In this document: piece by piece, positions 1-34,155 of the stretch | Layout: every line of letters starts with the position of its first letter | How positions within the stretch are numbered: the first letter of the stretch is position 1 | Assembly (NCBI GenBank): GCA_013695255.1 | Contig: JACDAV010000258.1 | Span: 1-34,155, forward strand | DNA length: 34,155 bases | Origin: Chloroflexota bacterium | GTDB lineage: Bacteria > Chloroflexota > Limnocylindria > Limnocylindrales > CSP1-4 | Direction of reading: 5' to 3' | Position numbers and translations under genes: made by a program | Notes under the pieces: generated by a model | Told to the model about the DNA's origin: nothing | What the model saw: the letters and a program-made list of their open reading frames with translations, nothing else | The model's database searches: none

Positions 1-518
1 CCACCGCTCACGACGAGCTTCACGGCTCGCGCGCCGGCCGACACCTGCCGCGCGACGAGGGCACGCGCCTCGCGCGCGTCGCGGACCTCGCCGCCGAACA
101 TCCCGAGATGGCCGCCGACGCGGGTGATCGACGCTCCCGCATGGACGATGTCCGGTCCGGGGGCCTCGCCCCTGGCGATCGTGGCGGCGGCCTCGGCGAT
201 GGAGGCGAGCGGCGCCCCGAGATCCCGCACGGTCGTGATCCCCGCCCAGATCGCCACCTGGGCGTTCGCGAGGGCCACGCGCAGCCGTCCCTCGTGGTCG
301 AGCGCCCGGTACGAACCGACCGGATCGCTGCCGGCGTCGAAGACCAGGTGGACGTGCGCGTCGACGAGGCCGGGCGCGAGATACCGTGGCTCGCCGGTTG
401 CCGGAGCCTCGACGATCGAGGCGATCCGGTCGCCGCGGATCACGACGGTGCGTGGCTCGGATACCCGGCCCGCGACGACGTCGACGATGCGGACCCCGGG
501 GATGCTCAGGCTCGCCAT
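1..518 (-). CDS. Metal-dependent amidohydrolase (COG1228-like), N-terminal 172 aa only; the 3' end runs off the left edge of the window
   Basis: My own reverse-strand translation from ATG (complement of 516-518) gives MASLSIPGVRIVDVVAGR...APGLVDAHVHLVFDAG...ITTVRDLG...VKLVVSGG. The D-x-H-x-H metal motif after a short N-terminal beta segment is the amidohydrolase signature. It is absent from the ORF track because it is open at the edge. Confidence 0.75.
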   Translation of the reverse strand, partial: MASLSIPGVRIVDVVAGRVSEPRTVVIRGDRIASIVEAPATGEPRYLAPGLVDAHVHLVFDAGSDPVGSYRALDHEGRLRVALANAQVAIWAGITTVRDLGAPLASIAEAAATIARGEAPGPDIVHAGASITRVGGHLGMFGGEVRDAREARALVARQVSAGARAVKLVVSG

Positions 519-556
519 CGATCGCCCGGCTCGGTCATCCCACGGTTGCCGCCGGC

Positions 557-585
557 TTGACTCACCCCCAACCAGACCATAGATT
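557..585 (+). promoter_or_regulatory. Candidate housekeeping-type promoter for the 667-7831 operon: -35 TTGACT (557-562), 17-nt spacer, -10 TAGATT (580-585)
   Basis: Hexamers and spacing were read directly. They lie in the 148-bp divergent spacer, 82 bp upstream of the ATG at 667. There is no experimental TSS. Confidence 0.4.
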
Positions 586-597
586 GTCGACAATCTA
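580..597. promoter_or_regulatory. Operator candidate, copy 1: 18-bp perfect palindrome TAGATTGTCGACAATCTA overlapping the -10 box
   Basis: The sequence equals its reverse complement. The ATTGTCGACAAT core recurs at 5944-5957 and 29480-29491, always in spacers. Confidence 0.6.
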
Positions 598-666
598 CCC
601 GGACCGGCCCCACCCCGTCCACCGCTGGCGACGCGAGGTCCCGATGCGCTGCTTCCCGCCGCCCCG

Positions 667-1701
667 ATGACCGATCCGCTGCTCGAGCGGCTGGATCCAC
701 GGGCCTTCGGCGAGATCGCCCGTCACGTCCTCGACGCGCCGACGTTCGAATGGATCCGCTCCGGCTCCGGCTCGGAGTTCGGGGGCGACAACGAGGCCGC
801 CTTCGCGCGACGCCGGCTGCGGCCGGCCGTCCTGGTGGACGTGTCCAGTGTGCGCACGGCGACGACGCTGCTCGGCGCGTCCGTGTCCGCGCCGGTGGCG
901 GTCGGGCCGATGGGCCTGCAGCGGGCGGTCCACCCGGACGGCGAGCTGGCGATGGCGGCCGGCGCGGCGAGGGCCGGCAGCCTGTTCGTCGTCGCGGTCA
1001 ACGCCACGACGAGCATCGAGGAGATCGCGGCAGCGGAGCCCGGGCTGCCGCTCTGGTTCCAGCTCTACAACTGGGACGATCGCGACGCCCTGGCCGGGGT
1101 CATCGGGCGGGCCGAGGCCGCCGGATGCCGGGCAATCGTGCCACTCGTGAACACGCCGCTCGGCGTCAACCACACCTCGCCCAGGATCGGCTTCCGCCTG
1201 CCCGCAGGCGCGCGGTTCGCCCACTTCGAGACCTCGCCCGGGCTAATCGCGTCGAACACGTGGGAGTACCTGGCCTGGCTGCGCTCGGTCACCTCGCTGC
1301 CGATCGTGCCGAAGGGGATCATGACCGCGGCCGATGCGGCCCGGGCGGTGGACGCCGGGGCCGCGGGAATCATCGTCTCGAACCATGGCGGGCGGCAGCT
1401 GGCGCGGTCCGTCTCGACCCTCGATGCGCTCGCGGATGTCGTGCACGGCGCCGGTGGCGTGGAGGTCTACCTCGACGGCGGCGTGCGCAGCGGCGGGGAC
1501 GTGCTGGTCGCCCTGGCCCTCGGCGCTCGCGCGGTCCTCATCGGTCGTCCCGTCCTCTGGGGGCTGGCGCTGGGCGGGGCGGCCGGCGTGGCCCGGGTCC
1601 TCGACACGATCCGCCAGGAACTGGCGGAGGACGCCGGGATGTGCGGGATCGTCGACGTCGCCGCCGTGCCCCGCGACCTCGTCGTCGACGCAACCGGCTG
1701 A
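667..1701 (+). CDS. FMN-dependent alpha-hydroxy acid dehydrogenase/oxidase (glycolate oxidase / L-lactate dehydrogenase LldD family)
   Basis: 344-aa ORF with ATG start. Family hallmarks are WFQLY, IVSNHGGRQL, and YLDGGVRSGGDVLVALALGA in the TIM-barrel FMN/phosphate-binding region. Confidence 0.9.
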   Translation: MTDPLLERLDPRAFGEIARHVLDAPTFEWIRSGSGSEFGGDNEAAFARRRLRPAVLVDVSSVRTATTLLGASVSAPVAVGPMGLQRAVHPDGELAMAAGAARAGSLFVVAVNATTSIEEIAAAEPGLPLWFQLYNWDDRDALAGVIGRAEAAGCRAIVPLVNTPLGVNHTSPRIGFRLPAGARFAHFETSPGLIASNTWEYLAWLRSVTSLPIVPKGIMTAADAARAVDAGAAGIIVSNHGGRQLARSVSTLDALADVVHGAGGVEVYLDGGVRSGGDVLVALALGARAVLIGRPVLWGLALGGAAGVARVLDTIRQELAEDAGMCGIVDVAAVPRDLVVDATG

Positions 1702-1711
1702 GGGCACTCGC

Positions 1712-2941
1712 ATGCGGGTCACCGGGGTGCGGTCCCTGCTCGTCACGGCGCCCTGGACGGGAGACCCGTTCTGGGTTCCGAGCGAGCGCTTCGAGCGGAC
1801 GGCCGCGCTCATCGTCGTCGAGACCGACGAGGGGATCAGCGGCGTCGGGGAAACGATCATGGGCTACTTCTGCGCCGAGGTCGTCAGCCCGCTGATCGAC
1901 TACTACGGCGGCCTGATCAGGGAGCTGCGCCTCGACCCCCGCCAGCCCGAGGCCGCCTTCCGCGAGCTCCACCAGCGCTCGCTCTGGTGGGCCCGCGTGG
2001 GGCTCGGGTTGTCCGTGCTCTCGGGTCTGGAGATGGCCCTCTGGGACATCGCCGGCAAGGCGGCCGGCCGGCCGGTCCACGAGCTGCTCGGCGGCCCCGC
2101 CCACGACCGGCTGCCCCTGTACGCCTCCGGCGGCACGGGGGCGTGGCCGGTTGAGCGAGCCGTCGAGCAGGCGCGCCGCTACACCTCGCTCGGCTTTCGC
2201 GGGCTCAAGATCGGAACCGGCTTCGACGGTCGGCCAGGCGGCTACACCACGGCGCCCGGCGCGCCACCATACGGGACCTGGTACGCGGGCAGCACCGCCG
2301 GACGCGTGGCCGACGAGCGCGCCAAGTTCGGCGCGCTGCGCGAGGCGCTGGGGCCGGACATCGAGCTGGCCACCGACTGCCACGCGGTGCAGGTCCGCGA
2401 GCCGTGGTCCCGCTCGACCGCGCTCGGGCTGGCCCGCGCGCTCGAGCCCTTCGACCTCCTGTTCATGGAGGAGCCACTCCGGTACGACGACCCGGAGGGC
2501 TATGCCGAGCTGCGTCGGGCGACCCGGGTGCCGATCGCCGGCGGCGAGTGCCTGACCGGCGTGGACGAGTTCCGACGCTTCCTCGACCTCGACGCCCTCG
2601 ACTACGTCCAGCCCGATGCGACCCACGTCGGCGGTGTCGGGCCGGCCCGCGATGTCGCCCGGATGGCCGAGAGCCGGCACGTCGGTCTCGTCGTCCACAC
2701 GGGGGCCGCCATCGGCCCCGGGTTCATGGCCAACCTCCACGTCGCCTTCGCCAGCCCGAACGCCCGGTTCGTCGAGTACGCGCTCGCTCCCGACAACGTG
2801 CGCTCCGAGCTGCTGACCGAGCCGGTCCGGCTCGCCGACGGGTTCATCGAGCGCCCTTCCGCACCCGGGCTGGGCATCACGCTGGACCCCGACTTCGCGG
2901 ATCGGTATCCCTACCGGGCCGGCGTGGTCGAGTACGCGTGA
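1712..2941 (+). CDS. Enolase-superfamily enzyme, mandelate racemase/muconate lactonizing family (probable acid-sugar dehydratase), paralog 1
   Basis: Internal ATG at 1712 of ORF 1334..2941 (MRVTGVRSLL...), 10 bp after the upstream stop. It has the capping-domain motif GVGET and ALWDIAGK. Barrel metal ligands appear intact (ATDCH, FMEEP, IAGGE), followed by YVQPD and VVHTG (Asp/His pair). Confidence 0.88.
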   Translation: MRVTGVRSLLVTAPWTGDPFWVPSERFERTAALIVVETDEGISGVGETIMGYFCAEVVSPLIDYYGGLIRELRLDPRQPEAAFRELHQRSLWWARVGLGLSVLSGLEMALWDIAGKAAGRPVHELLGGPAHDRLPLYASGGTGAWPVERAVEQARRYTSLGFRGLKIGTGFDGRPGGYTTAPGAPPYGTWYAGSTAGRVADERAKFGALREALGPDIELATDCHAVQVREPWSRSTALGLARALEPFDLLFMEEPLRYDDPEGYAELRRATRVPIAGGECLTGVDEFRRFLDLDALDYVQPDATHVGGVGPARDVARMAESRHVGLVVHTGAAIGPGFMANLHVAFASPNARFVEYALAPDNVRSELLTEPVRLADGFIERPSAPGLGITLDPDFADRYPYRAGVVEYA

Positions 2942-3963
2942 GCGGCGCGCCGGATCCCGCGGCCGGGGACGTGCGTATCGGCATCGCCTTCCCGTTCACG
3001 GAGGCCGAGATCGACGCGCTCCGGGCGCTGTCGCCGCGGCTTCGGCTGCGCGCGTCGAGGGAGACGGATCAGGCTGCGATCGACGAGATCGCCACCGAGG
3101 ACCTCGATGGGCTCATCGCGCAGGCTCTGCCGAGCGACCGGCAGCGCACGCCGAGCCTGCGCTGGCTGCAGGTGATGTCCGCCGGCATCGATTCGCTGTC
3201 CGGGCCGGCATGGCCGCGCGGAGTCACGCTGACCAACGCCCGTGGCGCCTACGCCGGCCGCATCGGCCAGTACACGATCGCGGCGATCCTCGGCATTGCC
3301 GAGCGCCACGACGCACGCCGGGAGCAGCAGTCCACGGGATCGTGGCCGGACGACCCGGAGCGTCTCGTGGGCCGCCCGCTGCGGGGCCAGACACTGGTCA
3401 TCGTCGGATATGGCGGGATCGGGCGCGAGATTGCGCGACTGGCCACCGCTCATGGCATGCGGGTGCTGGCCGTCAAGTCGGATCCGGCGACCCGGATCGA
3501 CGGCGGCTTCCGGATGCCCGGCACCGGCGACCCCGAGGGCAGCCTCCCGGAGCGGATCGTTGGCCTGGACGAGCTGGCTGCCGTCGCCCGGGAGGCCGAC
3601 TACCTGTCGATCACGCTGCCGATCACGGAGCGGAGCCGCGGCGCCGTCAGTCGCGACGTCCTGGCCGCGCTGCCGGCCCACGCCTGGATCGTGAACACCG
3701 GCCGCGGGCCGGTCGTGGACGAGCCGGCGCTCGATGCGGCGCTCGCCGCGGGGCAGCTGGGCGGCGCCGTGCTCGACGTCTTCGGGGAGGAGCCGCTCCC
3801 GGCCTCCAGCCCGCTGTGGCGGCGATCGAACGTCGTCATCACGCCTCACGTGTCCGGGGCGGGCGCCCACGAGGAGCTGCTCGCCCTGGCCAGGGAGAAC
3901 GTCCGCCGGTTCGTGGCCGGCGAGCCCCTGCTCAACCAGGTGGACGTGGAGCGGGGCTACTGA
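2938..3963 (+). CDS. D-isomer-specific 2-hydroxyacid dehydrogenase, NAD(P)-binding
   Basis: GTG at 2938 overlaps the upstream TGA (GTGA); an alternative GTG lies at 2971. Motifs are IVGYGGIGREIA (GxGxxG), NTGRG, DVFGEEP and ITPHVSG, the family Arg/Glu/His set. Confidence 0.85.
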   Translation: MSGAPDPAAGDVRIGIAFPFTEAEIDALRALSPRLRLRASRETDQAAIDEIATEDLDGLIAQALPSDRQRTPSLRWLQVMSAGIDSLSGPAWPRGVTLTNARGAYAGRIGQYTIAAILGIAERHDARREQQSTGSWPDDPERLVGRPLRGQTLVIVGYGGIGREIARLATAHGMRVLAVKSDPATRIDGGFRMPGTGDPEGSLPERIVGLDELAAVAREADYLSITLPITERSRGAVSRDVLAALPAHAWIVNTGRGPVVDEPALDAALAAGQLGGAVLDVFGEEPLPASSPLWRRSNVVITPHVSGAGAHEELLALARENVRRFVAGEPLLNQVDVERGY

Positions 3964-3964
3964 C

Positions 3965-5137
3965 GTGAGATCGGCGACCGATCAGGGCCGGGTCGTGGAG
4001 CGTGTCGAATGCTTCGCGGTCAGCCACACGCTCGACCCCCGGACCGGGCCGTCGATCGCCCTGTCCGGCACCCACGCCTACGTCCTGGTCAAGATCACCG
4101 ACGCCGATGGCCGCTCGGGCTGGGGTGAGACCTACCTCGTGCCGGGCATCCCCTCGATCATCGAGACGGTGGCTCCGGCGATCCTCGGGCGCTCCGCGAC
4201 GGGAACGCGCGGGCTCGGCGAGGACGTTCGCCGGGCGGCCGAGCACGCCTACGCGGCGTCGGCCCTGACGATCGCCCTGGAGGACCTCCGGGCGCGCCAG
4301 CTCGGGGTGTCCGTGGCCGCCTCGTTCGGTGGTCCGGTTCGCGAGCGGGTCCGCCTCTACGCGGCGTTCGGCGGATACGTGGAGGGCATCGACCCGGCGG
4401 ACAGCTGGCCGCGGGACGTGGAGCGCGCCCTCGAGGCCGGCTTCACGGCCATGAAGTTCCGCGTCGGTCGTTACCCGGTGGCTCACGAGGCGGCGCTGCT
4501 CGAGCGGATCCGCGCCGACCTCCCGGCCGGCGTCGCGCTGATGGCCGACGGCAATGCCGGGTACACGCTGCCGCGGGCGATCGAGATGGGCCGGATCCTC
4601 GATTCGCTCGCCTTCGTGTGGTTCGAGGAGCCGATGCACCAGCGCGAGGGGTATGCCGGCTACGAGCACCTGGCCGCGGCGCTCGACATCGCCCTCGCCG
4701 GCGGCGAGATCCTCCAGACGCGCAGCGCCGCCATCGAGCTGCTGGGGCGCCGGGCGGTCGACATCGTCCAGCCGGAGCCGGTCATCTGCGGTGGGGTCGC
4801 CGAGGCGCTCTGGATCGCGGACCTCGCGGCCGTGCATTCCATCGCGGCCATGCCCCACACCTCCAACAACGCCCTGGGGATCGCGGCGGGGCTCCAGGTC
4901 CTGGCCTGTCTGCCGGACCCGACGCGCTCGCCGGCCTCGGACGAGCTGTTCCTCGAGTACGGCGTGGACGACAATCCCCACCGGACCGGGCTCCTCGCGG
5001 CAGCCCTTCGGTTCGCCGGCGGCTGGGCGACCGTCCCGGAGGGGCCGGGCCTCGGGGTGGAGGTCGACGAGGCCTACCTGCGGCATCACGCGCTCGAGAC
5101 GCGCGTCATCGACGCGGCCGGCGCTCGGGCCGTTTGA
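3965..5137 (+). CDS. Enolase-superfamily enzyme, mandelate racemase-like, paralog 2
   Basis: GTG at 3965, 1 bp after the upstream stop. Motifs are SGWGET, MKFRVG, LMADGNAGY, WFEEP, LAGGE, DIVQPE and MPHTS. The metal ligands look intact. Its subfamily differs from paralogs 1 and 4. Confidence 0.88.
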   Translation: MRSATDQGRVVERVECFAVSHTLDPRTGPSIALSGTHAYVLVKITDADGRSGWGETYLVPGIPSIIETVAPAILGRSATGTRGLGEDVRRAAEHAYAASALTIALEDLRARQLGVSVAASFGGPVRERVRLYAAFGGYVEGIDPADSWPRDVERALEAGFTAMKFRVGRYPVAHEAALLERIRADLPAGVALMADGNAGYTLPRAIEMGRILDSLAFVWFEEPMHQREGYAGYEHLAAALDIALAGGEILQTRSAAIELLGRRAVDIVQPEPVICGGVAEALWIADLAAVHSIAAMPHTSNNALGIAAGLQVLACLPDPTRSPASDELFLEYGVDDNPHRTGLLAAALRFAGGWATVPEGPGLGVEVDEAYLRHHALETRVIDAAGARAV

Positions 5138-5139
5138 CC

Positions 5140-5937
5140 GTGTCCGAGGCGGCCCTGGCCGCGGCCCTGGCGGTGATCGGACGGTTGCCCGGGGCCGAGG
5201 TGCAGGCCGGGTCGGACGCGACGTGGGTTGCCGGCGGCCGGCCGCTGGAGAGCCTCAACCACGTCGTCGGGCTGGAGCTGCGGGGGACCGACGCGGCGAT
5301 CGAGGAGCGGATCGACGCCATCGACGCGGCGTTGCGGGAGCGGGGGTCGGCGCCCGCGACGTGGTGGATCGGCCCGTCCACGCGGCCAACGGACCTCGCG
5401 CGTCGGCTGCGTGCCCGTGGCTTCACCGACGCCGAGCCGGAGCACGGGATGGTCATCGACGTCGCCAGGGCTGCCGCGCCGATCGGTGCCGTGGAGCTCG
5501 TGGAGGACGAGGCCGGGCTCGACGCGTTCCTCGCGGTGATGGGCGGTGCGTACGGGTGGTCGGAGGACGCCGGAGCGGCCTGGGCGGAGCTGTACCGCAC
5601 GGCCGCCTCGGAGCGGGAGCGCCCGTGGTGGCACGTGGTCGTCCGCCACGACGGCCGACCCGCCGCGTGCGCCTCGCTCCTCACGGCGGGCGGTCACGCG
5701 TTCGTGACCAACGTCGGGACGGTCCCGGCGGCCCGTGGCGCCGGCCTCGGCACCACCGCCACGCTGGCGGTTCTGCAGATCGCGGCTCGGCTCGGTCATC
5801 GACGCGCCAGCCTCACCGCCTCGCACATGGGGCGGGGCGTGTACGCGCGGATCGGGTTCGAGGAGGACGCGCGGCTGGAGCGCTGCGTCTCGCCGGCCAA
5901 CCGGCTCGAAACGCGGCGAGCCGTCAGTCGGAGGTAA
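5140..5937 (+). CDS. GNAT-family N-acetyltransferase (two-lobed, about 265 aa)
   Basis: Start is GTG 5140 or TTG 5134, abutting or overlapping the upstream TGA (5135-5137). The C-terminal acetyl-CoA loop reads VGTVPAARGAGLGTTATLAVLQIAARLGHRRASLTASHMGRGVYARIGFEE. Confidence 0.75.
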   Translation: MSEAALAAALAVIGRLPGAEVQAGSDATWVAGGRPLESLNHVVGLELRGTDAAIEERIDAIDAALRERGSAPATWWIGPSTRPTDLARRLRARGFTDAEPEHGMVIDVARAAAPIGAVELVEDEAGLDAFLAVMGGAYGWSEDAGAAWAELYRTAASERERPWWHVVVRHDGRPAACASLLTAGGHAFVTNVGTVPAARGAGLGTTATLAVLQIAARLGHRRASLTASHMGRGVYARIGFEEDARLERCVSPANRLETRRAVSRR

Positions 5938-5943
5938 GCTCTC

Positions 5944-5957
5944 GATTGTCGACAATC
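5944..5957. promoter_or_regulatory. Operator candidate, copy 2: 14-bp perfect palindrome GATTGTCGACAATC
   Basis: It lies in the 52-bp spacer between the GNAT stop (5937) and the aldolase ATG (5990) and has the same core as 580-597. Confidence 0.5.
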
Positions 5958-5989
5958 TGCATCCCGTGAGCCCGACGGGGAGACGAGTC

Positions 5990-6793
5990 ATGGCGTCGAT
6001 CAATCCGCTTCTGGCACGCTGGCGAGCCGGCGAGCCCAGCCTCGGCGGCTGGTTGACGACGGCCGATCCCCAGATCGCGGAGTACCTCGCCAGCGGCGGG
6101 TTCGACGAGATCTGCGTCGATCAGCAGCACGGGCTCGCGGACGCATCGCTGCTGGCATCGATGTTCCGCGCCCTCGAGGTGCACGGGGTGCTGCCGACCA
6201 CCCGGGTGCCGGGCAACGACTTCGCGGCCATCGGCAAGGCGCTCGATGTCGGGGCGATGGCGATCATCGTGCCCATGGTCGGAACGCCGGAGGAGGCAGC
6301 CGCCGCGGTCGACGCGTGCCACTACCCGCCACGCGGCCACCGTTCGGTGGGGCCCCTGCGCGGCGCCTTCGTCCGAGCCTCGGACCGCCTCGACGCCCTC
6401 GACGAGGCGGCCTGCGTGGTGATGGTCGAGACGGCCGACGGGGTGCGCAATGTGGACGCGATCGCCGCCACGCCCGGGGTCGATGCGATCTACATCGGGC
6501 CGGGCGACCTGGCCCTCGGGTTGGGTCTCTCGGCGTGGTCGGAGGACTGGACGCCGGGCGAGGCAAGCGTCCACGCGGAAGCTGTGGAACGGATTCGCTC
6601 GGCCTGCCTTCGCCATGGCGTCGCGCCCGGCATCCACACGGGTGATGGCGAGACGGCGCGGCGCTACCTCGACCAGGGCTTCCTGATGGTCACGGTCGCG
6701 AACGAGCTCGGGCTGATCTCCAGCGGCGGCAGGGCGCAGCTGGCCGTCGCCCGCGGCGAGACGCCCGCCGGGGTCGCCGCACGCGCGGTGTAG
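5990..6793 (+). CDS. HpcH/HpaI-family class II (metal-dependent) 2-keto-3-deoxy-acid aldolase
   Basis: ATG at 5990 with GGGGAG 7 nt upstream. Motifs are GGWLTT, GFDEICVDQQHG, TTRVPGND, IIVPMV and VMVETADGV...GVDAIYIGPGDLALGLG (Glu/Asp metal ligands). Confidence 0.88.
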   Translation: MASINPLLARWRAGEPSLGGWLTTADPQIAEYLASGGFDEICVDQQHGLADASLLASMFRALEVHGVLPTTRVPGNDFAAIGKALDVGAMAIIVPMVGTPEEAAAAVDACHYPPRGHRSVGPLRGAFVRASDRLDALDEAACVVMVETADGVRNVDAIAATPGVDAIYIGPGDLALGLGLSAWSEDWTPGEASVHAEAVERIRSACLRHGVAPGIHTGDGETARRYLDQGFLMVTVANELGLISSGGRAQLAVARGETPAGVAARAV

Positions 6794-6814
6794 CGGAACG
6801 CTTCGGAGGGTGGC

Positions 6815-7831
6815 ATGACCGTCGGGATCGGGATGATCGGGGCCGGGCAGATGGCCCACATCCACGCCGTGGCCATCGCCGAGCAGGAGCCCGGTCGGGC
6901 CCGGCTCGTCGCCGTCACGAGCGGGTCGCGCGCGCCGGCGCTCGCCGCCGAGTTCGACGCGGAGGCGGAACCCTCCATCGAGTCACTGCTGGACCGCCCC
7001 GACATCGACGCCGTCGTGATCGCCACCCCCCATACGGCGCACCTGCCCAACGTCCTCGCCGCGGCGGGGGCGGGCAAGCACATCCTGCTCGAGAAGCCGA
7101 TGGCCCTCGATGTCGACGAGTGCCGCCTGATGATCGACGCCTGCGACGCGGCCGGCGTCCACCTGAGCCTGGCCAAGATCTCCCGCTGGCTCGATGCGGT
7201 CCGCATCGGTCACGAGCTGGTCGCCGGCGGGGTGGCGGGCGATCTCGTCGCCGTCCACGTCCACCGCCTCTTCCCCGGCTACCCGAACGCGGGCTGGCCG
7301 CTCGACCCGCGCGAGGGCGGCGCCTGGCTCGACTGGGGCAGTCACGGCTGCGACATCGTCCGCTGGTACGCCGGGCGGGAGCCGGAGCTCGTCACCGCCC
7401 GGTTCGCCTCGCGGCGGACCGACATGCCGGACCTGACCGGGATGGCGACGTTCGAGTTCCCGGGCGCGCTCCTGGCCCACCTGTTCATGTCATACGAGAT
7501 CCCCGGAGCCGCGGCCACGGAGCGCGCTCACTACATGGCCTTCGGCACGGACGCCGTCATCGACCTCCACGCCTATGGAGGGGTCGACGTGCTGCGCGGC
7601 GACAGCCGGGAACCGGTCTACCGCGATGAGCGCTTCACCGATGCGAACACGACCTGGGACGAGCACGCGCCCTACTTCCGGCGCGGGTTCGCCGCGCAGG
7701 TGCGCGATCTCGTCGAGGCCATCGAGGACCGCCGGCCGCCGACGATCGACGGACACGACGGGCTGGCCGCGGTGGCGATGGCGACCGGCGCGCTCCGCTC
7801 GTGGCGCGAGGATTCGGTCGTCCGGCTGTAG
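6815..7831 (+). CDS. Gfo/Idh/MocA-family NAD(P)-dependent oxidoreductase, paralog 1
   Basis: 338 aa. The N-terminal Rossmann motif is GIGMIGAGQMA. It also has VVIATPHTAH and the canonical LLEKPMA motif. GGAGGG lies upstream of the ATG. Confidence 0.9.
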   Translation: MTVGIGMIGAGQMAHIHAVAIAEQEPGRARLVAVTSGSRAPALAAEFDAEAEPSIESLLDRPDIDAVVIATPHTAHLPNVLAAAGAGKHILLEKPMALDVDECRLMIDACDAAGVHLSLAKISRWLDAVRIGHELVAGGVAGDLVAVHVHRLFPGYPNAGWPLDPREGGAWLDWGSHGCDIVRWYAGREPELVTARFASRRTDMPDLTGMATFEFPGALLAHLFMSYEIPGAAATERAHYMAFGTDAVIDLHAYGGVDVLRGDSREPVYRDERFTDANTTWDEHAPYFRRGFAAQVRDLVEAIEDRRPPTIDGHDGLAAVAMATGALRSWREDSVVRL

Positions 7832-7846
7832 GGCGATTCGACCTCG

Positions 7847-8974
7847 CTAGGCCGACGGCGTCCGGCGGGCCGACTGCGTGTTGTCGTCGATCCAGTCCCA
7901 GTCGAGATCGACACCCAGGCCCGCGCCGGCGGGCAGGTGCTTGTAGCCCTCGGCATCGATCGCCAGCGGCTGGCCCTTGAGACCGCGGGTGTAGATCGGG
8001 TGGAACGTCTCCGCCCAGCGACCGTTGGTCATCGACAGCGAGACATGCAGATTGGCGATGTCGAGCAGGGGTTGGGCGACGCCGTGGACCTCGAGCTCGA
8101 AGCCGAGGAGGTCGGCCATCCCGACGGCCTTGCGCAGCCCGGTGATGCCCTCCTTCATGTGGACGTCGCCCCGGGCGATGTCGAAGGCGCCCAGCCGCAT
8201 CCCCTCGGCCAGCTCATGGACCCGTGAGGTCTCACCGGCCAGGATCGGCACGTCCAGCTGCTCGGTGAGCCGCTGGAGCTGGAACAGGTTGCGGTCCGGG
8301 ATGGGCTCCTCGAACCAGGTGTACCCGAGCTCGCCGAGAACCTTCCCGGCGGCCAGGGCCTGGGTGTAGCTGTACATCCCGGCCGCGTCCTGCATGAGCG
8401 GGAAGTCGTCGCCAACTGCCTCACGGGCCGCGCGGAAGCGCGGGATGTCGCGATCGAGGCCGTCCCAGAACTGGACCTTGAAGCCGTGGTAGCCCTGCGC
8501 CTGGCGCTCTTTCGCCTCCTCGTGGACGTCCTCGGGCGACGGCTCGATGGTGCGGGCGGTCGCATAGGCGCCGACCTTCGTGCGGGCGAGACCGAGCATC
8601 GTTGCGATCGGCAGGTTGGCGACCTTGCCCCGGATGTCCCAGATCGCGACGTCGATCGAACCCGCGACCCCGTCCGAAAGGTTGTAGGCGTGACGATTGA
8701 GCCGCCGCAGCTTGTGCCACAGGAGCTCGCTCTGGAGCGGGTCCTCGCCGATGAGCTGCGGGGCATACAGGTCGTGGAGGACGTGGATCATCGCGGCCCC
8801 GTCGCGCAGGTTCGCGTTCTGCATCGTGTAGCCCACGACGCCATCGTCCGTGTGAATGGTGTCGAACGAGTACTCGTACCACGAGGTCGAGATGCCCTCC
8901 GGCAGGATGCCCTCACCCCAGGCTTCGGCGACGTCGTAGCCGATGACGCGTGATTCGATCGCGGTGATCTTCAT
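7847..8974 (-). CDS. Enolase-superfamily enzyme, mandelate racemase-like, paralog 3
   Basis: Start MKITAIESR at 8974 forms an ATGA overlap with the upstream gene's stop. Motifs are AIWDIRGK, GFKVQFW, LMQDAAGMY, WFEEP, LAGE and LEVHG. Confidence 0.88.
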   Translation of the reverse strand: MKITAIESRVIGYDVAEAWGEGILPEGISTSWYEYSFDTIHTDDGVVGYTMQNANLRDGAAMIHVLHDLYAPQLIGEDPLQSELLWHKLRRLNRHAYNLSDGVAGSIDVAIWDIRGKVANLPIATMLGLARTKVGAYATARTIEPSPEDVHEEAKERQAQGYHGFKVQFWDGLDRDIPRFRAAREAVGDDFPLMQDAAGMYSYTQALAAGKVLGELGYTWFEEPIPDRNLFQLQRLTEQLDVPILAGETSRVHELAEGMRLGAFDIARGDVHMKEGITGLRKAVGMADLLGFELEVHGVAQPLLDIANLHVSLSMTNGRWAETFHPIYTRGLKGQPLAIDAEGYKHLPAGAGLGVDLDWDWIDDNTQSARRTPSA

Positions 8975-10026
8975 GGCAGCCTCTGCGCCCTGGGGGCCGC
9001 TCCCTCGACGAGGACCCGGCAACCGCTGGCCGCGGACCGCTGGACGGCCTCCAGGAACGCCATGTAGCCGAGGCCGGTCGCGAAGTCGGTCAGCGTGACC
9101 GAGCGTTCGCCGCGGATGGCGGCCACGAAGTCGATCTCGGCGGTCCAGTCCGCGCGGTCCTCGTCGCGGATGGCCACCGGTTCGGGGGTCCCGCCGCGAC
9201 CGGGCAGGCGGTCGATCCGGCGGGCCGCAAGGTCCACGACCAGGCTGGCGTCCGTGCCGTGGATGGCCACCCGATCGGCGGTGTGGGCGTTGGTGCGCGC
9301 CGACATCTCGATCACCGCAGTCACGTCGTCCGGGTACTCGGCGAGCGCCAGCACGTGATCGGGAACGTCTGCCTCGATCGGCCCGTCCGGACCGGGCCGC
9401 AGCGCGGCATCGAGTCGTGTGAGCGCGGACACCGCTTCCGGCTGGCCGAGCCAGCGCGCCATCGCCTCGGCCAGGATGCCGAGGGACATCACGTTCTCGC
9501 CACTCGTGGCCCGCCGCCAGCGCCAGAAGTCGGCGGGATCTGCCGGCCCGCTGGCGTCCCAGGTGACCTGGACGTGACGCACCCGCCCGATCGCGCCGGC
9601 GTGCACGAGGCGGGCGATCGTGGCATCCGCCCAGAGGGAGAACGAGGCCGGGACGACCATGGCCACGCGATCGGGGTGCGCCCGCGCGGCACGCACCATC
9701 GCCCGCGCCTCCTCGGCCGTGGCCGCCATGCGAGCCTCGGTGAGAACGTGCTTGCCGGCGTCGAGGGCGGCGATCGACACCGGCGCATGCAGGACGGGCC
9801 AGGCACCCACCAGCACGGCGTCGACGCCGGGATCGCCGACCAGGCCCCGCCAGTGCGGGAAGGCCCGCTCCAGCCCGAGCTCGTCGGCAGCCCGGCGCGA
9901 GGATTCCGGTGAGCGGTTGGCGACCCCGACGAGCTCGACCCCCTCGATCGCCCGGAAGCGCGGCACGTGCTCCGCGCGCACGATCCGCCCGGCCCCCACG
10001 ATGCCGATCCTGATCGGCTCTGTCAT
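8971..10026 (-). CDS. Gfo/Idh/MocA-family oxidoreductase, paralog 2 (atypical: EKP motif reads TEARM)
   Basis: Start MTEPIRIGIVGAGRIV at 10026, preceded on the coding strand by GAGGAGGG. The Rossmann motif is present. The position of the usual EKP Lys reads HVLTEARMA. Confidence 0.85.
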   Translation of the reverse strand: MTEPIRIGIVGAGRIVRAEHVPRFRAIEGVELVGVANRSPESSRRAADELGLERAFPHWRGLVGDPGVDAVLVGAWPVLHAPVSIAALDAGKHVLTEARMAATAEEARAMVRAARAHPDRVAMVVPASFSLWADATIARLVHAGAIGRVRHVQVTWDASGPADPADFWRWRRATSGENVMSLGILAEAMARWLGQPEAVSALTRLDAALRPGPDGPIEADVPDHVLALAEYPDDVTAVIEMSARTNAHTADRVAIHGTDASLVVDLAARRIDRLPGRGGTPEPVAIRDEDRADWTAEIDFVAAIRGERSVTLTDFATGLGYMAFLEAVQRSAASGCRVLVEGAAPRAQRLP

Positions 10027-10033
10027 GGCTGAC

Positions 10034-10873
10034 TCACCCTCCTCGATTGCTGGCCGCATCGTCCCAGCCGAGGCGGCGGGACAGGTCGTCGGCGGCGGCG
10101 CGGACGATGGCGCCGGCGTTCGCCTCCTTGTCCTCGCTGGTGCGATTGTCCGGCCAGGTCGCGATCAGGTCGCCGATCACGCGGCCGCGCGCGTCGCGGA
10201 TCGGCGCGGCGACTCCCACGGCTCCCTCGAACCGTTCCCCGTGGCTGACCACGTAGCCGCGTCGCCTCGCGGCCCGGAGCTCGCTCCGCAGGCGCGCCTT
10301 GGACCGCGGCGAACGGCCGGGGACCGGATCGGGGAGCCGGTCCAGGATGGCGGCCTGCTCGGCGGGGGGGAGGAAGGCGAGGATGCCCTTGCCGGATGAG
10401 CCCAGGTGCAGGTCGCTCCATTCGCGCAGCGACTCCCACAGGTAACGGATGGGGTGGCTGGTCTCCACGGCATCGACGGCGGAGAACTTGCGGCGGACCG
10501 GATCGTACAGCGCCAGGACGACCGTTTCGCCGATCGCCGCGGACGCGTGCTCGAGGATCGGCCGGCCCACGCGCCGGACATCGAGGTGCTCCGCCACGAG
10601 CAGGCCGATCCGGGCGAGGTCCGCACCAACCCGGAAGCGACCCGGATCGTCGGCCGGCGCGAGCAGGCCCAGGGCGGCCATGTCGTGGAGGATTCGGTGC
10701 GCGGCGCTGCGCGGGATGCCGGTCGATCGCGTCAGCTCGCGGACGCCCCATTCGCCCTCCTCGGCGAACGCCTCGAGGACCCGCACCCAGCGCGCCATCG
10801 GCCGCCTGGGCGGGCCTGCCATCGCGGGCGCGGTGGCTGCGCTGCTGGCGATTGACCCGGCTGGGCTGCGCAT
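10034..10873 (-). CDS. IclR-family transcriptional regulator
   Basis: The winged HTH reads VRVLEAFAEEGEWGVRELTRSTGIPRSAAHRILHDM. The C-terminal effector domain reads GAVGVAAPIRDARGRVIGDLIATWP. I chose the start at ATG 10873 because a TATCGT -10-like box lies 9 nt upstream (near-leaderless). ATGs at 10822 or 10798 are possible. Confidence 0.85.
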   Translation of the reverse strand: MRSPAGSIASSAATAPAMAGPPRRPMARWVRVLEAFAEEGEWGVRELTRSTGIPRSAAHRILHDMAALGLLAPADDPGRFRVGADLARIGLLVAEHLDVRRVGRPILEHASAAIGETVVLALYDPVRRKFSAVDAVETSHPIRYLWESLREWSDLHLGSSGKGILAFLPPAEQAAILDRLPDPVPGRSPRSKARLRSELRAARRRGYVVSHGERFEGAVGVAAPIRDARGRVIGDLIATWPDNRTSEDKEANAGAIVRAAADDLSRRLGWDDAASNRGG

Positions 10874-10895
10874 GGCACAGTGACGATAGCAGAAG

Positions 10896-10932
10896 ATCGG
10901 GACTAGCGTCCCGATTACCCGGACGGTAATCG
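10896..10932. promoter_or_regulatory. Two overlapping inverted repeats in the IclR/E1 divergent spacer: ATCGGGAC-TAGC-GTCCCGAT (10896-10915) and CGATTACC-CGGAC-GGTAATCG (10912-10932)
   Basis: Both 8-bp arm pairs are perfect complements, read directly. They share the CGAT at 10912-10915. The first is centred on a TAGCGT -10-like hexamer (10904-10909), with GTGACG 18 nt upstream. Confidence 0.5.
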
Positions 10933-10968
10933 TCTCTCGCATGTCCACGATCGGAGGAGGCGGGTCTG

Positions 10969-13386
10969 GTGGCCGTCGCCGACGCTCAGCGCGCACCGCC
11001 GCCCGCCCGCCGTCCGGACGCCTCCACGCTGGACGCCGTGGCGCGACGGATCCTGTGGCTCGCGGTGCGGATGATCCACGAGGCCAACCACGTCCGGCCG
11101 AGCCCGGACGGCCTCAAGGTGGGCGGTCACCAGGCCTCCAGCGCATCGGTCGTCTCGATCCTGACGGCGCTCTATTTCCGTTGGCTCCGGGCCGGCGATC
11201 TCGTCGCCATCAAGCCGCACGCGTCGCCGGCGTACCACGCCGTCCAGTACCTGCTCGGCAACCTCGACGCCTCGATGCTGCCGCGCCTGCGCGAGTTCGG
11301 TGGGCTGCAGTCGTACCCGTCACGTACCAAGGACCCGGATCCGGTCGACTTCTCGACTGGGTCGATGGGCCTCGGTGCCGTGGCCCCGATGTTCGCGGCC
11401 CTCGCCGACCGCTACCTCCGGCTGCACTTCCACGACACGATCGCCGGCCAGCCGGAACGACGATTCGTCGCCCTCGTCGGCGACGGCGAGCTCGACGAGG
11501 GGAACGTCTGGGAGGCGATCCTCGAGGAGGGGCTGGGCGACCTCGGGAACGTGACGATGGTGGTGGACCTCAACCGCCAGAGCCTCGACCGGGTCGTGCC
11601 GGGCATCCGGATCCGGCGCGTGGAGGGCATGTTCGCGGCTGCCGGCTGGCATGCGCTCGAGGCGAAGTATGGCCGCCGACTGCAGGCACGGTTCGCGATG
11701 CCGGGCGGCGACGCGCTGCGCGAGCGGATCGACGACATGGAGAACGAGGAGTACCAGATTCTCATCCGCCGGCCGGGCGCCGAGGCAAGGACCAGGCTGC
11801 TCGAGGGCGCTGTGGCGGCTCGGCGCGATGACCTCGCCGGCAACGTCGAGGATGTGCCCGACGACGCGCTGCCCGGGCTTCTCGCCGACCTCGGCGGGCA
11901 CGACCAGGCGGAGCTGGAGCGGGTGCTCCGAGCCTCCGACGCGGAGCTCGCCCGGCCAACCGTGATCTTCGCCTACACGATCAAGGGCTGGCGGCTGCCA
12001 TTCGCCGGGGACAGCCTGAACCACTCCGCGCTCCTCGGCCTCGAGCAGGTCGAGGCGCTGGGCCTCGCCCTCGACGCGGACTCGGAGGATCCGTGGGCCG
12101 GCTTCCCATTGGCCTCGCCCGAGGGGCGGCTCGCCGCCCGCCGTCGACGCGATCTCGGCTACGGCACGGCCCGCCCGACGACCTCGCCGGCGACCGCGCC
12201 GGTCATCGCCGTGCCGGACATCCGGATCGCCGCGGCGAGCAGCACGCAGCAGGCGTTCGGCGACACGCTGGCGGCCCTGGCGCGCGACCCGGAGCTCGGC
12301 CGGCGAATCGTGACCGCCGCTCCCGACGTGGCCGTCTCCACCAACCTCGGCGGCTGGATCAACCGGGCCGGGGTCTTCTCGGCGCGTCGCAGCCCGGATC
12401 GCGACGATGTCAAGCGCCCGCTGGTGTGGGAACCCGGGCCGGCCGGGCGTCACATCGAGCTCGGGATCAGCGAGATGAACCTGTTTCTCTGGCTCAGCCA
12501 GTTCGGTCTGGCCGGAGAGCTGTTCGGCGAGCGGCTGGCGCCCATCGGGTCCGTCTACGACCCGTTCATCGCCCGCGGTCTCGATGCCCTGATCTACGCT
12601 CTCTACGTCCAATCGCGGTTCGTCCTCGTCGGCACCCCCTCCGGCGTGACGCTCGCCCCCGAGGGTGGCGCCCATCAGTCCACCGTCACGCCATCCCTCG
12701 GGATCGAGCTGCCGGGGCTGCGGGGCTACGAGCCGACCTTCGGCCGTGAGGTGGTGTGGTCCCTGCTCGAGGGCATCCGCGGCTGTCTCGCGCCGGAGGA
12801 CGGATTCGCCACCTACCTGCGACTTGCCACGCGCCCGATCGACCAGTCCCTCGCGGCGCCGGTGGAGGCGCGGCTCGGACTCGAAGGCTGGCGCGCCGCG
12901 GTGCTCGCGGGCGGCTACCGGCTCCTCGAGGCCGCGGACGCGCTCGAGCCGCTTCCGCCGGGGAGTCCGGTCGTCCAGGTCGTCGCGGCGGGATCCATCG
13001 TGCCCGAGGCAGTCGAGGCCGTCCGGAGGCTCCACCACGAGGAGATCGCGGCCAACCTGATCGTGGTCACCTCCGCGGAACGGCTGGCAGGGGAGCAGCA
13101 TGCCGGTCGGCTCGACGCGGTCCGCCATGGCGGCCGGAACGAGATCGGCCATCTCGCGACGATCATTCCTCCGGGCGAGCGACGAGCGCCCCTGGTGACC
13201 GTTGCCGACGCCGCGTCGCATGCGCTGTCATTCGTCGGCGGCGCGTTCGGAGCCCCGGTCGTGCCGCTAGGGGTCGACACCTTCGGTCAATCGGGCACGA
13301 TCCCGGACCTGTACCGCTACGCGGGCATCGATGCCGATCACATCGTCGAAGCAGCAATCCTGGCACTCGAGCTGGAGGCCCATTGA
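10969..13386 (+). CDS. Homodimeric-type (AceE-like) thiamine-diphosphate-dependent 2-oxoacid dehydrogenase E1 component, 805 aa, stand-alone
   Basis: GTG start with GGAGGAGG 8 nt upstream. Motifs are VGGHQASSAS and the ThDP fold VALVGDGELDEGNVWEA...VVDLNRQSLD. The C-terminus reads LGVDTFGQSGTIPDLYRYAGID. No E2 or E3 gene is in the window. Confidence 0.85.
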   Translation: MAVADAQRAPPPARRPDASTLDAVARRILWLAVRMIHEANHVRPSPDGLKVGGHQASSASVVSILTALYFRWLRAGDLVAIKPHASPAYHAVQYLLGNLDASMLPRLREFGGLQSYPSRTKDPDPVDFSTGSMGLGAVAPMFAALADRYLRLHFHDTIAGQPERRFVALVGDGELDEGNVWEAILEEGLGDLGNVTMVVDLNRQSLDRVVPGIRIRRVEGMFAAAGWHALEAKYGRRLQARFAMPGGDALRERIDDMENEEYQILIRRPGAEARTRLLEGAVAARRDDLAGNVEDVPDDALPGLLADLGGHDQAELERVLRASDAELARPTVIFAYTIKGWRLPFAGDSLNHSALLGLEQVEALGLALDADSEDPWAGFPLASPEGRLAARRRRDLGYGTARPTTSPATAPVIAVPDIRIAAASSTQQAFGDTLAALARDPELGRRIVTAAPDVAVSTNLGGWINRAGVFSARRSPDRDDVKRPLVWEPGPAGRHIELGISEMNLFLWLSQFGLAGELFGERLAPIGSVYDPFIARGLDALIYALYVQSRFVLVGTPSGVTLAPEGGAHQSTVTPSLGIELPGLRGYEPTFGREVVWSLLEGIRGCLAPEDGFATYLRLATRPIDQSLAAPVEARLGLEGWRAAVLAGGYRLLEAADALEPLPPGSPVVQVVAAGSIVPEAVEAVRRLHHEEIAANLIVVTSAERLAGEQHAGRLDAVRHGGRNEIGHLATIIPPGERRAPLVTVADAASHALSFVGGAFGAPVVPLGVDTFGQSGTIPDLYRYAGIDADHIVEAAILALELEAH

Positions 13387-13811
13387 TGTCCGACGCCGAC
13401 GCGGCTCCTGCCCTGTCCACGACACAGAGGGCGTTCCTGCGCGAGCGGCCCCACGCGATCGTGGCGACGATCATGCCCGACGGCCGGCCGCAGCTGACCC
13501 CGGCGTGGTACCTCTGGGACGGCGAGCGGTTCTGGGTCAGCACGCTCGACTGGACGGTCAAGGTCAAGAACGCCAGGCGCGACCCCCGCGTCACCCTGTG
13601 CATCGACGGGCCGGATCGGGAGAGCAATTACGTCCAGGTCTTCGGGACGGCCGAGGTCCAGGGCGGTGACGTGCGGGAGCGAACCCTCGATCTCATCCGG
13701 AAGTATGAGCCGGTCGAGGCGGACGCCATCGCCCACTGGGACAGGATCAAGGCCGACCGCGTGCTCCTGGTCGTGGCTCCGGACCACTTCCAGTGGCGGT
13801 ACGACGACTGA
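13386..13811 (+). CDS. PPOX-class (pyridoxamine 5'-phosphate oxidase-like split-barrel) probable F420/FMN-dependent protein, paralog 1
   Basis: The ATG at 13386 shares one base with the E1 stop (TGATG). The sequence reads AIVATIMPDGRPQLTPAWYLWDGERFWVSTLDWTVKVKNARRDPRVTLCID, typical of the Rv1155-like F420 split-barrel class. Confidence 0.85.
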   Translation: MSDADAAPALSTTQRAFLRERPHAIVATIMPDGRPQLTPAWYLWDGERFWVSTLDWTVKVKNARRDPRVTLCIDGPDRESNYVQVFGTAEVQGGDVRERTLDLIRKYEPVEADAIAHWDRIKADRVLLVVAPDHFQWRYDD

Positions 13812-14955
13812 CCTGCGGCGCGACCGCCGGCTGCGCCCGCGCGGAGGTGACCGCCGGCCCGAGCCCCACCTCGGCCAGCGCCGCCCGCGTGGCGGCGATG
13901 GTCGTGTCAATGTCGGCGCGCTCGATCCCGTAGTGGGGGATCGCCCGGATCCGGCCCTCCGGGTACTCGATCATCCGCACACCACGCGCTTCGAGCCGGG
14001 CGAGAAACGCCGCGCGGGTCCGGACCGCGCGCTCGCGACCCGCGCGATCGTCCGGCCAGCGGCCCTGGTCGCCGATCGCGAACAGCACGAAGTTGGTGCG
14101 CACCCGGGTCGGGTCGAGGCCGGTGACGCCGGGCATGGATGCCAGGGCGTCGGCGAGGTAGCGGGCGTTGGCGTGATCGTCGGCAAGGCGGTCGATCATG
14201 CCCAGCGGGCCGTCCCGGAGTGCCACCAGCCCGGCCGCGGCGATGATGCCGGCCTGGCGCATCCCGCCGCCGACCATCTTGCGGGCTCGGCGCGCCCGGG
14301 CGATGAACGCCGTGTCGCCGACGACGACCGACCCGACCGGGCAGGCGAGGCTCTTGGACAGGCAGAATGTCGCCGAGGCCCGGGCCGGCACGAGGTCCCG
14401 GGCCGGAACGCCGAGCGCGACCGCCGCGTTGAACAGGCGCGCGCCATCGATGAACAGCGGGATCCGCACGTCGCGCGCGAGCTCCGCGAGCGACTGCATG
14501 TACGCCGGCGCGAGCGGCTGGCCCATCGACAGGGCGTGCGTGTTCTCGATCGTGATCAGCGCGCTGATCGGCTGGTGCACGTCGCTCGGGTCGCGGACCG
14601 CGCCGCGGACGGCCACGAGATCGATCGTGCCATCGTCCGCCGCAGGGATCGCCCGCGCGCTCGCACCGACGACCACCGCATGCCCGGCGCCCTCGCTGCT
14701 GAACGTGTGGATCTCCGCCGGGCCGATGATCTCGCCACCGCGCGGGACATGGGCCAGCAGCCCCACGAGGTTGCCCATCGTGCCGCTGGCGACCAGGAGT
14801 CCGGCTTCCGCGCCGAGCAGCTCCGCCGACCGCTCCTCGAGCGCCCGAACGGTCGGATCCTCGCCCCAGACGTCGTCACCCACCTCTGCCTCGGCCATGG
14901 CGTGGCGCATGGCGGGGGAGGGCAGCGTCACCGTGTCCGAGCGAAGATCGATCAT
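13747..14955 (-). CDS. ltaE: Low-specificity L-threonine aldolase (PLP-dependent, fold type I)
   Basis: Start MIDLRSDTVTLP at 14955. Motifs are DDVWGEDPTV, ASGTMGN and FCLSKSLACPVGS (PLP lysine). A 40-aa Pro/Arg-rich C-terminal tail overlaps the 3' end of the convergent PPOX gene. Confidence 0.85.
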   Translation of the reverse strand: MIDLRSDTVTLPSPAMRHAMAEAEVGDDVWGEDPTVRALEERSAELLGAEAGLLVASGTMGNLVGLLAHVPRGGEIIGPAEIHTFSSEGAGHAVVVGASARAIPAADDGTIDLVAVRGAVRDPSDVHQPISALITIENTHALSMGQPLAPAYMQSLAELARDVRIPLFIDGARLFNAAVALGVPARDLVPARASATFCLSKSLACPVGSVVVGDTAFIARARRARKMVGGGMRQAGIIAAAGLVALRDGPLGMIDRLADDHANARYLADALASMPGVTGLDPTRVRTNFVLFAIGDQGRWPDDRAGRERAVRTRAAFLARLEARGVRMIEYPEGRIRAIPHYGIERADIDTTIAATRAALAEVGLGPAVTSARAQPAVAPQVSRRTATGSGPEPRPGARGRP

Positions 14956-15025
14956 CCCGGGCGGGGCAACCGGGCGGATGCGTCCATCGGCGAGTAGGGT
15001 AGCACTGCAACTCGGGGTTCCAGCT

Positions 15026-15044
15026 CCAGTGTGACTTACACTGG
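15026..15044. promoter_or_regulatory. Inverted repeat CCAGTGT-GACTT-ACACTGG containing a TACACT -10-like box (15036-15041) 8 nt before the MFS GTG start
   Basis: Perfect 7-bp arms read directly. The position of the -10 implies a leaderless or near-leaderless MFS mRNA. Confidence 0.35.
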
Positions 15045-15049
15045 CCCGC

Positions 15050-16381
15050 GTGGCCCAACCGAGCGGCGACGTCATCCTCGGAGCTGGATCCCGCCTCGAC
15101 CGGGTGGGCTGGAGCGCGCTCTCGTACGGGCCGTTCCGGTTCTTCCTGGCCGCAATGCTTGCCTCGACGAGCGCCAACTTCGTGTACTACGCGGCGCTCG
15201 GCTGGTACGTCCTCGAGGTCACCGGGTCCGCGGCCGCGGTCGGCTTCGCGTTCACGGCGTCCGGGCTGCCGATCCTGCTCCTGACGGCGCATGCCGGCGT
15301 CCTGACCGATCGGCTCGGGGCACGGGTCATGTTGCTCGGATCGCTCGTCGGCATGGCCCTCGCGACCGCCGCCCAGGCCGTCCTCGCCATGGGTGGCGCC
15401 CCGCCCTACGCGCTCGTGGTGGCGCTGGCCCTGGGCCTCGGGATCGCCATGACCGTCGGGGCGCCGGCGTCGGTGGCCATCGTGACCGAGCTCGTCGCAC
15501 CGCCGGCCGTCTCGAGCGCGACCGCGCTCAACTTCCTGCACATGAACGTGTCGCGGATCATCGGCGGGTTGGTCGGCGGGCTCATGCTCGCCACGACGAC
15601 GCCGGCCGTCGCGTTCGGTGCGGCCGCCGCCCTGTTCGTGCTGGCGATCGTGATCATGGCGCGGATGCGGACGCCGGGCGCGCGGCCCACCGCCGAACGG
15701 CCGCGGGCGGCACTCGTGGGCCCACTCCTGGAGGCGTTCCGGTACGCCATCCGCCACCCGACCCTGGGCGTGCTCATCGTCCTGTCCATCGCCCCCGGCG
15801 CGATCGGGCTCAGCTACATCTTCATGCTTCCCGTCGCGGCCGAGGAACTGGGGATCGGGGCCGCCGGGCTCGGCATCCTGATGGCCGCCAGCGGCGTCGG
15901 CGGGTTGATCGCCGGGCTGTCGCTCGAATCCATCCAGCGCCGGGTGGGCCACGGTCGAGCGCTGTTCGGCGGGCTCGTCGGTGCGGCGATCGGGCTGACG
16001 TCGTTCGGCCTCGCGCCCAGCGTGCCGCTCGCCATCGGTGCGTTGCTCATCGTCGGGGCGAGCTTCCTGACCTTCGCGGCGGCCACCGTGACGCTGACCC
16101 AGGCCCTCGCGCCGGCCCGGCTGCGTGGCCGCCTGGTGAGCCTGTTCGCGACGCTGTACTGGGGAATGATGCCGGTCGGCGCACTCCTCGTCGGGCTCGT
16201 CGCAGAGGCGACGACCGGGCGGACCGCGATTGCCCTGTGCGGTGCCGGGCTGGCCATTGCCGGCGCGACCGCGTTCTTCGCCCGGCCGCAGATCGCGACC
16301 CTGAGCGTGGGTCGCGACGGGCTGACCCTGAGTGGCGACTTGCGCGGCTCGGGCGCGGAGCCGCCGTCGCTCAGCGCCTGA
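15050..16381 (+). CDS. MFS transporter (12-TM, EntS/MFS_3-like)
   Basis: 443 aa. Hydrophobic segments alternate throughout. The loop motif GVLTDRLGARV follows TM2. This is the only transporter in the window. Confidence 0.85.
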   Translation: MAQPSGDVILGAGSRLDRVGWSALSYGPFRFFLAAMLASTSANFVYYAALGWYVLEVTGSAAAVGFAFTASGLPILLLTAHAGVLTDRLGARVMLLGSLVGMALATAAQAVLAMGGAPPYALVVALALGLGIAMTVGAPASVAIVTELVAPPAVSSATALNFLHMNVSRIIGGLVGGLMLATTTPAVAFGAAAALFVLAIVIMARMRTPGARPTAERPRAALVGPLLEAFRYAIRHPTLGVLIVLSIAPGAIGLSYIFMLPVAAEELGIGAAGLGILMAASGVGGLIAGLSLESIQRRVGHGRALFGGLVGAAIGLTSFGLAPSVPLAIGALLIVGASFLTFAAATVTLTQALAPARLRGRLVSLFATLYWGMMPVGALLVGLVAEATTGRTAIALCGAGLAIAGATAFFARPQIATLSVGRDGLTLSGDLRGSGAEPPSLSA

Positions 16382-17603
16382 GCCCGGGGTACCCGAGGTC
16401 CGTGAGCGGCTTGCCGGGCACCGGGTTGAACTCTCCGCTGCCGGGAACGAACGGGCAGCGCTCCCGGAGCTCGATCGGCAGCCGGATGCCGAGCCCGGGC
16501 GTCTCGGGCGGCAGCACGCGGCCACCGCGCATGACGAACGAATCGCCGACGATCTCGGCCTGCAGCGGGCCGAAGGCGGGCGGGATCTCACAGATCGCGG
16601 TGTTCGACGCGGCGAAGGCGGCGTGAATGTTCTGCATCAGCGCCCCGCCGGCGCCCCACGAGTGGGTTGCGATCCGCCGACCCCGCGACTCGAACAGCGA
16701 CGCGATCCGCAGGAACTCGCCGAGGCCGCCGCAGAACGCCGCGTCCGGCTGGGCGATGTCGAAGGCGTCCGCCTCCGCGAAGACGCGCCACTCGGGAACG
16801 CCGGTCAGCGTCTCACCGCCCGCGATGGGCACGGACGTCGCACCGCGCAGCTCGCCGTAGCCCCACGGGTTGGTGTAGGGCAGCGGCTCCTCGAAGAGGA
16901 ACAGGTCGAACGGTTCGACCGCCCTGACCACGGCCAGCGCCGTCGGTACCTCCCAGCCCGGCACGGCCAGGTTGTCCTGGTGGCCGTCGAGGAGGACCGC
17001 GATGTCGGGACCGACATGCTGACGGACGAACGCGAGCTTCTCGGCCTCGAAGGCCGCCGCCGCGGCGGGTTCGGCGAAGGCGTGCTCCACGCCCTCGGGT
17101 GTGGAGGCGCCGGTGCCGATCTTGAACGCGCGGAACCCGAGTCCGAGGTAGAAGTCGATCTTGTCGGCGAGGCGCGGCGGCGGATAGACCGTGCCTCCGC
17201 CGGTGGCGTAGCCAAGGATGCTGTCGTGCCGTCGACCGCCGAGGAGCTCGTGCACGGGGACGCCCAGCTCGCGGCCGCGGAGGTCCCACAGGGCGGCCTC
17301 CAGCGCCGTGATGACGGCCAGCCCGAGACCGGCCCGGGCCCAGTAGCGCCCGGTGTGGAAGAGCCGGGCGGCCAGGGTCGGCACGTCGTCGACGGTCTGC
17401 TCGAGCAGGATCGGGCGGTAGAACTCGACGATCGGCGGGATCGCCTCGGGCACGAAGTAGCCGGCGTACGTCTCGCCGAGACCCGTGAGCTCGGTGTTGG
17501 TGAGGATCTCCACGAACGCGGCGCTCCGGCGCGTCCGTCCGAAGTGTGGATCGTTCGTGCTCGGCCCGGTCAGCAGGACGGTCCGGACGTCCGTGATTCG
17601 CAT
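16371..17603 (-). CDS. Enolase-superfamily enzyme, mandelate racemase-like, paralog 4 (same subfamily as 1712-2941)
   Basis: Start MRITDVRTVLL at 17603. Motifs are GLGETYAGYF, ALWDLRGR, FKIGTG, LLDGHQD, LFEEP, IAGGE, IAQPD and ATHSW. It is collinear with paralog 1 and of almost identical length (410 vs 409 aa). Confidence 0.88.
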   Translation of the reverse strand: MRITDVRTVLLTGPSTNDPHFGRTRRSAAFVEILTNTELTGLGETYAGYFVPEAIPPIVEFYRPILLEQTVDDVPTLAARLFHTGRYWARAGLGLAVITALEAALWDLRGRELGVPVHELLGGRRHDSILGYATGGGTVYPPPRLADKIDFYLGLGFRAFKIGTGASTPEGVEHAFAEPAAAAAFEAEKLAFVRQHVGPDIAVLLDGHQDNLAVPGWEVPTALAVVRAVEPFDLFLFEEPLPYTNPWGYGELRGATSVPIAGGETLTGVPEWRVFAEADAFDIAQPDAAFCGGLGEFLRIASLFESRGRRIATHSWGAGGALMQNIHAAFAASNTAICEIPPAFGPLQAEIVGDSFVMRGGRVLPPETPGLGIRLPIELRERCPFVPGSGEFNPVPGKPLTDLGYPGLRR

Positions 17604-17635
17604 GCGGCTCCGCTCCGTCCCAATCCGCCGCGGAC

Positions 17636-17680
17636 TACACTGCCACTTGCCAGGAGGCGACTTCGTACGCTGGGAGTGTA
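17636..17680. promoter_or_regulatory. Pair of facing TACACT -10-like boxes (plus strand 17636-17641; minus strand complement of 17675-17680) in the enolase/SDR divergent spacer
   Basis: Read directly. TACACT also occurs as a -10 candidate at 15036-15041 and 20548-20553, all in divergent spacers. Confidence 0.3.
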
Positions 17681-17703
17681 CAGAGGAGGAGACCGCCAGG
17701 AGG

Positions 17704-18462
17704 ATGGACCAGGCCACGACCGGCGACGGCCGGGTCGCCATCGTCACCGGCGCCGCGGGGACGATCGGCACCGCGATGTGCGAGCGCTTCGTGCGCGACG
17801 GGATTCGGGTCGTGGTCGCCGACGTGACCATCGAGCCCGCCCGGGCCCTGGCCCATCGCCTCGATCCGTCCGGCGGACGAGCCCTCGCGGTGGCCGTCGA
17901 CGTCACGGACTACGCGAGGGTGGAATCGATGGTCGACGGCGCCCTGGCATGGGCCGGCAGGATCGACATCCTGGTCAACAACGCCGGCATCTCGGAGGGC
18001 CACGTCCCGAGCTGGGAGATGCCGCTGGATGCCTGGCGGCGGACCATCGACGTCGATCTGACCGGCGTCTTCCACGGTTGCCGCGCGGTTCTGCCCTCGA
18101 TGCTCGAACGCGGCTGGGGCCGGATCGTCAACATCTCGTCGATCGCCGGCAAGGAGGGCAAGAACAATCCGGCGGCCTATGCCGCGGCAAAGGCGGGCGT
18201 CATCGGCCTGACGAAGTCCGTGGCCTTCGAGGTCGCGGCGCGGGGGATCCTGGTGAATGCGATCACGCCCGGCTCGATCTGGACGCCGGCCTGGGCGGCG
18301 CTCGGCGACGAGCGGCGAGAAGAGGTCCGGAGCCGGCACCCGATCGGGCGCTTCGGTCAGGCCGAGGAGGTCGCGGCGCTGGTGGCCTGGCTGTCGTCCG
18401 AGGAGTGCTCGTTTTCCACGGGCGCCGTCTTCGACATCTCGGGTGGGCGCGCCGGTCACTGA
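17704..18462 (+). CDS. Classical short-chain dehydrogenase/reductase (SDR, FabG-like)
   Basis: Motifs are TGAAGTIG (TGxxxGxG), NNAG, Ser...YAAAK (YxxxK) and PGSIWT. 252 aa counted from ATG 17704. Confidence 0.9.
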   Translation: MDQATTGDGRVAIVTGAAGTIGTAMCERFVRDGIRVVVADVTIEPARALAHRLDPSGGRALAVAVDVTDYARVESMVDGALAWAGRIDILVNNAGISEGHVPSWEMPLDAWRRTIDVDLTGVFHGCRAVLPSMLERGWGRIVNISSIAGKEGKNNPAAYAAAKAGVIGLTKSVAFEVAARGILVNAITPGSIWTPAWAALGDERREEVRSRHPIGRFGQAEEVAALVAWLSSEECSFSTGAVFDISGGRAGH

Positions 18463-18514
18463 GCCCGGTCAGGCGGTCGCGTGAAGCCGCAGCCCACGAA
18501 CCCGAAGCGGACGG

Positions 18515-19498
18515 TCACGTTGTGGGCTCCGGCTGTCGGTCGAAGAAGTCGATCCCTGCCGTCCGGCAGTCCTCGATGAACTCGTACAGCCCCTCGTCCG
18601 TGTTGTGGAGGCCGGGAATGCCCGCCGTGATCCGGTCGAAGCCAAGCTCGCGCCAGGCGGCCAGCTCCTCCGCCCGGCTGCCGACGGCCGCAACCTTCTC
18701 GGGATCCTGGTATGCGAGCTCATGGGGCTCGGCGAAACGCTGGCCGCCGGTCACCCGCAGGTTCTTGTAGCGCATGATCTGGTTCGTGCCGCAGTTGAGC
18801 TCGATCGTCGCCGGATCCCGGCCGATCTCCGCGCAGCGCTCGTGGAACACCTCGAGGAGCTCCGGGACCTGGTCCGGGAAGACATTGAGGTTCAGCTCGT
18901 CGCAGTAGCGGGCGGCGAGGCGCAGCGTGTAGTTCCTGCCGTGGCCGCCGATGAGCAGCTTCACGCCGGGTGCGCGGGCAGCGCGCGGGCTGTTGGCGAG
19001 ATCCTCCACCCGGGCGTACGTTCCCTCGAACGAGAACCGCGGCTCGTCCCGGCGCGTGGCGCGCCAGATGATCTCGAAGTGCTCGGACAGCCATTCCATC
19101 CGGTCGCGCAGTCCTGGATAGGGATGGCCGTAGGCGAGCGCCTCGTTCTCCTTGAACCCGGCGCCGAGGCCGAGCGTGAGGCGTCCACCGCTGATGGCGT
19201 CCAGGGTGGAAGCGGCCTTCGCGGTCAGCGCCGGGTTGTGGAACGTGGAGTTCACGACGATGAGCCCGAGCCCGACGCGCGGGACGAGCGGCGCCAGCCC
19301 GGAGGAGAGCGCCCAGCAGTCGAAGGCGATCGATTCGCCCGGCCACTTGGAGAGGACGTGCTCGCCGGTCCAGATCGATCCGAACCCGAGGCGTTCCGCC
19401 GTCCGCGCGAGCTCCACGATCCGTGCCCAGGCGCGCCCGGGCTCCCAACCCTCGAACTCATTGAAGTAGCCCTGCGGGAGGACCAGCCCGACCTGCAT
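18515..19498 (-). CDS. LLM-class (luciferase-like) F420-dependent oxidoreductase, Rv1855c-like, paralog 1
   Basis: Start MQVGLVLPQGYFNEF at 19498, 8 nt after the upstream paralog's stop. Motifs are GFGSIWTGEHV and AISGGRLTLGLGAG, in a TIM-barrel LLM pattern. Confidence 0.88.
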   Translation of the reverse strand: MQVGLVLPQGYFNEFEGWEPGRAWARIVELARTAERLGFGSIWTGEHVLSKWPGESIAFDCWALSSGLAPLVPRVGLGLIVVNSTFHNPALTAKAASTLDAISGGRLTLGLGAGFKENEALAYGHPYPGLRDRMEWLSEHFEIIWRATRRDEPRFSFEGTYARVEDLANSPRAARAPGVKLLIGGHGRNYTLRLAARYCDELNLNVFPDQVPELLEVFHERCAEIGRDPATIELNCGTNQIMRYKNLRVTGGQRFAEPHELAYQDPEKVAAVGSRAEELAAWRELGFDRITAGIPGLHNTDEGLYEFIEDCRTAGIDFFDRQPEPTT

Positions 19499-19506
19499 CG
19501 GAGGCG

Positions 19507-20490
19507 TCAGCCGATCGCCGCGGCCGGCGCGAGCTCGATGCCCGCCGTCCGCAGGTCGTCCAGCAGTTCGTAGAGGCCCTCGTCCGTGTTGGCCAGGCCG
19601 GGCGCCCCGCAGATGACCCGATCGATCCCCAGTTCGACCCACCGGGCCAGCTCCTCCGCGCGGGGCGGGAGCGCATCGAAGTCGTACGGCATGATCGCCG
19701 GCAGGTCCTCCTTGCGCATGAGCCGCTGACGGCCGATCGCCTTGAGGCCGGGGTATGGCCAGGCGGGGTTGGTCCCCGTGGCGATGCTGAGGGTGGAGGG
19801 GTCCCGGCCGATCTCGGCGCAACGATCGGCCAGAATGCTCATCGCCTCGGCCATGCTCTCGGAGGGCAGGTCGACGTTGATCTCGTCGCAGTACTTCGCT
19901 GCCAGGCGGAAGGTCACATTGCGACCATGGCCGCCGATCGCAATCCGGACGTGGTCGCCGCCACCCGTCCGTGGCGCGTTGACCACGTTCTCCACGCGCG
20001 CGCGCGATCCCTCGAACGTGAACGGGGGCTCGTCGCGGCGGGTCATCCGGCTGATGATCTCGAGATGCTCACCAAGGATGGCCAGTCGCTCCTTCATGTC
20101 CGGGAACGGCACGCCGAAGGCCCGCGCCTCGTTGTCCTTGAAGCCGCAGCCGAGACCAAGGATCAGCCGACCGCCGCTGATCGTGTCCAGGGTGGAGGCC
20201 ATCTTTGCGGTCATGGCGGGATTGCGGAACGTCGAGTTGATGACGCCGAACCCGATGTCGACCCGCGGCACGGCCGCCGCAACGGCGGTGTGGAGGGTGA
20301 CGCAGTCGAAGATCGGCGCTTCCGGGTCCCACTTCGCCAGCACGTGCTCGCCGGTCCACAGGGACTCGAAGCCGAGTCGCTCGCCCAGCCGCGCGACCGC
20401 GAGGATGCGTTCCCAGGCTGCGTTGGGCGCCCAGCCCTCGAATTCGTTGAAGTAGCCCTGGGGCAGGAGCAGGCCGATCTTGATCGCGAT
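19507..20490 (-). CDS. LLM-class F420-dependent oxidoreductase, paralog 2; the conserved N-terminus has no ATG/GTG/TTG, so the probable start is ATC (20490 or 20484)
   Basis: The ORF track starts at an internal GTG (20343). The same frame continues upstream as IAIKIGLLLPQGYFNEFEGWAPNAAWERILAVARLGERLGFESLWTGEHV, collinear with paralog 1. GGAGGG lies 8 nt before the first ATC. Confidence 0.7.
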   Translation of the reverse strand: MAIKIGLLLPQGYFNEFEGWAPNAAWERILAVARLGERLGFESLWTGEHVLAKWDPEAPIFDCVTLHTAVAAAVPRVDIGFGVINSTFRNPAMTAKMASTLDTISGGRLILGLGCGFKDNEARAFGVPFPDMKERLAILGEHLEIISRMTRRDEPPFTFEGSRARVENVVNAPRTGGGDHVRIAIGGHGRNVTFRLAAKYCDEINVDLPSESMAEAMSILADRCAEIGRDPSTLSIATGTNPAWPYPGLKAIGRQRLMRKEDLPAIMPYDFDALPPRAEELARWVELGIDRVICGAPGLANTDEGLYELLDDLRTAGIELAPAAAIG

Positions 20491-20510
20491 GGGGACAGCC
20501 CTCCACCCCG

Positions 20511-20539
20511 AGCGTATTGCATCCCCACTTCATCATCAA
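20511..20539 (-). promoter_or_regulatory. Candidate promoter for the tandem LLM genes: -35 TTGATG, 17-nt spacer, -10 TACGCT (minus strand)
   Basis: Read from the reverse complement. The predicted TSS falls just upstream of the GGAGGG at 20499-20504. Confidence 0.4.
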
Positions 20540-20582
20540 GTCTTCACTACACTCTGAATGTGGGCCACGACCCAGAGCCGGC

Positions 20583-22220
20583 GTGACGGAGCTCCTCATC
20601 CGCGGCGCGTCGGTCATCGATGGCTCTGGCGGGCCGGCCCGCCGGGCGGATGTGGCGATCGAGGGCGGGCGCATCGCCCGCGTTCTGCCCGACGGCCACC
20701 TGGGCGACGCCGCGCGGGTCGTGGACGCCGGCGGTCTGGCGCTTGCGCCGGGCTTCATCGACATGCATTCGCACGCCGATTTCACGTTGCCGTCGTACCC
20801 GGATGCCATCAACTCGCTCGCGCAGGGCGTGACGACGGAGGTCGTCGGCAACTGCGGCTACTCGCCGGCGCCGCTCGCCCGTGACCGGCACCTGGCCGAC
20901 GATCAGCGGGCCGCCGGCCGCGGCCTCGGTCCGGATCTCGACTGGGAATGGCGGAGCTTCGGGGAGTACCTGGATCGCCTCCAGGCAGCGGAGCCGGCGG
21001 TGAACTGCATCCCGCTGGTGGGCCACGGCATGCTCCGGATGGCCGTGGTCGGGGCCGAGGATCGGGCCGCCAGCCCGTCCGAGCTCGACCGGATGCGCGC
21101 GGCTACTGCCCAGGCCCTGGCGGATGGGGCCTGGGGCATGAGCACGGGTCTCGTGTACCCACCGGGCTCCTACGCGGATACGGACGAGATCGTGGCCGTC
21201 GGCACCGCCCTCCGGCACGTCGACGGGCTCTACGCCAGCCACATCCGCAACGAGACCGACGGGCTGGCGGAGGCGCTTCGCGAGGCGATCGAGATCGGGC
21301 GGCGGCTCGGGGTCCGGGTCGAGGTGTCGCATCTCAAGGCGGCCGGCCGCGTCAACCACGGCCGGGGCCGGGAAGCGCTGGCCATCCTGGACGAGGCCCG
21401 CGCCTCGGGCGTGCGCGTGCACCAGGACGCGTACCCGTACTTGGCCGGCAGCACGCTTCTGACCCAGCTCGTCCCGCCCTGGGTCCACGACGGTGGCACG
21501 GACGCCCTCGTCGAGCGCCTCCGATCGCCGGCGATGCGCGACCGGATCGCGGCCGACGTTCGTGACGGCCTTCCCGGCTGGCCCAACTACGTCGCCGCCA
21601 GCGGCGGCTGGGAGGAGATCCGCATCGCGGCCGTCGCCGACCCGGCATTGGCGTCGCTGGAGGGCGTGTCGATCGCGCGGGCCGCGTCGGCGCGCGGCGT
21701 GGACCCGCTCAGCCTGGCGCTGGACACGATGGCGGCGGACCGCGGAGCGACGACGATGATCGTCTCGCTCATGGCCGACGACGATGTCGACGCCATCATC
21801 GGCCACCCGTCCACCTCGATCGGATCCGACCAGCTGGGGGTCACCGCGCGCGGCGCCCGTGTCCACCCGCGCTCGTACGGCACCTTCGTGCGCGTCCTGG
21901 CGCGCTGCGTTCGGGAGCGAGGACTCCTGGACCTCCCCACGGCGATCCACCGCATGACGGGGATGCCGGCGGCGACCCTCGGCCTGACGGACCGCGGCCG
22001 CATCGAGGCCGGGGCCGTTGCCGACCTGGTGCTGTTCGATCCGGCGACCGTCGCGGACGCGGCGACGTACGACGATCCCACCGCGGCCGCGGTCGGCGTC
22101 GAGGGGGTCCTGCTGGCAGGCGTCTTCGCGGTCGAGGGCGGTCAGCCGGTCCGGCCAGCACTGGGGCGCGTCCTGCGCCCGGACGTCAGTGGACGCCGCC
22201 CGCCGCTTCGATCGGGATGA
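20583..22220 (+). CDS. N-acyl-D-amino-acid deacylase (D-aminoacylase; amidohydrolase superfamily)
   Basis: GTG 20583 gives VTELLIRGASVIDGSG. Motifs are GFIDMHSHAD (HxH), VGNCGYS (zinc Cys) and YASHIRNE. The 3' end overlaps the convergent gene by 35 bp. Confidence 0.85.
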   Translation: MTELLIRGASVIDGSGGPARRADVAIEGGRIARVLPDGHLGDAARVVDAGGLALAPGFIDMHSHADFTLPSYPDAINSLAQGVTTEVVGNCGYSPAPLARDRHLADDQRAAGRGLGPDLDWEWRSFGEYLDRLQAAEPAVNCIPLVGHGMLRMAVVGAEDRAASPSELDRMRAATAQALADGAWGMSTGLVYPPGSYADTDEIVAVGTALRHVDGLYASHIRNETDGLAEALREAIEIGRRLGVRVEVSHLKAAGRVNHGRGREALAILDEARASGVRVHQDAYPYLAGSTLLTQLVPPWVHDGGTDALVERLRSPAMRDRIAADVRDGLPGWPNYVAASGGWEEIRIAAVADPALASLEGVSIARAASARGVDPLSLALDTMAADRGATTMIVSLMADDDVDAIIGHPSTSIGSDQLGVTARGARVHPRSYGTFVRVLARCVRERGLLDLPTAIHRMTGMPAATLGLTDRGRIEAGAVADLVLFDPATVADAATYDDPTAAAVGVEGVLLAGVFAVEGGQPVRPALGRVLRPDVSGRRPPLRSG

Positions 22221-23349
22221 CCTCGCGCACCACGTCCCCCCGCAGGCCGTAGAAGCGCCGGGCCAGGTTCGAAACGGAGCAGACGTGGTTCGGGACGATC
22301 CGTACCCGATCGCCGATGGCGAGCGAGGATTCCTCCGGGATGCGAAGGATCCCGTGCTCCTCGGACAGCCGGACGAGCGATCCCAGGCCACCCACGACGG
22401 TTCCGTAGTCGGCCAGCATGTCGCTCGAATGGGCGCCCCTGTCCAGCCCGAGCGTCTTGGAGCCCGCGTCCAGGACCGCCCGATCGGGCGCCGGCCGGCT
22501 GATCACGGTCGTCGCGATCGACAGGGCGCACTGCTCGGCTGCGGCGGTGCCGAGCGCCACCTGGAGGGCGTCGTAGAACACGTAGGTGCCGGGCCGGATC
22601 TCCGTGATGCCGGACGCTCCGTCGAGGAACCGGGCGGTCGGGGTGGAGCCGGCACTGACGGTATCGACGGGAATGCCGATCGCCCGGGTCGCCATGGCCG
22701 CCTCCACGACGGCATTGGCCTCGATCACCGCGATGGCCGCGACGGCCTCGGCGCTGCCTGCGGCGTACGACTGGCCGGCGTGCGTGAACATCCCGGTCAG
22801 GCGGAGGGACGGGTGAGCGGCAACCGTTCGAGCGAGCGCCGCGGCATCGGCCGGCAGCACGCCGCAGCGCTGGAGGCCGCTGTCAATCTCGATCCACACA
22901 TCGATCACCTGGGCCGTCGACGCCGCGGCGGCGGCCAGGCGGGCGGCCCCTTCGGCGCTGTCGACGGCGACGGTCAGCGGCACGCGGCTCGCGAGACGGA
23001 TGGCGCGCTGCAGCTTGGGAGCGGCGACGAGCTCGCTGGCGAGCACGATCGGCGCCTCGACTCCGCCGTCCACCAGTGCCTCCGCCTCGTCGAGCTTGGC
23101 GACCGTGATCCCGACGGCGCCCGCGGCCAGCTGGCGACGCGCGATGGCGATCGACTTGTGGGTCTTGAAATGGGGCCGCAGGGCAACGCCGTGCCGCCGC
23201 GCATGGTCCGCCATCCAGCCGATGTTGCCGTCGAGGCGGTCGAGGTCCACGAGCAGCGCCGGGGTGTCGAGCGCCCTCCAATCGAGCCCGGCGCCGTCTC
23301 GCTGCGCGGCGGTCAGCGAGCGCATCCGCTGCAGTGTGGCTTCTCGCAT
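22186..23349 (-). CDS. D-TA family PLP enzyme (D-threonine aldolase / D-serine dehydratase-like, alanine racemase N-terminal fold)
   Basis: Motifs are LDTPALLVDLDRLDGNI and the PLP-lysine motif RPHFKTHKS. The C-terminal beta domain reads RVRIVPNHVC. Start is ATG 23349 (or 23376). Confidence 0.85.
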   Translation of the reverse strand: MREATLQRMRSLTAAQRDGAGLDWRALDTPALLVDLDRLDGNIGWMADHARRHGVALRPHFKTHKSIAIARRQLAAGAVGITVAKLDEAEALVDGGVEAPIVLASELVAAPKLQRAIRLASRVPLTVAVDSAEGAARLAAAAASTAQVIDVWIEIDSGLQRCGVLPADAAALARTVAAHPSLRLTGMFTHAGQSYAAGSAEAVAAIAVIEANAVVEAAMATRAIGIPVDTVSAGSTPTARFLDGASGITEIRPGTYVFYDALQVALGTAAAEQCALSIATTVISRPAPDRAVLDAGSKTLGLDRGAHSSDMLADYGTVVGGLGSLVRLSEEHGILRIPEESSLAIGDRVRIVPNHVCSVSNLARRFYGLRGDVVREVIPIEAAGGVH

Positions 23350-23419
23350 GGCTGGATTGTAAAGCCAGGCTGTCAAGAACCCGGCTGGCCCCGCCGCTAC
23401 CTCGCGGTGTCGGGGGCGG

Positions 23420-24019
23420 TCAGAAGGTGGGCGGACTGATGATGATCAGCAGTTCGGCGTCGGCAGCGCTTTCGTTGGTGAAGCGGTGGAGAAGCTCGCG
23501 GTGGATCTTGATGCTGTCGCCGGGGCCCAGGGCGTATGTCTGACCCGCGACCTCGGCCACGACATCGCCCCGCAGGACCACGGCGCACTCCTCGCTGGCG
23601 TGACCGTTGGGGGTGGCCCCCGTTGAGCCGCCCGGGGCGATGGCCAGCGAGAGGACCTCGAACTCGCCCGATGTGTCCGCGGAGACGAGCTCGTACTCGA
23701 GCTCGCGGTCCGGAAAGTTGAGCTTGGTCCGACGATCCCTGCGCACGACGACCTCGCGCTGCGCCGTCCCGATCATGAACTGGAACATCGGGAGGTCGAA
23801 CGCCTGGGCGATGCGGCGCAAAGAGCTGATGGACGGATCGGAGGCGCCGCGCTCGATCTGGCTGAGCGCGCTGACCGTCAGATTGACCTGGCTTGCCAGC
23901 TGGGCGAGGGTCAGGCCGCGCCGCAGCCGCTCGCGCCGGATACCCTCGCCGATGCTCGCCGCATCCGGGATCCGCTCCTCGTCCGGGCCCTCGACGATGA
24001 CCTGGGCCTCCCCGGTCAC
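23420..24019 (-). CDS. XRE-family HTH plus C-terminal cupin transcriptional regulator
   Basis: The HTH reads GLTLAQLASQVNLTVSALSQIERG. The cupin reads FEVLSLAIAPGGSTG...EECAVVLRGDVVAEVAGQTYALGPGDSIKI. I chose GTG 24019 because third-position GC drops upstream of it. The ORF extends to ATG 24160 and TTG 24172. Confidence 0.75.
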   Translation of the reverse strand: MTGEAQVIVEGPDEERIPDAASIGEGIRRERLRRGLTLAQLASQVNLTVSALSQIERGASDPSISSLRRIAQAFDLPMFQFMIGTAQREVVVRRDRRTKLNFPDRELEYELVSADTSGEFEVLSLAIAPGGSTGATPNGHASEECAVVLRGDVVAEVAGQTYALGPGDSIKIHRELLHRFTNESAADAELLIIISPPTF

Positions 24020-24334
24020 GACGGTCCCCGTCCGAGACCGAAGGTGGCCGACCGGATCTTGGTCGCCTCCCGCACACCGGATTGGGTCGTCATGGGGCTC
24101 CGTGGGCTGAGGCCCGGCGGCGGGCGATGGCTCGTGCCGACATCCAGCACGTGAAGTCATACTGTTGGTCAACTACCATACTAAACCTGTACGCCACTAC
24201 GGGTCAAAGAACCGGACGTGCCGAGCGCGACCTGGCCCCCCAGGGCGATCCATGGAGGAAGCGGGTGTCGGGTTCTCGATGGTGACGCGCGGCGTGGCAT
24301 CCCGGAGGGTTCGGCGAAGGCAGCGGAGGCAGCG

Positions 24335-25432
24335 ATGAGCTGTCGCATCGCCCTTGTCGGCCTGAGCTGGATCGGCGCCGATCTGCCGGGGCCTGCCTCG
24401 GATCCGACGCTCGGCACCGCCATCCCGTACAGCCACGCTGCGGCGGTGGCGGCCATCCCGGAGCTCGAGCTCGTCGCCGGCTGCGACATCGTGGCCGCCG
24501 CGCGCGACACCTTCCGGGGTCGCTGGTCGGGTCGTTACCCGGGGCTCAGGGTCTACGGCGACTATGCCGAGATGCTCCGGACGGAGAAGCCGGAGCTCGT
24601 TGCCGTGGCCACCCCCGATCACCTTCATCGTCGCGTGGTCGAGGCGGCGGTGGAGGCCGGCGCGCGCGGCATCTTCTGCGAGAAACCGATCGCCACGACG
24701 CTCAAGGACGCCGATGCGATGGTCGCGGTGGTCCGGGCAGCCGGGGTGACGATGAGCGTGAACTACACCCGCCGGTGGTTCCCGGAGTTCGTCGAGGCGC
24801 GCCGCATCGTTCGGGCCGGCGGCATCGGCCGGCTCTCCCAGATCGTCGTGCAGATGGGCGGCCCGCGCTCGATGCTCTTCCGCAATCACACCCACGCCAT
24901 CGATCTGGTCAACTTCCTGGCCGAGTCGGAGCCGGTCTGGGTCTGGGCGGAGCTGGAGCCCGGTTTCGAGGACTACGGCATCGCCTACGCGGGCGACGGC
25001 GGCAACGACCCGGCGACGGAGCCGGGCGCCAACTACTACATCGTGTACGCCAATGGCGTCCGGGCCTATCTCTCGGGCATGAAGGACACGGCCGGCCTCG
25101 ACACCGGGGTCACCCTGACCGGCAAGGACGCCCGGATCGTCATCGACCTCGAGGGCATCCGCCTCCATTCCGTCCATCACGAGGACATCCGGACGAAGCC
25201 CGGGGTCACGACGATCCAGCCGATCACGCCGCGCTGGACGATGGCCGGCATGCAGGCCGGGCTCCGGGACCTGATCGACTCGATGGACGCAGGTCACGAA
25301 CCGGCGAGCCCGCCGGAGGCGGCGCGCACGACCGTCGCCGTCATCCAGGCCATCCTGATGTCGCAGGCCCGGGGGAACGTCCCCGTCCGGCTCGAGGAGC
25401 TCGCCGCGGTCGTCCAGGGCACGCCGCGCTAG
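24335..25432 (+). CDS. Gfo/Idh/MocA-family oxidoreductase, paralog 3
   Basis: ATG 24335 with GCGGAGG 5 nt upstream. The Rossmann segment RIALVGLSWIG is degenerate. It has VAVATPDHLH and a canonical FCEKPIA. Confidence 0.85.
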   Translation: MSCRIALVGLSWIGADLPGPASDPTLGTAIPYSHAAAVAAIPELELVAGCDIVAAARDTFRGRWSGRYPGLRVYGDYAEMLRTEKPELVAVATPDHLHRRVVEAAVEAGARGIFCEKPIATTLKDADAMVAVVRAAGVTMSVNYTRRWFPEFVEARRIVRAGGIGRLSQIVVQMGGPRSMLFRNHTHAIDLVNFLAESEPVWVWAELEPGFEDYGIAYAGDGGNDPATEPGANYYIVYANGVRAYLSGMKDTAGLDTGVTLTGKDARIVIDLEGIRLHSVHHEDIRTKPGVTTIQPITPRWTMAGMQAGLRDLIDSMDAGHEPASPPEAARTTVAVIQAILMSQARGNVPVRLEELAAVVQGTPR

Positions 25433-25464
25433 ACGTCCCCACGCAGCACCGGGAGGAGACCATC

Positions 25465-26394
25465 ATGCGCCTTGCCACGTTCCGCGGTCCCGACGGGACA
25501 CCCCGCAGCGGCGCCGTCGTCGGCGATCCAGGCGACGAACGGATCGTCGATCTCGCCGCGGCTGCCGATGGCCGCGTGCCGAACGGCGACCTGCTGACCC
25601 TCCTCCAGGCCGGCACCGAAGCGCTCGCCAACGCGCGGGCCGCCGCCGAGGCGGGCGGTGGCCGGCCGCTGAGCAGCGTCGAGCTGCTGGCTCCGATCCG
25701 TCGCCCGGGCAAGCTGCTCGCGGTGGCCGGCAACTTCCAGGCGCATATCGAAGAGGGTGGCGGCCAGCGCGTCGACAAGACGAAGATCGTCCCCAAGCTG
25801 TTCATCAAGCCGTCGTCGTCGATCATTGGCCCGGGGGAGGCGGTGACCCTGCCGACCGTATCGAACAGCCTCGACTGGGAGCTCGAGCTGGCCATCGTCA
25901 TCGGTACGGCCGGCCGCGACATCCCGGTCGAGCGTGCTCGTGAGCACATCGCCGGCTACTCGGTCATCAACGACATCTCCGCCCGCTCCATGGAGTGGGG
26001 CGTGGCGGGCCGTGAACCCGCCGGCTTCGACGAGTTCTTCGACTGGCTGAACGGAAAGTGGGGCGACGGCTTCGCGGCGTGGGGGCCCTGGATCACCACG
26101 CCCGACGCCATCTCCCCGGATCCCAACGACCTCGAGATGACCCTCCGGGTCAACGACAAAGTCTGGCAGCACGGTTCCACGGCGGACATGATCTTCAGCC
26201 CGGAGGAGCTCATCGCGTTCGCCTCGCGCTTCATGACGATGGAGCCGGGCGATGTGATCGCCGGCGGCACACTCGATGGGACCGGCGACGCCGCCGGCGT
26301 CTATCTCGAGGCGGGCGACGTGATGTACGGCTCGATCGGCGACCTGGGCACGCTCGTGACCCCGGTCGTGGCCGCCTCGGCCGGCAGGGGCTGA
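25465..26394 (+). CDS. Fumarylacetoacetate hydrolase (FAH)-family hydrolase/decarboxylase/isomerase
   Basis: ATG 25465 with GGGAGGAG upstream. Motifs are KLFIKPSSSIIGPGE, LDWELELAIVIG (Glu-x-Glu metal site), VINDISAR and GDVIAGGT. Confidence 0.9.
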   Translation: MRLATFRGPDGTPRSGAVVGDPGDERIVDLAAAADGRVPNGDLLTLLQAGTEALANARAAAEAGGGRPLSSVELLAPIRRPGKLLAVAGNFQAHIEEGGGQRVDKTKIVPKLFIKPSSSIIGPGEAVTLPTVSNSLDWELELAIVIGTAGRDIPVERAREHIAGYSVINDISARSMEWGVAGREPAGFDEFFDWLNGKWGDGFAAWGPWITTPDAISPDPNDLEMTLRVNDKVWQHGSTADMIFSPEELIAFASRFMTMEPGDVIAGGTLDGTGDAAGVYLEAGDVMYGSIGDLGTLVTPVVAASAGRG

Positions 26395-26397
26395 ACC

Positions 26398-27435
26398 ATG
26401 GCCGGGGCCATCCGGTTCGGGGTCGTCGGATCGGGCTTCATGGGCCAGACCTGGGCGAGGGTGATCGCGCGCCACGTTCCGGAGGCGACACTCGTCGCCA
26501 TCGGCGGCGGGCGAAGGGCCGCCGGTCTGGCGCGCGAGCACGGGGTGGAGGCGCTCGATCTCGAGGCGCTCCTTGCGCGCGAGGACATCGACGCAGTCGT
26601 GGTCGCGACGCCCGTCCCGGCCCACCGCCCGCTCGCCGAGGACGCGGCGCGCGCCGGCAAGCACGTCCTCGTCGAGAAGCCCATGACCAGGACCCGGGCG
26701 GACGCCGATGCGATGGTCGCCACGGCCGATGCGGCAGGCGTGCGCCTCGCCGTGGTCTCGCAGCACCGCTTCCGTGGTGCGCCGATGGCCGCTCGGGCGC
26801 TGATCGAGGGCGGACGGATCGGAAGGATTCGGATGATCCGCGTCTTCGGGCCCAATGCCGGCTGGGACATCCCGCCCGATGCGTGGAACTCGGACCGCGC
26901 CCAGGTCTCGCCATACATGGATTGGGGTGCTCACGCCTGCGACATCATCCGGTGGCTGACGGGGGCCGAGGCGACGCTCGCCTTCGCCCAGTTCGCGAGC
27001 TACACCGACGTCCCGCCCGCTGACCAGAGCGCGATGGCCCTGTACACGCTCGACAATGGCGTTCTGGTGCAGATCTGGCTGACCTACGAGCTGCCACCTC
27101 CCAGCCTCGGCTCGGCGATGCAGATGGTGATCACGGGCTCGGAGGGAATCATCGAGCTCGACGCCTACGGGACGGTGCGTCTCGGAACCGCGGACGGGGG
27201 CTGGGAGACGGCGTTCGAGCAGCCGCCGTTCGATCCGCTCGATCCCGGGGACTCCCTCCGGCTGCAGGCCTACGCGTCCCAGCTGCGCGACCTCATGGAG
27301 GCGATCGATGCGGGACGCGATCCGCTGGTCAGCGGGCGCGAGGGGGCGGCGACCACGTCGTGGCTCGAGGCAGCGGAGCAGTCGGCGGCCGCCGGCGAGA
27401 GCGTCAGGCTGTCGCTCACCTCCCGTGCGTCCTAA
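26398..27435 (+). CDS. Gfo/Idh/MocA-family oxidoreductase, paralog 4
   Basis: Motifs are FGVVGSGFMG, VVVATPVPAH and LVEKPMT. It starts 3 bp after the FAH stop. Confidence 0.9.
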   Translation: MAGAIRFGVVGSGFMGQTWARVIARHVPEATLVAIGGGRRAAGLAREHGVEALDLEALLAREDIDAVVVATPVPAHRPLAEDAARAGKHVLVEKPMTRTRADADAMVATADAAGVRLAVVSQHRFRGAPMAARALIEGGRIGRIRMIRVFGPNAGWDIPPDAWNSDRAQVSPYMDWGAHACDIIRWLTGAEATLAFAQFASYTDVPPADQSAMALYTLDNGVLVQIWLTYELPPPSLGSAMQMVITGSEGIIELDAYGTVRLGTADGGWETAFEQPPFDPLDPGDSLRLQAYASQLRDLMEAIDAGRDPLVSGREGAATTSWLEAAEQSAAAGESVRLSLTSRAS

Positions 27436-28291
27436 CCGCCTCCGGCAGCTGCTGGGCGCGGGCCGACCGTCGATCGGCACCCACGTCCATGCCTCGTGGC
27501 CCACGATCGTGGAGGTGGTGGGGCACACCCGGCAGTACGACTACGTCGAGTTCTCCGGCGAGTACGCGCCATACGACCTACACGGGCTGGACGACTTCTG
27601 CCGGGCTGCGGAGCTGCACGGTCTGGGCACGATGATCAAGCTGGACCAGGAGCCGCGCACGTGGCTCGCGCAGCGGGCGGTGGGCGCCGGGTTCCAGGCC
27701 GTCCTGTTCGCCGACGTGCGGACCGCCGACGACGCCAGGGCCTGCGTCCGGACGGTCCGCCCGGACACGCCGGGGGGCGGCGGGACGTACGGGGCGGCGG
27801 ACCGCCGCAACAGCTACTGGAACCAGGCCGCCGGCGCCGACTACGTCACCGCCCTCGAGGAGATCGTGGTCGTGCTGATGATCGAGAAGCGGAGCGCGGT
27901 CGACCAGCTCGACGAGATCCTCGCCGTGCCCGGCGTGGACATGATCCAGTGGGGACCGGCGGATTACGCGATGAGCATCGGCCGTCCGGGCGGCTGGTTC
28001 GATCCCGACGTGCGCGAGGTGGAGCGCGACGTCCTGACCCGCAGCCTGGCGGCCGGCGTGCAGCCCCGCGCGGAGATCACCGATCCGGCCCAGGCGCAGG
28101 ACTACCTGGACCTCGGGGTCCGCCACTTCTGCATCGGGACGGATCTGCAGATCCTGCACGCCTGGTGGCGGGAGCAGGGCGCTGCCCTCGGCGCGATCCT
28201 GGGCGTGGAGCCGGCAACGCCGGACGCCGGCCCGGTCGCCATGGACGGTGGCCCGGCGGCCGCGGCGCTGGAGCCCCGCAGTCGCTACTGA
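27425..28291 (+). CDS. Divergent HpcH/HpaI-family aldolase-like protein
   Basis: GTG 27425 overlaps the upstream gene by 11 bp. The family layout is present (YDYVEFSGEYAPYD, VLMIEKRSAV...GVDMIQWGPADYAMSIG). The positions aligned by eye to the conserved EH and catalytic Arg read EY and Lys (TMIKLD). Confidence 0.8.
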   Translation: MRPNRLRQLLGAGRPSIGTHVHASWPTIVEVVGHTRQYDYVEFSGEYAPYDLHGLDDFCRAAELHGLGTMIKLDQEPRTWLAQRAVGAGFQAVLFADVRTADDARACVRTVRPDTPGGGGTYGAADRRNSYWNQAAGADYVTALEEIVVVLMIEKRSAVDQLDEILAVPGVDMIQWGPADYAMSIGRPGGWFDPDVREVERDVLTRSLAAGVQPRAEITDPAQAQDYLDLGVRHFCIGTDLQILHAWWREQGAALGAILGVEPATPDAGPVAMDGGPAAAALEPRSRY

Positions 28292-28313
28292 TCGTCCGGT
28301 GCCGCCATCGCGC

Positions 28314-29411
28314 TCACACCGACAGGCGCAGCCAGCGGACGTTCTTGATGCAGTCCTCCTCGCACCAGAAGACGAGGAAGACCGCGCCGTCGGGCTCCAG
28401 CACCATCTGCGGGAAGCCGAACTTCAGTTGGGCGAGCTCGGCGCCGGGGTTTGTATCGCCGGTCATGCCCGACGCCTGGCCGCGCCAGAGGGCGGCGGTC
28501 TCCTCGTTCAGCCAGGCGTCGCCATCGAGTCGGGCGAGCGTGGCCCACAGGCCGGGCTCGTCGTGGCGCCGGTAGACGGCGAGGATGCGTCCGTCGGGCA
28601 GCTCGATCGCCTTCGTCGTCTGGGCCAGGAAGCCGGTCAGGCCGTGCTGCCAGGTGGCGCCCTGGTCGGCGCTGATCGCGTACGGCGTCGCCAGCGTCCG
28701 GTTCGTGTCGAGGCTCACCGCCCAGGCAACCGCCAGCCAACGGCCGTCCCGGAGCTCCAGGAAGTGCTGCTCCCAGTGGAGGATGTGCTCGTCCCAGCGA
28801 TCGAGCTCGGTGATCCAGGATGGCCAGGTGCGGCCCCGGTCCTCCGACACGAGGAGGATCGCGTTCATGCCGTTGGGTGCCTTGCCGTCCCAGCCCATCC
28901 ACGTGGAGGCCGGCCAGACCCAGCGGCCGTCGCGGAGCTCGGTGATGGAGTGGCAGACCTCGAACGCGGGTCCCACGAGGGGCGGCTGAACACGCTCGAT
29001 GTCGCTCCAGGTGTGGCCCCGATCGCGGCTCCGGGTGAGGATCAGCTCCATCTCCGTGTAGCCGAGGCCGGGGACGTTGACCACGCTCCGCTCTGGATCG
29101 TCCCGGTACATGAGGGCGCCCATCGCGACCACGGACCCATCCGACACGCGACTGGTGCGCACCGAATGGGTCGTCGGGCGGCCGGGCGGGTCGGCCACGA
29201 CCCGCTCCGGAGCGGACCAGGTGGTGCCGTTGTCGAGCGAATGGCTGGCGTACGTCCGATAGTCGAGCGCGACATCCGCCTCGGCGATGTCGAAGGTGAC
29301 CAGCAGCTCCCCGTCGTCGAAGCGCACGATCGTCGGGTGCCAGGTGTGGCGGGAGCGGAGCTCCGGCCGCGGGTTCCGATAGACGAGGCCGGTCTCGCGC
29401 ACGGCGATCAT
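28314..29411 (-). CDS. BNR/Asp-box repeat beta-propeller, sialidase (GH33/BNR_2)-like, no signal peptide
   Basis: There are four Asp-boxes (SxDxGxTW): SLDNGTTW, SRDRGHTW, SEDRGRTW, SADQGATW. The N-terminus MIAVRETGLVYRNPRPE has no hydrophobic leader. YRNP sits where sialidases carry (F/Y)RIP. Confidence 0.85.
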   Translation of the reverse strand: MIAVRETGLVYRNPRPELRSRHTWHPTIVRFDDGELLVTFDIAEADVALDYRTYASHSLDNGTTWSAPERVVADPPGRPTTHSVRTSRVSDGSVVAMGALMYRDDPERSVVNVPGLGYTEMELILTRSRDRGHTWSDIERVQPPLVGPAFEVCHSITELRDGRWVWPASTWMGWDGKAPNGMNAILLVSEDRGRTWPSWITELDRWDEHILHWEQHFLELRDGRWLAVAWAVSLDTNRTLATPYAISADQGATWQHGLTGFLAQTTKAIELPDGRILAVYRRHDEPGLWATLARLDGDAWLNEETAALWRGQASGMTGDTNPGAELAQLKFGFPQMVLEPDGAVFLVFWCEEDCIKNVRWLRLSV

Positions 29412-29479
29412 CGGGCTCGGGACCTCGGTTCGGGGTGGAGGATCGGCGGCTCGGCTCCCACCTTGCCGGCCGGCCGTGA

Positions 29480-29491
29480 ATTGTCGACAAT
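29480..29491. promoter_or_regulatory. Operator candidate, copy 3: 12-bp perfect palindrome ATTGTCGACAAT, abutting a minus-strand TAGGAT -10-like box (complement of 29490-29495)
   Basis: It lies in the 122-bp divergent spacer between the BNR gene (ATG at 29411, minus) and the Mo-enzyme gene (ATG 29534, plus). Confidence 0.5.
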
Positions 29492-29533
29492 CCTACGGCA
29501 CCGGCAACCGCCCGGGCGCCAAGAGGAGGAGCG

Positions 29534-31846
29534 ATGAAGGTCGGGCTGGCCGACGCCCCGGGCGTCATCGGCGTGTCGCGGGCGCGGGTGGACTCGGACG
29601 AGAAGGTTCGCGGCGCCACTCGGTACGCGGCCGACCTGCCTGTGCCGGGCCTGCTCCACGCGCGGATCGTCCCGAGCATCTATGCCCACGCCCGGATCCG
29701 CGGCATCGACGCGTCGGCGGCCCTGGCCGTGCCGGGCGTGGTGGCGGTGCTGAGGGCGGCGGACCTGCCCATCGCCGCCGTCGAGGACATGCGGATGTTC
29801 GAGCCGCTCGCGCGCGACGAGGCGCTCTTCGCCGGGCAGCCGGTTGCCCTGGTCGTCGCGGAGACCGAGGCGGCCGCCGAGGACGCGGTGGGCCTCGTCG
29901 TCGTCGATGCCGAGCGGATGCCCGTGGTGACCGATCTGGATCTCGCGATGCGGCCGGACGGCCCACTGGCCCGGCTGACCTCCCTCGTGCCGCCGGCAGG
30001 CGCGGACAGCGGGGAGGGCAACTCCGCGAAGTCGGCCCATGCCGCCGTCGGGAGCGCCGGGGCGGAGCTCGAGGACGAGGACCTGTCGGCCAACGTCGTC
30101 AGTCGGAAGCGGTACACGCGCGGGGACGCGGACGCGACGCTCGCCCGCTCGGCGGTGACGGCCGAGGGCACCTTCCGGACGAACTGGGTCTACCAGGGCT
30201 ACATCGAGCCGCACGCCGCCACCGCCTGGATCGAGCCGGACGGCGTCCTGACGGTCAGCACCGCGACCCAGGGCATCTTCTACGTCCGCCGGCAGCTGGC
30301 GCGGATCTTCGGCCGCCCCGTCTCCAGGGTCCGGGTTCGTTCCACGCCGCTGGGCGGTTCGTTCGGTTCCAAGATCCTGATCGTCGATCCACTCGCCGCC
30401 GCGGCCGCGCTGCTGCTGCGCCGGCCAGTGCGCCTGGTGCTGGACCGGCGGGACGACATGGCGGCGACGAACCCCGCCCCCGGATCTCGAATCGACCTGC
30501 GCATCGGCGCGACCAGCGAGGGCCGGCTCAGCGCGCTCGATGCCCGCCTGGTGTTCGACACCGGGGCCTACATCGAGTGGTCGATCGAGGGCATCGCCGC
30601 GGTGCTCATCGGCGGGCCGTACCGCTGGGACGCCTTCGATGTGCGGGCCTACGGGGTCCGGACGAACCGCTTCGGGACGGGCTCCTATCGCGGGCCGGGC
30701 GGTCCGCAGGCTGCCTTCGCGCTCGAATCCCTCATCGACGAGCTGGCCGGCCAGCTCGAGCTCGATCCGATCGCGCTCAGGGCCCGGAGCCTGGCCCTGG
30801 AAGGCGACGAGATGATCGACGGCGAGCCCTGGCCGGGCCTGGGCCACGGCGCTGTCCTCGAGGCCGCGGCGGCGCACCCGCTCTGGAGCGGCAGGGGCGA
30901 CCTGCCCGCGGGGGAGGGCGTCGGGGTGGCGCTCGGGGTGTGGCCGGGTGGCAAGGCGCCCGCGGCCGCGATGTGCCGCCTCAACGCCGATGGATCGATC
31001 ACCATCACGACCGGCGTCGTGGACATGAGTGGCACGACGGGAGCGTTCCAGGTCATCGCCGCCGAGACCTTCGGCGTGGATCCGTCGATGGTCGAGGTCG
31101 TGGCGCTCGATACGGACGGCGCGCCGCAGTCGCCGCTCAGTGGCGGCAGTGTCATCACCTACTCGTCGGGTCGCGCGATCCTGGAGGCCGTGGCGGAGGC
31201 GCGCCGGCAGCTCCTCTCGTTCGCCGCGCACGAGATGGAGATCGACCCGACGGATCTCGAGATCGTCGATGGCGTCGTGCGTCCCGTGGGCTCGCCCGAT
31301 CGTGGCCGGCCCATCGCCGAGCTCGCGGATGTGCTCCATGACTTCAGCAGCAGCTTTGCCGCGGTCGAGGGACATGCCACGACGGTGCAGACGGCGCTGG
31401 CCCCATCGACGGCGGCGCACCTCGCCCACGTGCGGCTGGACGCAGAGACGGGCGAGGTCCAGGTCCTGGGCTACGCGGTCGTCCAGGATGTGGGCCGGGC
31501 GCTCAACCCCGCCCTCGTCGAAGGGCAGATGCGCGGCGCGGCCGCACAGGGGATCGGGTGGGCGCTCCACGAGGCGCTGATCCACGACGCGGAAGGTCAG
31601 CTGCTCACCGGCTCGTTCCTCGACTACGCGCTCCCGCGCGCGATGCACGTTCCGGACATCGACACGGTGGTCGTCGAGGTCCCGGCGCCCGACGGGCCAT
31701 TCGGAGCGAAGGGCATCGGCGAGGCGTCGGTCCTCCCGGCCGGGGCGGCGGTCGCGTCTGCCATCGCGGCCGCAGGCGGCCCGCGCCTGCGCGAGCTGCC
31801 CATGGTGTCGCAACGGATCTGGACCGCGCTGCGCGACCGGAGCTGA
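29534..31846 (+). CDS. Xanthine dehydrogenase/aldehyde oxidase-family molybdopterin-binding large subunit (CoxL/XdhB-like)
   Basis: 770 aa, with AGAGGAGGAG before the ATG. The N-terminal a/b-hammerhead pattern reads EKVRGATRYAADLPVPGLLHARIVPSIYAHARIRGID. The C-terminus reads GAKGIGEASVLP (active-site Glu region). Confidence 0.9.
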   Translation: MKVGLADAPGVIGVSRARVDSDEKVRGATRYAADLPVPGLLHARIVPSIYAHARIRGIDASAALAVPGVVAVLRAADLPIAAVEDMRMFEPLARDEALFAGQPVALVVAETEAAAEDAVGLVVVDAERMPVVTDLDLAMRPDGPLARLTSLVPPAGADSGEGNSAKSAHAAVGSAGAELEDEDLSANVVSRKRYTRGDADATLARSAVTAEGTFRTNWVYQGYIEPHAATAWIEPDGVLTVSTATQGIFYVRRQLARIFGRPVSRVRVRSTPLGGSFGSKILIVDPLAAAAALLLRRPVRLVLDRRDDMAATNPAPGSRIDLRIGATSEGRLSALDARLVFDTGAYIEWSIEGIAAVLIGGPYRWDAFDVRAYGVRTNRFGTGSYRGPGGPQAAFALESLIDELAGQLELDPIALRARSLALEGDEMIDGEPWPGLGHGAVLEAAAAHPLWSGRGDLPAGEGVGVALGVWPGGKAPAAAMCRLNADGSITITTGVVDMSGTTGAFQVIAAETFGVDPSMVEVVALDTDGAPQSPLSGGSVITYSSGRAILEAVAEARRQLLSFAAHEMEIDPTDLEIVDGVVRPVGSPDRGRPIAELADVLHDFSSSFAAVEGHATTVQTALAPSTAAHLAHVRLDAETGEVQVLGYAVVQDVGRALNPALVEGQMRGAAAQGIGWALHEALIHDAEGQLLTGSFLDYALPRAMHVPDIDTVVVEVPAPDGPFGAKGIGEASVLPAGAAVASAIAAAGGPRLRELPMVSQRIWTALRDRS

Positions 31847-31852
31847 ACCGAC

Positions 31853-32488
31853 GTGCCGGCGATCATCCATCCGGGTGCGGTCATCCACTGCTGGGACCAC
31901 CTCGTGATCACGCTGCGCGACGGGCCGGCGGGGAGCGAGACCGGGTTCGTGAGCCTCTACGCCGTCACCTACTCGCCCTCACTCGGCGCCGGCCACGTGG
32001 CGATCGTCGAGGTGCCCGGCGCCGCTGGCGGCGGTCTGATGGCCACGCTCACGGACGACCTCGGGCTGGGCGCGCGTCAGCAGGAGCGGCTGATCGCGAT
32101 GGGGGATGGTCGACTGGCGCTCCGCCGGCCGCCGGTCGAGGCGCGGTTCGAGCGCATCCCGTACGGCCCCGATGGCTTCGGCTTCCGGCTGTGGACAGAG
32201 GAGCACGCCATCGAGGCGCACTGGGACCGAACGGAGCCGCCGTTCTGGGTCGATGGTCAGAACGGCGGGTTCCACGACCTCGAGGACATCTGGGCGGTCA
32301 TGGTGGGGGCGCGCGCGGCACGCGTGCTGGTGGATGGGGTCGAGGTCCCCGGCGCGCCGTTCGAGGACGAGGCGTGGACACCCAGGCTGGGCCGGACCCT
32401 CAGCTCCGCCCACGGCGCCTTCGCGGAGGTGCGCGTCCAGCCGGTCAGCGATCGTGCCACTGGAAGCGTTCCGGATGGACGTCGATGA
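31853..32488 (+). CDS. Hypothetical protein (211 aa), no family recognised; co-transcribed with the Mo large subunit
   Basis: GTG start 6 bp after the upstream stop. Third-position GC stays high throughout, as in confirmed genes. There is a single Cys and no Fe-S or FAD-binding motifs. The last 44 bp overlap the convergent PPOX gene. Confidence 0.6.
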   Translation: MPAIIHPGAVIHCWDHLVITLRDGPAGSETGFVSLYAVTYSPSLGAGHVAIVEVPGAAGGGLMATLTDDLGLGARQQERLIAMGDGRLALRRPPVEARFERIPYGPDGFGFRLWTEEHAIEAHWDRTEPPFWVDGQNGGFHDLEDIWAVMVGARAARVLVDGVEVPGAPFEDEAWTPRLGRTLSSAHGAFAEVRVQPVSDRATGSVPDGRR

Positions 32489-32855
32489 TCACCCGCGGCC
32501 CGTCCGCGACGAGCGACTCCCAGTGCGGCAGGACCTGCGCGGCGGGCATGTACTTGCGACACAGCTCGAGCGTCGGTTCGCGTGCGTCGTCGCCCTCCCT
32601 GAGCGACGCGATGCCGGTCACCTGGACGTAGTCGCCGCTGTCGACATCATCGATGCACAGCACGATGCGCCGGTCGCGGCGCAGGTTGCGGGTCTTCACC
32701 GCCCGCTCGGCGGTGCTGATCCAGAACGATTCGCCGGTCCACAGGAACCAGTTCGGCGTCAGCTGCGGGAGACCGTCCGGCTGGATGGTCGCCACGATCG
32801 CGTTCGGGGTGGTGGCCAGGAGCTCTGCCTGCCGGCGGAGCGAGGGGATCGTCAT
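32445..32855 (-). CDS. PPOX-class probable F420/FMN-dependent split-barrel protein, paralog 2
   Basis: Start MTIPSLRRQAELL at 32855. The sequence AIVATIQPDGLPQLTPNWFLWTGESFWISTAERAVKTRNLRRDRRIVLCID is collinear with 13386-13811. The rest of the 425-aa ORF upstream is antisense to the lipoprotein gene. Confidence 0.85.
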   Translation of the reverse strand: MTIPSLRRQAELLATTPNAIVATIQPDGLPQLTPNWFLWTGESFWISTAERAVKTRNLRRDRRIVLCIDDVDSGDYVQVTGIASLREGDDAREPTLELCRKYMPAAQVLPHWESLVADGPRVIIDVHPERFQWHDR

Positions 32856-33111
32856 CTCGTGAGGATACGGTCGCGCGAGGCAGCGCCGGGACGCGCAATC
32901 GGTCACCACCAGGCTCGCCAGCGGCACGGCGGCTTCCCCGGCATCCATGGTTCCCTGTATTTCCGCGGGCAACGGCGCCCCGCTATCGTCCCGTCCTGAG
33001 AGAGCACAGCTGGGTCGCGGGACGTCCTCGACGTCTCGGGCTCGTTCGCAGCAAAGCCATGAGACCTGGAGCGCGGCTCGGCCCGCGATCCGGGTTCGGA
33101 AGGAGCGAATC

Positions 33112-33813
33112 GTGAAGCACCGGTTGGAACGGGTCGCGCTCGGCGCGGTAGTGATGGTCGTGCTGGTCGCGTGCGGCGGTGGCGCTGCCTCGACGGCCCC
33201 GTCGTCGAGCCCAGCGTCGGCGGCCTCGGCCGCAGCGTCACCCGCGTCCTCGTCGTCGGCGGTCGCCAGTCCGGCCCCGGCCACGACCTCGCCGGCGGCG
33301 ACCGGCGGCGCCGCATCGCCGCCGAGCCTGCCATCGCTCCCCGCGATCTTCTCGAGCCACGCCGATCCGGAGCTCGAGGCCCAGCTGCCGGCAGAGGTCT
33401 CCGGCACCCCGCTGCAGCGGTACAGCCTCACCTTTACCGAGTCGCTCGATGCCGGTGGTGACCGAGCGGCGGTCGACGCCTTCCTGCAGGGGATCGGCAA
33501 GTCCGAGGCCGATGGGAGCTTTGCCGTGGCCCTCGATCCCACCAACACGCTGACGGGAGGGATCTTCGCCTTCAAGGTCGACGGCGCCGACACCGCGGTC
33601 CTGCTCGAGGCGATCGTGTCGCTGGAGAAGTCGGATCTGGGCGCCGACGCCACGACGAGACAGGCCACCGTCGGCGGCAAGAGCGTGACGATCTTGTCCG
33701 TGGGAACGGGCCCCAACGACACGGAATGGATCTACGGCCGCGGCGACGTGGTGTTCGTCGTTCATGCCGACGACGAAACGCGGGCGGCGGCCTTCCTCCA
33801 GGCCCTCCCGTAG
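33112..33813 (+). CDS. Lipoprotein with Ser/Ala/Pro-rich linker and an uncharacterised ~150-aa C-terminal domain
   Basis: GTG 33112 with GGAAGGAG 6 nt upstream. The signal peptide and lipobox read VKHRLERVALGAVVMVVLVAC|GGG. A low-complexity linker reads ASTAPSSSPASAASAAASPASSSSAVASPAPATTSPAATGG. Confidence 0.75.
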   Translation: MKHRLERVALGAVVMVVLVACGGGAASTAPSSSPASAASAAASPASSSSAVASPAPATTSPAATGGAASPPSLPSLPAIFSSHADPELEAQLPAEVSGTPLQRYSLTFTESLDAGGDRAAVDAFLQGIGKSEADGSFAVALDPTNTLTGGIFAFKVDGADTAVLLEAIVSLEKSDLGADATTRQATVGGKSVTILSVGTGPNDTEWIYGRGDVVFVVHADDETRAAAFLQALP

Positions 33814-33840
33814 GGTGGCTACGCGCCGACCGGCGAGGCG

Positions 33841-34155
33841 ATGAGCGCGGAACGGCTGAACTGGCCCCCTCGCGATGCCACCCGCGCGCCGCGCTCGTGG
33901 CGGTCGCGTCCGGGGCGACGACCGGGCGGGATGCAGATCCTGATCGGCATCGCGCTGCTCGCGGTTGCCTGCGGGCCCAGCATCCCGCCGCCCAGCGCGG
34001 CATCCCCCCAGCCGACGACGACCGGCGTCGCGACCCGGCCGGCTCCGGAGGACTGCGAGGACTTCGACATCGTCCCGTGCCCTCGTCAGGTGGCGCGGCT
34101 GTCGATCCCGCTCGCCGGGTCGTCGTTCTCGCTCACCTACGCGAGCGACCGGGCT
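33841..34155 (+). CDS. Putative lipoprotein, N-terminal fragment (runs off the right edge)
   Basis: My own translation is MSAERLNWPPRDATRAPRSWRSRPGRRPGGMQILIGIALLAVAC|GPSIPPP..., an Arg-rich n-region plus lipobox LAVAC. An alternative ATG lies at 33931. Third-position GC is high from 33841. Confidence 0.55.
   Translation, partial: MSAERLNWPPRDATRAPRSWRSRPGRRPGGMQILIGIALLAVACGPSIPPPSAASPQPTTTGVATRPAPEDCEDFDIVPCPRQVARLSIPLAGSSFSLTYASDRA

Follow-up and report, generated by a model that had tools for sequence, protein, structure and literature searches.

A conserved palindrome is the predicted operator of a FadR-subfamily GntR regulator in Candidatus Limnocylindria

We found that a palindrome with the core ATTGTCGACAAT, which occurs in three intergenic spacers of a 34,155-nucleotide stretch of Chloroflexota DNA (GenBank assembly GCA_013695255.1, contig JACDAV010000258.1, positions 1 to 34,155; hereafter the window), is very probably the operator of a FadR-subfamily GntR regulator composed of a GntR winged helix-turn-helix and an FCD domain. 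The regulator gene, identified on a sister-strain contig that continues beyond the left end of the window, has an exact copy of the palindrome of its own, and the genes that adjoin the copies in the window are a small set, probably for the breakdown of a sugar acid. Simple repression, as judged from the positions of the copies relative to promoter-like elements, is the likely mode of action. The operator is real and conserved, but it is an ordinary kind of regulatory site.

Results

Three exact copies of one palindrome in the intergenic DNA of the window

Plain lists of open reading frames are useless for this window because of its G+C content of 72%; the genes were called from third-position GC bias (GC3) and annotated with Pfam. 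A motif search with the 12-mer that spans both arms gave three exact copies of ATTGTCGACAAT, at 583, 5945 and 29480, and no additional copy at one or two mismatches anywhere in the window. Dinucleotide-preserving shuffles gave an expectation of 0.32 matches at up to two mismatches against the three observed, and none of 100 shuffles reached three or more. The chance origin, which the first-pass annotation of this DNA had called unlikely, is thus excluded. Intergenic DNA makes up only ~1.8 kb of the 34 kb (~5%), and all three sites lie inside this share, while no match to TTGTNNACAA was found inside the genes of the window. The search and the gene map therefore bear out what had been read by eye, namely three palindromes sharing one core at 580-597, 5944-5957 and 29480-29491, all of them in non-coding spacers and without a full copy inside a gene. 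The central hexamer GTCGAC by itself occurs 32 times in the window, mostly within genes, and is therefore neither avoided nor special. The three sites are as follows.

580-597 (core 583-594): site 1, predicted operator TAGATTGTCGACAATCTA, a perfect 18-bp palindrome, read as a motif and invariant at the orthologous site in 17 relatives
5944-5957: site 2, predicted operator GATTGTCGACAATC, which 7 relatives have at the same position between the genes for GNAT and the aldolase
29479-29492 (exact 12-mer 29480-29491): site 3, predicted operator AATTGTCGACAATC, kept beside the Mo-hydroxylase start in relatives

The 14-mer of site 3 carries one mismatch, with the exact ATTGTCGACAAT inside it. Site 2 begins 7 nt past the stop codon of the GNAT gene and lies 33 nt ahead of the ATG of the HpcH aldolase gene.

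Genes flanking the sites

The genes and predicted target operons next to the three sites are listed below.

3-518, minus strand: 5' part of an amidohydrolase gene, the probable target of the leftward site 1 promoter
667-1701, plus strand: FMN-dependent 2-hydroxyacid dehydrogenase gene, the first gene of the predicted site 1 target operon
667-5937, plus strand: predicted site 1 target operon, whose gene order is repeated next to the regulator in relatives
5134-5937, plus strand: GNAT acetyltransferase gene, the last gene before site 2
5990-7831, plus strand: HpcH/HpaI-type aldolase (ATG at 5990) and Gfo/Idh/MocA oxidoreductase genes, the predicted targets of site 2
28314-29411, minus strand: BNR-repeat protein gene, divergent from site 3 and a possible second target of it
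29534-31846, plus strand: Mo-hydroxylase large subunit gene (xanthine-dehydrogenase family), the first gene downstream of site 3
29534-32488, plus strand: predicted site 3 target operon, consisting of the Mo-hydroxylase large subunit gene and a gene for a 211-aa protein of unknown family

The operon at 667-5937 encodes the FMN-dependent 2-hydroxyacid dehydrogenase, an enolase-superfamily dehydratase, a D-2-hydroxyacid dehydrogenase, a second enolase-superfamily enzyme and the GNAT acetyltransferase. Since the enolase-superfamily enzymes are nearest to dehydratases of acid sugars, for example those acting on galactonate and mannonate, and the HpcH aldolase is nearest to 2-keto-3-deoxy-acid aldolases, the regulon looks like a catabolic route for a sugar acid or a hydroxy acid. 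From geometry only, we infer that the amidohydrolase gene is also regulated from site 1. In agreement with the first-pass annotation, the Pfam-annotated gene map holds an IclR gene (10034-10798) and an XRE-cupin gene (23420-24019) and no other regulators.

Predicted back-to-back promoters share the arms of site 1

Two promoter-like elements overlap site 1, one on each strand.

557-585, plus strand: promoter-like TTGACT-17-TAGATT toward the FMN-dehydrogenase operon, found by the promoter scan, with the left arm of site 1 as its -10
592-621, minus strand: promoter-like TGGACG-18-TAGATT toward the amidohydrolase gene, read from the sequence, with the right arm of site 1 as its -10

The second of these falls under the scan threshold because only 8 of its 12 consensus positions match, and its homolog in relatives is the promoter of the regulator gene itself. 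Most relatives have the regulator gene and the FMN-dehydrogenase operon as immediate neighbours in divergent orientation, with a single site between them. When 17 of these regulator/FMN-dehydrogenase spacers were aligned, the sole conserved islands were TGGACG, TGTAGATTGTCGACAATCTA, GTCAAGCC and a ribosome-binding site; TGGACG is followed after 17-18 nt by TGTAGATTGTCGACAATCTA, and this after another 17-18 nt by GTCAAGCC, which is the -35 of the operon promoter seen from the opposite strand. The islands thus contain two promoters, TGGACG-17/18-TAGATT toward the regulator gene and TTGAC(G/T)-17/18-TAGATT toward the operon, and in the 17 orthologous spacers the two TAGATT hexamers are the two arms of the palindrome. 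With both -10 boxes inside the arms, one dimer could block both promoters. The same dual-promoter architecture is repeated at further sites in relatives. The promoter scan and the conserved -35 and -10 islands therefore agree with the first-pass view that copy 1 covers the -10 of a TTGACT-17-TAGATT promoter and, by its symmetry, offers TAGATT on both strands between divergent genes, a geometry typical of repressors.

Sites 2 and 3 are conserved next to candidate promoter elements

No promoter passing the scan threshold was found at site 2 or site 3, and the elements proposed here rest on conservation.

5935-5940, plus strand: TAAGCT, a candidate -10 of the TAnnnT type whose last base is 3 nt ahead of site 2; TAWGCT is conserved though non-coding in relatives
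29463-29491, plus strand: promoter-like TTGCCG-17-GACAAT toward the Mo-hydroxylase gene, below the scan threshold, with the right half of the operator core as its -10

The candidate -10 at site 2 is tentative because the promoter scan gave no -35 passing the threshold to go with it. If TAAGCT acts as a -10, the site 2 operator would cover the transcription start. Some relatives have a divergent MFS transporter gene that also uses site 2, and a separate copy at the oxidoreductase gene.

Relatives of the third locus were collected by searching the BNR protein against metagenome contigs. The site is kept with no more than one mismatch beside the Mo-hydroxylase start in six loci (L046-L049, L051 and L052), in two of which (L049 and L052) the BNR gene is separated from the Mo-hydroxylase gene and the site adjoins the Mo-hydroxylase start. 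In a further locus (L055) the site precedes an aldolase-aldolase-Mo-hydroxylase operon. The -35 that corresponds to TTGCCG in the window reads TTGACC in relatives, 17-18 nt before GACAAT, and is kept in 7 of them. A minus-strand TAnnnT hexamer toward the BNR gene, TAGGAT, overlaps the site 3 operator, and the association of BNR with site 3 is kept only in close relatives and lost from many BNR orthologs; among the metagenome loci, the site was absent beside the more distant BNR genes. Since it is the Mo-hydroxylase start that the site accompanies, Mo-hydroxylase operon is a more fitting name for the third locus than BNR locus. Phylogenetic footprinting thus found all three window positions conserved in relatives, which supports the earlier proposal that the motif ties three loci into one unit, with the amendment that the third of them is the Mo-hydroxylase operon and not the BNR gene.

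A GntR/FCD regulator gene lies to the left of the window

The DNA to the left of position 1 was reached through an exact-protein look-up of the FMN dehydrogenase, which retrieved a 9.5-kb contig (L001) that is 99.72% identical to the first 3,888 bases of the window and, because of this identity value, represents a sister strain rather than the window's own assembly. A second sister-strain contig found by exact-protein look-up (L079) ends short of the regulator. Leftward from the window, L001 contains the rest of the amidohydrolase gene, a PLP-enzyme gene, a gamma-glutamyltranspeptidase gene and then a GntR/FCD regulator gene of 230 codons (L001 1266-1958, minus strand), ~4.3 kb from position 1 of the window; an enolase-superfamily gene follows the regulator gene in the same direction. 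A fourth exact copy of the palindrome, site 4 (AGATTGTCGACAATCT), lies 62 nt ahead of the regulator start codon. The first-pass annotation had suggested that the cognate regulator may be encoded off the window, and the look at this flank that it proposed, for a LacI or GntR gene, has now turned up, on the sister-strain contig, a GntR gene with an exact site of its own.

The predicted protein has an N-terminal GntR winged helix-turn-helix (PF00392, residues 18-77, E = 2.5e-14, 53.1 bits against a cut-off of 27) and a C-terminal all-helical FCD domain (PF07729, residues 88-219, E = 1.3e-21, 77.8 bits against a cut-off of 24.3), and from its sequence it is assigned to the FadR subfamily of GntR proteins. 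The nearest solved chains are GntR/FCD proteins (7xp0, 3c7j and 6z74) that are uncharacterised or distantly related. None of the NCBIfam equivalogs PhnR, NanR, CsiR, HutC, PdhR and LldR matched at its curated cut-off; the best NCBIfam match was phnR_burk, with 111 bits against a cut-off of 271.5, and the others were far below their own cut-offs. DgoR was not among the NCBIfam matches, and the library may hold no DgoR model.

In its sequence the regulator has histidines at the usual FCD positions FH, EH and MH, in the segments DMHFHGRVV, IEHRQLV and ARMHVA, which makes them candidates for the metal-binding residues of the FCD pocket.

The motif tracks the regulator across relatives

A search with the regulator against one genome per species gave 44 loci (L002-L045), of which 23 are close (47-84% identity). 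All of the close loci come from metagenome-assembled genomes, labelled as Chloroflexota, Chloroflexia, Anaerolineaceae, Thermomicrobiales or Candidatus Limnocylindrales. Of the 22 Candidatus Limnocylindria loci with upstream DNA, 21 have the core at 0-2 mismatches (exact in 17, with one or two mismatches in 4) at a distance of 57-107 nt ahead of the ortholog or paralog of the regulator, and none of the distant homologs (at most 36% identity, from other phyla and mostly from Verrucomicrobiota) has it upstream. The site remains with the regulator despite a different neighbour gene in L016, L020, L021 and the window's strain. The recognition helix GVSR[A/G]PVREALRQLEQEGLV is kept in every relative that retains the motif; the Verrucomicrobiota homologs have VSRVP in this helix, and a few of them have ACTGTATACAAT-type sequences upstream instead. 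The co-occurrence of motif and regulator is partly by design because L002-L045 were chosen via the regulator, and this selection bias is reduced, not removed, by the loci in which regulator and operon lie apart and by the independently chosen BNR loci.

The density of the motif was determined in a 435-kb set made up of the window, the left part of L001 and 24 Limnocylindria-type loci. This set contains 54 exact and 10 one-mismatch copies, compared with 0.0014 expected from base composition. Outside every open reading frame call and homology match lie 47 of the 54 exact copies; the remaining 7 were flagged as coding owing to over-extended start codons of the simple GC3 caller and stand at orthologous spacers, so that none of the 54 is credibly genic. 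A matrix built from the 64 sites has the 18-bp consensus TAGATTGTCGACAATCTA, in which the 12-bp core is almost invariant and conservation of the next three positions to either side is 65-79%.

A possible duplication of the promoter-operator unit

In the window's strain, a three-gene block (gamma-glutamyltranspeptidase, PLP enzyme and amidohydrolase) parts the regulator from the FMN-dehydrogenase operon, and a promoter-operator unit is present on both sides of this block. Aligned over ~60 nt, the surroundings of site 4 and of site 1 are roughly 80% identical. The unit at site 4 has kept TGGACG-17-TAGATT toward the regulator, with its other promoter decayed to TTGCTC...AAGATT, and the unit at site 1 has kept both promoters, the second of which faces the amidohydrolase gene. 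Judging from only these two sequences, the unit appears to have been duplicated during the rearrangement that parted the regulator from what would be its ancestral partner operon, an event that appears to have brought the amidohydrolase gene into the regulon, with one promoter of the other copy surviving as a decaying remnant. It is conceivable, though doubtful, that this ~75-bp unit, consisting of a -35, the operator with two back-to-back -10 hexamers and a second -35, is a portable cassette whose duplication, rather than point mutations making new sites, has enlarged the regulon. If this were true, the paralogous regulators with the same operator, together with the cassette duplication, would mean that the regulon is growing by duplication.

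Discussion

The arrangement of the sites suggests how a single GntR/FCD protein may control the genes described here. A dimer would bind each copy of the palindrome, with each recognition helix GVSRAPVREAL reading one TTGT/ACAA half-site around GTCGAC. At site 1, where the arms coincide with both TAGATT -10 hexamers, one dimer would shut off the FMN-dehydrogenase/enolase operon and the amidohydrolase gene together, and at site 4 it would act likewise on the regulator's own promoter and result in autorepression. At site 2 the dimer would sit on the point where transcription of the aldolase and oxidoreductase genes probably starts, and at site 3 on the spacer and -10 of the promoter of the Mo-hydroxylase gene. 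Presumably the repressor leaves the DNA once its FCD domain has bound a carboxylate intermediate of the pathway, which is probably a sugar acid or a 2-keto-3-deoxy acid.

A serious caveat is that the adjacent regulator may not be the only protein that binds the core, which could be common to at least two paralogous FCD-type GntR regulators, so that some sites, most plausibly site 3, would answer to a paralog encoded elsewhere. One contig does encode two such regulators, 65% and 47% identical to the query (L016 and L022), with the same helix and the same core; the paralog loci L021 and L022 have FMN-dehydrogenase-like and BNR-like divergons with exact sites, and the flanks of site 3 (AATTGTCGACAATCC) are unlike the TAG...CTA flanks of the autoregulatory class. 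However, no paralog is seen in the 40 kb covered by the window and L001, all four sites have the same 12-bp core and should therefore all be bound by the adjacent regulator, and the flank differences are accounted for by the needs of each promoter, which makes such a division of the sites rather unlikely. That the palindrome is bound by a protein of another family, with the GntR gene a mere neighbour, is very improbable. The first-pass annotation had favoured the LacI/GalR family, with a GntR-type regulator named only in brackets, and the dyad does have a central CG as in many LacI sites; moreover, a site in L055 lies between the aldolase operon and an XRE-cupin gene. No LacI-family gene, however, was found in the window or L001, and the IclR spacer (10799-10968) and the XRE-cupin spacer (24020-24334) contain no copy even at three mismatches, on which ground IclR and XRE-cupin were rejected as binders. 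Furthermore, the site follows the GntR gene when the neighbours of that gene change, and the TTGT/ACAA boxes and GTCGAC centre fit the FadR-subfamily rule, with the identical 12-mer already assigned to FadR-type regulators. It is thus the bracketed GntR alternative, and not the primary guess, that agrees with the motif.

A GntR/FCD regulator bound to these sites could also activate transcription, or regulate it in both directions, at some of them. FadR itself represses or activates according to the position of its site (work cited in PMC6608401), and sites 2 and 3 are without a clear consensus promoter, which is a feature of activator-dependent promoters. Against this, both -10 hexamers fall within the operator at sites 1 and 4, as they do in the 17 orthologous spacers, site 3 lies over the spacer and -10, and site 2 lies just downstream of its candidate -10; all of these positions obstruct RNA polymerase and none is upstream of a -35, so that we regard activation as improbable. 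There is scarcely any likelihood that the repeat is not bound by a protein at all but is a dispersed repeat, an RNA hairpin acting as terminator or attenuator, or an effect of the SalI-type sequence GTCGAC, despite the perfect palindrome, the location of site 2 only 7 nt past a stop codon and the known cleavage of GTCGAC by a restriction enzyme. Folding of the RNA is weak and does not surpass that of shuffled sequences (z = -1.6, +1.0 and -1.2), and the scans found no T-run or terminator-like site at the three sites, for which reasons a hairpin or terminator was rejected; restriction-site avoidance was rejected in view of the frequent GTCGAC in the genes of the window. In addition, conservation is limited to the 14-20 bp dyad, outside a few promoter-like elements, with no element termini, and the arms are invariant and without covariation. 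Repression by the GntR/FCD regulator accordingly remains our preferred explanation of the palindrome.

Candidatus Limnocylindria is an abundant class of soil and freshwater Chloroflexota, a phylum that has been little studied, and we know of no cultured, genetically tractable member of it. Our literature search found no work on gene regulation in this class, and a full-text search for TTGTCGACAA returned only cloning primers with SalI sites. The assignment proposed here would give Candidatus Limnocylindria a regulator with its operator and a first regulon. It joins about a dozen catabolic genes, among them those for enolase-superfamily dehydratases, 2-hydroxyacid dehydrogenases, an aldolase and a molybdenum hydroxylase, in one predicted unit, and this grouping narrows the search for the substrate. 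It also offers a clean case in which the arms of a palindromic operator double as the -10 boxes of a bidirectional promoter. What is known of GntR-family regulation is unchanged by these results, which are useful for annotation and not surprising.

Among known systems, LacI/GalR operators resemble the Limnocylindria operator in their 14-18 bp dyad, central CG and position over the promoter of sugar genes, but the Limnocylindria half-site is the GntR-type TTGT and the site tracks a GntR/FCD gene. Another known system is DgoR, the D-galactonate repressor of Escherichia coli, which also belongs to the FadR subfamily and is likewise an FCD-type repressor with TTGT...ACAA half-sites and an autoregulated operon. 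Among the products of the DgoR operon are an acid-sugar dehydratase of the enolase superfamily and an aldolase for 2-keto-3-deoxy acids. The DgoR operator, TTGTAGTACAA, differs from that of Limnocylindria and has 3 nt between GT and AC.

The operator consensus of the FadR subfamily is NyGTM-N0-1-KACNy with A/T-rich TKGT/ACMA boxes (Suvorova et al. 2015, PMC4494728), and ATTGTC/GACAAT is an exact fit to it, with TTGT/ACAA boxes, GTC-GAC as GTM-KAC and a spacer of N0. In one class of the subfamily GT and AC stand 2 nt apart, and a divergon to which the regulator gene belongs commonly has just one site, at its centre (PMC4494728). The groups with 2-nt spacing, GntR, UxuR, HpxS, HypR, MdcY and PrpR, share with the Limnocylindria regulator the GntR helix-turn-helix and FCD domain, the A/T-rich palindrome with TKGT/ACMA boxes and GTM-KAC centre, the single site in the middle of a divergon with the regulator gene, and catabolic targets for carboxylic acids or sugar acids. 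The Limnocylindria regulator differs from them in its uncultured Chloroflexota host and in having no curated equivalog match, and -10 hexamers in both operator arms are stated for the Limnocylindria side only. HypR of Streptomyces, a member of this class, was rejected as a closer parallel since its motif, CTNTGC(A/C)ATGTCAC, is unrelated. A direct precedent is the FadR-type group 'Bxe_A4089' of Proteobacteria, comprising Acidiphilium cryptum Acry_1267, Burkholderia xenovorans Bxe_A4101 and B. phytofirmans Bphyt_6216, for which ATTGTCGACAAT is listed as the predicted operator (PMC4494728 and its supplement). Although this group belongs to a different phylum and its DNA-binding domain is only 45% identical over 51 residues (65-aa helix-turn-helix segments compared), its helix reads VSRAPIREAF against VSRAPVREAL in the Limnocylindria regulator, and its sites, which are likewise computational predictions, have the identical core and lie between the regulator gene and a divergent operon.

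The doubled promoter-operator unit

The bidirectional promoter-operator unit is present, entire, in two copies, one at 1985-2060 of L001, the sister-strain contig that carries the GntR/FCD regulator gene, and the other at window 545-625 (L001 6140-6220). These two copies bracket a block of three genes, encoding a gamma-glutamyltranspeptidase, a PLP enzyme and an amidohydrolase, and in the relatives no such block separates the FMN-dehydrogenase operon from the regulator. One promoter now faces no gene and has decayed, from TTGACT to TTGCTC and from TAGATT to AAGATT. The C-terminal tail of the gamma-glutamyltranspeptidase (L001 2032-2097) may be encoded by DNA derived from the promoter-operator cassette, since the protein's final 22 residues lack an aligned counterpart in its homolog from L021, a regulator-homolog locus. 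As a separate observation, the TAG that opens the regulator's -10 hexamer TAGATT (L001 2029-2034) also terminates the gamma-glutamyltranspeptidase reading frame and lies within the operator arm.

Variation of the probable regulon among relatives

Among the loci found through regulator homologs, another conserved site class, GTACATTGTCGACAATCTAG, carries TTGACG-17/18-TAGATT on one strand. Its members lie 6-10 kb past the regulator and adjoin a distant 2-hydroxyacid-dehydrogenase-like gene, and the window has no counterpart of this class. The sites are as follows.
L003, 19248
L004, 15899
L009, 19997
L010, 19804
L014, 19247
L015, 16042
L018, 9067

Several relatives (L002, L006, L007, L009, L011 and L017) contain an MFS transporter gene between the GNAT and aldolase genes, where the window has none. 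The inserted gene, for example at the following positions, is divergent from the aldolase gene, with site 2 common to both, and is a candidate for the uptake gene of the regulon.
L002, 3006-4115
L006, 3327-4433
L007, 4241-5485

The regulon membership of the Mo-hydroxylase/BNR operon is evolutionarily labile, because the relative's locus L053 (225-341) retains the divergon with only a degenerate remnant, GACTGCAGACCG, at the position of site 3.

Strain comparison and gene calls

Window 22316-33262 is 99.4% identical to L046 (JAABUS010000307.1, a public 125-kb contig), and identity falls to only 91% over 33215-34155, which marks a boundary at which these strains locally diverge. The following ORF calls concern the window.
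16371-17831, minus strand, enolase-superfamily gene
17485-18462, plus strand, short-chain dehydrogenase gene
33940-34155, plus strand, running past the right end, ORF with a lipoprotein-like N-terminal signal sequence (MQILIGIALLAVACG)
The first two calls overlap by ~350 nt, and both start codons are probably placed too far upstream, because Pfam domains are matched from about residues 101 and 83 onward.

Related regulators and operators

Two FCD regulator paralogs (47-65% identical to the L001 regulator), at loci L016 and L022, reside in one genome on the same contig (CAVZTA010000006.1) with recognition helix and operator core unchanged, which suggests that one operator type is common to a family of related regulons. 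L020 and L021 are further loci of this kind, and the genes beside these four regulators are FMN-dehydrogenase-like, BNR-like, amidohydrolase and D-serine-dehydratase-like. The distant Verrucomicrobiota homologs L030, L031 and L038 have the helix VSRVP(V/I)REAL, and upstream of them ACTGTATACAAT- or ATTGTATACAGT-like sequences replace the GTCGAC centre. These sequences may reflect a shift in central-base specificity tied to a single helix residue.

Follow-up and report, generated by a model that had tools for sequence, protein, structure and literature searches.

Non-phosphorylative routes of the L-fucose, L-rhamnose and D-galactonate type start with a sugar 1-dehydrogenase and a lactonase, continue with an enolase-superfamily dehydratase (FucD, RhamD, GalD), and end with either an HpcH-type aldolase (YfaU/LRA4) or an SDR and an FAH hydrolase. 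Such routes typically come with an FCD-type GntR regulator that senses carboxylates. Another relevant system is the mandelate pathway of Pseudomonas putida, with mandelate racemase MdlA, the FMN-dependent (S)-mandelate dehydrogenase MdlB and the ThDP decarboxylase MdlC. The combination of a GNAT, an enolase-superfamily enzyme and a hydrolase in one pathway also has precedent (bioRxiv 10.1101/2022.03.03.481873).

The locus considered here occupies positions 667–7831 of a 34,155-nt stretch of DNA from an uncultured Chloroflexota bacterium, and this whole stretch is called the window below. Gene calling by GC3 frame plot, inspection of start codons and Pfam gives seven genes, g1 to g7 (Table 1), with junctions of +10, −4, +1, −4, +52 and +21 nt in that order. 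The original prediction spoke of eight genes, a miscount given that its own list sums to seven, while the families it named are all found here by Pfam. It had also been unable to match the combination to a described pathway, and we likewise find no match: none of the seven proteins reaches an NCBIfam equivalog cut-off, and the two enolase-superfamily members are about 30–35% identical to their best solved structures.

Table 1. Genes and sites at the locus and immediately upstream of it.
Feature	Positions	Strand	Assignment	Evidence or remark
g1	667-1701	+	FMN_dh, 344 aa	Pfam FMN_dh 323 bits, full length
g2 (ENO1)	1712-2941	+	enolase superfamily, 409 aa	Pfam MR_MLE_N+C
g3 (D2HADH)	2938-3963	+	NAD-dependent D-isomer-specific 2-hydroxyacid dehydrogenase, 341 aa	Pfam 2-Hacid_dh_C 155 bits
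g4 (ENO2)	3965-5137	+	enolase superfamily, 390 aa	Pfam MR_MLE_N+C
g5	5134-5937	+	tandem-fold GNAT acyl-CoA N-acyltransferase, 267 aa	Pfam Acetyltransf_1/6/7
g6	5990-6793	+	HpcH/HpaI-type class II (metal-dependent) pyruvate aldolase, 267 aa	Pfam HpcH_HpaI 100 bits
g7	6815-7831	+	Gfo/Idh/MocA NAD(P)-dependent oxidoreductase, 338 aa	Pfam GFO_IDH_MocA + C-terminal domains
Amidohydrolase, N-terminal part	3..593	-	Amidohydro_1 metallohydrolase	Pfam PF01979, E 3.9e-8
Promoter-like site TTGACT-17-TAGATT	557-585	+		overlapped by operator palindrome
Operator palindrome GATTGTCGACAATC, copy before g1	582-595	+		
Operator palindrome GATTGTCGACAATC, copy before g6	5944-5957	+		33 nt 5' of aldolase ATG

On balance, we favor the view that the locus is the center of a repressor-controlled, non-phosphorylative acid-sugar catabolic regulon of this soil/rock bacterium, with ENO2 and the GNAT as an additional module. 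What the analysis shows directly is the gene content, the intact catalytic motifs, the conserved order, the shared operator and the absence of close characterized orthologs. The individual chemical steps are assigned by analogy only, since all seven enzymes stay below the curated family cut-offs, and the substrate is likewise inferred. The substrate would most likely be an oxidized sugar, possibly an amino-substituted one.

The locus shares with the L-fucose/L-rhamnose/D-galactonate-type routes a Gfo/Idh/MocA dehydrogenase, a GalD-type enolase-superfamily enzyme, an HpcH aldolase and an FCD-type GntR regulator. Further parts of such routes are found elsewhere in the window, namely an SDR beside another enolase-superfamily gene (ENO4), a second HpcH aldolase, more Gfo genes and an FAH hydrolase that is most similar to 2,4-didehydro-3-deoxy-L-rhamnonate hydrolase. 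Unlike those routes, the present locus has two 2-hydroxyacid dehydrogenases, one FMN-dependent and one D-specific, together with a GNAT and a second, unrelated enolase member, and its genes lie in at least two operator-controlled units. A point against the favored view is that 667–7831 contains no gene for a lactonase, kinase or aldehyde dehydrogenase.

By this analogy, the first step would be the oxidation of the sugar at C1 by the Gfo/Idh/MocA enzyme g7, a probable sugar 1-dehydrogenase, which carries the EKP motif (LLEKPMA) and has IolG as its best NCBIfam match (131 bits, cut-off 355). The lactone would then be opened by a metallohydrolase, for example the amidohydrolase that is encoded divergently from g1 across the operator. 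This protein, which runs off the contig end, has an HxH motif (DAHVH) and weakly resembles Xaa-Pro dipeptidase-type amidohydrolases in NCBIfam; it is a candidate for the lactonase or a deacylase of the regulon. The + strand frame at 1-582 reads like a wrong frame and has no Pfam match.

The aldonate would next be dehydrated to a 2-keto-3-deoxy acid by ENO1, a probable acid-sugar dehydratase with a GalD-type His/Asp dyad and a D-x-H acid. Its residues are GalD/ManD-like (D222-C-H224, E253, E279, D302 and H329), its best PDB matches are 4e4u, 5olc and ManD-family entries, and its NCBIfam scores stay below the cut-offs for galactonate dehydratase (179 vs 311 bits) and ManD (167 vs 550). Finally, cleavage of the 2-keto-3-deoxy acid by the HpcH aldolase g6 would yield pyruvate and an aldehyde. 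The best PDB matches of g6 are the hydroxyketoacid aldolases 7o5i and 6r62, HpaI and GarL, and it is under the cut-off of the HpaI, GarL and YfaU equivalogs; its ATG follows a Shine-Dalgarno-like GGGGAGA, with an alternative GTG at 5966.

At least six independent assemblies of Chloroflexota have this gene order, which means that the grouping exceeds chance. The core order is FMN_dh-ENO1-(D2HADH)-ENO2-GNAT, with HpcH and Gfo nearby in the related loci L002, L003, L005, L006 and L008; it is fragmented in L009, and L001, L007, L010 and L012 are shorter pieces that carry parts of the block. The set of seven is not obligatory, since L002 has an otherwise identical block without D2HADH, and HpcH is not at the locus in L001 and L003.

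It is important to point out that the genes are probably not one operon, as had been proposed. The tight grouping stands, but the perfect palindrome GATTGTCGACAATC that precedes g1 recurs in the 52-nt spacer ahead of the aldolase gene, and in relatives the aldolase and Gfo genes are separate units. In L002, L003, L005, L006 and L008 the FMN_dh gene is preceded by the same 12-mer, and the same site is found 5' of the HpcH gene in L002, L005, L006, L007, L008 and L010; the Gfo gene of the relatives has its own copy, apart from both. Because the same palindrome precedes all these units, the seven genes are probably a single GntR-type regulon with at least two transcription units, which here would be g1-g5 and g6-g7, the second copy marking g6-g7 as separately regulated. 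Four candidate sequencing runs proved to be DNA, since the depth is flat over both strands and the spacers.

The palindrome is probably bound by a GntR repressor of the FCD type. The window holds three copies against 0.32 expected, and on four other contigs of the genome there are six perfect 12-mers and one copy with a mismatch. A GntR/FCD gene lies behind an operator copy on another contig of this genome (C17), and in L005, L006 and L008 such a gene is located directly upstream of FMN_dh. Other neighbors of the operator are Gfo/Idh/MocA genes, an ABC transporter of the sugar type, BNR-propeller proteins, a PIG-L deacetylase and an aldehyde dehydrogenase, as well as enzyme pairs with one D-aminoacylase-like and one BhcC-like member.

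We now consider the second enolase member. The two had been called non-orthologous, in line with their identity of only 28%. ENO2 belongs to a distinct K164-x-R166 subfamily, with the metal ligands D195/E221/E248, and then E271 and H298; this pattern is kept in six orthologs and five paralogs. Its best solved relatives are the galactarolactone cycloisomerase AtGCI (4ggb/4hpn, 33% identity), DauB (5olc, 29%) and YitF. ENO2 shares with AtGCI and DauB the fold, the D/E/E metal ligands and the strand-7 His, while the GNAT partner is found for ENO2 only. In AtGCI, Lys166 is the predicted general base (PMC5698469). ENO2 has Arg at this position, Ala for His197 and Glu for Asp269, and these replacements are conserved across the family. 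The automatic label 'Gci' is thus unsupported, given the low identity and the loss of Lys166. Since ENO2 retains its metal ligands and its strand-7 His and is without the strand-2 Lys base, a one-base β-elimination would be probable for it, and racemization would not.

The GNAT gene starts with a TTG that overlaps the ENO2 stop by 4 nt (TTGA), and the GNAT follows each ENO2 ortholog seen with the same overlap, so the translational coupling noted originally is borne out in the relatives. The N-terminus of g5 is conserved in 39 homologs (alignment of 40), motif A (R201-G-A-G-L-G) is intact, and the AlphaFold model (pLDDT 91.4) matches tandem GNATs in Foldseek: 4ius, 3frm, VipF, MshD and the glucosamine N-acetyltransferase 5kf1. 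ENO2 and the GNAT form a fixed coupled pair that would handle an amino-substituted variant of the substrate, with the GNAT probably N-acetylating an amino group on this same substrate or on the product. The suggestion of an amino-substituted substrate gains indirect backing from the wider regulon, which has the PIG-L deacetylase and a class-V aminotransferase as well as two D-aminoacylase-like amidohydrolases, both of them with a D-threonine-aldolase/BhcC-like PLP enzyme as neighbor.

The same genes can be read differently, as a module in which the GNAT N-acylates the amine of an α-amino acid-like substrate, which lets the enolase-type enzyme abstract the α-proton, leading to epimerization or β-elimination, and a D-aminoacylase-like deacylase or a PLP lyase completes the reaction. 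Candidate substrates would be 2-amino-2-deoxy-aldonates (amino-sugar acids) or β-hydroxy-D-amino acids, and the model would be the Geobacillus route of a GNAT, an N-succinylamino-acid racemase (NSAR) and a desuccinylase. We hold this to be unlikely, although several observations fit: the precedent cited above, the invariant coupling among orthologs, a tandem-GNAT fold common to small-molecule amine acetylases (glucosamine N-acetyltransferase, MshD, WecD), the PIG-L deacetylase, the class-V aminotransferase and a GntG/threonine-aldolase-type enzyme of the regulon and window, and Amidohydro_3 proteins of the D-aminoacylase/D-glutamate-deacylase type that twice adjoin BhcC-like PLP enzymes (window 20583-23349 and contig C8), so that, as in the Geobacillus-type route, N-acyl-amino-acid-type hydrolases accompany a GNAT-coupled enolase member. 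However, NSARs belong to the MLE group with two Lys, whereas ENO2 is of the mandelate-racemase-like group with a His and an acidic residue. Glu271 and His298 replace the strand-6 Lys, and Arg the second strand-2 Lys, and ENO2 therefore lacks two opposed bases for racemization. In addition, its nearest relatives are acid-sugar enzymes, as are the types of the surrounding genes, the window has no M20 desuccinylase, and an ENO2 paralog in this genome has no GNAT partner.

The role of the two 2-hydroxyacid dehydrogenases gives rise to another alternative, proposed originally, in which the L-specific FMN-dependent and the D-specific NAD-dependent enzymes invert C2 of an aldonate via the 2-keto acid to supply an epimer-selective dehydratase. 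The catalytic motifs of both are intact (SNHGGRQ with the catalytic His/Arg in g1; GYGGIG and the Arg/Glu/His of NTGRG, FGEEP and TPHVSG in g3), and both genes share one closely packed unit with ENO1 and ENO2, the GTG start of g3 overlapping the ENO1 stop by 4 nt. 2-Ketoaldonate reductases such as GhrB/TkrA belong to the D-2-hydroxyacid dehydrogenase family, and g3 matches the GhrB model at 98 bits, with 3hg7 and 5mh5 as best PDB matches and all NCBIfam equivalogs below cut-off. The absence of D2HADH from L002 weakens the proposal, and the second FMN_dh-enolase pair of this genome (contig C264), while repeating the adjacency, is also without D2HADH. Among solved structures, g1, a predicted FMN-dependent α-hydroxy-acid (L-2-hydroxyacid) oxidase/dehydrogenase, best matches L-lactate oxidase 7f20 as well as glycolate/hydroxyacid oxidases, and it scores far under the cut-offs of the LldD, L-lactate oxidase and MftD equivalogs. 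Such matches fit a role in oxidizing C2/C3 end products equally well, and we consider C2 inversion quite improbable. In the favored acid-sugar regulon, the two enzymes would oxidize small L-/D-2-hydroxyacid end products (lactate, glycolate, glycerate) or re-set the aldonate C2 through the 2-keto form. We know of no FMN_dh member that acts on aldonates, nor of a described acid-sugar route that includes FMN-dependent hydroxyacid dehydrogenases, and the latter speaks against the favored reading.

A pairing of an FMN-dependent L-2-hydroxyacid dehydrogenase with an enolase-superfamily enzyme, present twice in this genome, is shared with the mandelate pathway, and a ThDP enzyme is encoded 3 kb from the block. 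However, ENO1 is GalD/ManD-like with K-x-G instead of K-x-K and thus has no S-specific Lys base, mandelate racemase is absent from its top 60 solved relatives, and the ThDP enzyme, an AceE-like E1, has another regulator (IclR).

Highly improbable, finally, is a uronate/aldarate route with Gfo as uronate dehydrogenase, ENO2 as galactarolactone-cycloisomerase-like lactone-opening eliminase, HpcH as GarL-like 2-keto-3-deoxy-aldarate aldolase and D2HADH as tartronate-semialdehyde/hydroxypyruvate reductase: AtGCI as best solved relative, the JGI family name 'D-galactarolactone cycloisomerase' and 130 bits of g6 against GarL models suggest it, but the distance and the three replacements relative to AtGCI, the missed GarL cut-off (407 bits), and the lack of a Udh-type (SDR) uronate dehydrogenase and of KdgD argue against it, and the GNAT and FMN_dh would both be left unexplained.

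Sugars may not be the substrates of the ENO2 family at all, since homologs at 55–61% identity are without a GNAT and have peptide/amino-acid-like contexts (Peptidase_S9, M20, hydantoinase); one of them, at 57%, is flanked by Peptidase_S9 and an M20 peptidase, which would agree with an amino acid-like substrate. Homologs of ENO1, ENO2 and the GNAT carry generic or automatic public names, and the close homologs are listed under Candidatus Limnocylindria, Thermomicrobiales and Chloroflexia MAGs.

The source genome is metagenome-assembled (2.35 Mb in 424 contigs, roughly 80% complete), and the window, which makes up one entire contig of it (C105), has a G+C content of 73%. Gene calls at 667-7831 were made from a GC3 frame plot combined with inspection of start codons and Pfam matches, and they give seven enzyme genes, called g1 to g7 here (see the table). 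The block had been predicted to hold eight genes, a number that has to be corrected: the list accompanying that prediction itself has seven, and a search for an eighth gene found none. The successive junctions from g1 to g7 are +10, −4, +1, −4, +52 and +21 nt. Motifs expected of active enzymes can be recognized in all seven predicted proteins. An open frame on the plus strand at 1-582 was rejected as a gene, since it is a wrong-frame reading of the amidohydrolase gene on the minus strand.

Genes and operator copies in the window, in order of position
Feature	Coordinates	Strand	Remarks
Amidohydro_1 metallohydrolase, N-terminus	3-593	-	upstream of g1
Operator copy 1, perfect palindrome GATTGTCGACAATC	582-595		overlaps the -10 element of a TTGACT-17-TAGATT promoter-like site
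g1, FMN-dependent alpha-hydroxy-acid dehydrogenase (putative)	667-1701	+	
g2, enolase-superfamily protein ENO1	1712-2941	+	
g3, D-isomer-specific 2-hydroxyacid dehydrogenase (putative)	2938-3963	+	
g4, enolase-superfamily protein ENO2	3965-5137	+	
g5, GNAT (putative)	5134-5937	+	
Operator copy 2, GATTGTCGACAATC	5944-5957		33 nt 5' of the g6 ATG
g6, HpcH/HpaI aldolase (putative)	5990-6793	+	
g7, Gfo/Idh/MocA oxidoreductase (putative)	6815-7831	+	
IclR-led unit that includes the third enolase gene and a further Gfo gene			downstream, converging on g7
BNR-propeller gene	28314-29411	-	flanks operator copy 3
Operator copy 3, perfect copy of GATTGTCGACAATC	29479-29492		divergent spacer between the BNR-propeller and molybdenum hydroxylase genes
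Molybdenum hydroxylase large subunit	29534-31846		beside operator copy 3

None of the seven proteins reaches an NCBIfam equivalog cut-off, and the NCBIfam and PDB sequence searches gave relationships at the remote family level at best. The g1 protein aligns with positions 1-348 of the 350 of the Pfam FMN_dh profile (323 bits) and reads IVSNHGGRQ, containing the catalytic His and Arg of the S-N-H-G-G-R motif, which places it in the FMN-dependent alpha-hydroxy-acid oxidase/dehydrogenase family. Its nearest solved relatives are L-lactate and glycolate oxidases, while the cut-offs of the LldD, L-lactate oxidase and MftD equivalogs in NCBIfam are missed. For g3, with a Pfam score of 155 bits, the stretches GYGGIG, NTGRG, FGEEP and TPHVSG are visible, and the GxGxxG motif and the Arg/Glu/His set place it in the D-isomer-specific 2-hydroxyacid dehydrogenase family; no equivalog cut-off is reached here either. 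The HpcH_HpaI domain of g6 scores 100 bits in Pfam, and its NCBIfam scores all lie below the cut-offs (HpaI 147 vs 369, GarL 130 vs 407, YfaU 91 vs 441). Finally, g7 has three Pfam domains and an E-K-P motif in LLEKPMA; with a Rossmann N-terminal and an alpha/beta C-terminal part it belongs to the Gfo/Idh/MocA oxidoreductases, scoring 131 against the IolG equivalog, below the cut-off of 355.

Both enolase-superfamily proteins contain the Pfam MR_MLE_N and MR_MLE_C domains, and their sequences place them in the mandelate-racemase-like group, with a capping domain and TIM barrel, three carboxylate metal ligands on strands 3-5, and a strand-7 His that pairs with an acidic strand-6 residue. The residues in question are D222/E253/E279, D302 and H329 in ENO1, which also has a D222-C-H224 motif, and the metal ligands D195/E221/E248 followed by E271 and H298 in ENO2. 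The top-scoring models for ENO1 are those of galactonate dehydratase (GalD; 179 vs a cut-off of 311) and ManD (167 vs 550). The D-x-H motif and the His-Asp pair are as in D-galactonate dehydratase, and we take the roles of these residues to be those known from the GalD literature, where the His two positions past the first metal ligand is the general acid. A mandelate-racemase-like role for ENO1 was discarded in view of its GalD-type residues and the lack of a strand-2 Lys base.

In the PDB sequence searches, the nearest relatives of ENO2 are the galactarolactone cycloisomerase of A. tumefaciens (AtGCI) and the 3,6-anhydro-D-galactonate cycloisomerase of Zobellia (DauB), with measured identities of 33% and 29%, respectively, and B. 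subtilis YitF. In AtGCI, the metal ligands are D194/E220/E246, the predicted general base is Lys166, the second Lys of a K-x-K motif, and the acid is His296 (PMC5698469); literature searches on Gci and its structures yielded just this active-site description of AtGCI and DauB. The ligands and His296 are kept in ENO2. However, ENO2 has Arg166 in place of Lys166, Ala198 in place of His197 and Glu271 in place of Asp269. The resulting K-x-R motif is found in ENO2 and in all 10 aligned relatives, and is kept throughout the six orthologs and five paralogs of the alignment, so that the automatic family name 'D-galactarolactone cycloisomerase' fails a defining feature. The single recognisable base suggests that ENO2 is a beta-eliminase or dehydratase rather than a racemase. 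Assignment to the N-succinylamino-acid racemase/o-succinylbenzoate synthase type (NSAR/OSBS, MLE subgroup) was also rejected: these enzymes have two opposed Lys bases, in a strand-2 K-x-K and on strand 6, whereas ENO2 has K-x-R and Glu271 (Asp in paralogs) there, and the OSBS/NSAR models score it at 37 bits or less.

The g5 protein belongs by its fold and motif to the GNAT family of acyl-CoA N-acyltransferases. Motif A (R/Q-x-x-G-x-G/A), which binds the CoA pyrophosphate, reads R201-G-A-G204-L-G and is kept in 40/40 sequences, with R201 and G204 invariant. The predicted structure (pLDDT 91) is a tandem of two GNAT-like halves, of which the C-terminal one has the intact CoA-binding motif, and Foldseek matches it to tandem GNATs with E values of 1e-13 to 1e-9. 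The likeness is to uncharacterised tandem GNATs, MshD, glucosamine N-acetyltransferase and WecD, which would fit a small-molecule amine substrate without identifying which one.

In every ENO2 ortholog of at least 65% identity the GNAT gene follows, and the 4-nt overlap is kept wherever the genes were called. At 55-61% identity the ENO2 homologs are without a GNAT, as is the ENO2 paralog on contig C17 of the same genome; none of the GNAT homologs of 30-43% identity, at 29 other loci of Chloroflexota genomes, has an enolase gene within 1.5 kb. We therefore dropped the idea that the two genes have always been duplicated as a fixed unit. At one related locus (L041), an ENO2-family gene of 57% identity overlaps a PNPOx-like gene and not a GNAT, and the flanking genes (Peptidase_S9, GntR, M20 peptidase, PALP and two amidohydrolases) resemble a peptide or N-acyl-amino-acid context.

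The 12-nt core of the palindromic operator has three matches in the window against 0.32 expected, and six more perfect 12-mers, plus one mismatched copy, occur on four contigs in the rest of the genome. One of these copies, on C17, lies directly ahead of a gene for a FadR/FCD-type GntR regulator, which is followed by the ENO2 paralog (42% identical). In related assemblies the FMN_dh, aldolase and Gfo genes each have their own copy of the 12-mer ahead of them; there, an MFS gene on the opposite strand parts the GNAT from the aldolase, and HpcH and Gfo form separate units. These operator copies and separate units argue that g1-g7 constitute one conserved regulon read in at least two transcription units. 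We regard this as good evidence of a shared function, but a single operon does not follow from it. A search for terminator-like sites found none. Four sequencing runs of unknown type that contain the sequence were set aside as transcription evidence, because their read depth is even over the two strands and over the spacers, which marks them as DNA. It can also be mentioned that operator copy 3 would put an enzyme of the xanthine dehydrogenase family into the regulon.

Close homologs all come from uncultured Chloroflexota MAGs, labelled Thermomicrobiales, Chloroflexia, Anaerolinea or Candidatus Limnocylindria. The order FMN_dh-ENO1-(D2HADH)-ENO2-GNAT, where D2HADH is the g3 homolog, recurs at five loci (L002, L003, L005, L006 and L008) and in fragmented form at L009; HpcH and Gfo are nearby, followed by an ENO3-Gfo2-IclR / E1-PNPOx block, ENO3 and Gfo2 being the third enolase and the second Gfo, which lie downstream of g7. 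The seven genes are not an obligatory set: D2HADH is missing from L002 and HpcH from L001 and L003. Among about 25 genomes sampled from the family of this bacterium, only one has a close GNAT ortholog. In L005, L008 and L010, a gene of ~284 aa without a Pfam match lies between ENO3 and the second Gfo. It is absent from the window (7847-10059, minus strand); here the start of ENO3 (8974) and the stop of Gfo2 (8971) share the sequence ATGA.

Beyond g1-g7, the window and the operator-bearing contigs encode more Gfo/Idh/MocA proteins, an SDR, an FAH hydrolase, a second HpcH aldolase, a CUT1-type sugar ABC transporter, three cytoplasmic BNR-propeller proteins, a PIG-L deacetylase, a DHDPS/NanA-like lyase, an aldehyde dehydrogenase and a class-V aminotransferase. 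A D-aminoacylase-like Amidohydro_3 gene paired with one for a BhcC/D-threonine-aldolase-like PLP enzyme occurs twice (window 20583-23349; contig C8 1873-4202), once directly behind an operator copy, and is a candidate module for N-acyl-D-(beta-hydroxy)amino acids or amino-sugar acids. Taken together, such a set of genes would suit sugars or sugar acids as substrates, some of them perhaps nitrogen-containing in view of the N-deacylases and PLP enzymes. A second FMN_dh-enolase pair, 2 nt apart, is found on contig C264 (734-2862, minus strand), its enolase also having K-x-R (FKIRMD). C264 and C8 appear to adjoin, with one amidohydrolase gene split over their ends (identical 41-residue overlap). 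A 491-aa protein from a public gene call, P0344, joins FMN_dh and MR_MLE domains, and may be a true fusion or a frameshifted call of adjacent g1-g2 homologs. In the fourth enolase ORF (16371-17906, minus strand), an Arg/Ser/Thr-rich stretch of ~100 aa at the N-terminus is spurious; translation most likely begins near 17600 (MRITDVRTVLL), which leaves no overlap with the SDR gene.

On balance, we consider it somewhat more likely than not that these genes form a GntR-repressed, non-phosphorylative acid-sugar catabolic regulon. In the chemistry that we infer for it, the sugar would be oxidised by Gfo, the lactone opened by a hydrolase, the aldonate dehydrated by ENO1 and the 2-keto-3-deoxy acid cleaved by HpcH; the two hydroxyacid dehydrogenases would either act on small hydroxyacid products of L and D configuration, oxidising them, or re-set C2, and ENO2-GNAT would handle an amino-substituted variant. 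More specifically, ENO2 and its coupled tandem GNAT could be an undescribed two-enzyme module of the mandelate-racemase-like branch, in which an enzyme with K-x-R and a single His base beta-eliminates from, or otherwise converts, an amino-substituted acid sugar, the amine being dealt with through N-acetylation, a tentative proposal that we hold to be rather unlikely.

By analogy with the GNAT/NSAR/desuccinylase pathway, a precedent for combining a GNAT, an enolase-superfamily enzyme and a hydrolase (bioRxiv 10.1101/2022.03.03.481873), the cluster may instead serve an N-acylation-dependent, amino-acid-like route. That pathway has an adjacent GNAT and an M20 L-desuccinylase; here the GNAT is likewise adjacent, and coupled to ENO2, but no M20 gene was found in the window, and D-aminoacylase-like Amidohydro_3 genes of the window and regulon stand in its place. 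The regulon context favours such a route and the ENO2 active site disfavours it, which leaves it a minor chance of being correct. The C2 inversion by the pair of hydroxyacid dehydrogenases, as originally suggested, is less probable still, being weakened because neither L002 nor the pair on C264 has a D2HADH. A uronate/aldarate route in which ENO2 acts as Gci is very improbable in view of the missing Lys166.

Returning to the acid-sugar regulon, g1-g7 follow the overall scheme of the non-phosphorylative sugar-acid clusters that are already known. What is added is the conserved ENO2-GNAT module, which has no assigned function, and the FMN_dh-enolase pairing. No characterised pathway was found to match the cluster; literature on glucosaminate, on enolases with acetyltransferases and on genome neighbourhoods gave nothing relevant to the cluster. 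No general principle would be altered, and the result is not surprising in principle; it would contribute a pathway variant and correct an over-annotation. If the reading holds, the cluster would be a good target for enzyme-function discovery in two respects, namely a K-x-R enolase subfamily without the catalytic Lys of its namesake that is wired to an acetyltransferase, and the repeated association of an FMN-dependent L-2-hydroxyacid dehydrogenase with acid-sugar-type dehydratases. Should the amino-sugar proposal be true as well, soil Chloroflexota would have in the two together a new oxidative pathway for amino-sugar acids. Both occur in abundant but uncultured Chloroflexota of soil and rock, about whose carbon sources little is known, and the conserved operator with its probable GntR repressor would offer a simple handle on the inducing substrate. 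Metagenomes of soil, rock, sediment and 'terrestrial' origin (runs X1-X20, from at least 13 studies) contain near-identical sequence, and one metagenome contig, from run X2, reaches ~5.6 kb past the left end of the window, with an operator copy ~3.5 kb out.

Follow-up and report, generated by a model that had tools for sequence, protein, structure and literature searches.

A short, AceE-related E1 translationally coupled to a candidate F420-dependent PPOX protein in one clade of Limnocylindrales

The window analyzed here (the whole 34,155-nucleotide stretch of Chloroflexota DNA) encodes an 805-aa ThDP E1-like protein that belongs to a family of short E1s distinct from AceE, and its gene overlaps that of a 141-aa PPOX-class protein, as it does in every examined member of one clade. 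The explanation that we favor, with a probability a little under one-half (about 0.45), is that this short E1 is an accessory 2-oxoacid E1 that depends on a lipoyl E2 and is controlled by IclR, and that the protein translated along with it is an F420H2-dependent reductase.

RESULTS

Organization of the locus. The features of the locus are given in Table 1. The E1 gene is preceded by a strong ribosome-binding site (GGAGGAGG, 8 nt 5' of the GTG start), and this start is kept in relatives. The stop/start overlap claimed for the two genes in a preliminary description of this DNA is seen in the ORF coordinates; at the TGATG junction, the E1 stop codon TGA (13384-13386) shares 1 nt with the PPOX ATG (13386-13388), and a GGAGG lies 7 nt 5' of that ATG. 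Beyond the pair, the 3' ends of the PPOX gene and a convergent threonine-aldolase-like gene share 65 nt. The product of the latter scored 392.6 bits against the NF041359 GntG-family aldolase model (cutoff, 230), and the gene is also found in the relatives L103, L104, and L107. On the other side, the IclR gene is divergent from the E1-PPOX pair, as had been described, and heads the minus-strand series IclR-GFO_IDH_MocA-MR_MLE; this gene order is kept in relatives. Genes for enolase-superfamily dehydratases, HpcH aldolases, and a 2-hydroxyacid dehydrogenase surround the pair in its clade, with an aminotransferase gene in L108.

Table 1. Coordinates of the features in and around the E1-PPOX gene pair
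Feature	Positions	Strand	Remark
Enolase-superfamily acid-sugar dehydratase (MR_MLE)	7847-9022	-	Pfam/NCBIfam matches
GFO_IDH_MocA oxidoreductase, 3' of IclR	8971-10059	-	Pfam/NCBIfam matches
IclR-family regulator, divergent from E1	10034-10795	-	HTH_IclR + IclR_C
Candidate IclR operator	10896-10932		Palindrome + CGGAC half-site
Short ThDP E1-like ORF, 805 aa	10969-13386	+	GTG start
F420-class PPOX/FDOR-B split-barrel ORF, 141 aa	13386-13811	+	ATG start
Threonine-aldolase-like PLP enzyme	13747-15177	-	Beta_elim_lyase 294 bits; NF041359

The regulator scored above the cutoffs for both of its domains (PF09339 HTH_IclR, 45.4 bits; PF01614 IclR_C, 76.3 bits), and relatives with as little as 64% E1 identity share its divergent arrangement with E1. 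The stretch from a TTGACC -35-like box to the E1 ribosome-binding site contains a candidate operator that consists of a palindrome at 10896-10915 (ATCGGGAC-N4-GTCCCGAT, a perfect repeat) and a CGGAC half-site within a second perfect inverted repeat (10912-10932). When the intergenic regions between IclR and E1 were compared across relatives, 9 of 9 had the GGGAC-N4-GTCCC core and the downstream CGGAC, with a variable N4. The candidate operator is absent from L108, where no IclR gene adjoins E1.

The short E1 protein. The domain architecture of the 805-aa protein (Transketolase_N, PDH_E1_M, and the TK C-terminal domain) is that of an E1, and the complete ThDP motif previously attributed to it is present (GDGELDEG...DLNRQ). 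The whole length of the protein matched E. coli E1 (1l8a), with an E value of 1.4e-38 over residues 83-854. Against the TIGR00759 aceE model, it scored 216.7 bits across model positions 81-856, compared to a cutoff of 859.9 bits and to the 1317-1420 bits of real AceE genes in other genomes; this score (217 versus 860 bits) and the short N terminus rule out an ordinary aceE. The AceE-like termini that had been proposed hold at the C terminus, which aligns, but not at the N terminus, which is ~50 residues shorter than that of E. coli E1; a median of 51 residues precedes the GGH motif in the short E1 family versus 103 in E. coli. [quoted passage not shown]

The conservation of 13 catalytic residues was checked across 82 short-E1 family sequences, and H54, S57, H84, Y116, D172, E177, N202, H352, D453, E502, Y530, R536, and H569 were each unchanged in at least 81 of the 82 members. 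Both active-site loop regions are likewise invariant in the family. By alignment to 1l8a, H352 is the retained equivalent of His407 of E. coli E1, a residue needed for the reductive acylation of lipoamide.

The short E1 family. There are >8000 homologues of the short E1, and the family (~800 aa) forms 927 clusters at 50% identity (E <= 1e-30), occupies at least 597 species-genome loci, and spans Chloroflexota, Actinomycetota, Dehalococcoidia, Binatia, and Acidobacteriota. The homologues found carry the JGI/NCBI names "pyruvate dehydrogenase E1 component" or "pyruvate dehydrogenase." The family tree tracks phyla and has canonical AceE as a remote outgroup, and judged by their sequences the short E1s are a large, old, and mostly vertically inherited family that is separate from AceE. 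Some very long proteins (4.6-5.9 thousand aa) with an E1 domain also carry RidA and methyltransferase domains, without PKS, NRPS, or PPOX, and these look like concatenated gene models.

Other E1s were found alongside the short E1 in 5 of 5 complete genomes, in the form of canonical AceE and/or 3-5 E1alpha genes. E2 or lipoate-ligase genes adjoin the short E1 in three other lineages (3 of ~75 loci); L075 has the order short E1-E1alpha-E1beta-E2-LplA/B, all on one strand, and L032 and L033 have the order short E1-E2. Outside the PPOX clade, the neighbors of short E1 genes are of a non-sugar kind (an ACT protein, glycogen synthase, and NAD synthase), so the link to sugar-acid catabolism may be local only. 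All-versus-all clustering of flanking ORFs found no family-wide conserved neighbor and gave only a synteny internal to Micromonospora, with gatB upstream and Metallophos downstream. The searchable literature yielded nothing relevant on a characterized short E1 or on an E1-F420 link, in agreement with the earlier view that the E1-PPOX pairing is undescribed.

E2, E3, and other E1 genes of the genome. Neither an E2 nor an E3 gene was found among the annotated ORFs of the window, just as had been stated for the surroundings of the pair. The search elsewhere in the genome that the preliminary description proposed gave lpd (513 bits), E1alpha, and E1beta together on contig C392 and an E2 lipoyl-domain fragment at the end of contig C58; no E2 catalytic domain was found across the assembled MAG (80% complete). 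The presence of E1alpha and E1beta with lpd rules out the short E1 as the sole PDH E1 of this genome. The genus points the same way, in that the short E1 was detected in 2 of 11 genomes and was undetected in 8 of the 10 other genomes searched, yet 9 of those 10 have E2. The suggestion of an orphan aceE whose E2 and E3 are encoded elsewhere survives in part. It agrees with the lpd, E1alpha, E1beta, and E2-fragment genes on other contigs and with the E2 or lipoate-ligase genes adjoining in three lineages, but the bit score, the short N terminus, and the distinct family mean that the gene is not an ordinary aceE. The preliminary description drew its analogy with some actinobacteria; the host is a Limnocylindrales-type member of the Chloroflexota and not an actinobacterium.

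The PPOX protein and its F420 context. The 141-aa PPOX protein scored 100.8 bits against TIGR03618 (cutoff, 79.05) and 63 bits against PF01243, and its best sequence match in the PDB is 3f7e (MSMEG_3380). Its predicted model (pLDDT 75) is a split beta-barrel with best fold matches to Rv1155 with F420, Rv2991, and MSMEG_3380; the top Foldseek matches were 4qvb (Rv1155 with F420), 1rfe, 3f7e, and 4zky, at a probability of 1.00 and a TM of ~0.6. The genome holds 8 PPOX-class paralogs, two of them within the window, where the second is also of the F420 class (above the TIGR03618 cutoff). For two LLM genes in the window, the best-scoring models were F420-dependent LLM models, both below the cutoffs. 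The search for F420 biosynthesis in this 80%-complete MAG covered cofD, which was found (280 bits; cutoff, 257).

Conservation of the E1-PPOX pairing. PPOX is present in every examined relative with an E1 identity of at least 74%, about 12 distinct sequences, and the two genes overlap in all of them. These relatives form one Limnocylindrales subclade of freshwater and soil Chloroflexota, within which the divergence reaches 26% for E1 and 32% for PPOX, with the overlap kept in every member. In L108, the overlap is intact in a different operon with reshuffled neighbors. All close PPOX relatives found that have a readable upstream flank sit behind this E1, and none of the relatives searched had a PPOX orthologue at a site apart from E1. 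A single adjacency would be weak evidence, because the genome holds so many PPOX-class paralogs; an overlap kept across about 12 distinct relatives takes the pairing beyond chance.

The pairing is confined to this clade. Sister E1s at 64-69% identity have no PPOX, nor do 79 of 80 genome loci of the short E1; the one locus that has it is from the same genus, which rules out a family-wide E1-PPOX link. No PNPOx family was recurrent among the immediate neighbors of short E1 loci, and no E1-PPOX gene fusion was present among the 150 best cluster representatives. The idea that short E1s recurrently sit beside PPOX genes thus proved true of one clade, in which the adjacency is strictly conserved, and not of the family. 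In the tree, the link has a single origin (SH-aLRT 99), and the E1s of the PPOX clade are changed at 4 of 219 family-conserved positions, none of them a catalytic residue. Together, these observations suggest that PPOX is a later addition and not a substitute for the usual lipoyl partner.

DISCUSSION

We propose that the short E1 acts as a 2-oxoacid decarboxylase. Its substrate, probably pyruvate or a near analogue, would be supplied by the products of the neighboring aldolase, dehydratase, and hydroxyacid-dehydrogenase genes. An E2 encoded at another site would then accept the acyl group on its lipoyl arm; in this genome, the partner would be the set of lpd, E1alpha, E1beta, and E2 genes found on C392 and C58. 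Given that the N-terminal docking segment is missing, the short E1 would probably act without stable docking on E2. We infer this dependence on E2 rather than read it from the loci, because the docking segment is absent family-wide and an E2 gene lies near only 3 of ~75 loci. Upstream, the divergent IclR may repress E1 through the conserved GGGAC-N4-GTCCC candidate operator. An F420 PPOX gene of the FDOR-B type appears to have been inserted once behind E1 in one Limnocylindrales subclade, with the coupled register kept since. Its product, coexpressed with E1 but probably not the electron acceptor of E1, would use F420H2 to reduce either a metabolite of the pathway or a reactive by-product, for example an enone, a dicarbonyl, or a cyclic imine. 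A strict, reciprocal, and always overlapping pair that survives the L108 rearrangement goes further than one would expect of a casual coregulated neighbor, which counts against this explanation and in favor of considering a physical or functional couple.

We considered that the short E1 could instead be a stand-alone, nonoxidative ThDP enzyme, that is, an E2-independent decarboxylase or carboligase whose substrate (a 2-oxoacid or a 2-keto-3-deoxy sugar acid) would come from the island. PPOX would then use F420H2 to reduce the product, be it an aldehyde, an acyloin, or a dicarbonyl. A precedent exists in Kgd of mycobacteria, the enzyme that forms 2-hydroxy-3-oxoadipate. The absent docking segment, the missing E2 neighbor at nearly all family loci, the other E1s that always coexist with the short E1, and the setting of the pair among dehydratases, HpcH aldolases, and a 2-hydroxyacid dehydrogenase (an aminotransferase in L108) are all consistent with such an enzyme. 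It is harder to reconcile with the invariance of the His407 equivalent and of both active-site loop regions, with the E2 or lipoate-ligase genes adjoining the short E1 in three lineages, and with a setting outside the clade that is not sugar-acid catabolism, and we regard it as possible but doubtful. That the pairing is a neutral accident, in which a PPOX paralogue landed behind E1 and persists by shared ancestry with nothing more than read-through transcription, seems unlikely to us. The single origin of the link, the 8 PPOX paralogues in the genome with two in the window, and the fairly close relationship of the clade members (E1 identity of at least 74%) would all fit an accident, but the overlap has been kept in every member despite the divergence of both proteins, the reshuffling in L108 left the pair unsplit, and the relatives searched gave no PPOX orthologue apart from E1.

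The least probable of the explanations is a 2-oxoacid:F420 oxidoreductase couple, in which F420 held or delivered by a PPOX dimer would oxidize the hydroxyalkyl-ThDP carbanion/enamine on E1. The products would be F420H2, which would become available to the island's own candidate F420 enzymes (the two LLM genes and the second PPOX), and acyl-ThDP, which would then be hydrolyzed or thiolyzed; in a variant, PPOX would be an F420-linked surrogate of E3 that reoxidizes dihydrolipoamide. The addition of a carbanion to the C5 of a deazaflavin is chemically precedented, which counts in favor of this couple. So do an overlap found in every clade member examined, close PPOX relatives that all sit behind E1 where the flank is readable, a pair that is unbroken when its neighbors differ (L108), an E1 without the E2-docking N terminus, and a genome with cofD and several candidate F420 enzymes. 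However, the link arose only once, and all other members of the family, sister E1s included, manage without PPOX; the E1 active site, including the His407 equivalent, and 215 of the 219 family-conserved positions were unaltered by the gain of PPOX; and the 150 best cluster representatives include no fusion of the two proteins. In addition, the characterized FDOR-B enzymes are F420H2-dependent reductases, which consume F420H2, and the review of F420 biology describes no link to 2-oxoacids (PMC8498797). For the replacement of lipoamide by the PPOX protein and F420, which the preliminary description had raised, the conserved coupling is the only positive support, and the orphan-E1 reading is closer to the evidence.

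Metabolic reconstructions that count the short E1 as PDH may be wrong, since it is a separate paralogue without the E2-docking segment. The coupling of E1 with an F420 protein in this one clade also offers a testable handle both on the role of the short E1 and on the physiological role of FDOR-B proteins. If the pair did reduce F420 from a 2-oxoacid, it would be a new electron entry point into the F420 pool; whether as a direct couple or as a stand-in for E3, it would give bacteria a new route for reducing F420 directly by 2-oxoacid oxidation and would feed the enzymes of the island.

Comparison with known systems. In pyruvate oxidase and pyruvate:ferredoxin oxidoreductase, hydroxyethyl-ThDP is oxidized by a flavin or an iron-sulfur cluster and not by lipoamide. 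These enzymes would resemble the E1-PPOX pair only if the pair were a 2-oxoacid:F420 couple, and they differ in having other ThDP folds and the acceptor in the same polypeptide, whereas here the candidate acceptor protein is separate and F420 carries hydride only. Compared to the mycobacterial FDOR-B proteins Rv1155, MSMEG_3380 (3F7E), and Rv2991, the PPOX protein is similar in size (~140 aa) and is a TIGR03618 member, but it is only 24-30% identical, comes from a Chloroflexota host, and is translationally coupled to a ThDP E1, an arrangement not reported for FDOR-B enzymes in the F420 review (PMC8498797).

With E. coli AceE (1L8A), the short E1 shares the homodimeric-type, single-chain E1 architecture and the ThDP/Mg motif, and it keeps the equivalents of H106, S109, H142, Y177, E235, H407, D521, E571, Y599, R606, and H640. 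It differs from the E. coli enzyme in having Val for E522 and Lys for Q140, and both replacements (V454 and K82) are invariant in the family alignment. The E2-docking N-terminal region of AceE is absent from the short E1, which is ~30% identical to the canonical AceE-type E1s of related genomes, rarely adjoins an E2 gene, and is never the sole E1 in the complete genomes checked. The hybrid PDH-ODH complex of Corynebacterium glutamicum has several E1s that use one common E2/E3 (PMC7568260). By analogy, an extra E1 encoded apart from E2 and E3 could use a shared lipoyl-E2 core, with the difference that the short E1 is without the known docking segment. A parallel to the C. glutamicum complex within the family is L075, in which the short E1 lies in one operon with E1alpha-E1beta-E2.

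Results

The window is contig C105 of a 2.35-Mb, 80% complete MAG; its G+C content is 72%, and the nearest named relative, a Candidatus Limnocylindrales (Chloroflexota) MAG, belongs to the same genus. The AceE-like ThDP E1 gene (short E1, a name also used for its ~800-aa family) ends in a TGA (13384-13386) that has one base in common with the ATG (13386-13388) of the F420-class PPOX gene, and the ORFs and TGATG junction reported in the preliminary description match ours. GGAGGAGG lies 8 nt before the short E1 GTG, and GGAGG precedes the PPOX ATG at 7 nt. The IclR gene is followed on its strand by genes for a GFO_IDH_MocA protein and an enolase-superfamily dehydratase. A minus-strand threonine-aldolase-like gene is convergent with the PPOX gene, their 3' ends overlapping by 65 nt; its ORF extends ~47 residues beyond its HMM match, and this overlap is absent in a relative (L104). 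Judged by its predicted gene content, the window forms an island of hydroxy-acid and sugar-acid genes, and many of the island's enzymes release pyruvate or other 2-oxoacids.

Features of the E1-PPOX locus and the surrounding island
Feature	Position	Strand	Details
MR_MLE block	1712-5137		MR_MLE, 2-hydroxyacid dehydrogenase, MR_MLE
IclR gene	10034-10795	-	HTH_IclR + IclR_C; divergent from short E1
Palindrome	10896-10915		IclR-E1 spacer
Second inverted repeat	10912-10932		overlaps palindrome
Short E1	10969-13386	+	GTG start, 805 aa
PPOX	13386-13811	+	ATG start, 141 aa
Convergent 3' overlap	13747-13811		PPOX and threonine-aldolase-like genes
LLM (luciferase-like) genes	18515-20343	-	tandem, n=2
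Molybdenum hydroxylase gene	29534-31846
Second F420-class PPOX	32445-32861	-
Island dehydrogenases			FMN-dependent 2-hydroxyacid dehydrogenase, D-2-hydroxyacid dehydrogenase
Island lyases			four enolase-superfamily dehydratases, two HpcH/HpaI aldolases
Island oxidoreductases/hydrolase			five GFO_IDH_MocA, one FAA_hydrolase, one SDR
Island transport and PLP enzymes			MFS transporter; L- and D-threonine-aldolase-like PLP enzymes

Short E1 carries Transketolase_N, PDH_E1_M and Transketolase_C_1 Pfam domains. It scored 216.7 bits against the NCBIfam aceE model TIGR00759 (cut-off 859.9), covering model positions 81-856 only, and aligned with residues 83-854 of E. coli E1 (1l8a; E = 1.4e-38). In that alignment, H54, S57, H84, Y116, D172, E177, N202, H352, D453, E502, Y530, R536 and H569 correspond to E. 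coli H106, S109, H142, Y177, D230, E235, N260, H407, D521, E571, Y599, R606 and H640, and each of the 13 is invariant in 81/82 or 82/82 family sequences. In contrast, E. coli E522 and Q140 are replaced by Val and Lys, and V454 and K82 are listed as invariant in an alignment (A1) of 15 family members. A median of 51 residues precedes the GGH motif in the family, compared to 103 in E. coli E1, whose N-terminal segment docks E1 on E2; the family therefore lacks roughly this docking segment.

More than 8000 homologues of short E1 were recovered at E <= 1e-10 in a word-indexed search, the best 120 of which are 63-99% identical to it, about 800 aa long and named "pyruvate dehydrogenase E1 component" at source; an exhaustive search of cluster representatives gave 927 clusters at E <= 1e-30. 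Species-representative genomes hold at least 597 loci, in Chloroflexota (Chloroflexia, Anaerolineae, Dehalococcoidia, Ktedonobacteria), Actinomycetota (Acidimicrobiia, Micromonospora, Salinispora, Gaiellales), Binatia and Acidobacteriota. When 82 short E1s and canonical AceE sequences were placed in a maximum-likelihood tree, short E1 tracked phyla and canonical AceE fell outside on a very long branch. Short E1 always accompanies canonical AceE (1317-1420 bits) and/or three to five E1alpha genes in five complete genomes, and within the window's genus it occurs in only 2 of 11 genomes, while E2 occurs in 9 of 10 relatives. Given this co-occurrence and patchy presence, short E1 is an accessory paralogue and not the housekeeping PDH E1.

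In the single-contig genome G030, short E1 occupies two overlapping frames (C1:2530122-2532543; L005/L021) with a break at about residue 264, which points to a pseudogene with a frameshift or to an indel introduced in assembly; the divergent IclR gene and operator beside it are intact. Four predicted proteins of 4600-5900 aa (P0182, P0190, P0222, P0249) include a short-E1 domain (35-39% identity), P0249 together with two RidA (L-PSP) domains and one Methyltransf_28 domain; all four probably represent gene models that are concatenated or of eukaryotic origin.

No E2 or E3 was found among the annotated ORFs of the window, as the preliminary description had stated for the vicinity of E1. Elsewhere in the genome, contig C392 carries lpd (513 bits; cut-off 409), E1alpha and E1beta in that order, E1beta being cut by the contig end, and the N-terminal lipoyl domain of an E2 lies at the end of contig C58. 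No E2 catalytic domain turned up in the assembled MAG (80% complete), probably because of fragmentation. Three family loci link short E1 to lipoyl machinery. One, in a Dehalococcoidia MAG (L075, 5743-12700), encodes on one strand short E1, E1alpha, E1beta, E2 and LplA/B (lipoate-protein ligase), with short E1 first; in the others (L032 and L033, both from Caldilineaceae), short E1 is followed by a complete E2, in which the lipoyl, E3-binding and catalytic domains are all present. Two E1 types share one operon with one E2 in L075. The immediate neighbours at the remaining loci are heterogeneous.

PPOX lies directly 3' with a 1- or 4-nt overlap on all examined contigs with an E1 of at least 74% identity (L103, L104/L105, L106/L133, L107 [= G004/L023], L108, L131, L132, L134), and it also follows the E1 3' end in fragments L135, L137 and L138; the concern that the adjacency might be conserved in no relative is thus removed. 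Reciprocally, a PPOX of 73% identity or more is encoded at eight metagenome loci; seven of these have a long enough flank, and short E1 lies upstream in all seven. Only G004 among 60 related genomes has a PPOX orthologue (71% identity), again beside E1. Recurrence of the pairing, which the preliminary description proposed to survey among short AceE homologues, holds strictly within one clade but not beyond it, as PPOX is absent from sister E1s of 64-69% identity (L109, G030, G021) and from 79 of 80 species-genome loci. The PPOX-linked E1s form a single clade (SH-aLRT 99), from which we infer that the link arose once. Of the 219 positions at which the remaining family is >=90% conserved, only 4 differ in this clade (Y103M, P349S, V534I, V697L); none is catalytic, and P349S is common to two of the three sister sequences.

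In L108, the pair retains its overlap in another operon (Aminotran_3-E1-PPOX-MR_MLE-GFO-FAA_hydrolase). The MR_MLE block of the window also lies upstream of E1 there (1-3806), running on via GNAT and class-III aminotransferase genes directly into E1-PPOX; the same island has thus been reshuffled around an unbroken pair. The sister E1s neighbour an ACT protein, glycogen synthase or NAD synthase; given these contexts, the family is not tied to sugar-acid catabolism.

PPOX scored 63 bits for PNPOx_N and 100.8 bits against TIGR03618 (Rv1155 family, F420-dependent PPOX class; cut-off 79.05). Its top PDB sequence match is MSMEG_3380 (3f7e), and AlphaFold predicts for it (pLDDT 75) a split barrel whose top Foldseek matches are F420-bound Rv1155, Rv2991, MSMEG_3380 and MSMEG_6526. 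The MAG contains cofD, above its cut-off, and eight PPOX-class paralogues. The second F420-class PPOX of the window is 54% identical to the E1-linked protein (TIGR03618, 93.5 bits, above cut-off); it adjoins the molybdenum hydroxylase gene, with no ThDP enzyme nearby. The best NCBIfam matches of the LLM pair are F420-dependent LLM subfamilies, with TIGR03560 scores (182 and 161 bits) under the cut-off of 231. In the relatives L103, L104 and L106, too, the island is flanked by LLM genes, which makes F420-linked redox a possible theme of this region.

The IclR-E1 spacer contains a perfect palindrome, ATCGGGAC-N4-GTCCCGAT, and the second inverted repeat encloses a CGGAC half-site. The core GGGAC-N4-GTCCC and downstream CGGAC recur in 9/9 IclR-E1 spacers of relatives (L103, L104, L106, L107, L109, L131, L133, L134, L021), PPOX-less sisters included, with a variable N4 and a TTGAC box upstream. 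This candidate operator is missing in L108, where no IclR gene adjoins E1. Its retention and loss indirectly support control of the short E1 promoter by IclR.

Discussion

We consider it possible, with a probability of about 0.45, that short E1 has an accessory role as a 2-oxoacid E1 under IclR control and most likely still passes acyl groups to a lipoyl-E2 encoded at another locus, and that PPOX is a later, co-translated addition that would use F420H2 to reduce a pathway metabolite or by-product. The FDOR-B group, to which PPOX belongs, comprises enzymes that reduce biliverdin, dehydrotetracycline and cyclic imines with F420H2 and whose physiological substrates are mostly unknown (PMC8498797); neither "pyruvate" nor "2-oxoacid" occurs in the text of that review.

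Because the E1-PPOX coupling is strict, three other explanations have to be weighed. Short E1 may be a stand-alone decarboxylase or carboligase whose product is reduced by PPOX, which we regard as unlikely. The adjacency may instead persist neutrally, an improbable account, or the two proteins may form a true E1-F420 couple, which we hold to be slightly less probable still. Every one of these readings, including that of an accessory E1 with a later reductase, draws on sequence features, phyletic pattern and gene order, with catalysis predicted.

In the literature searched, neither the status of the short E1s as a separate paralogous family nor the conserved translational coupling of short E1 with an FDOR-B protein appears to have been described; the two proteins themselves belong to known superfamilies.
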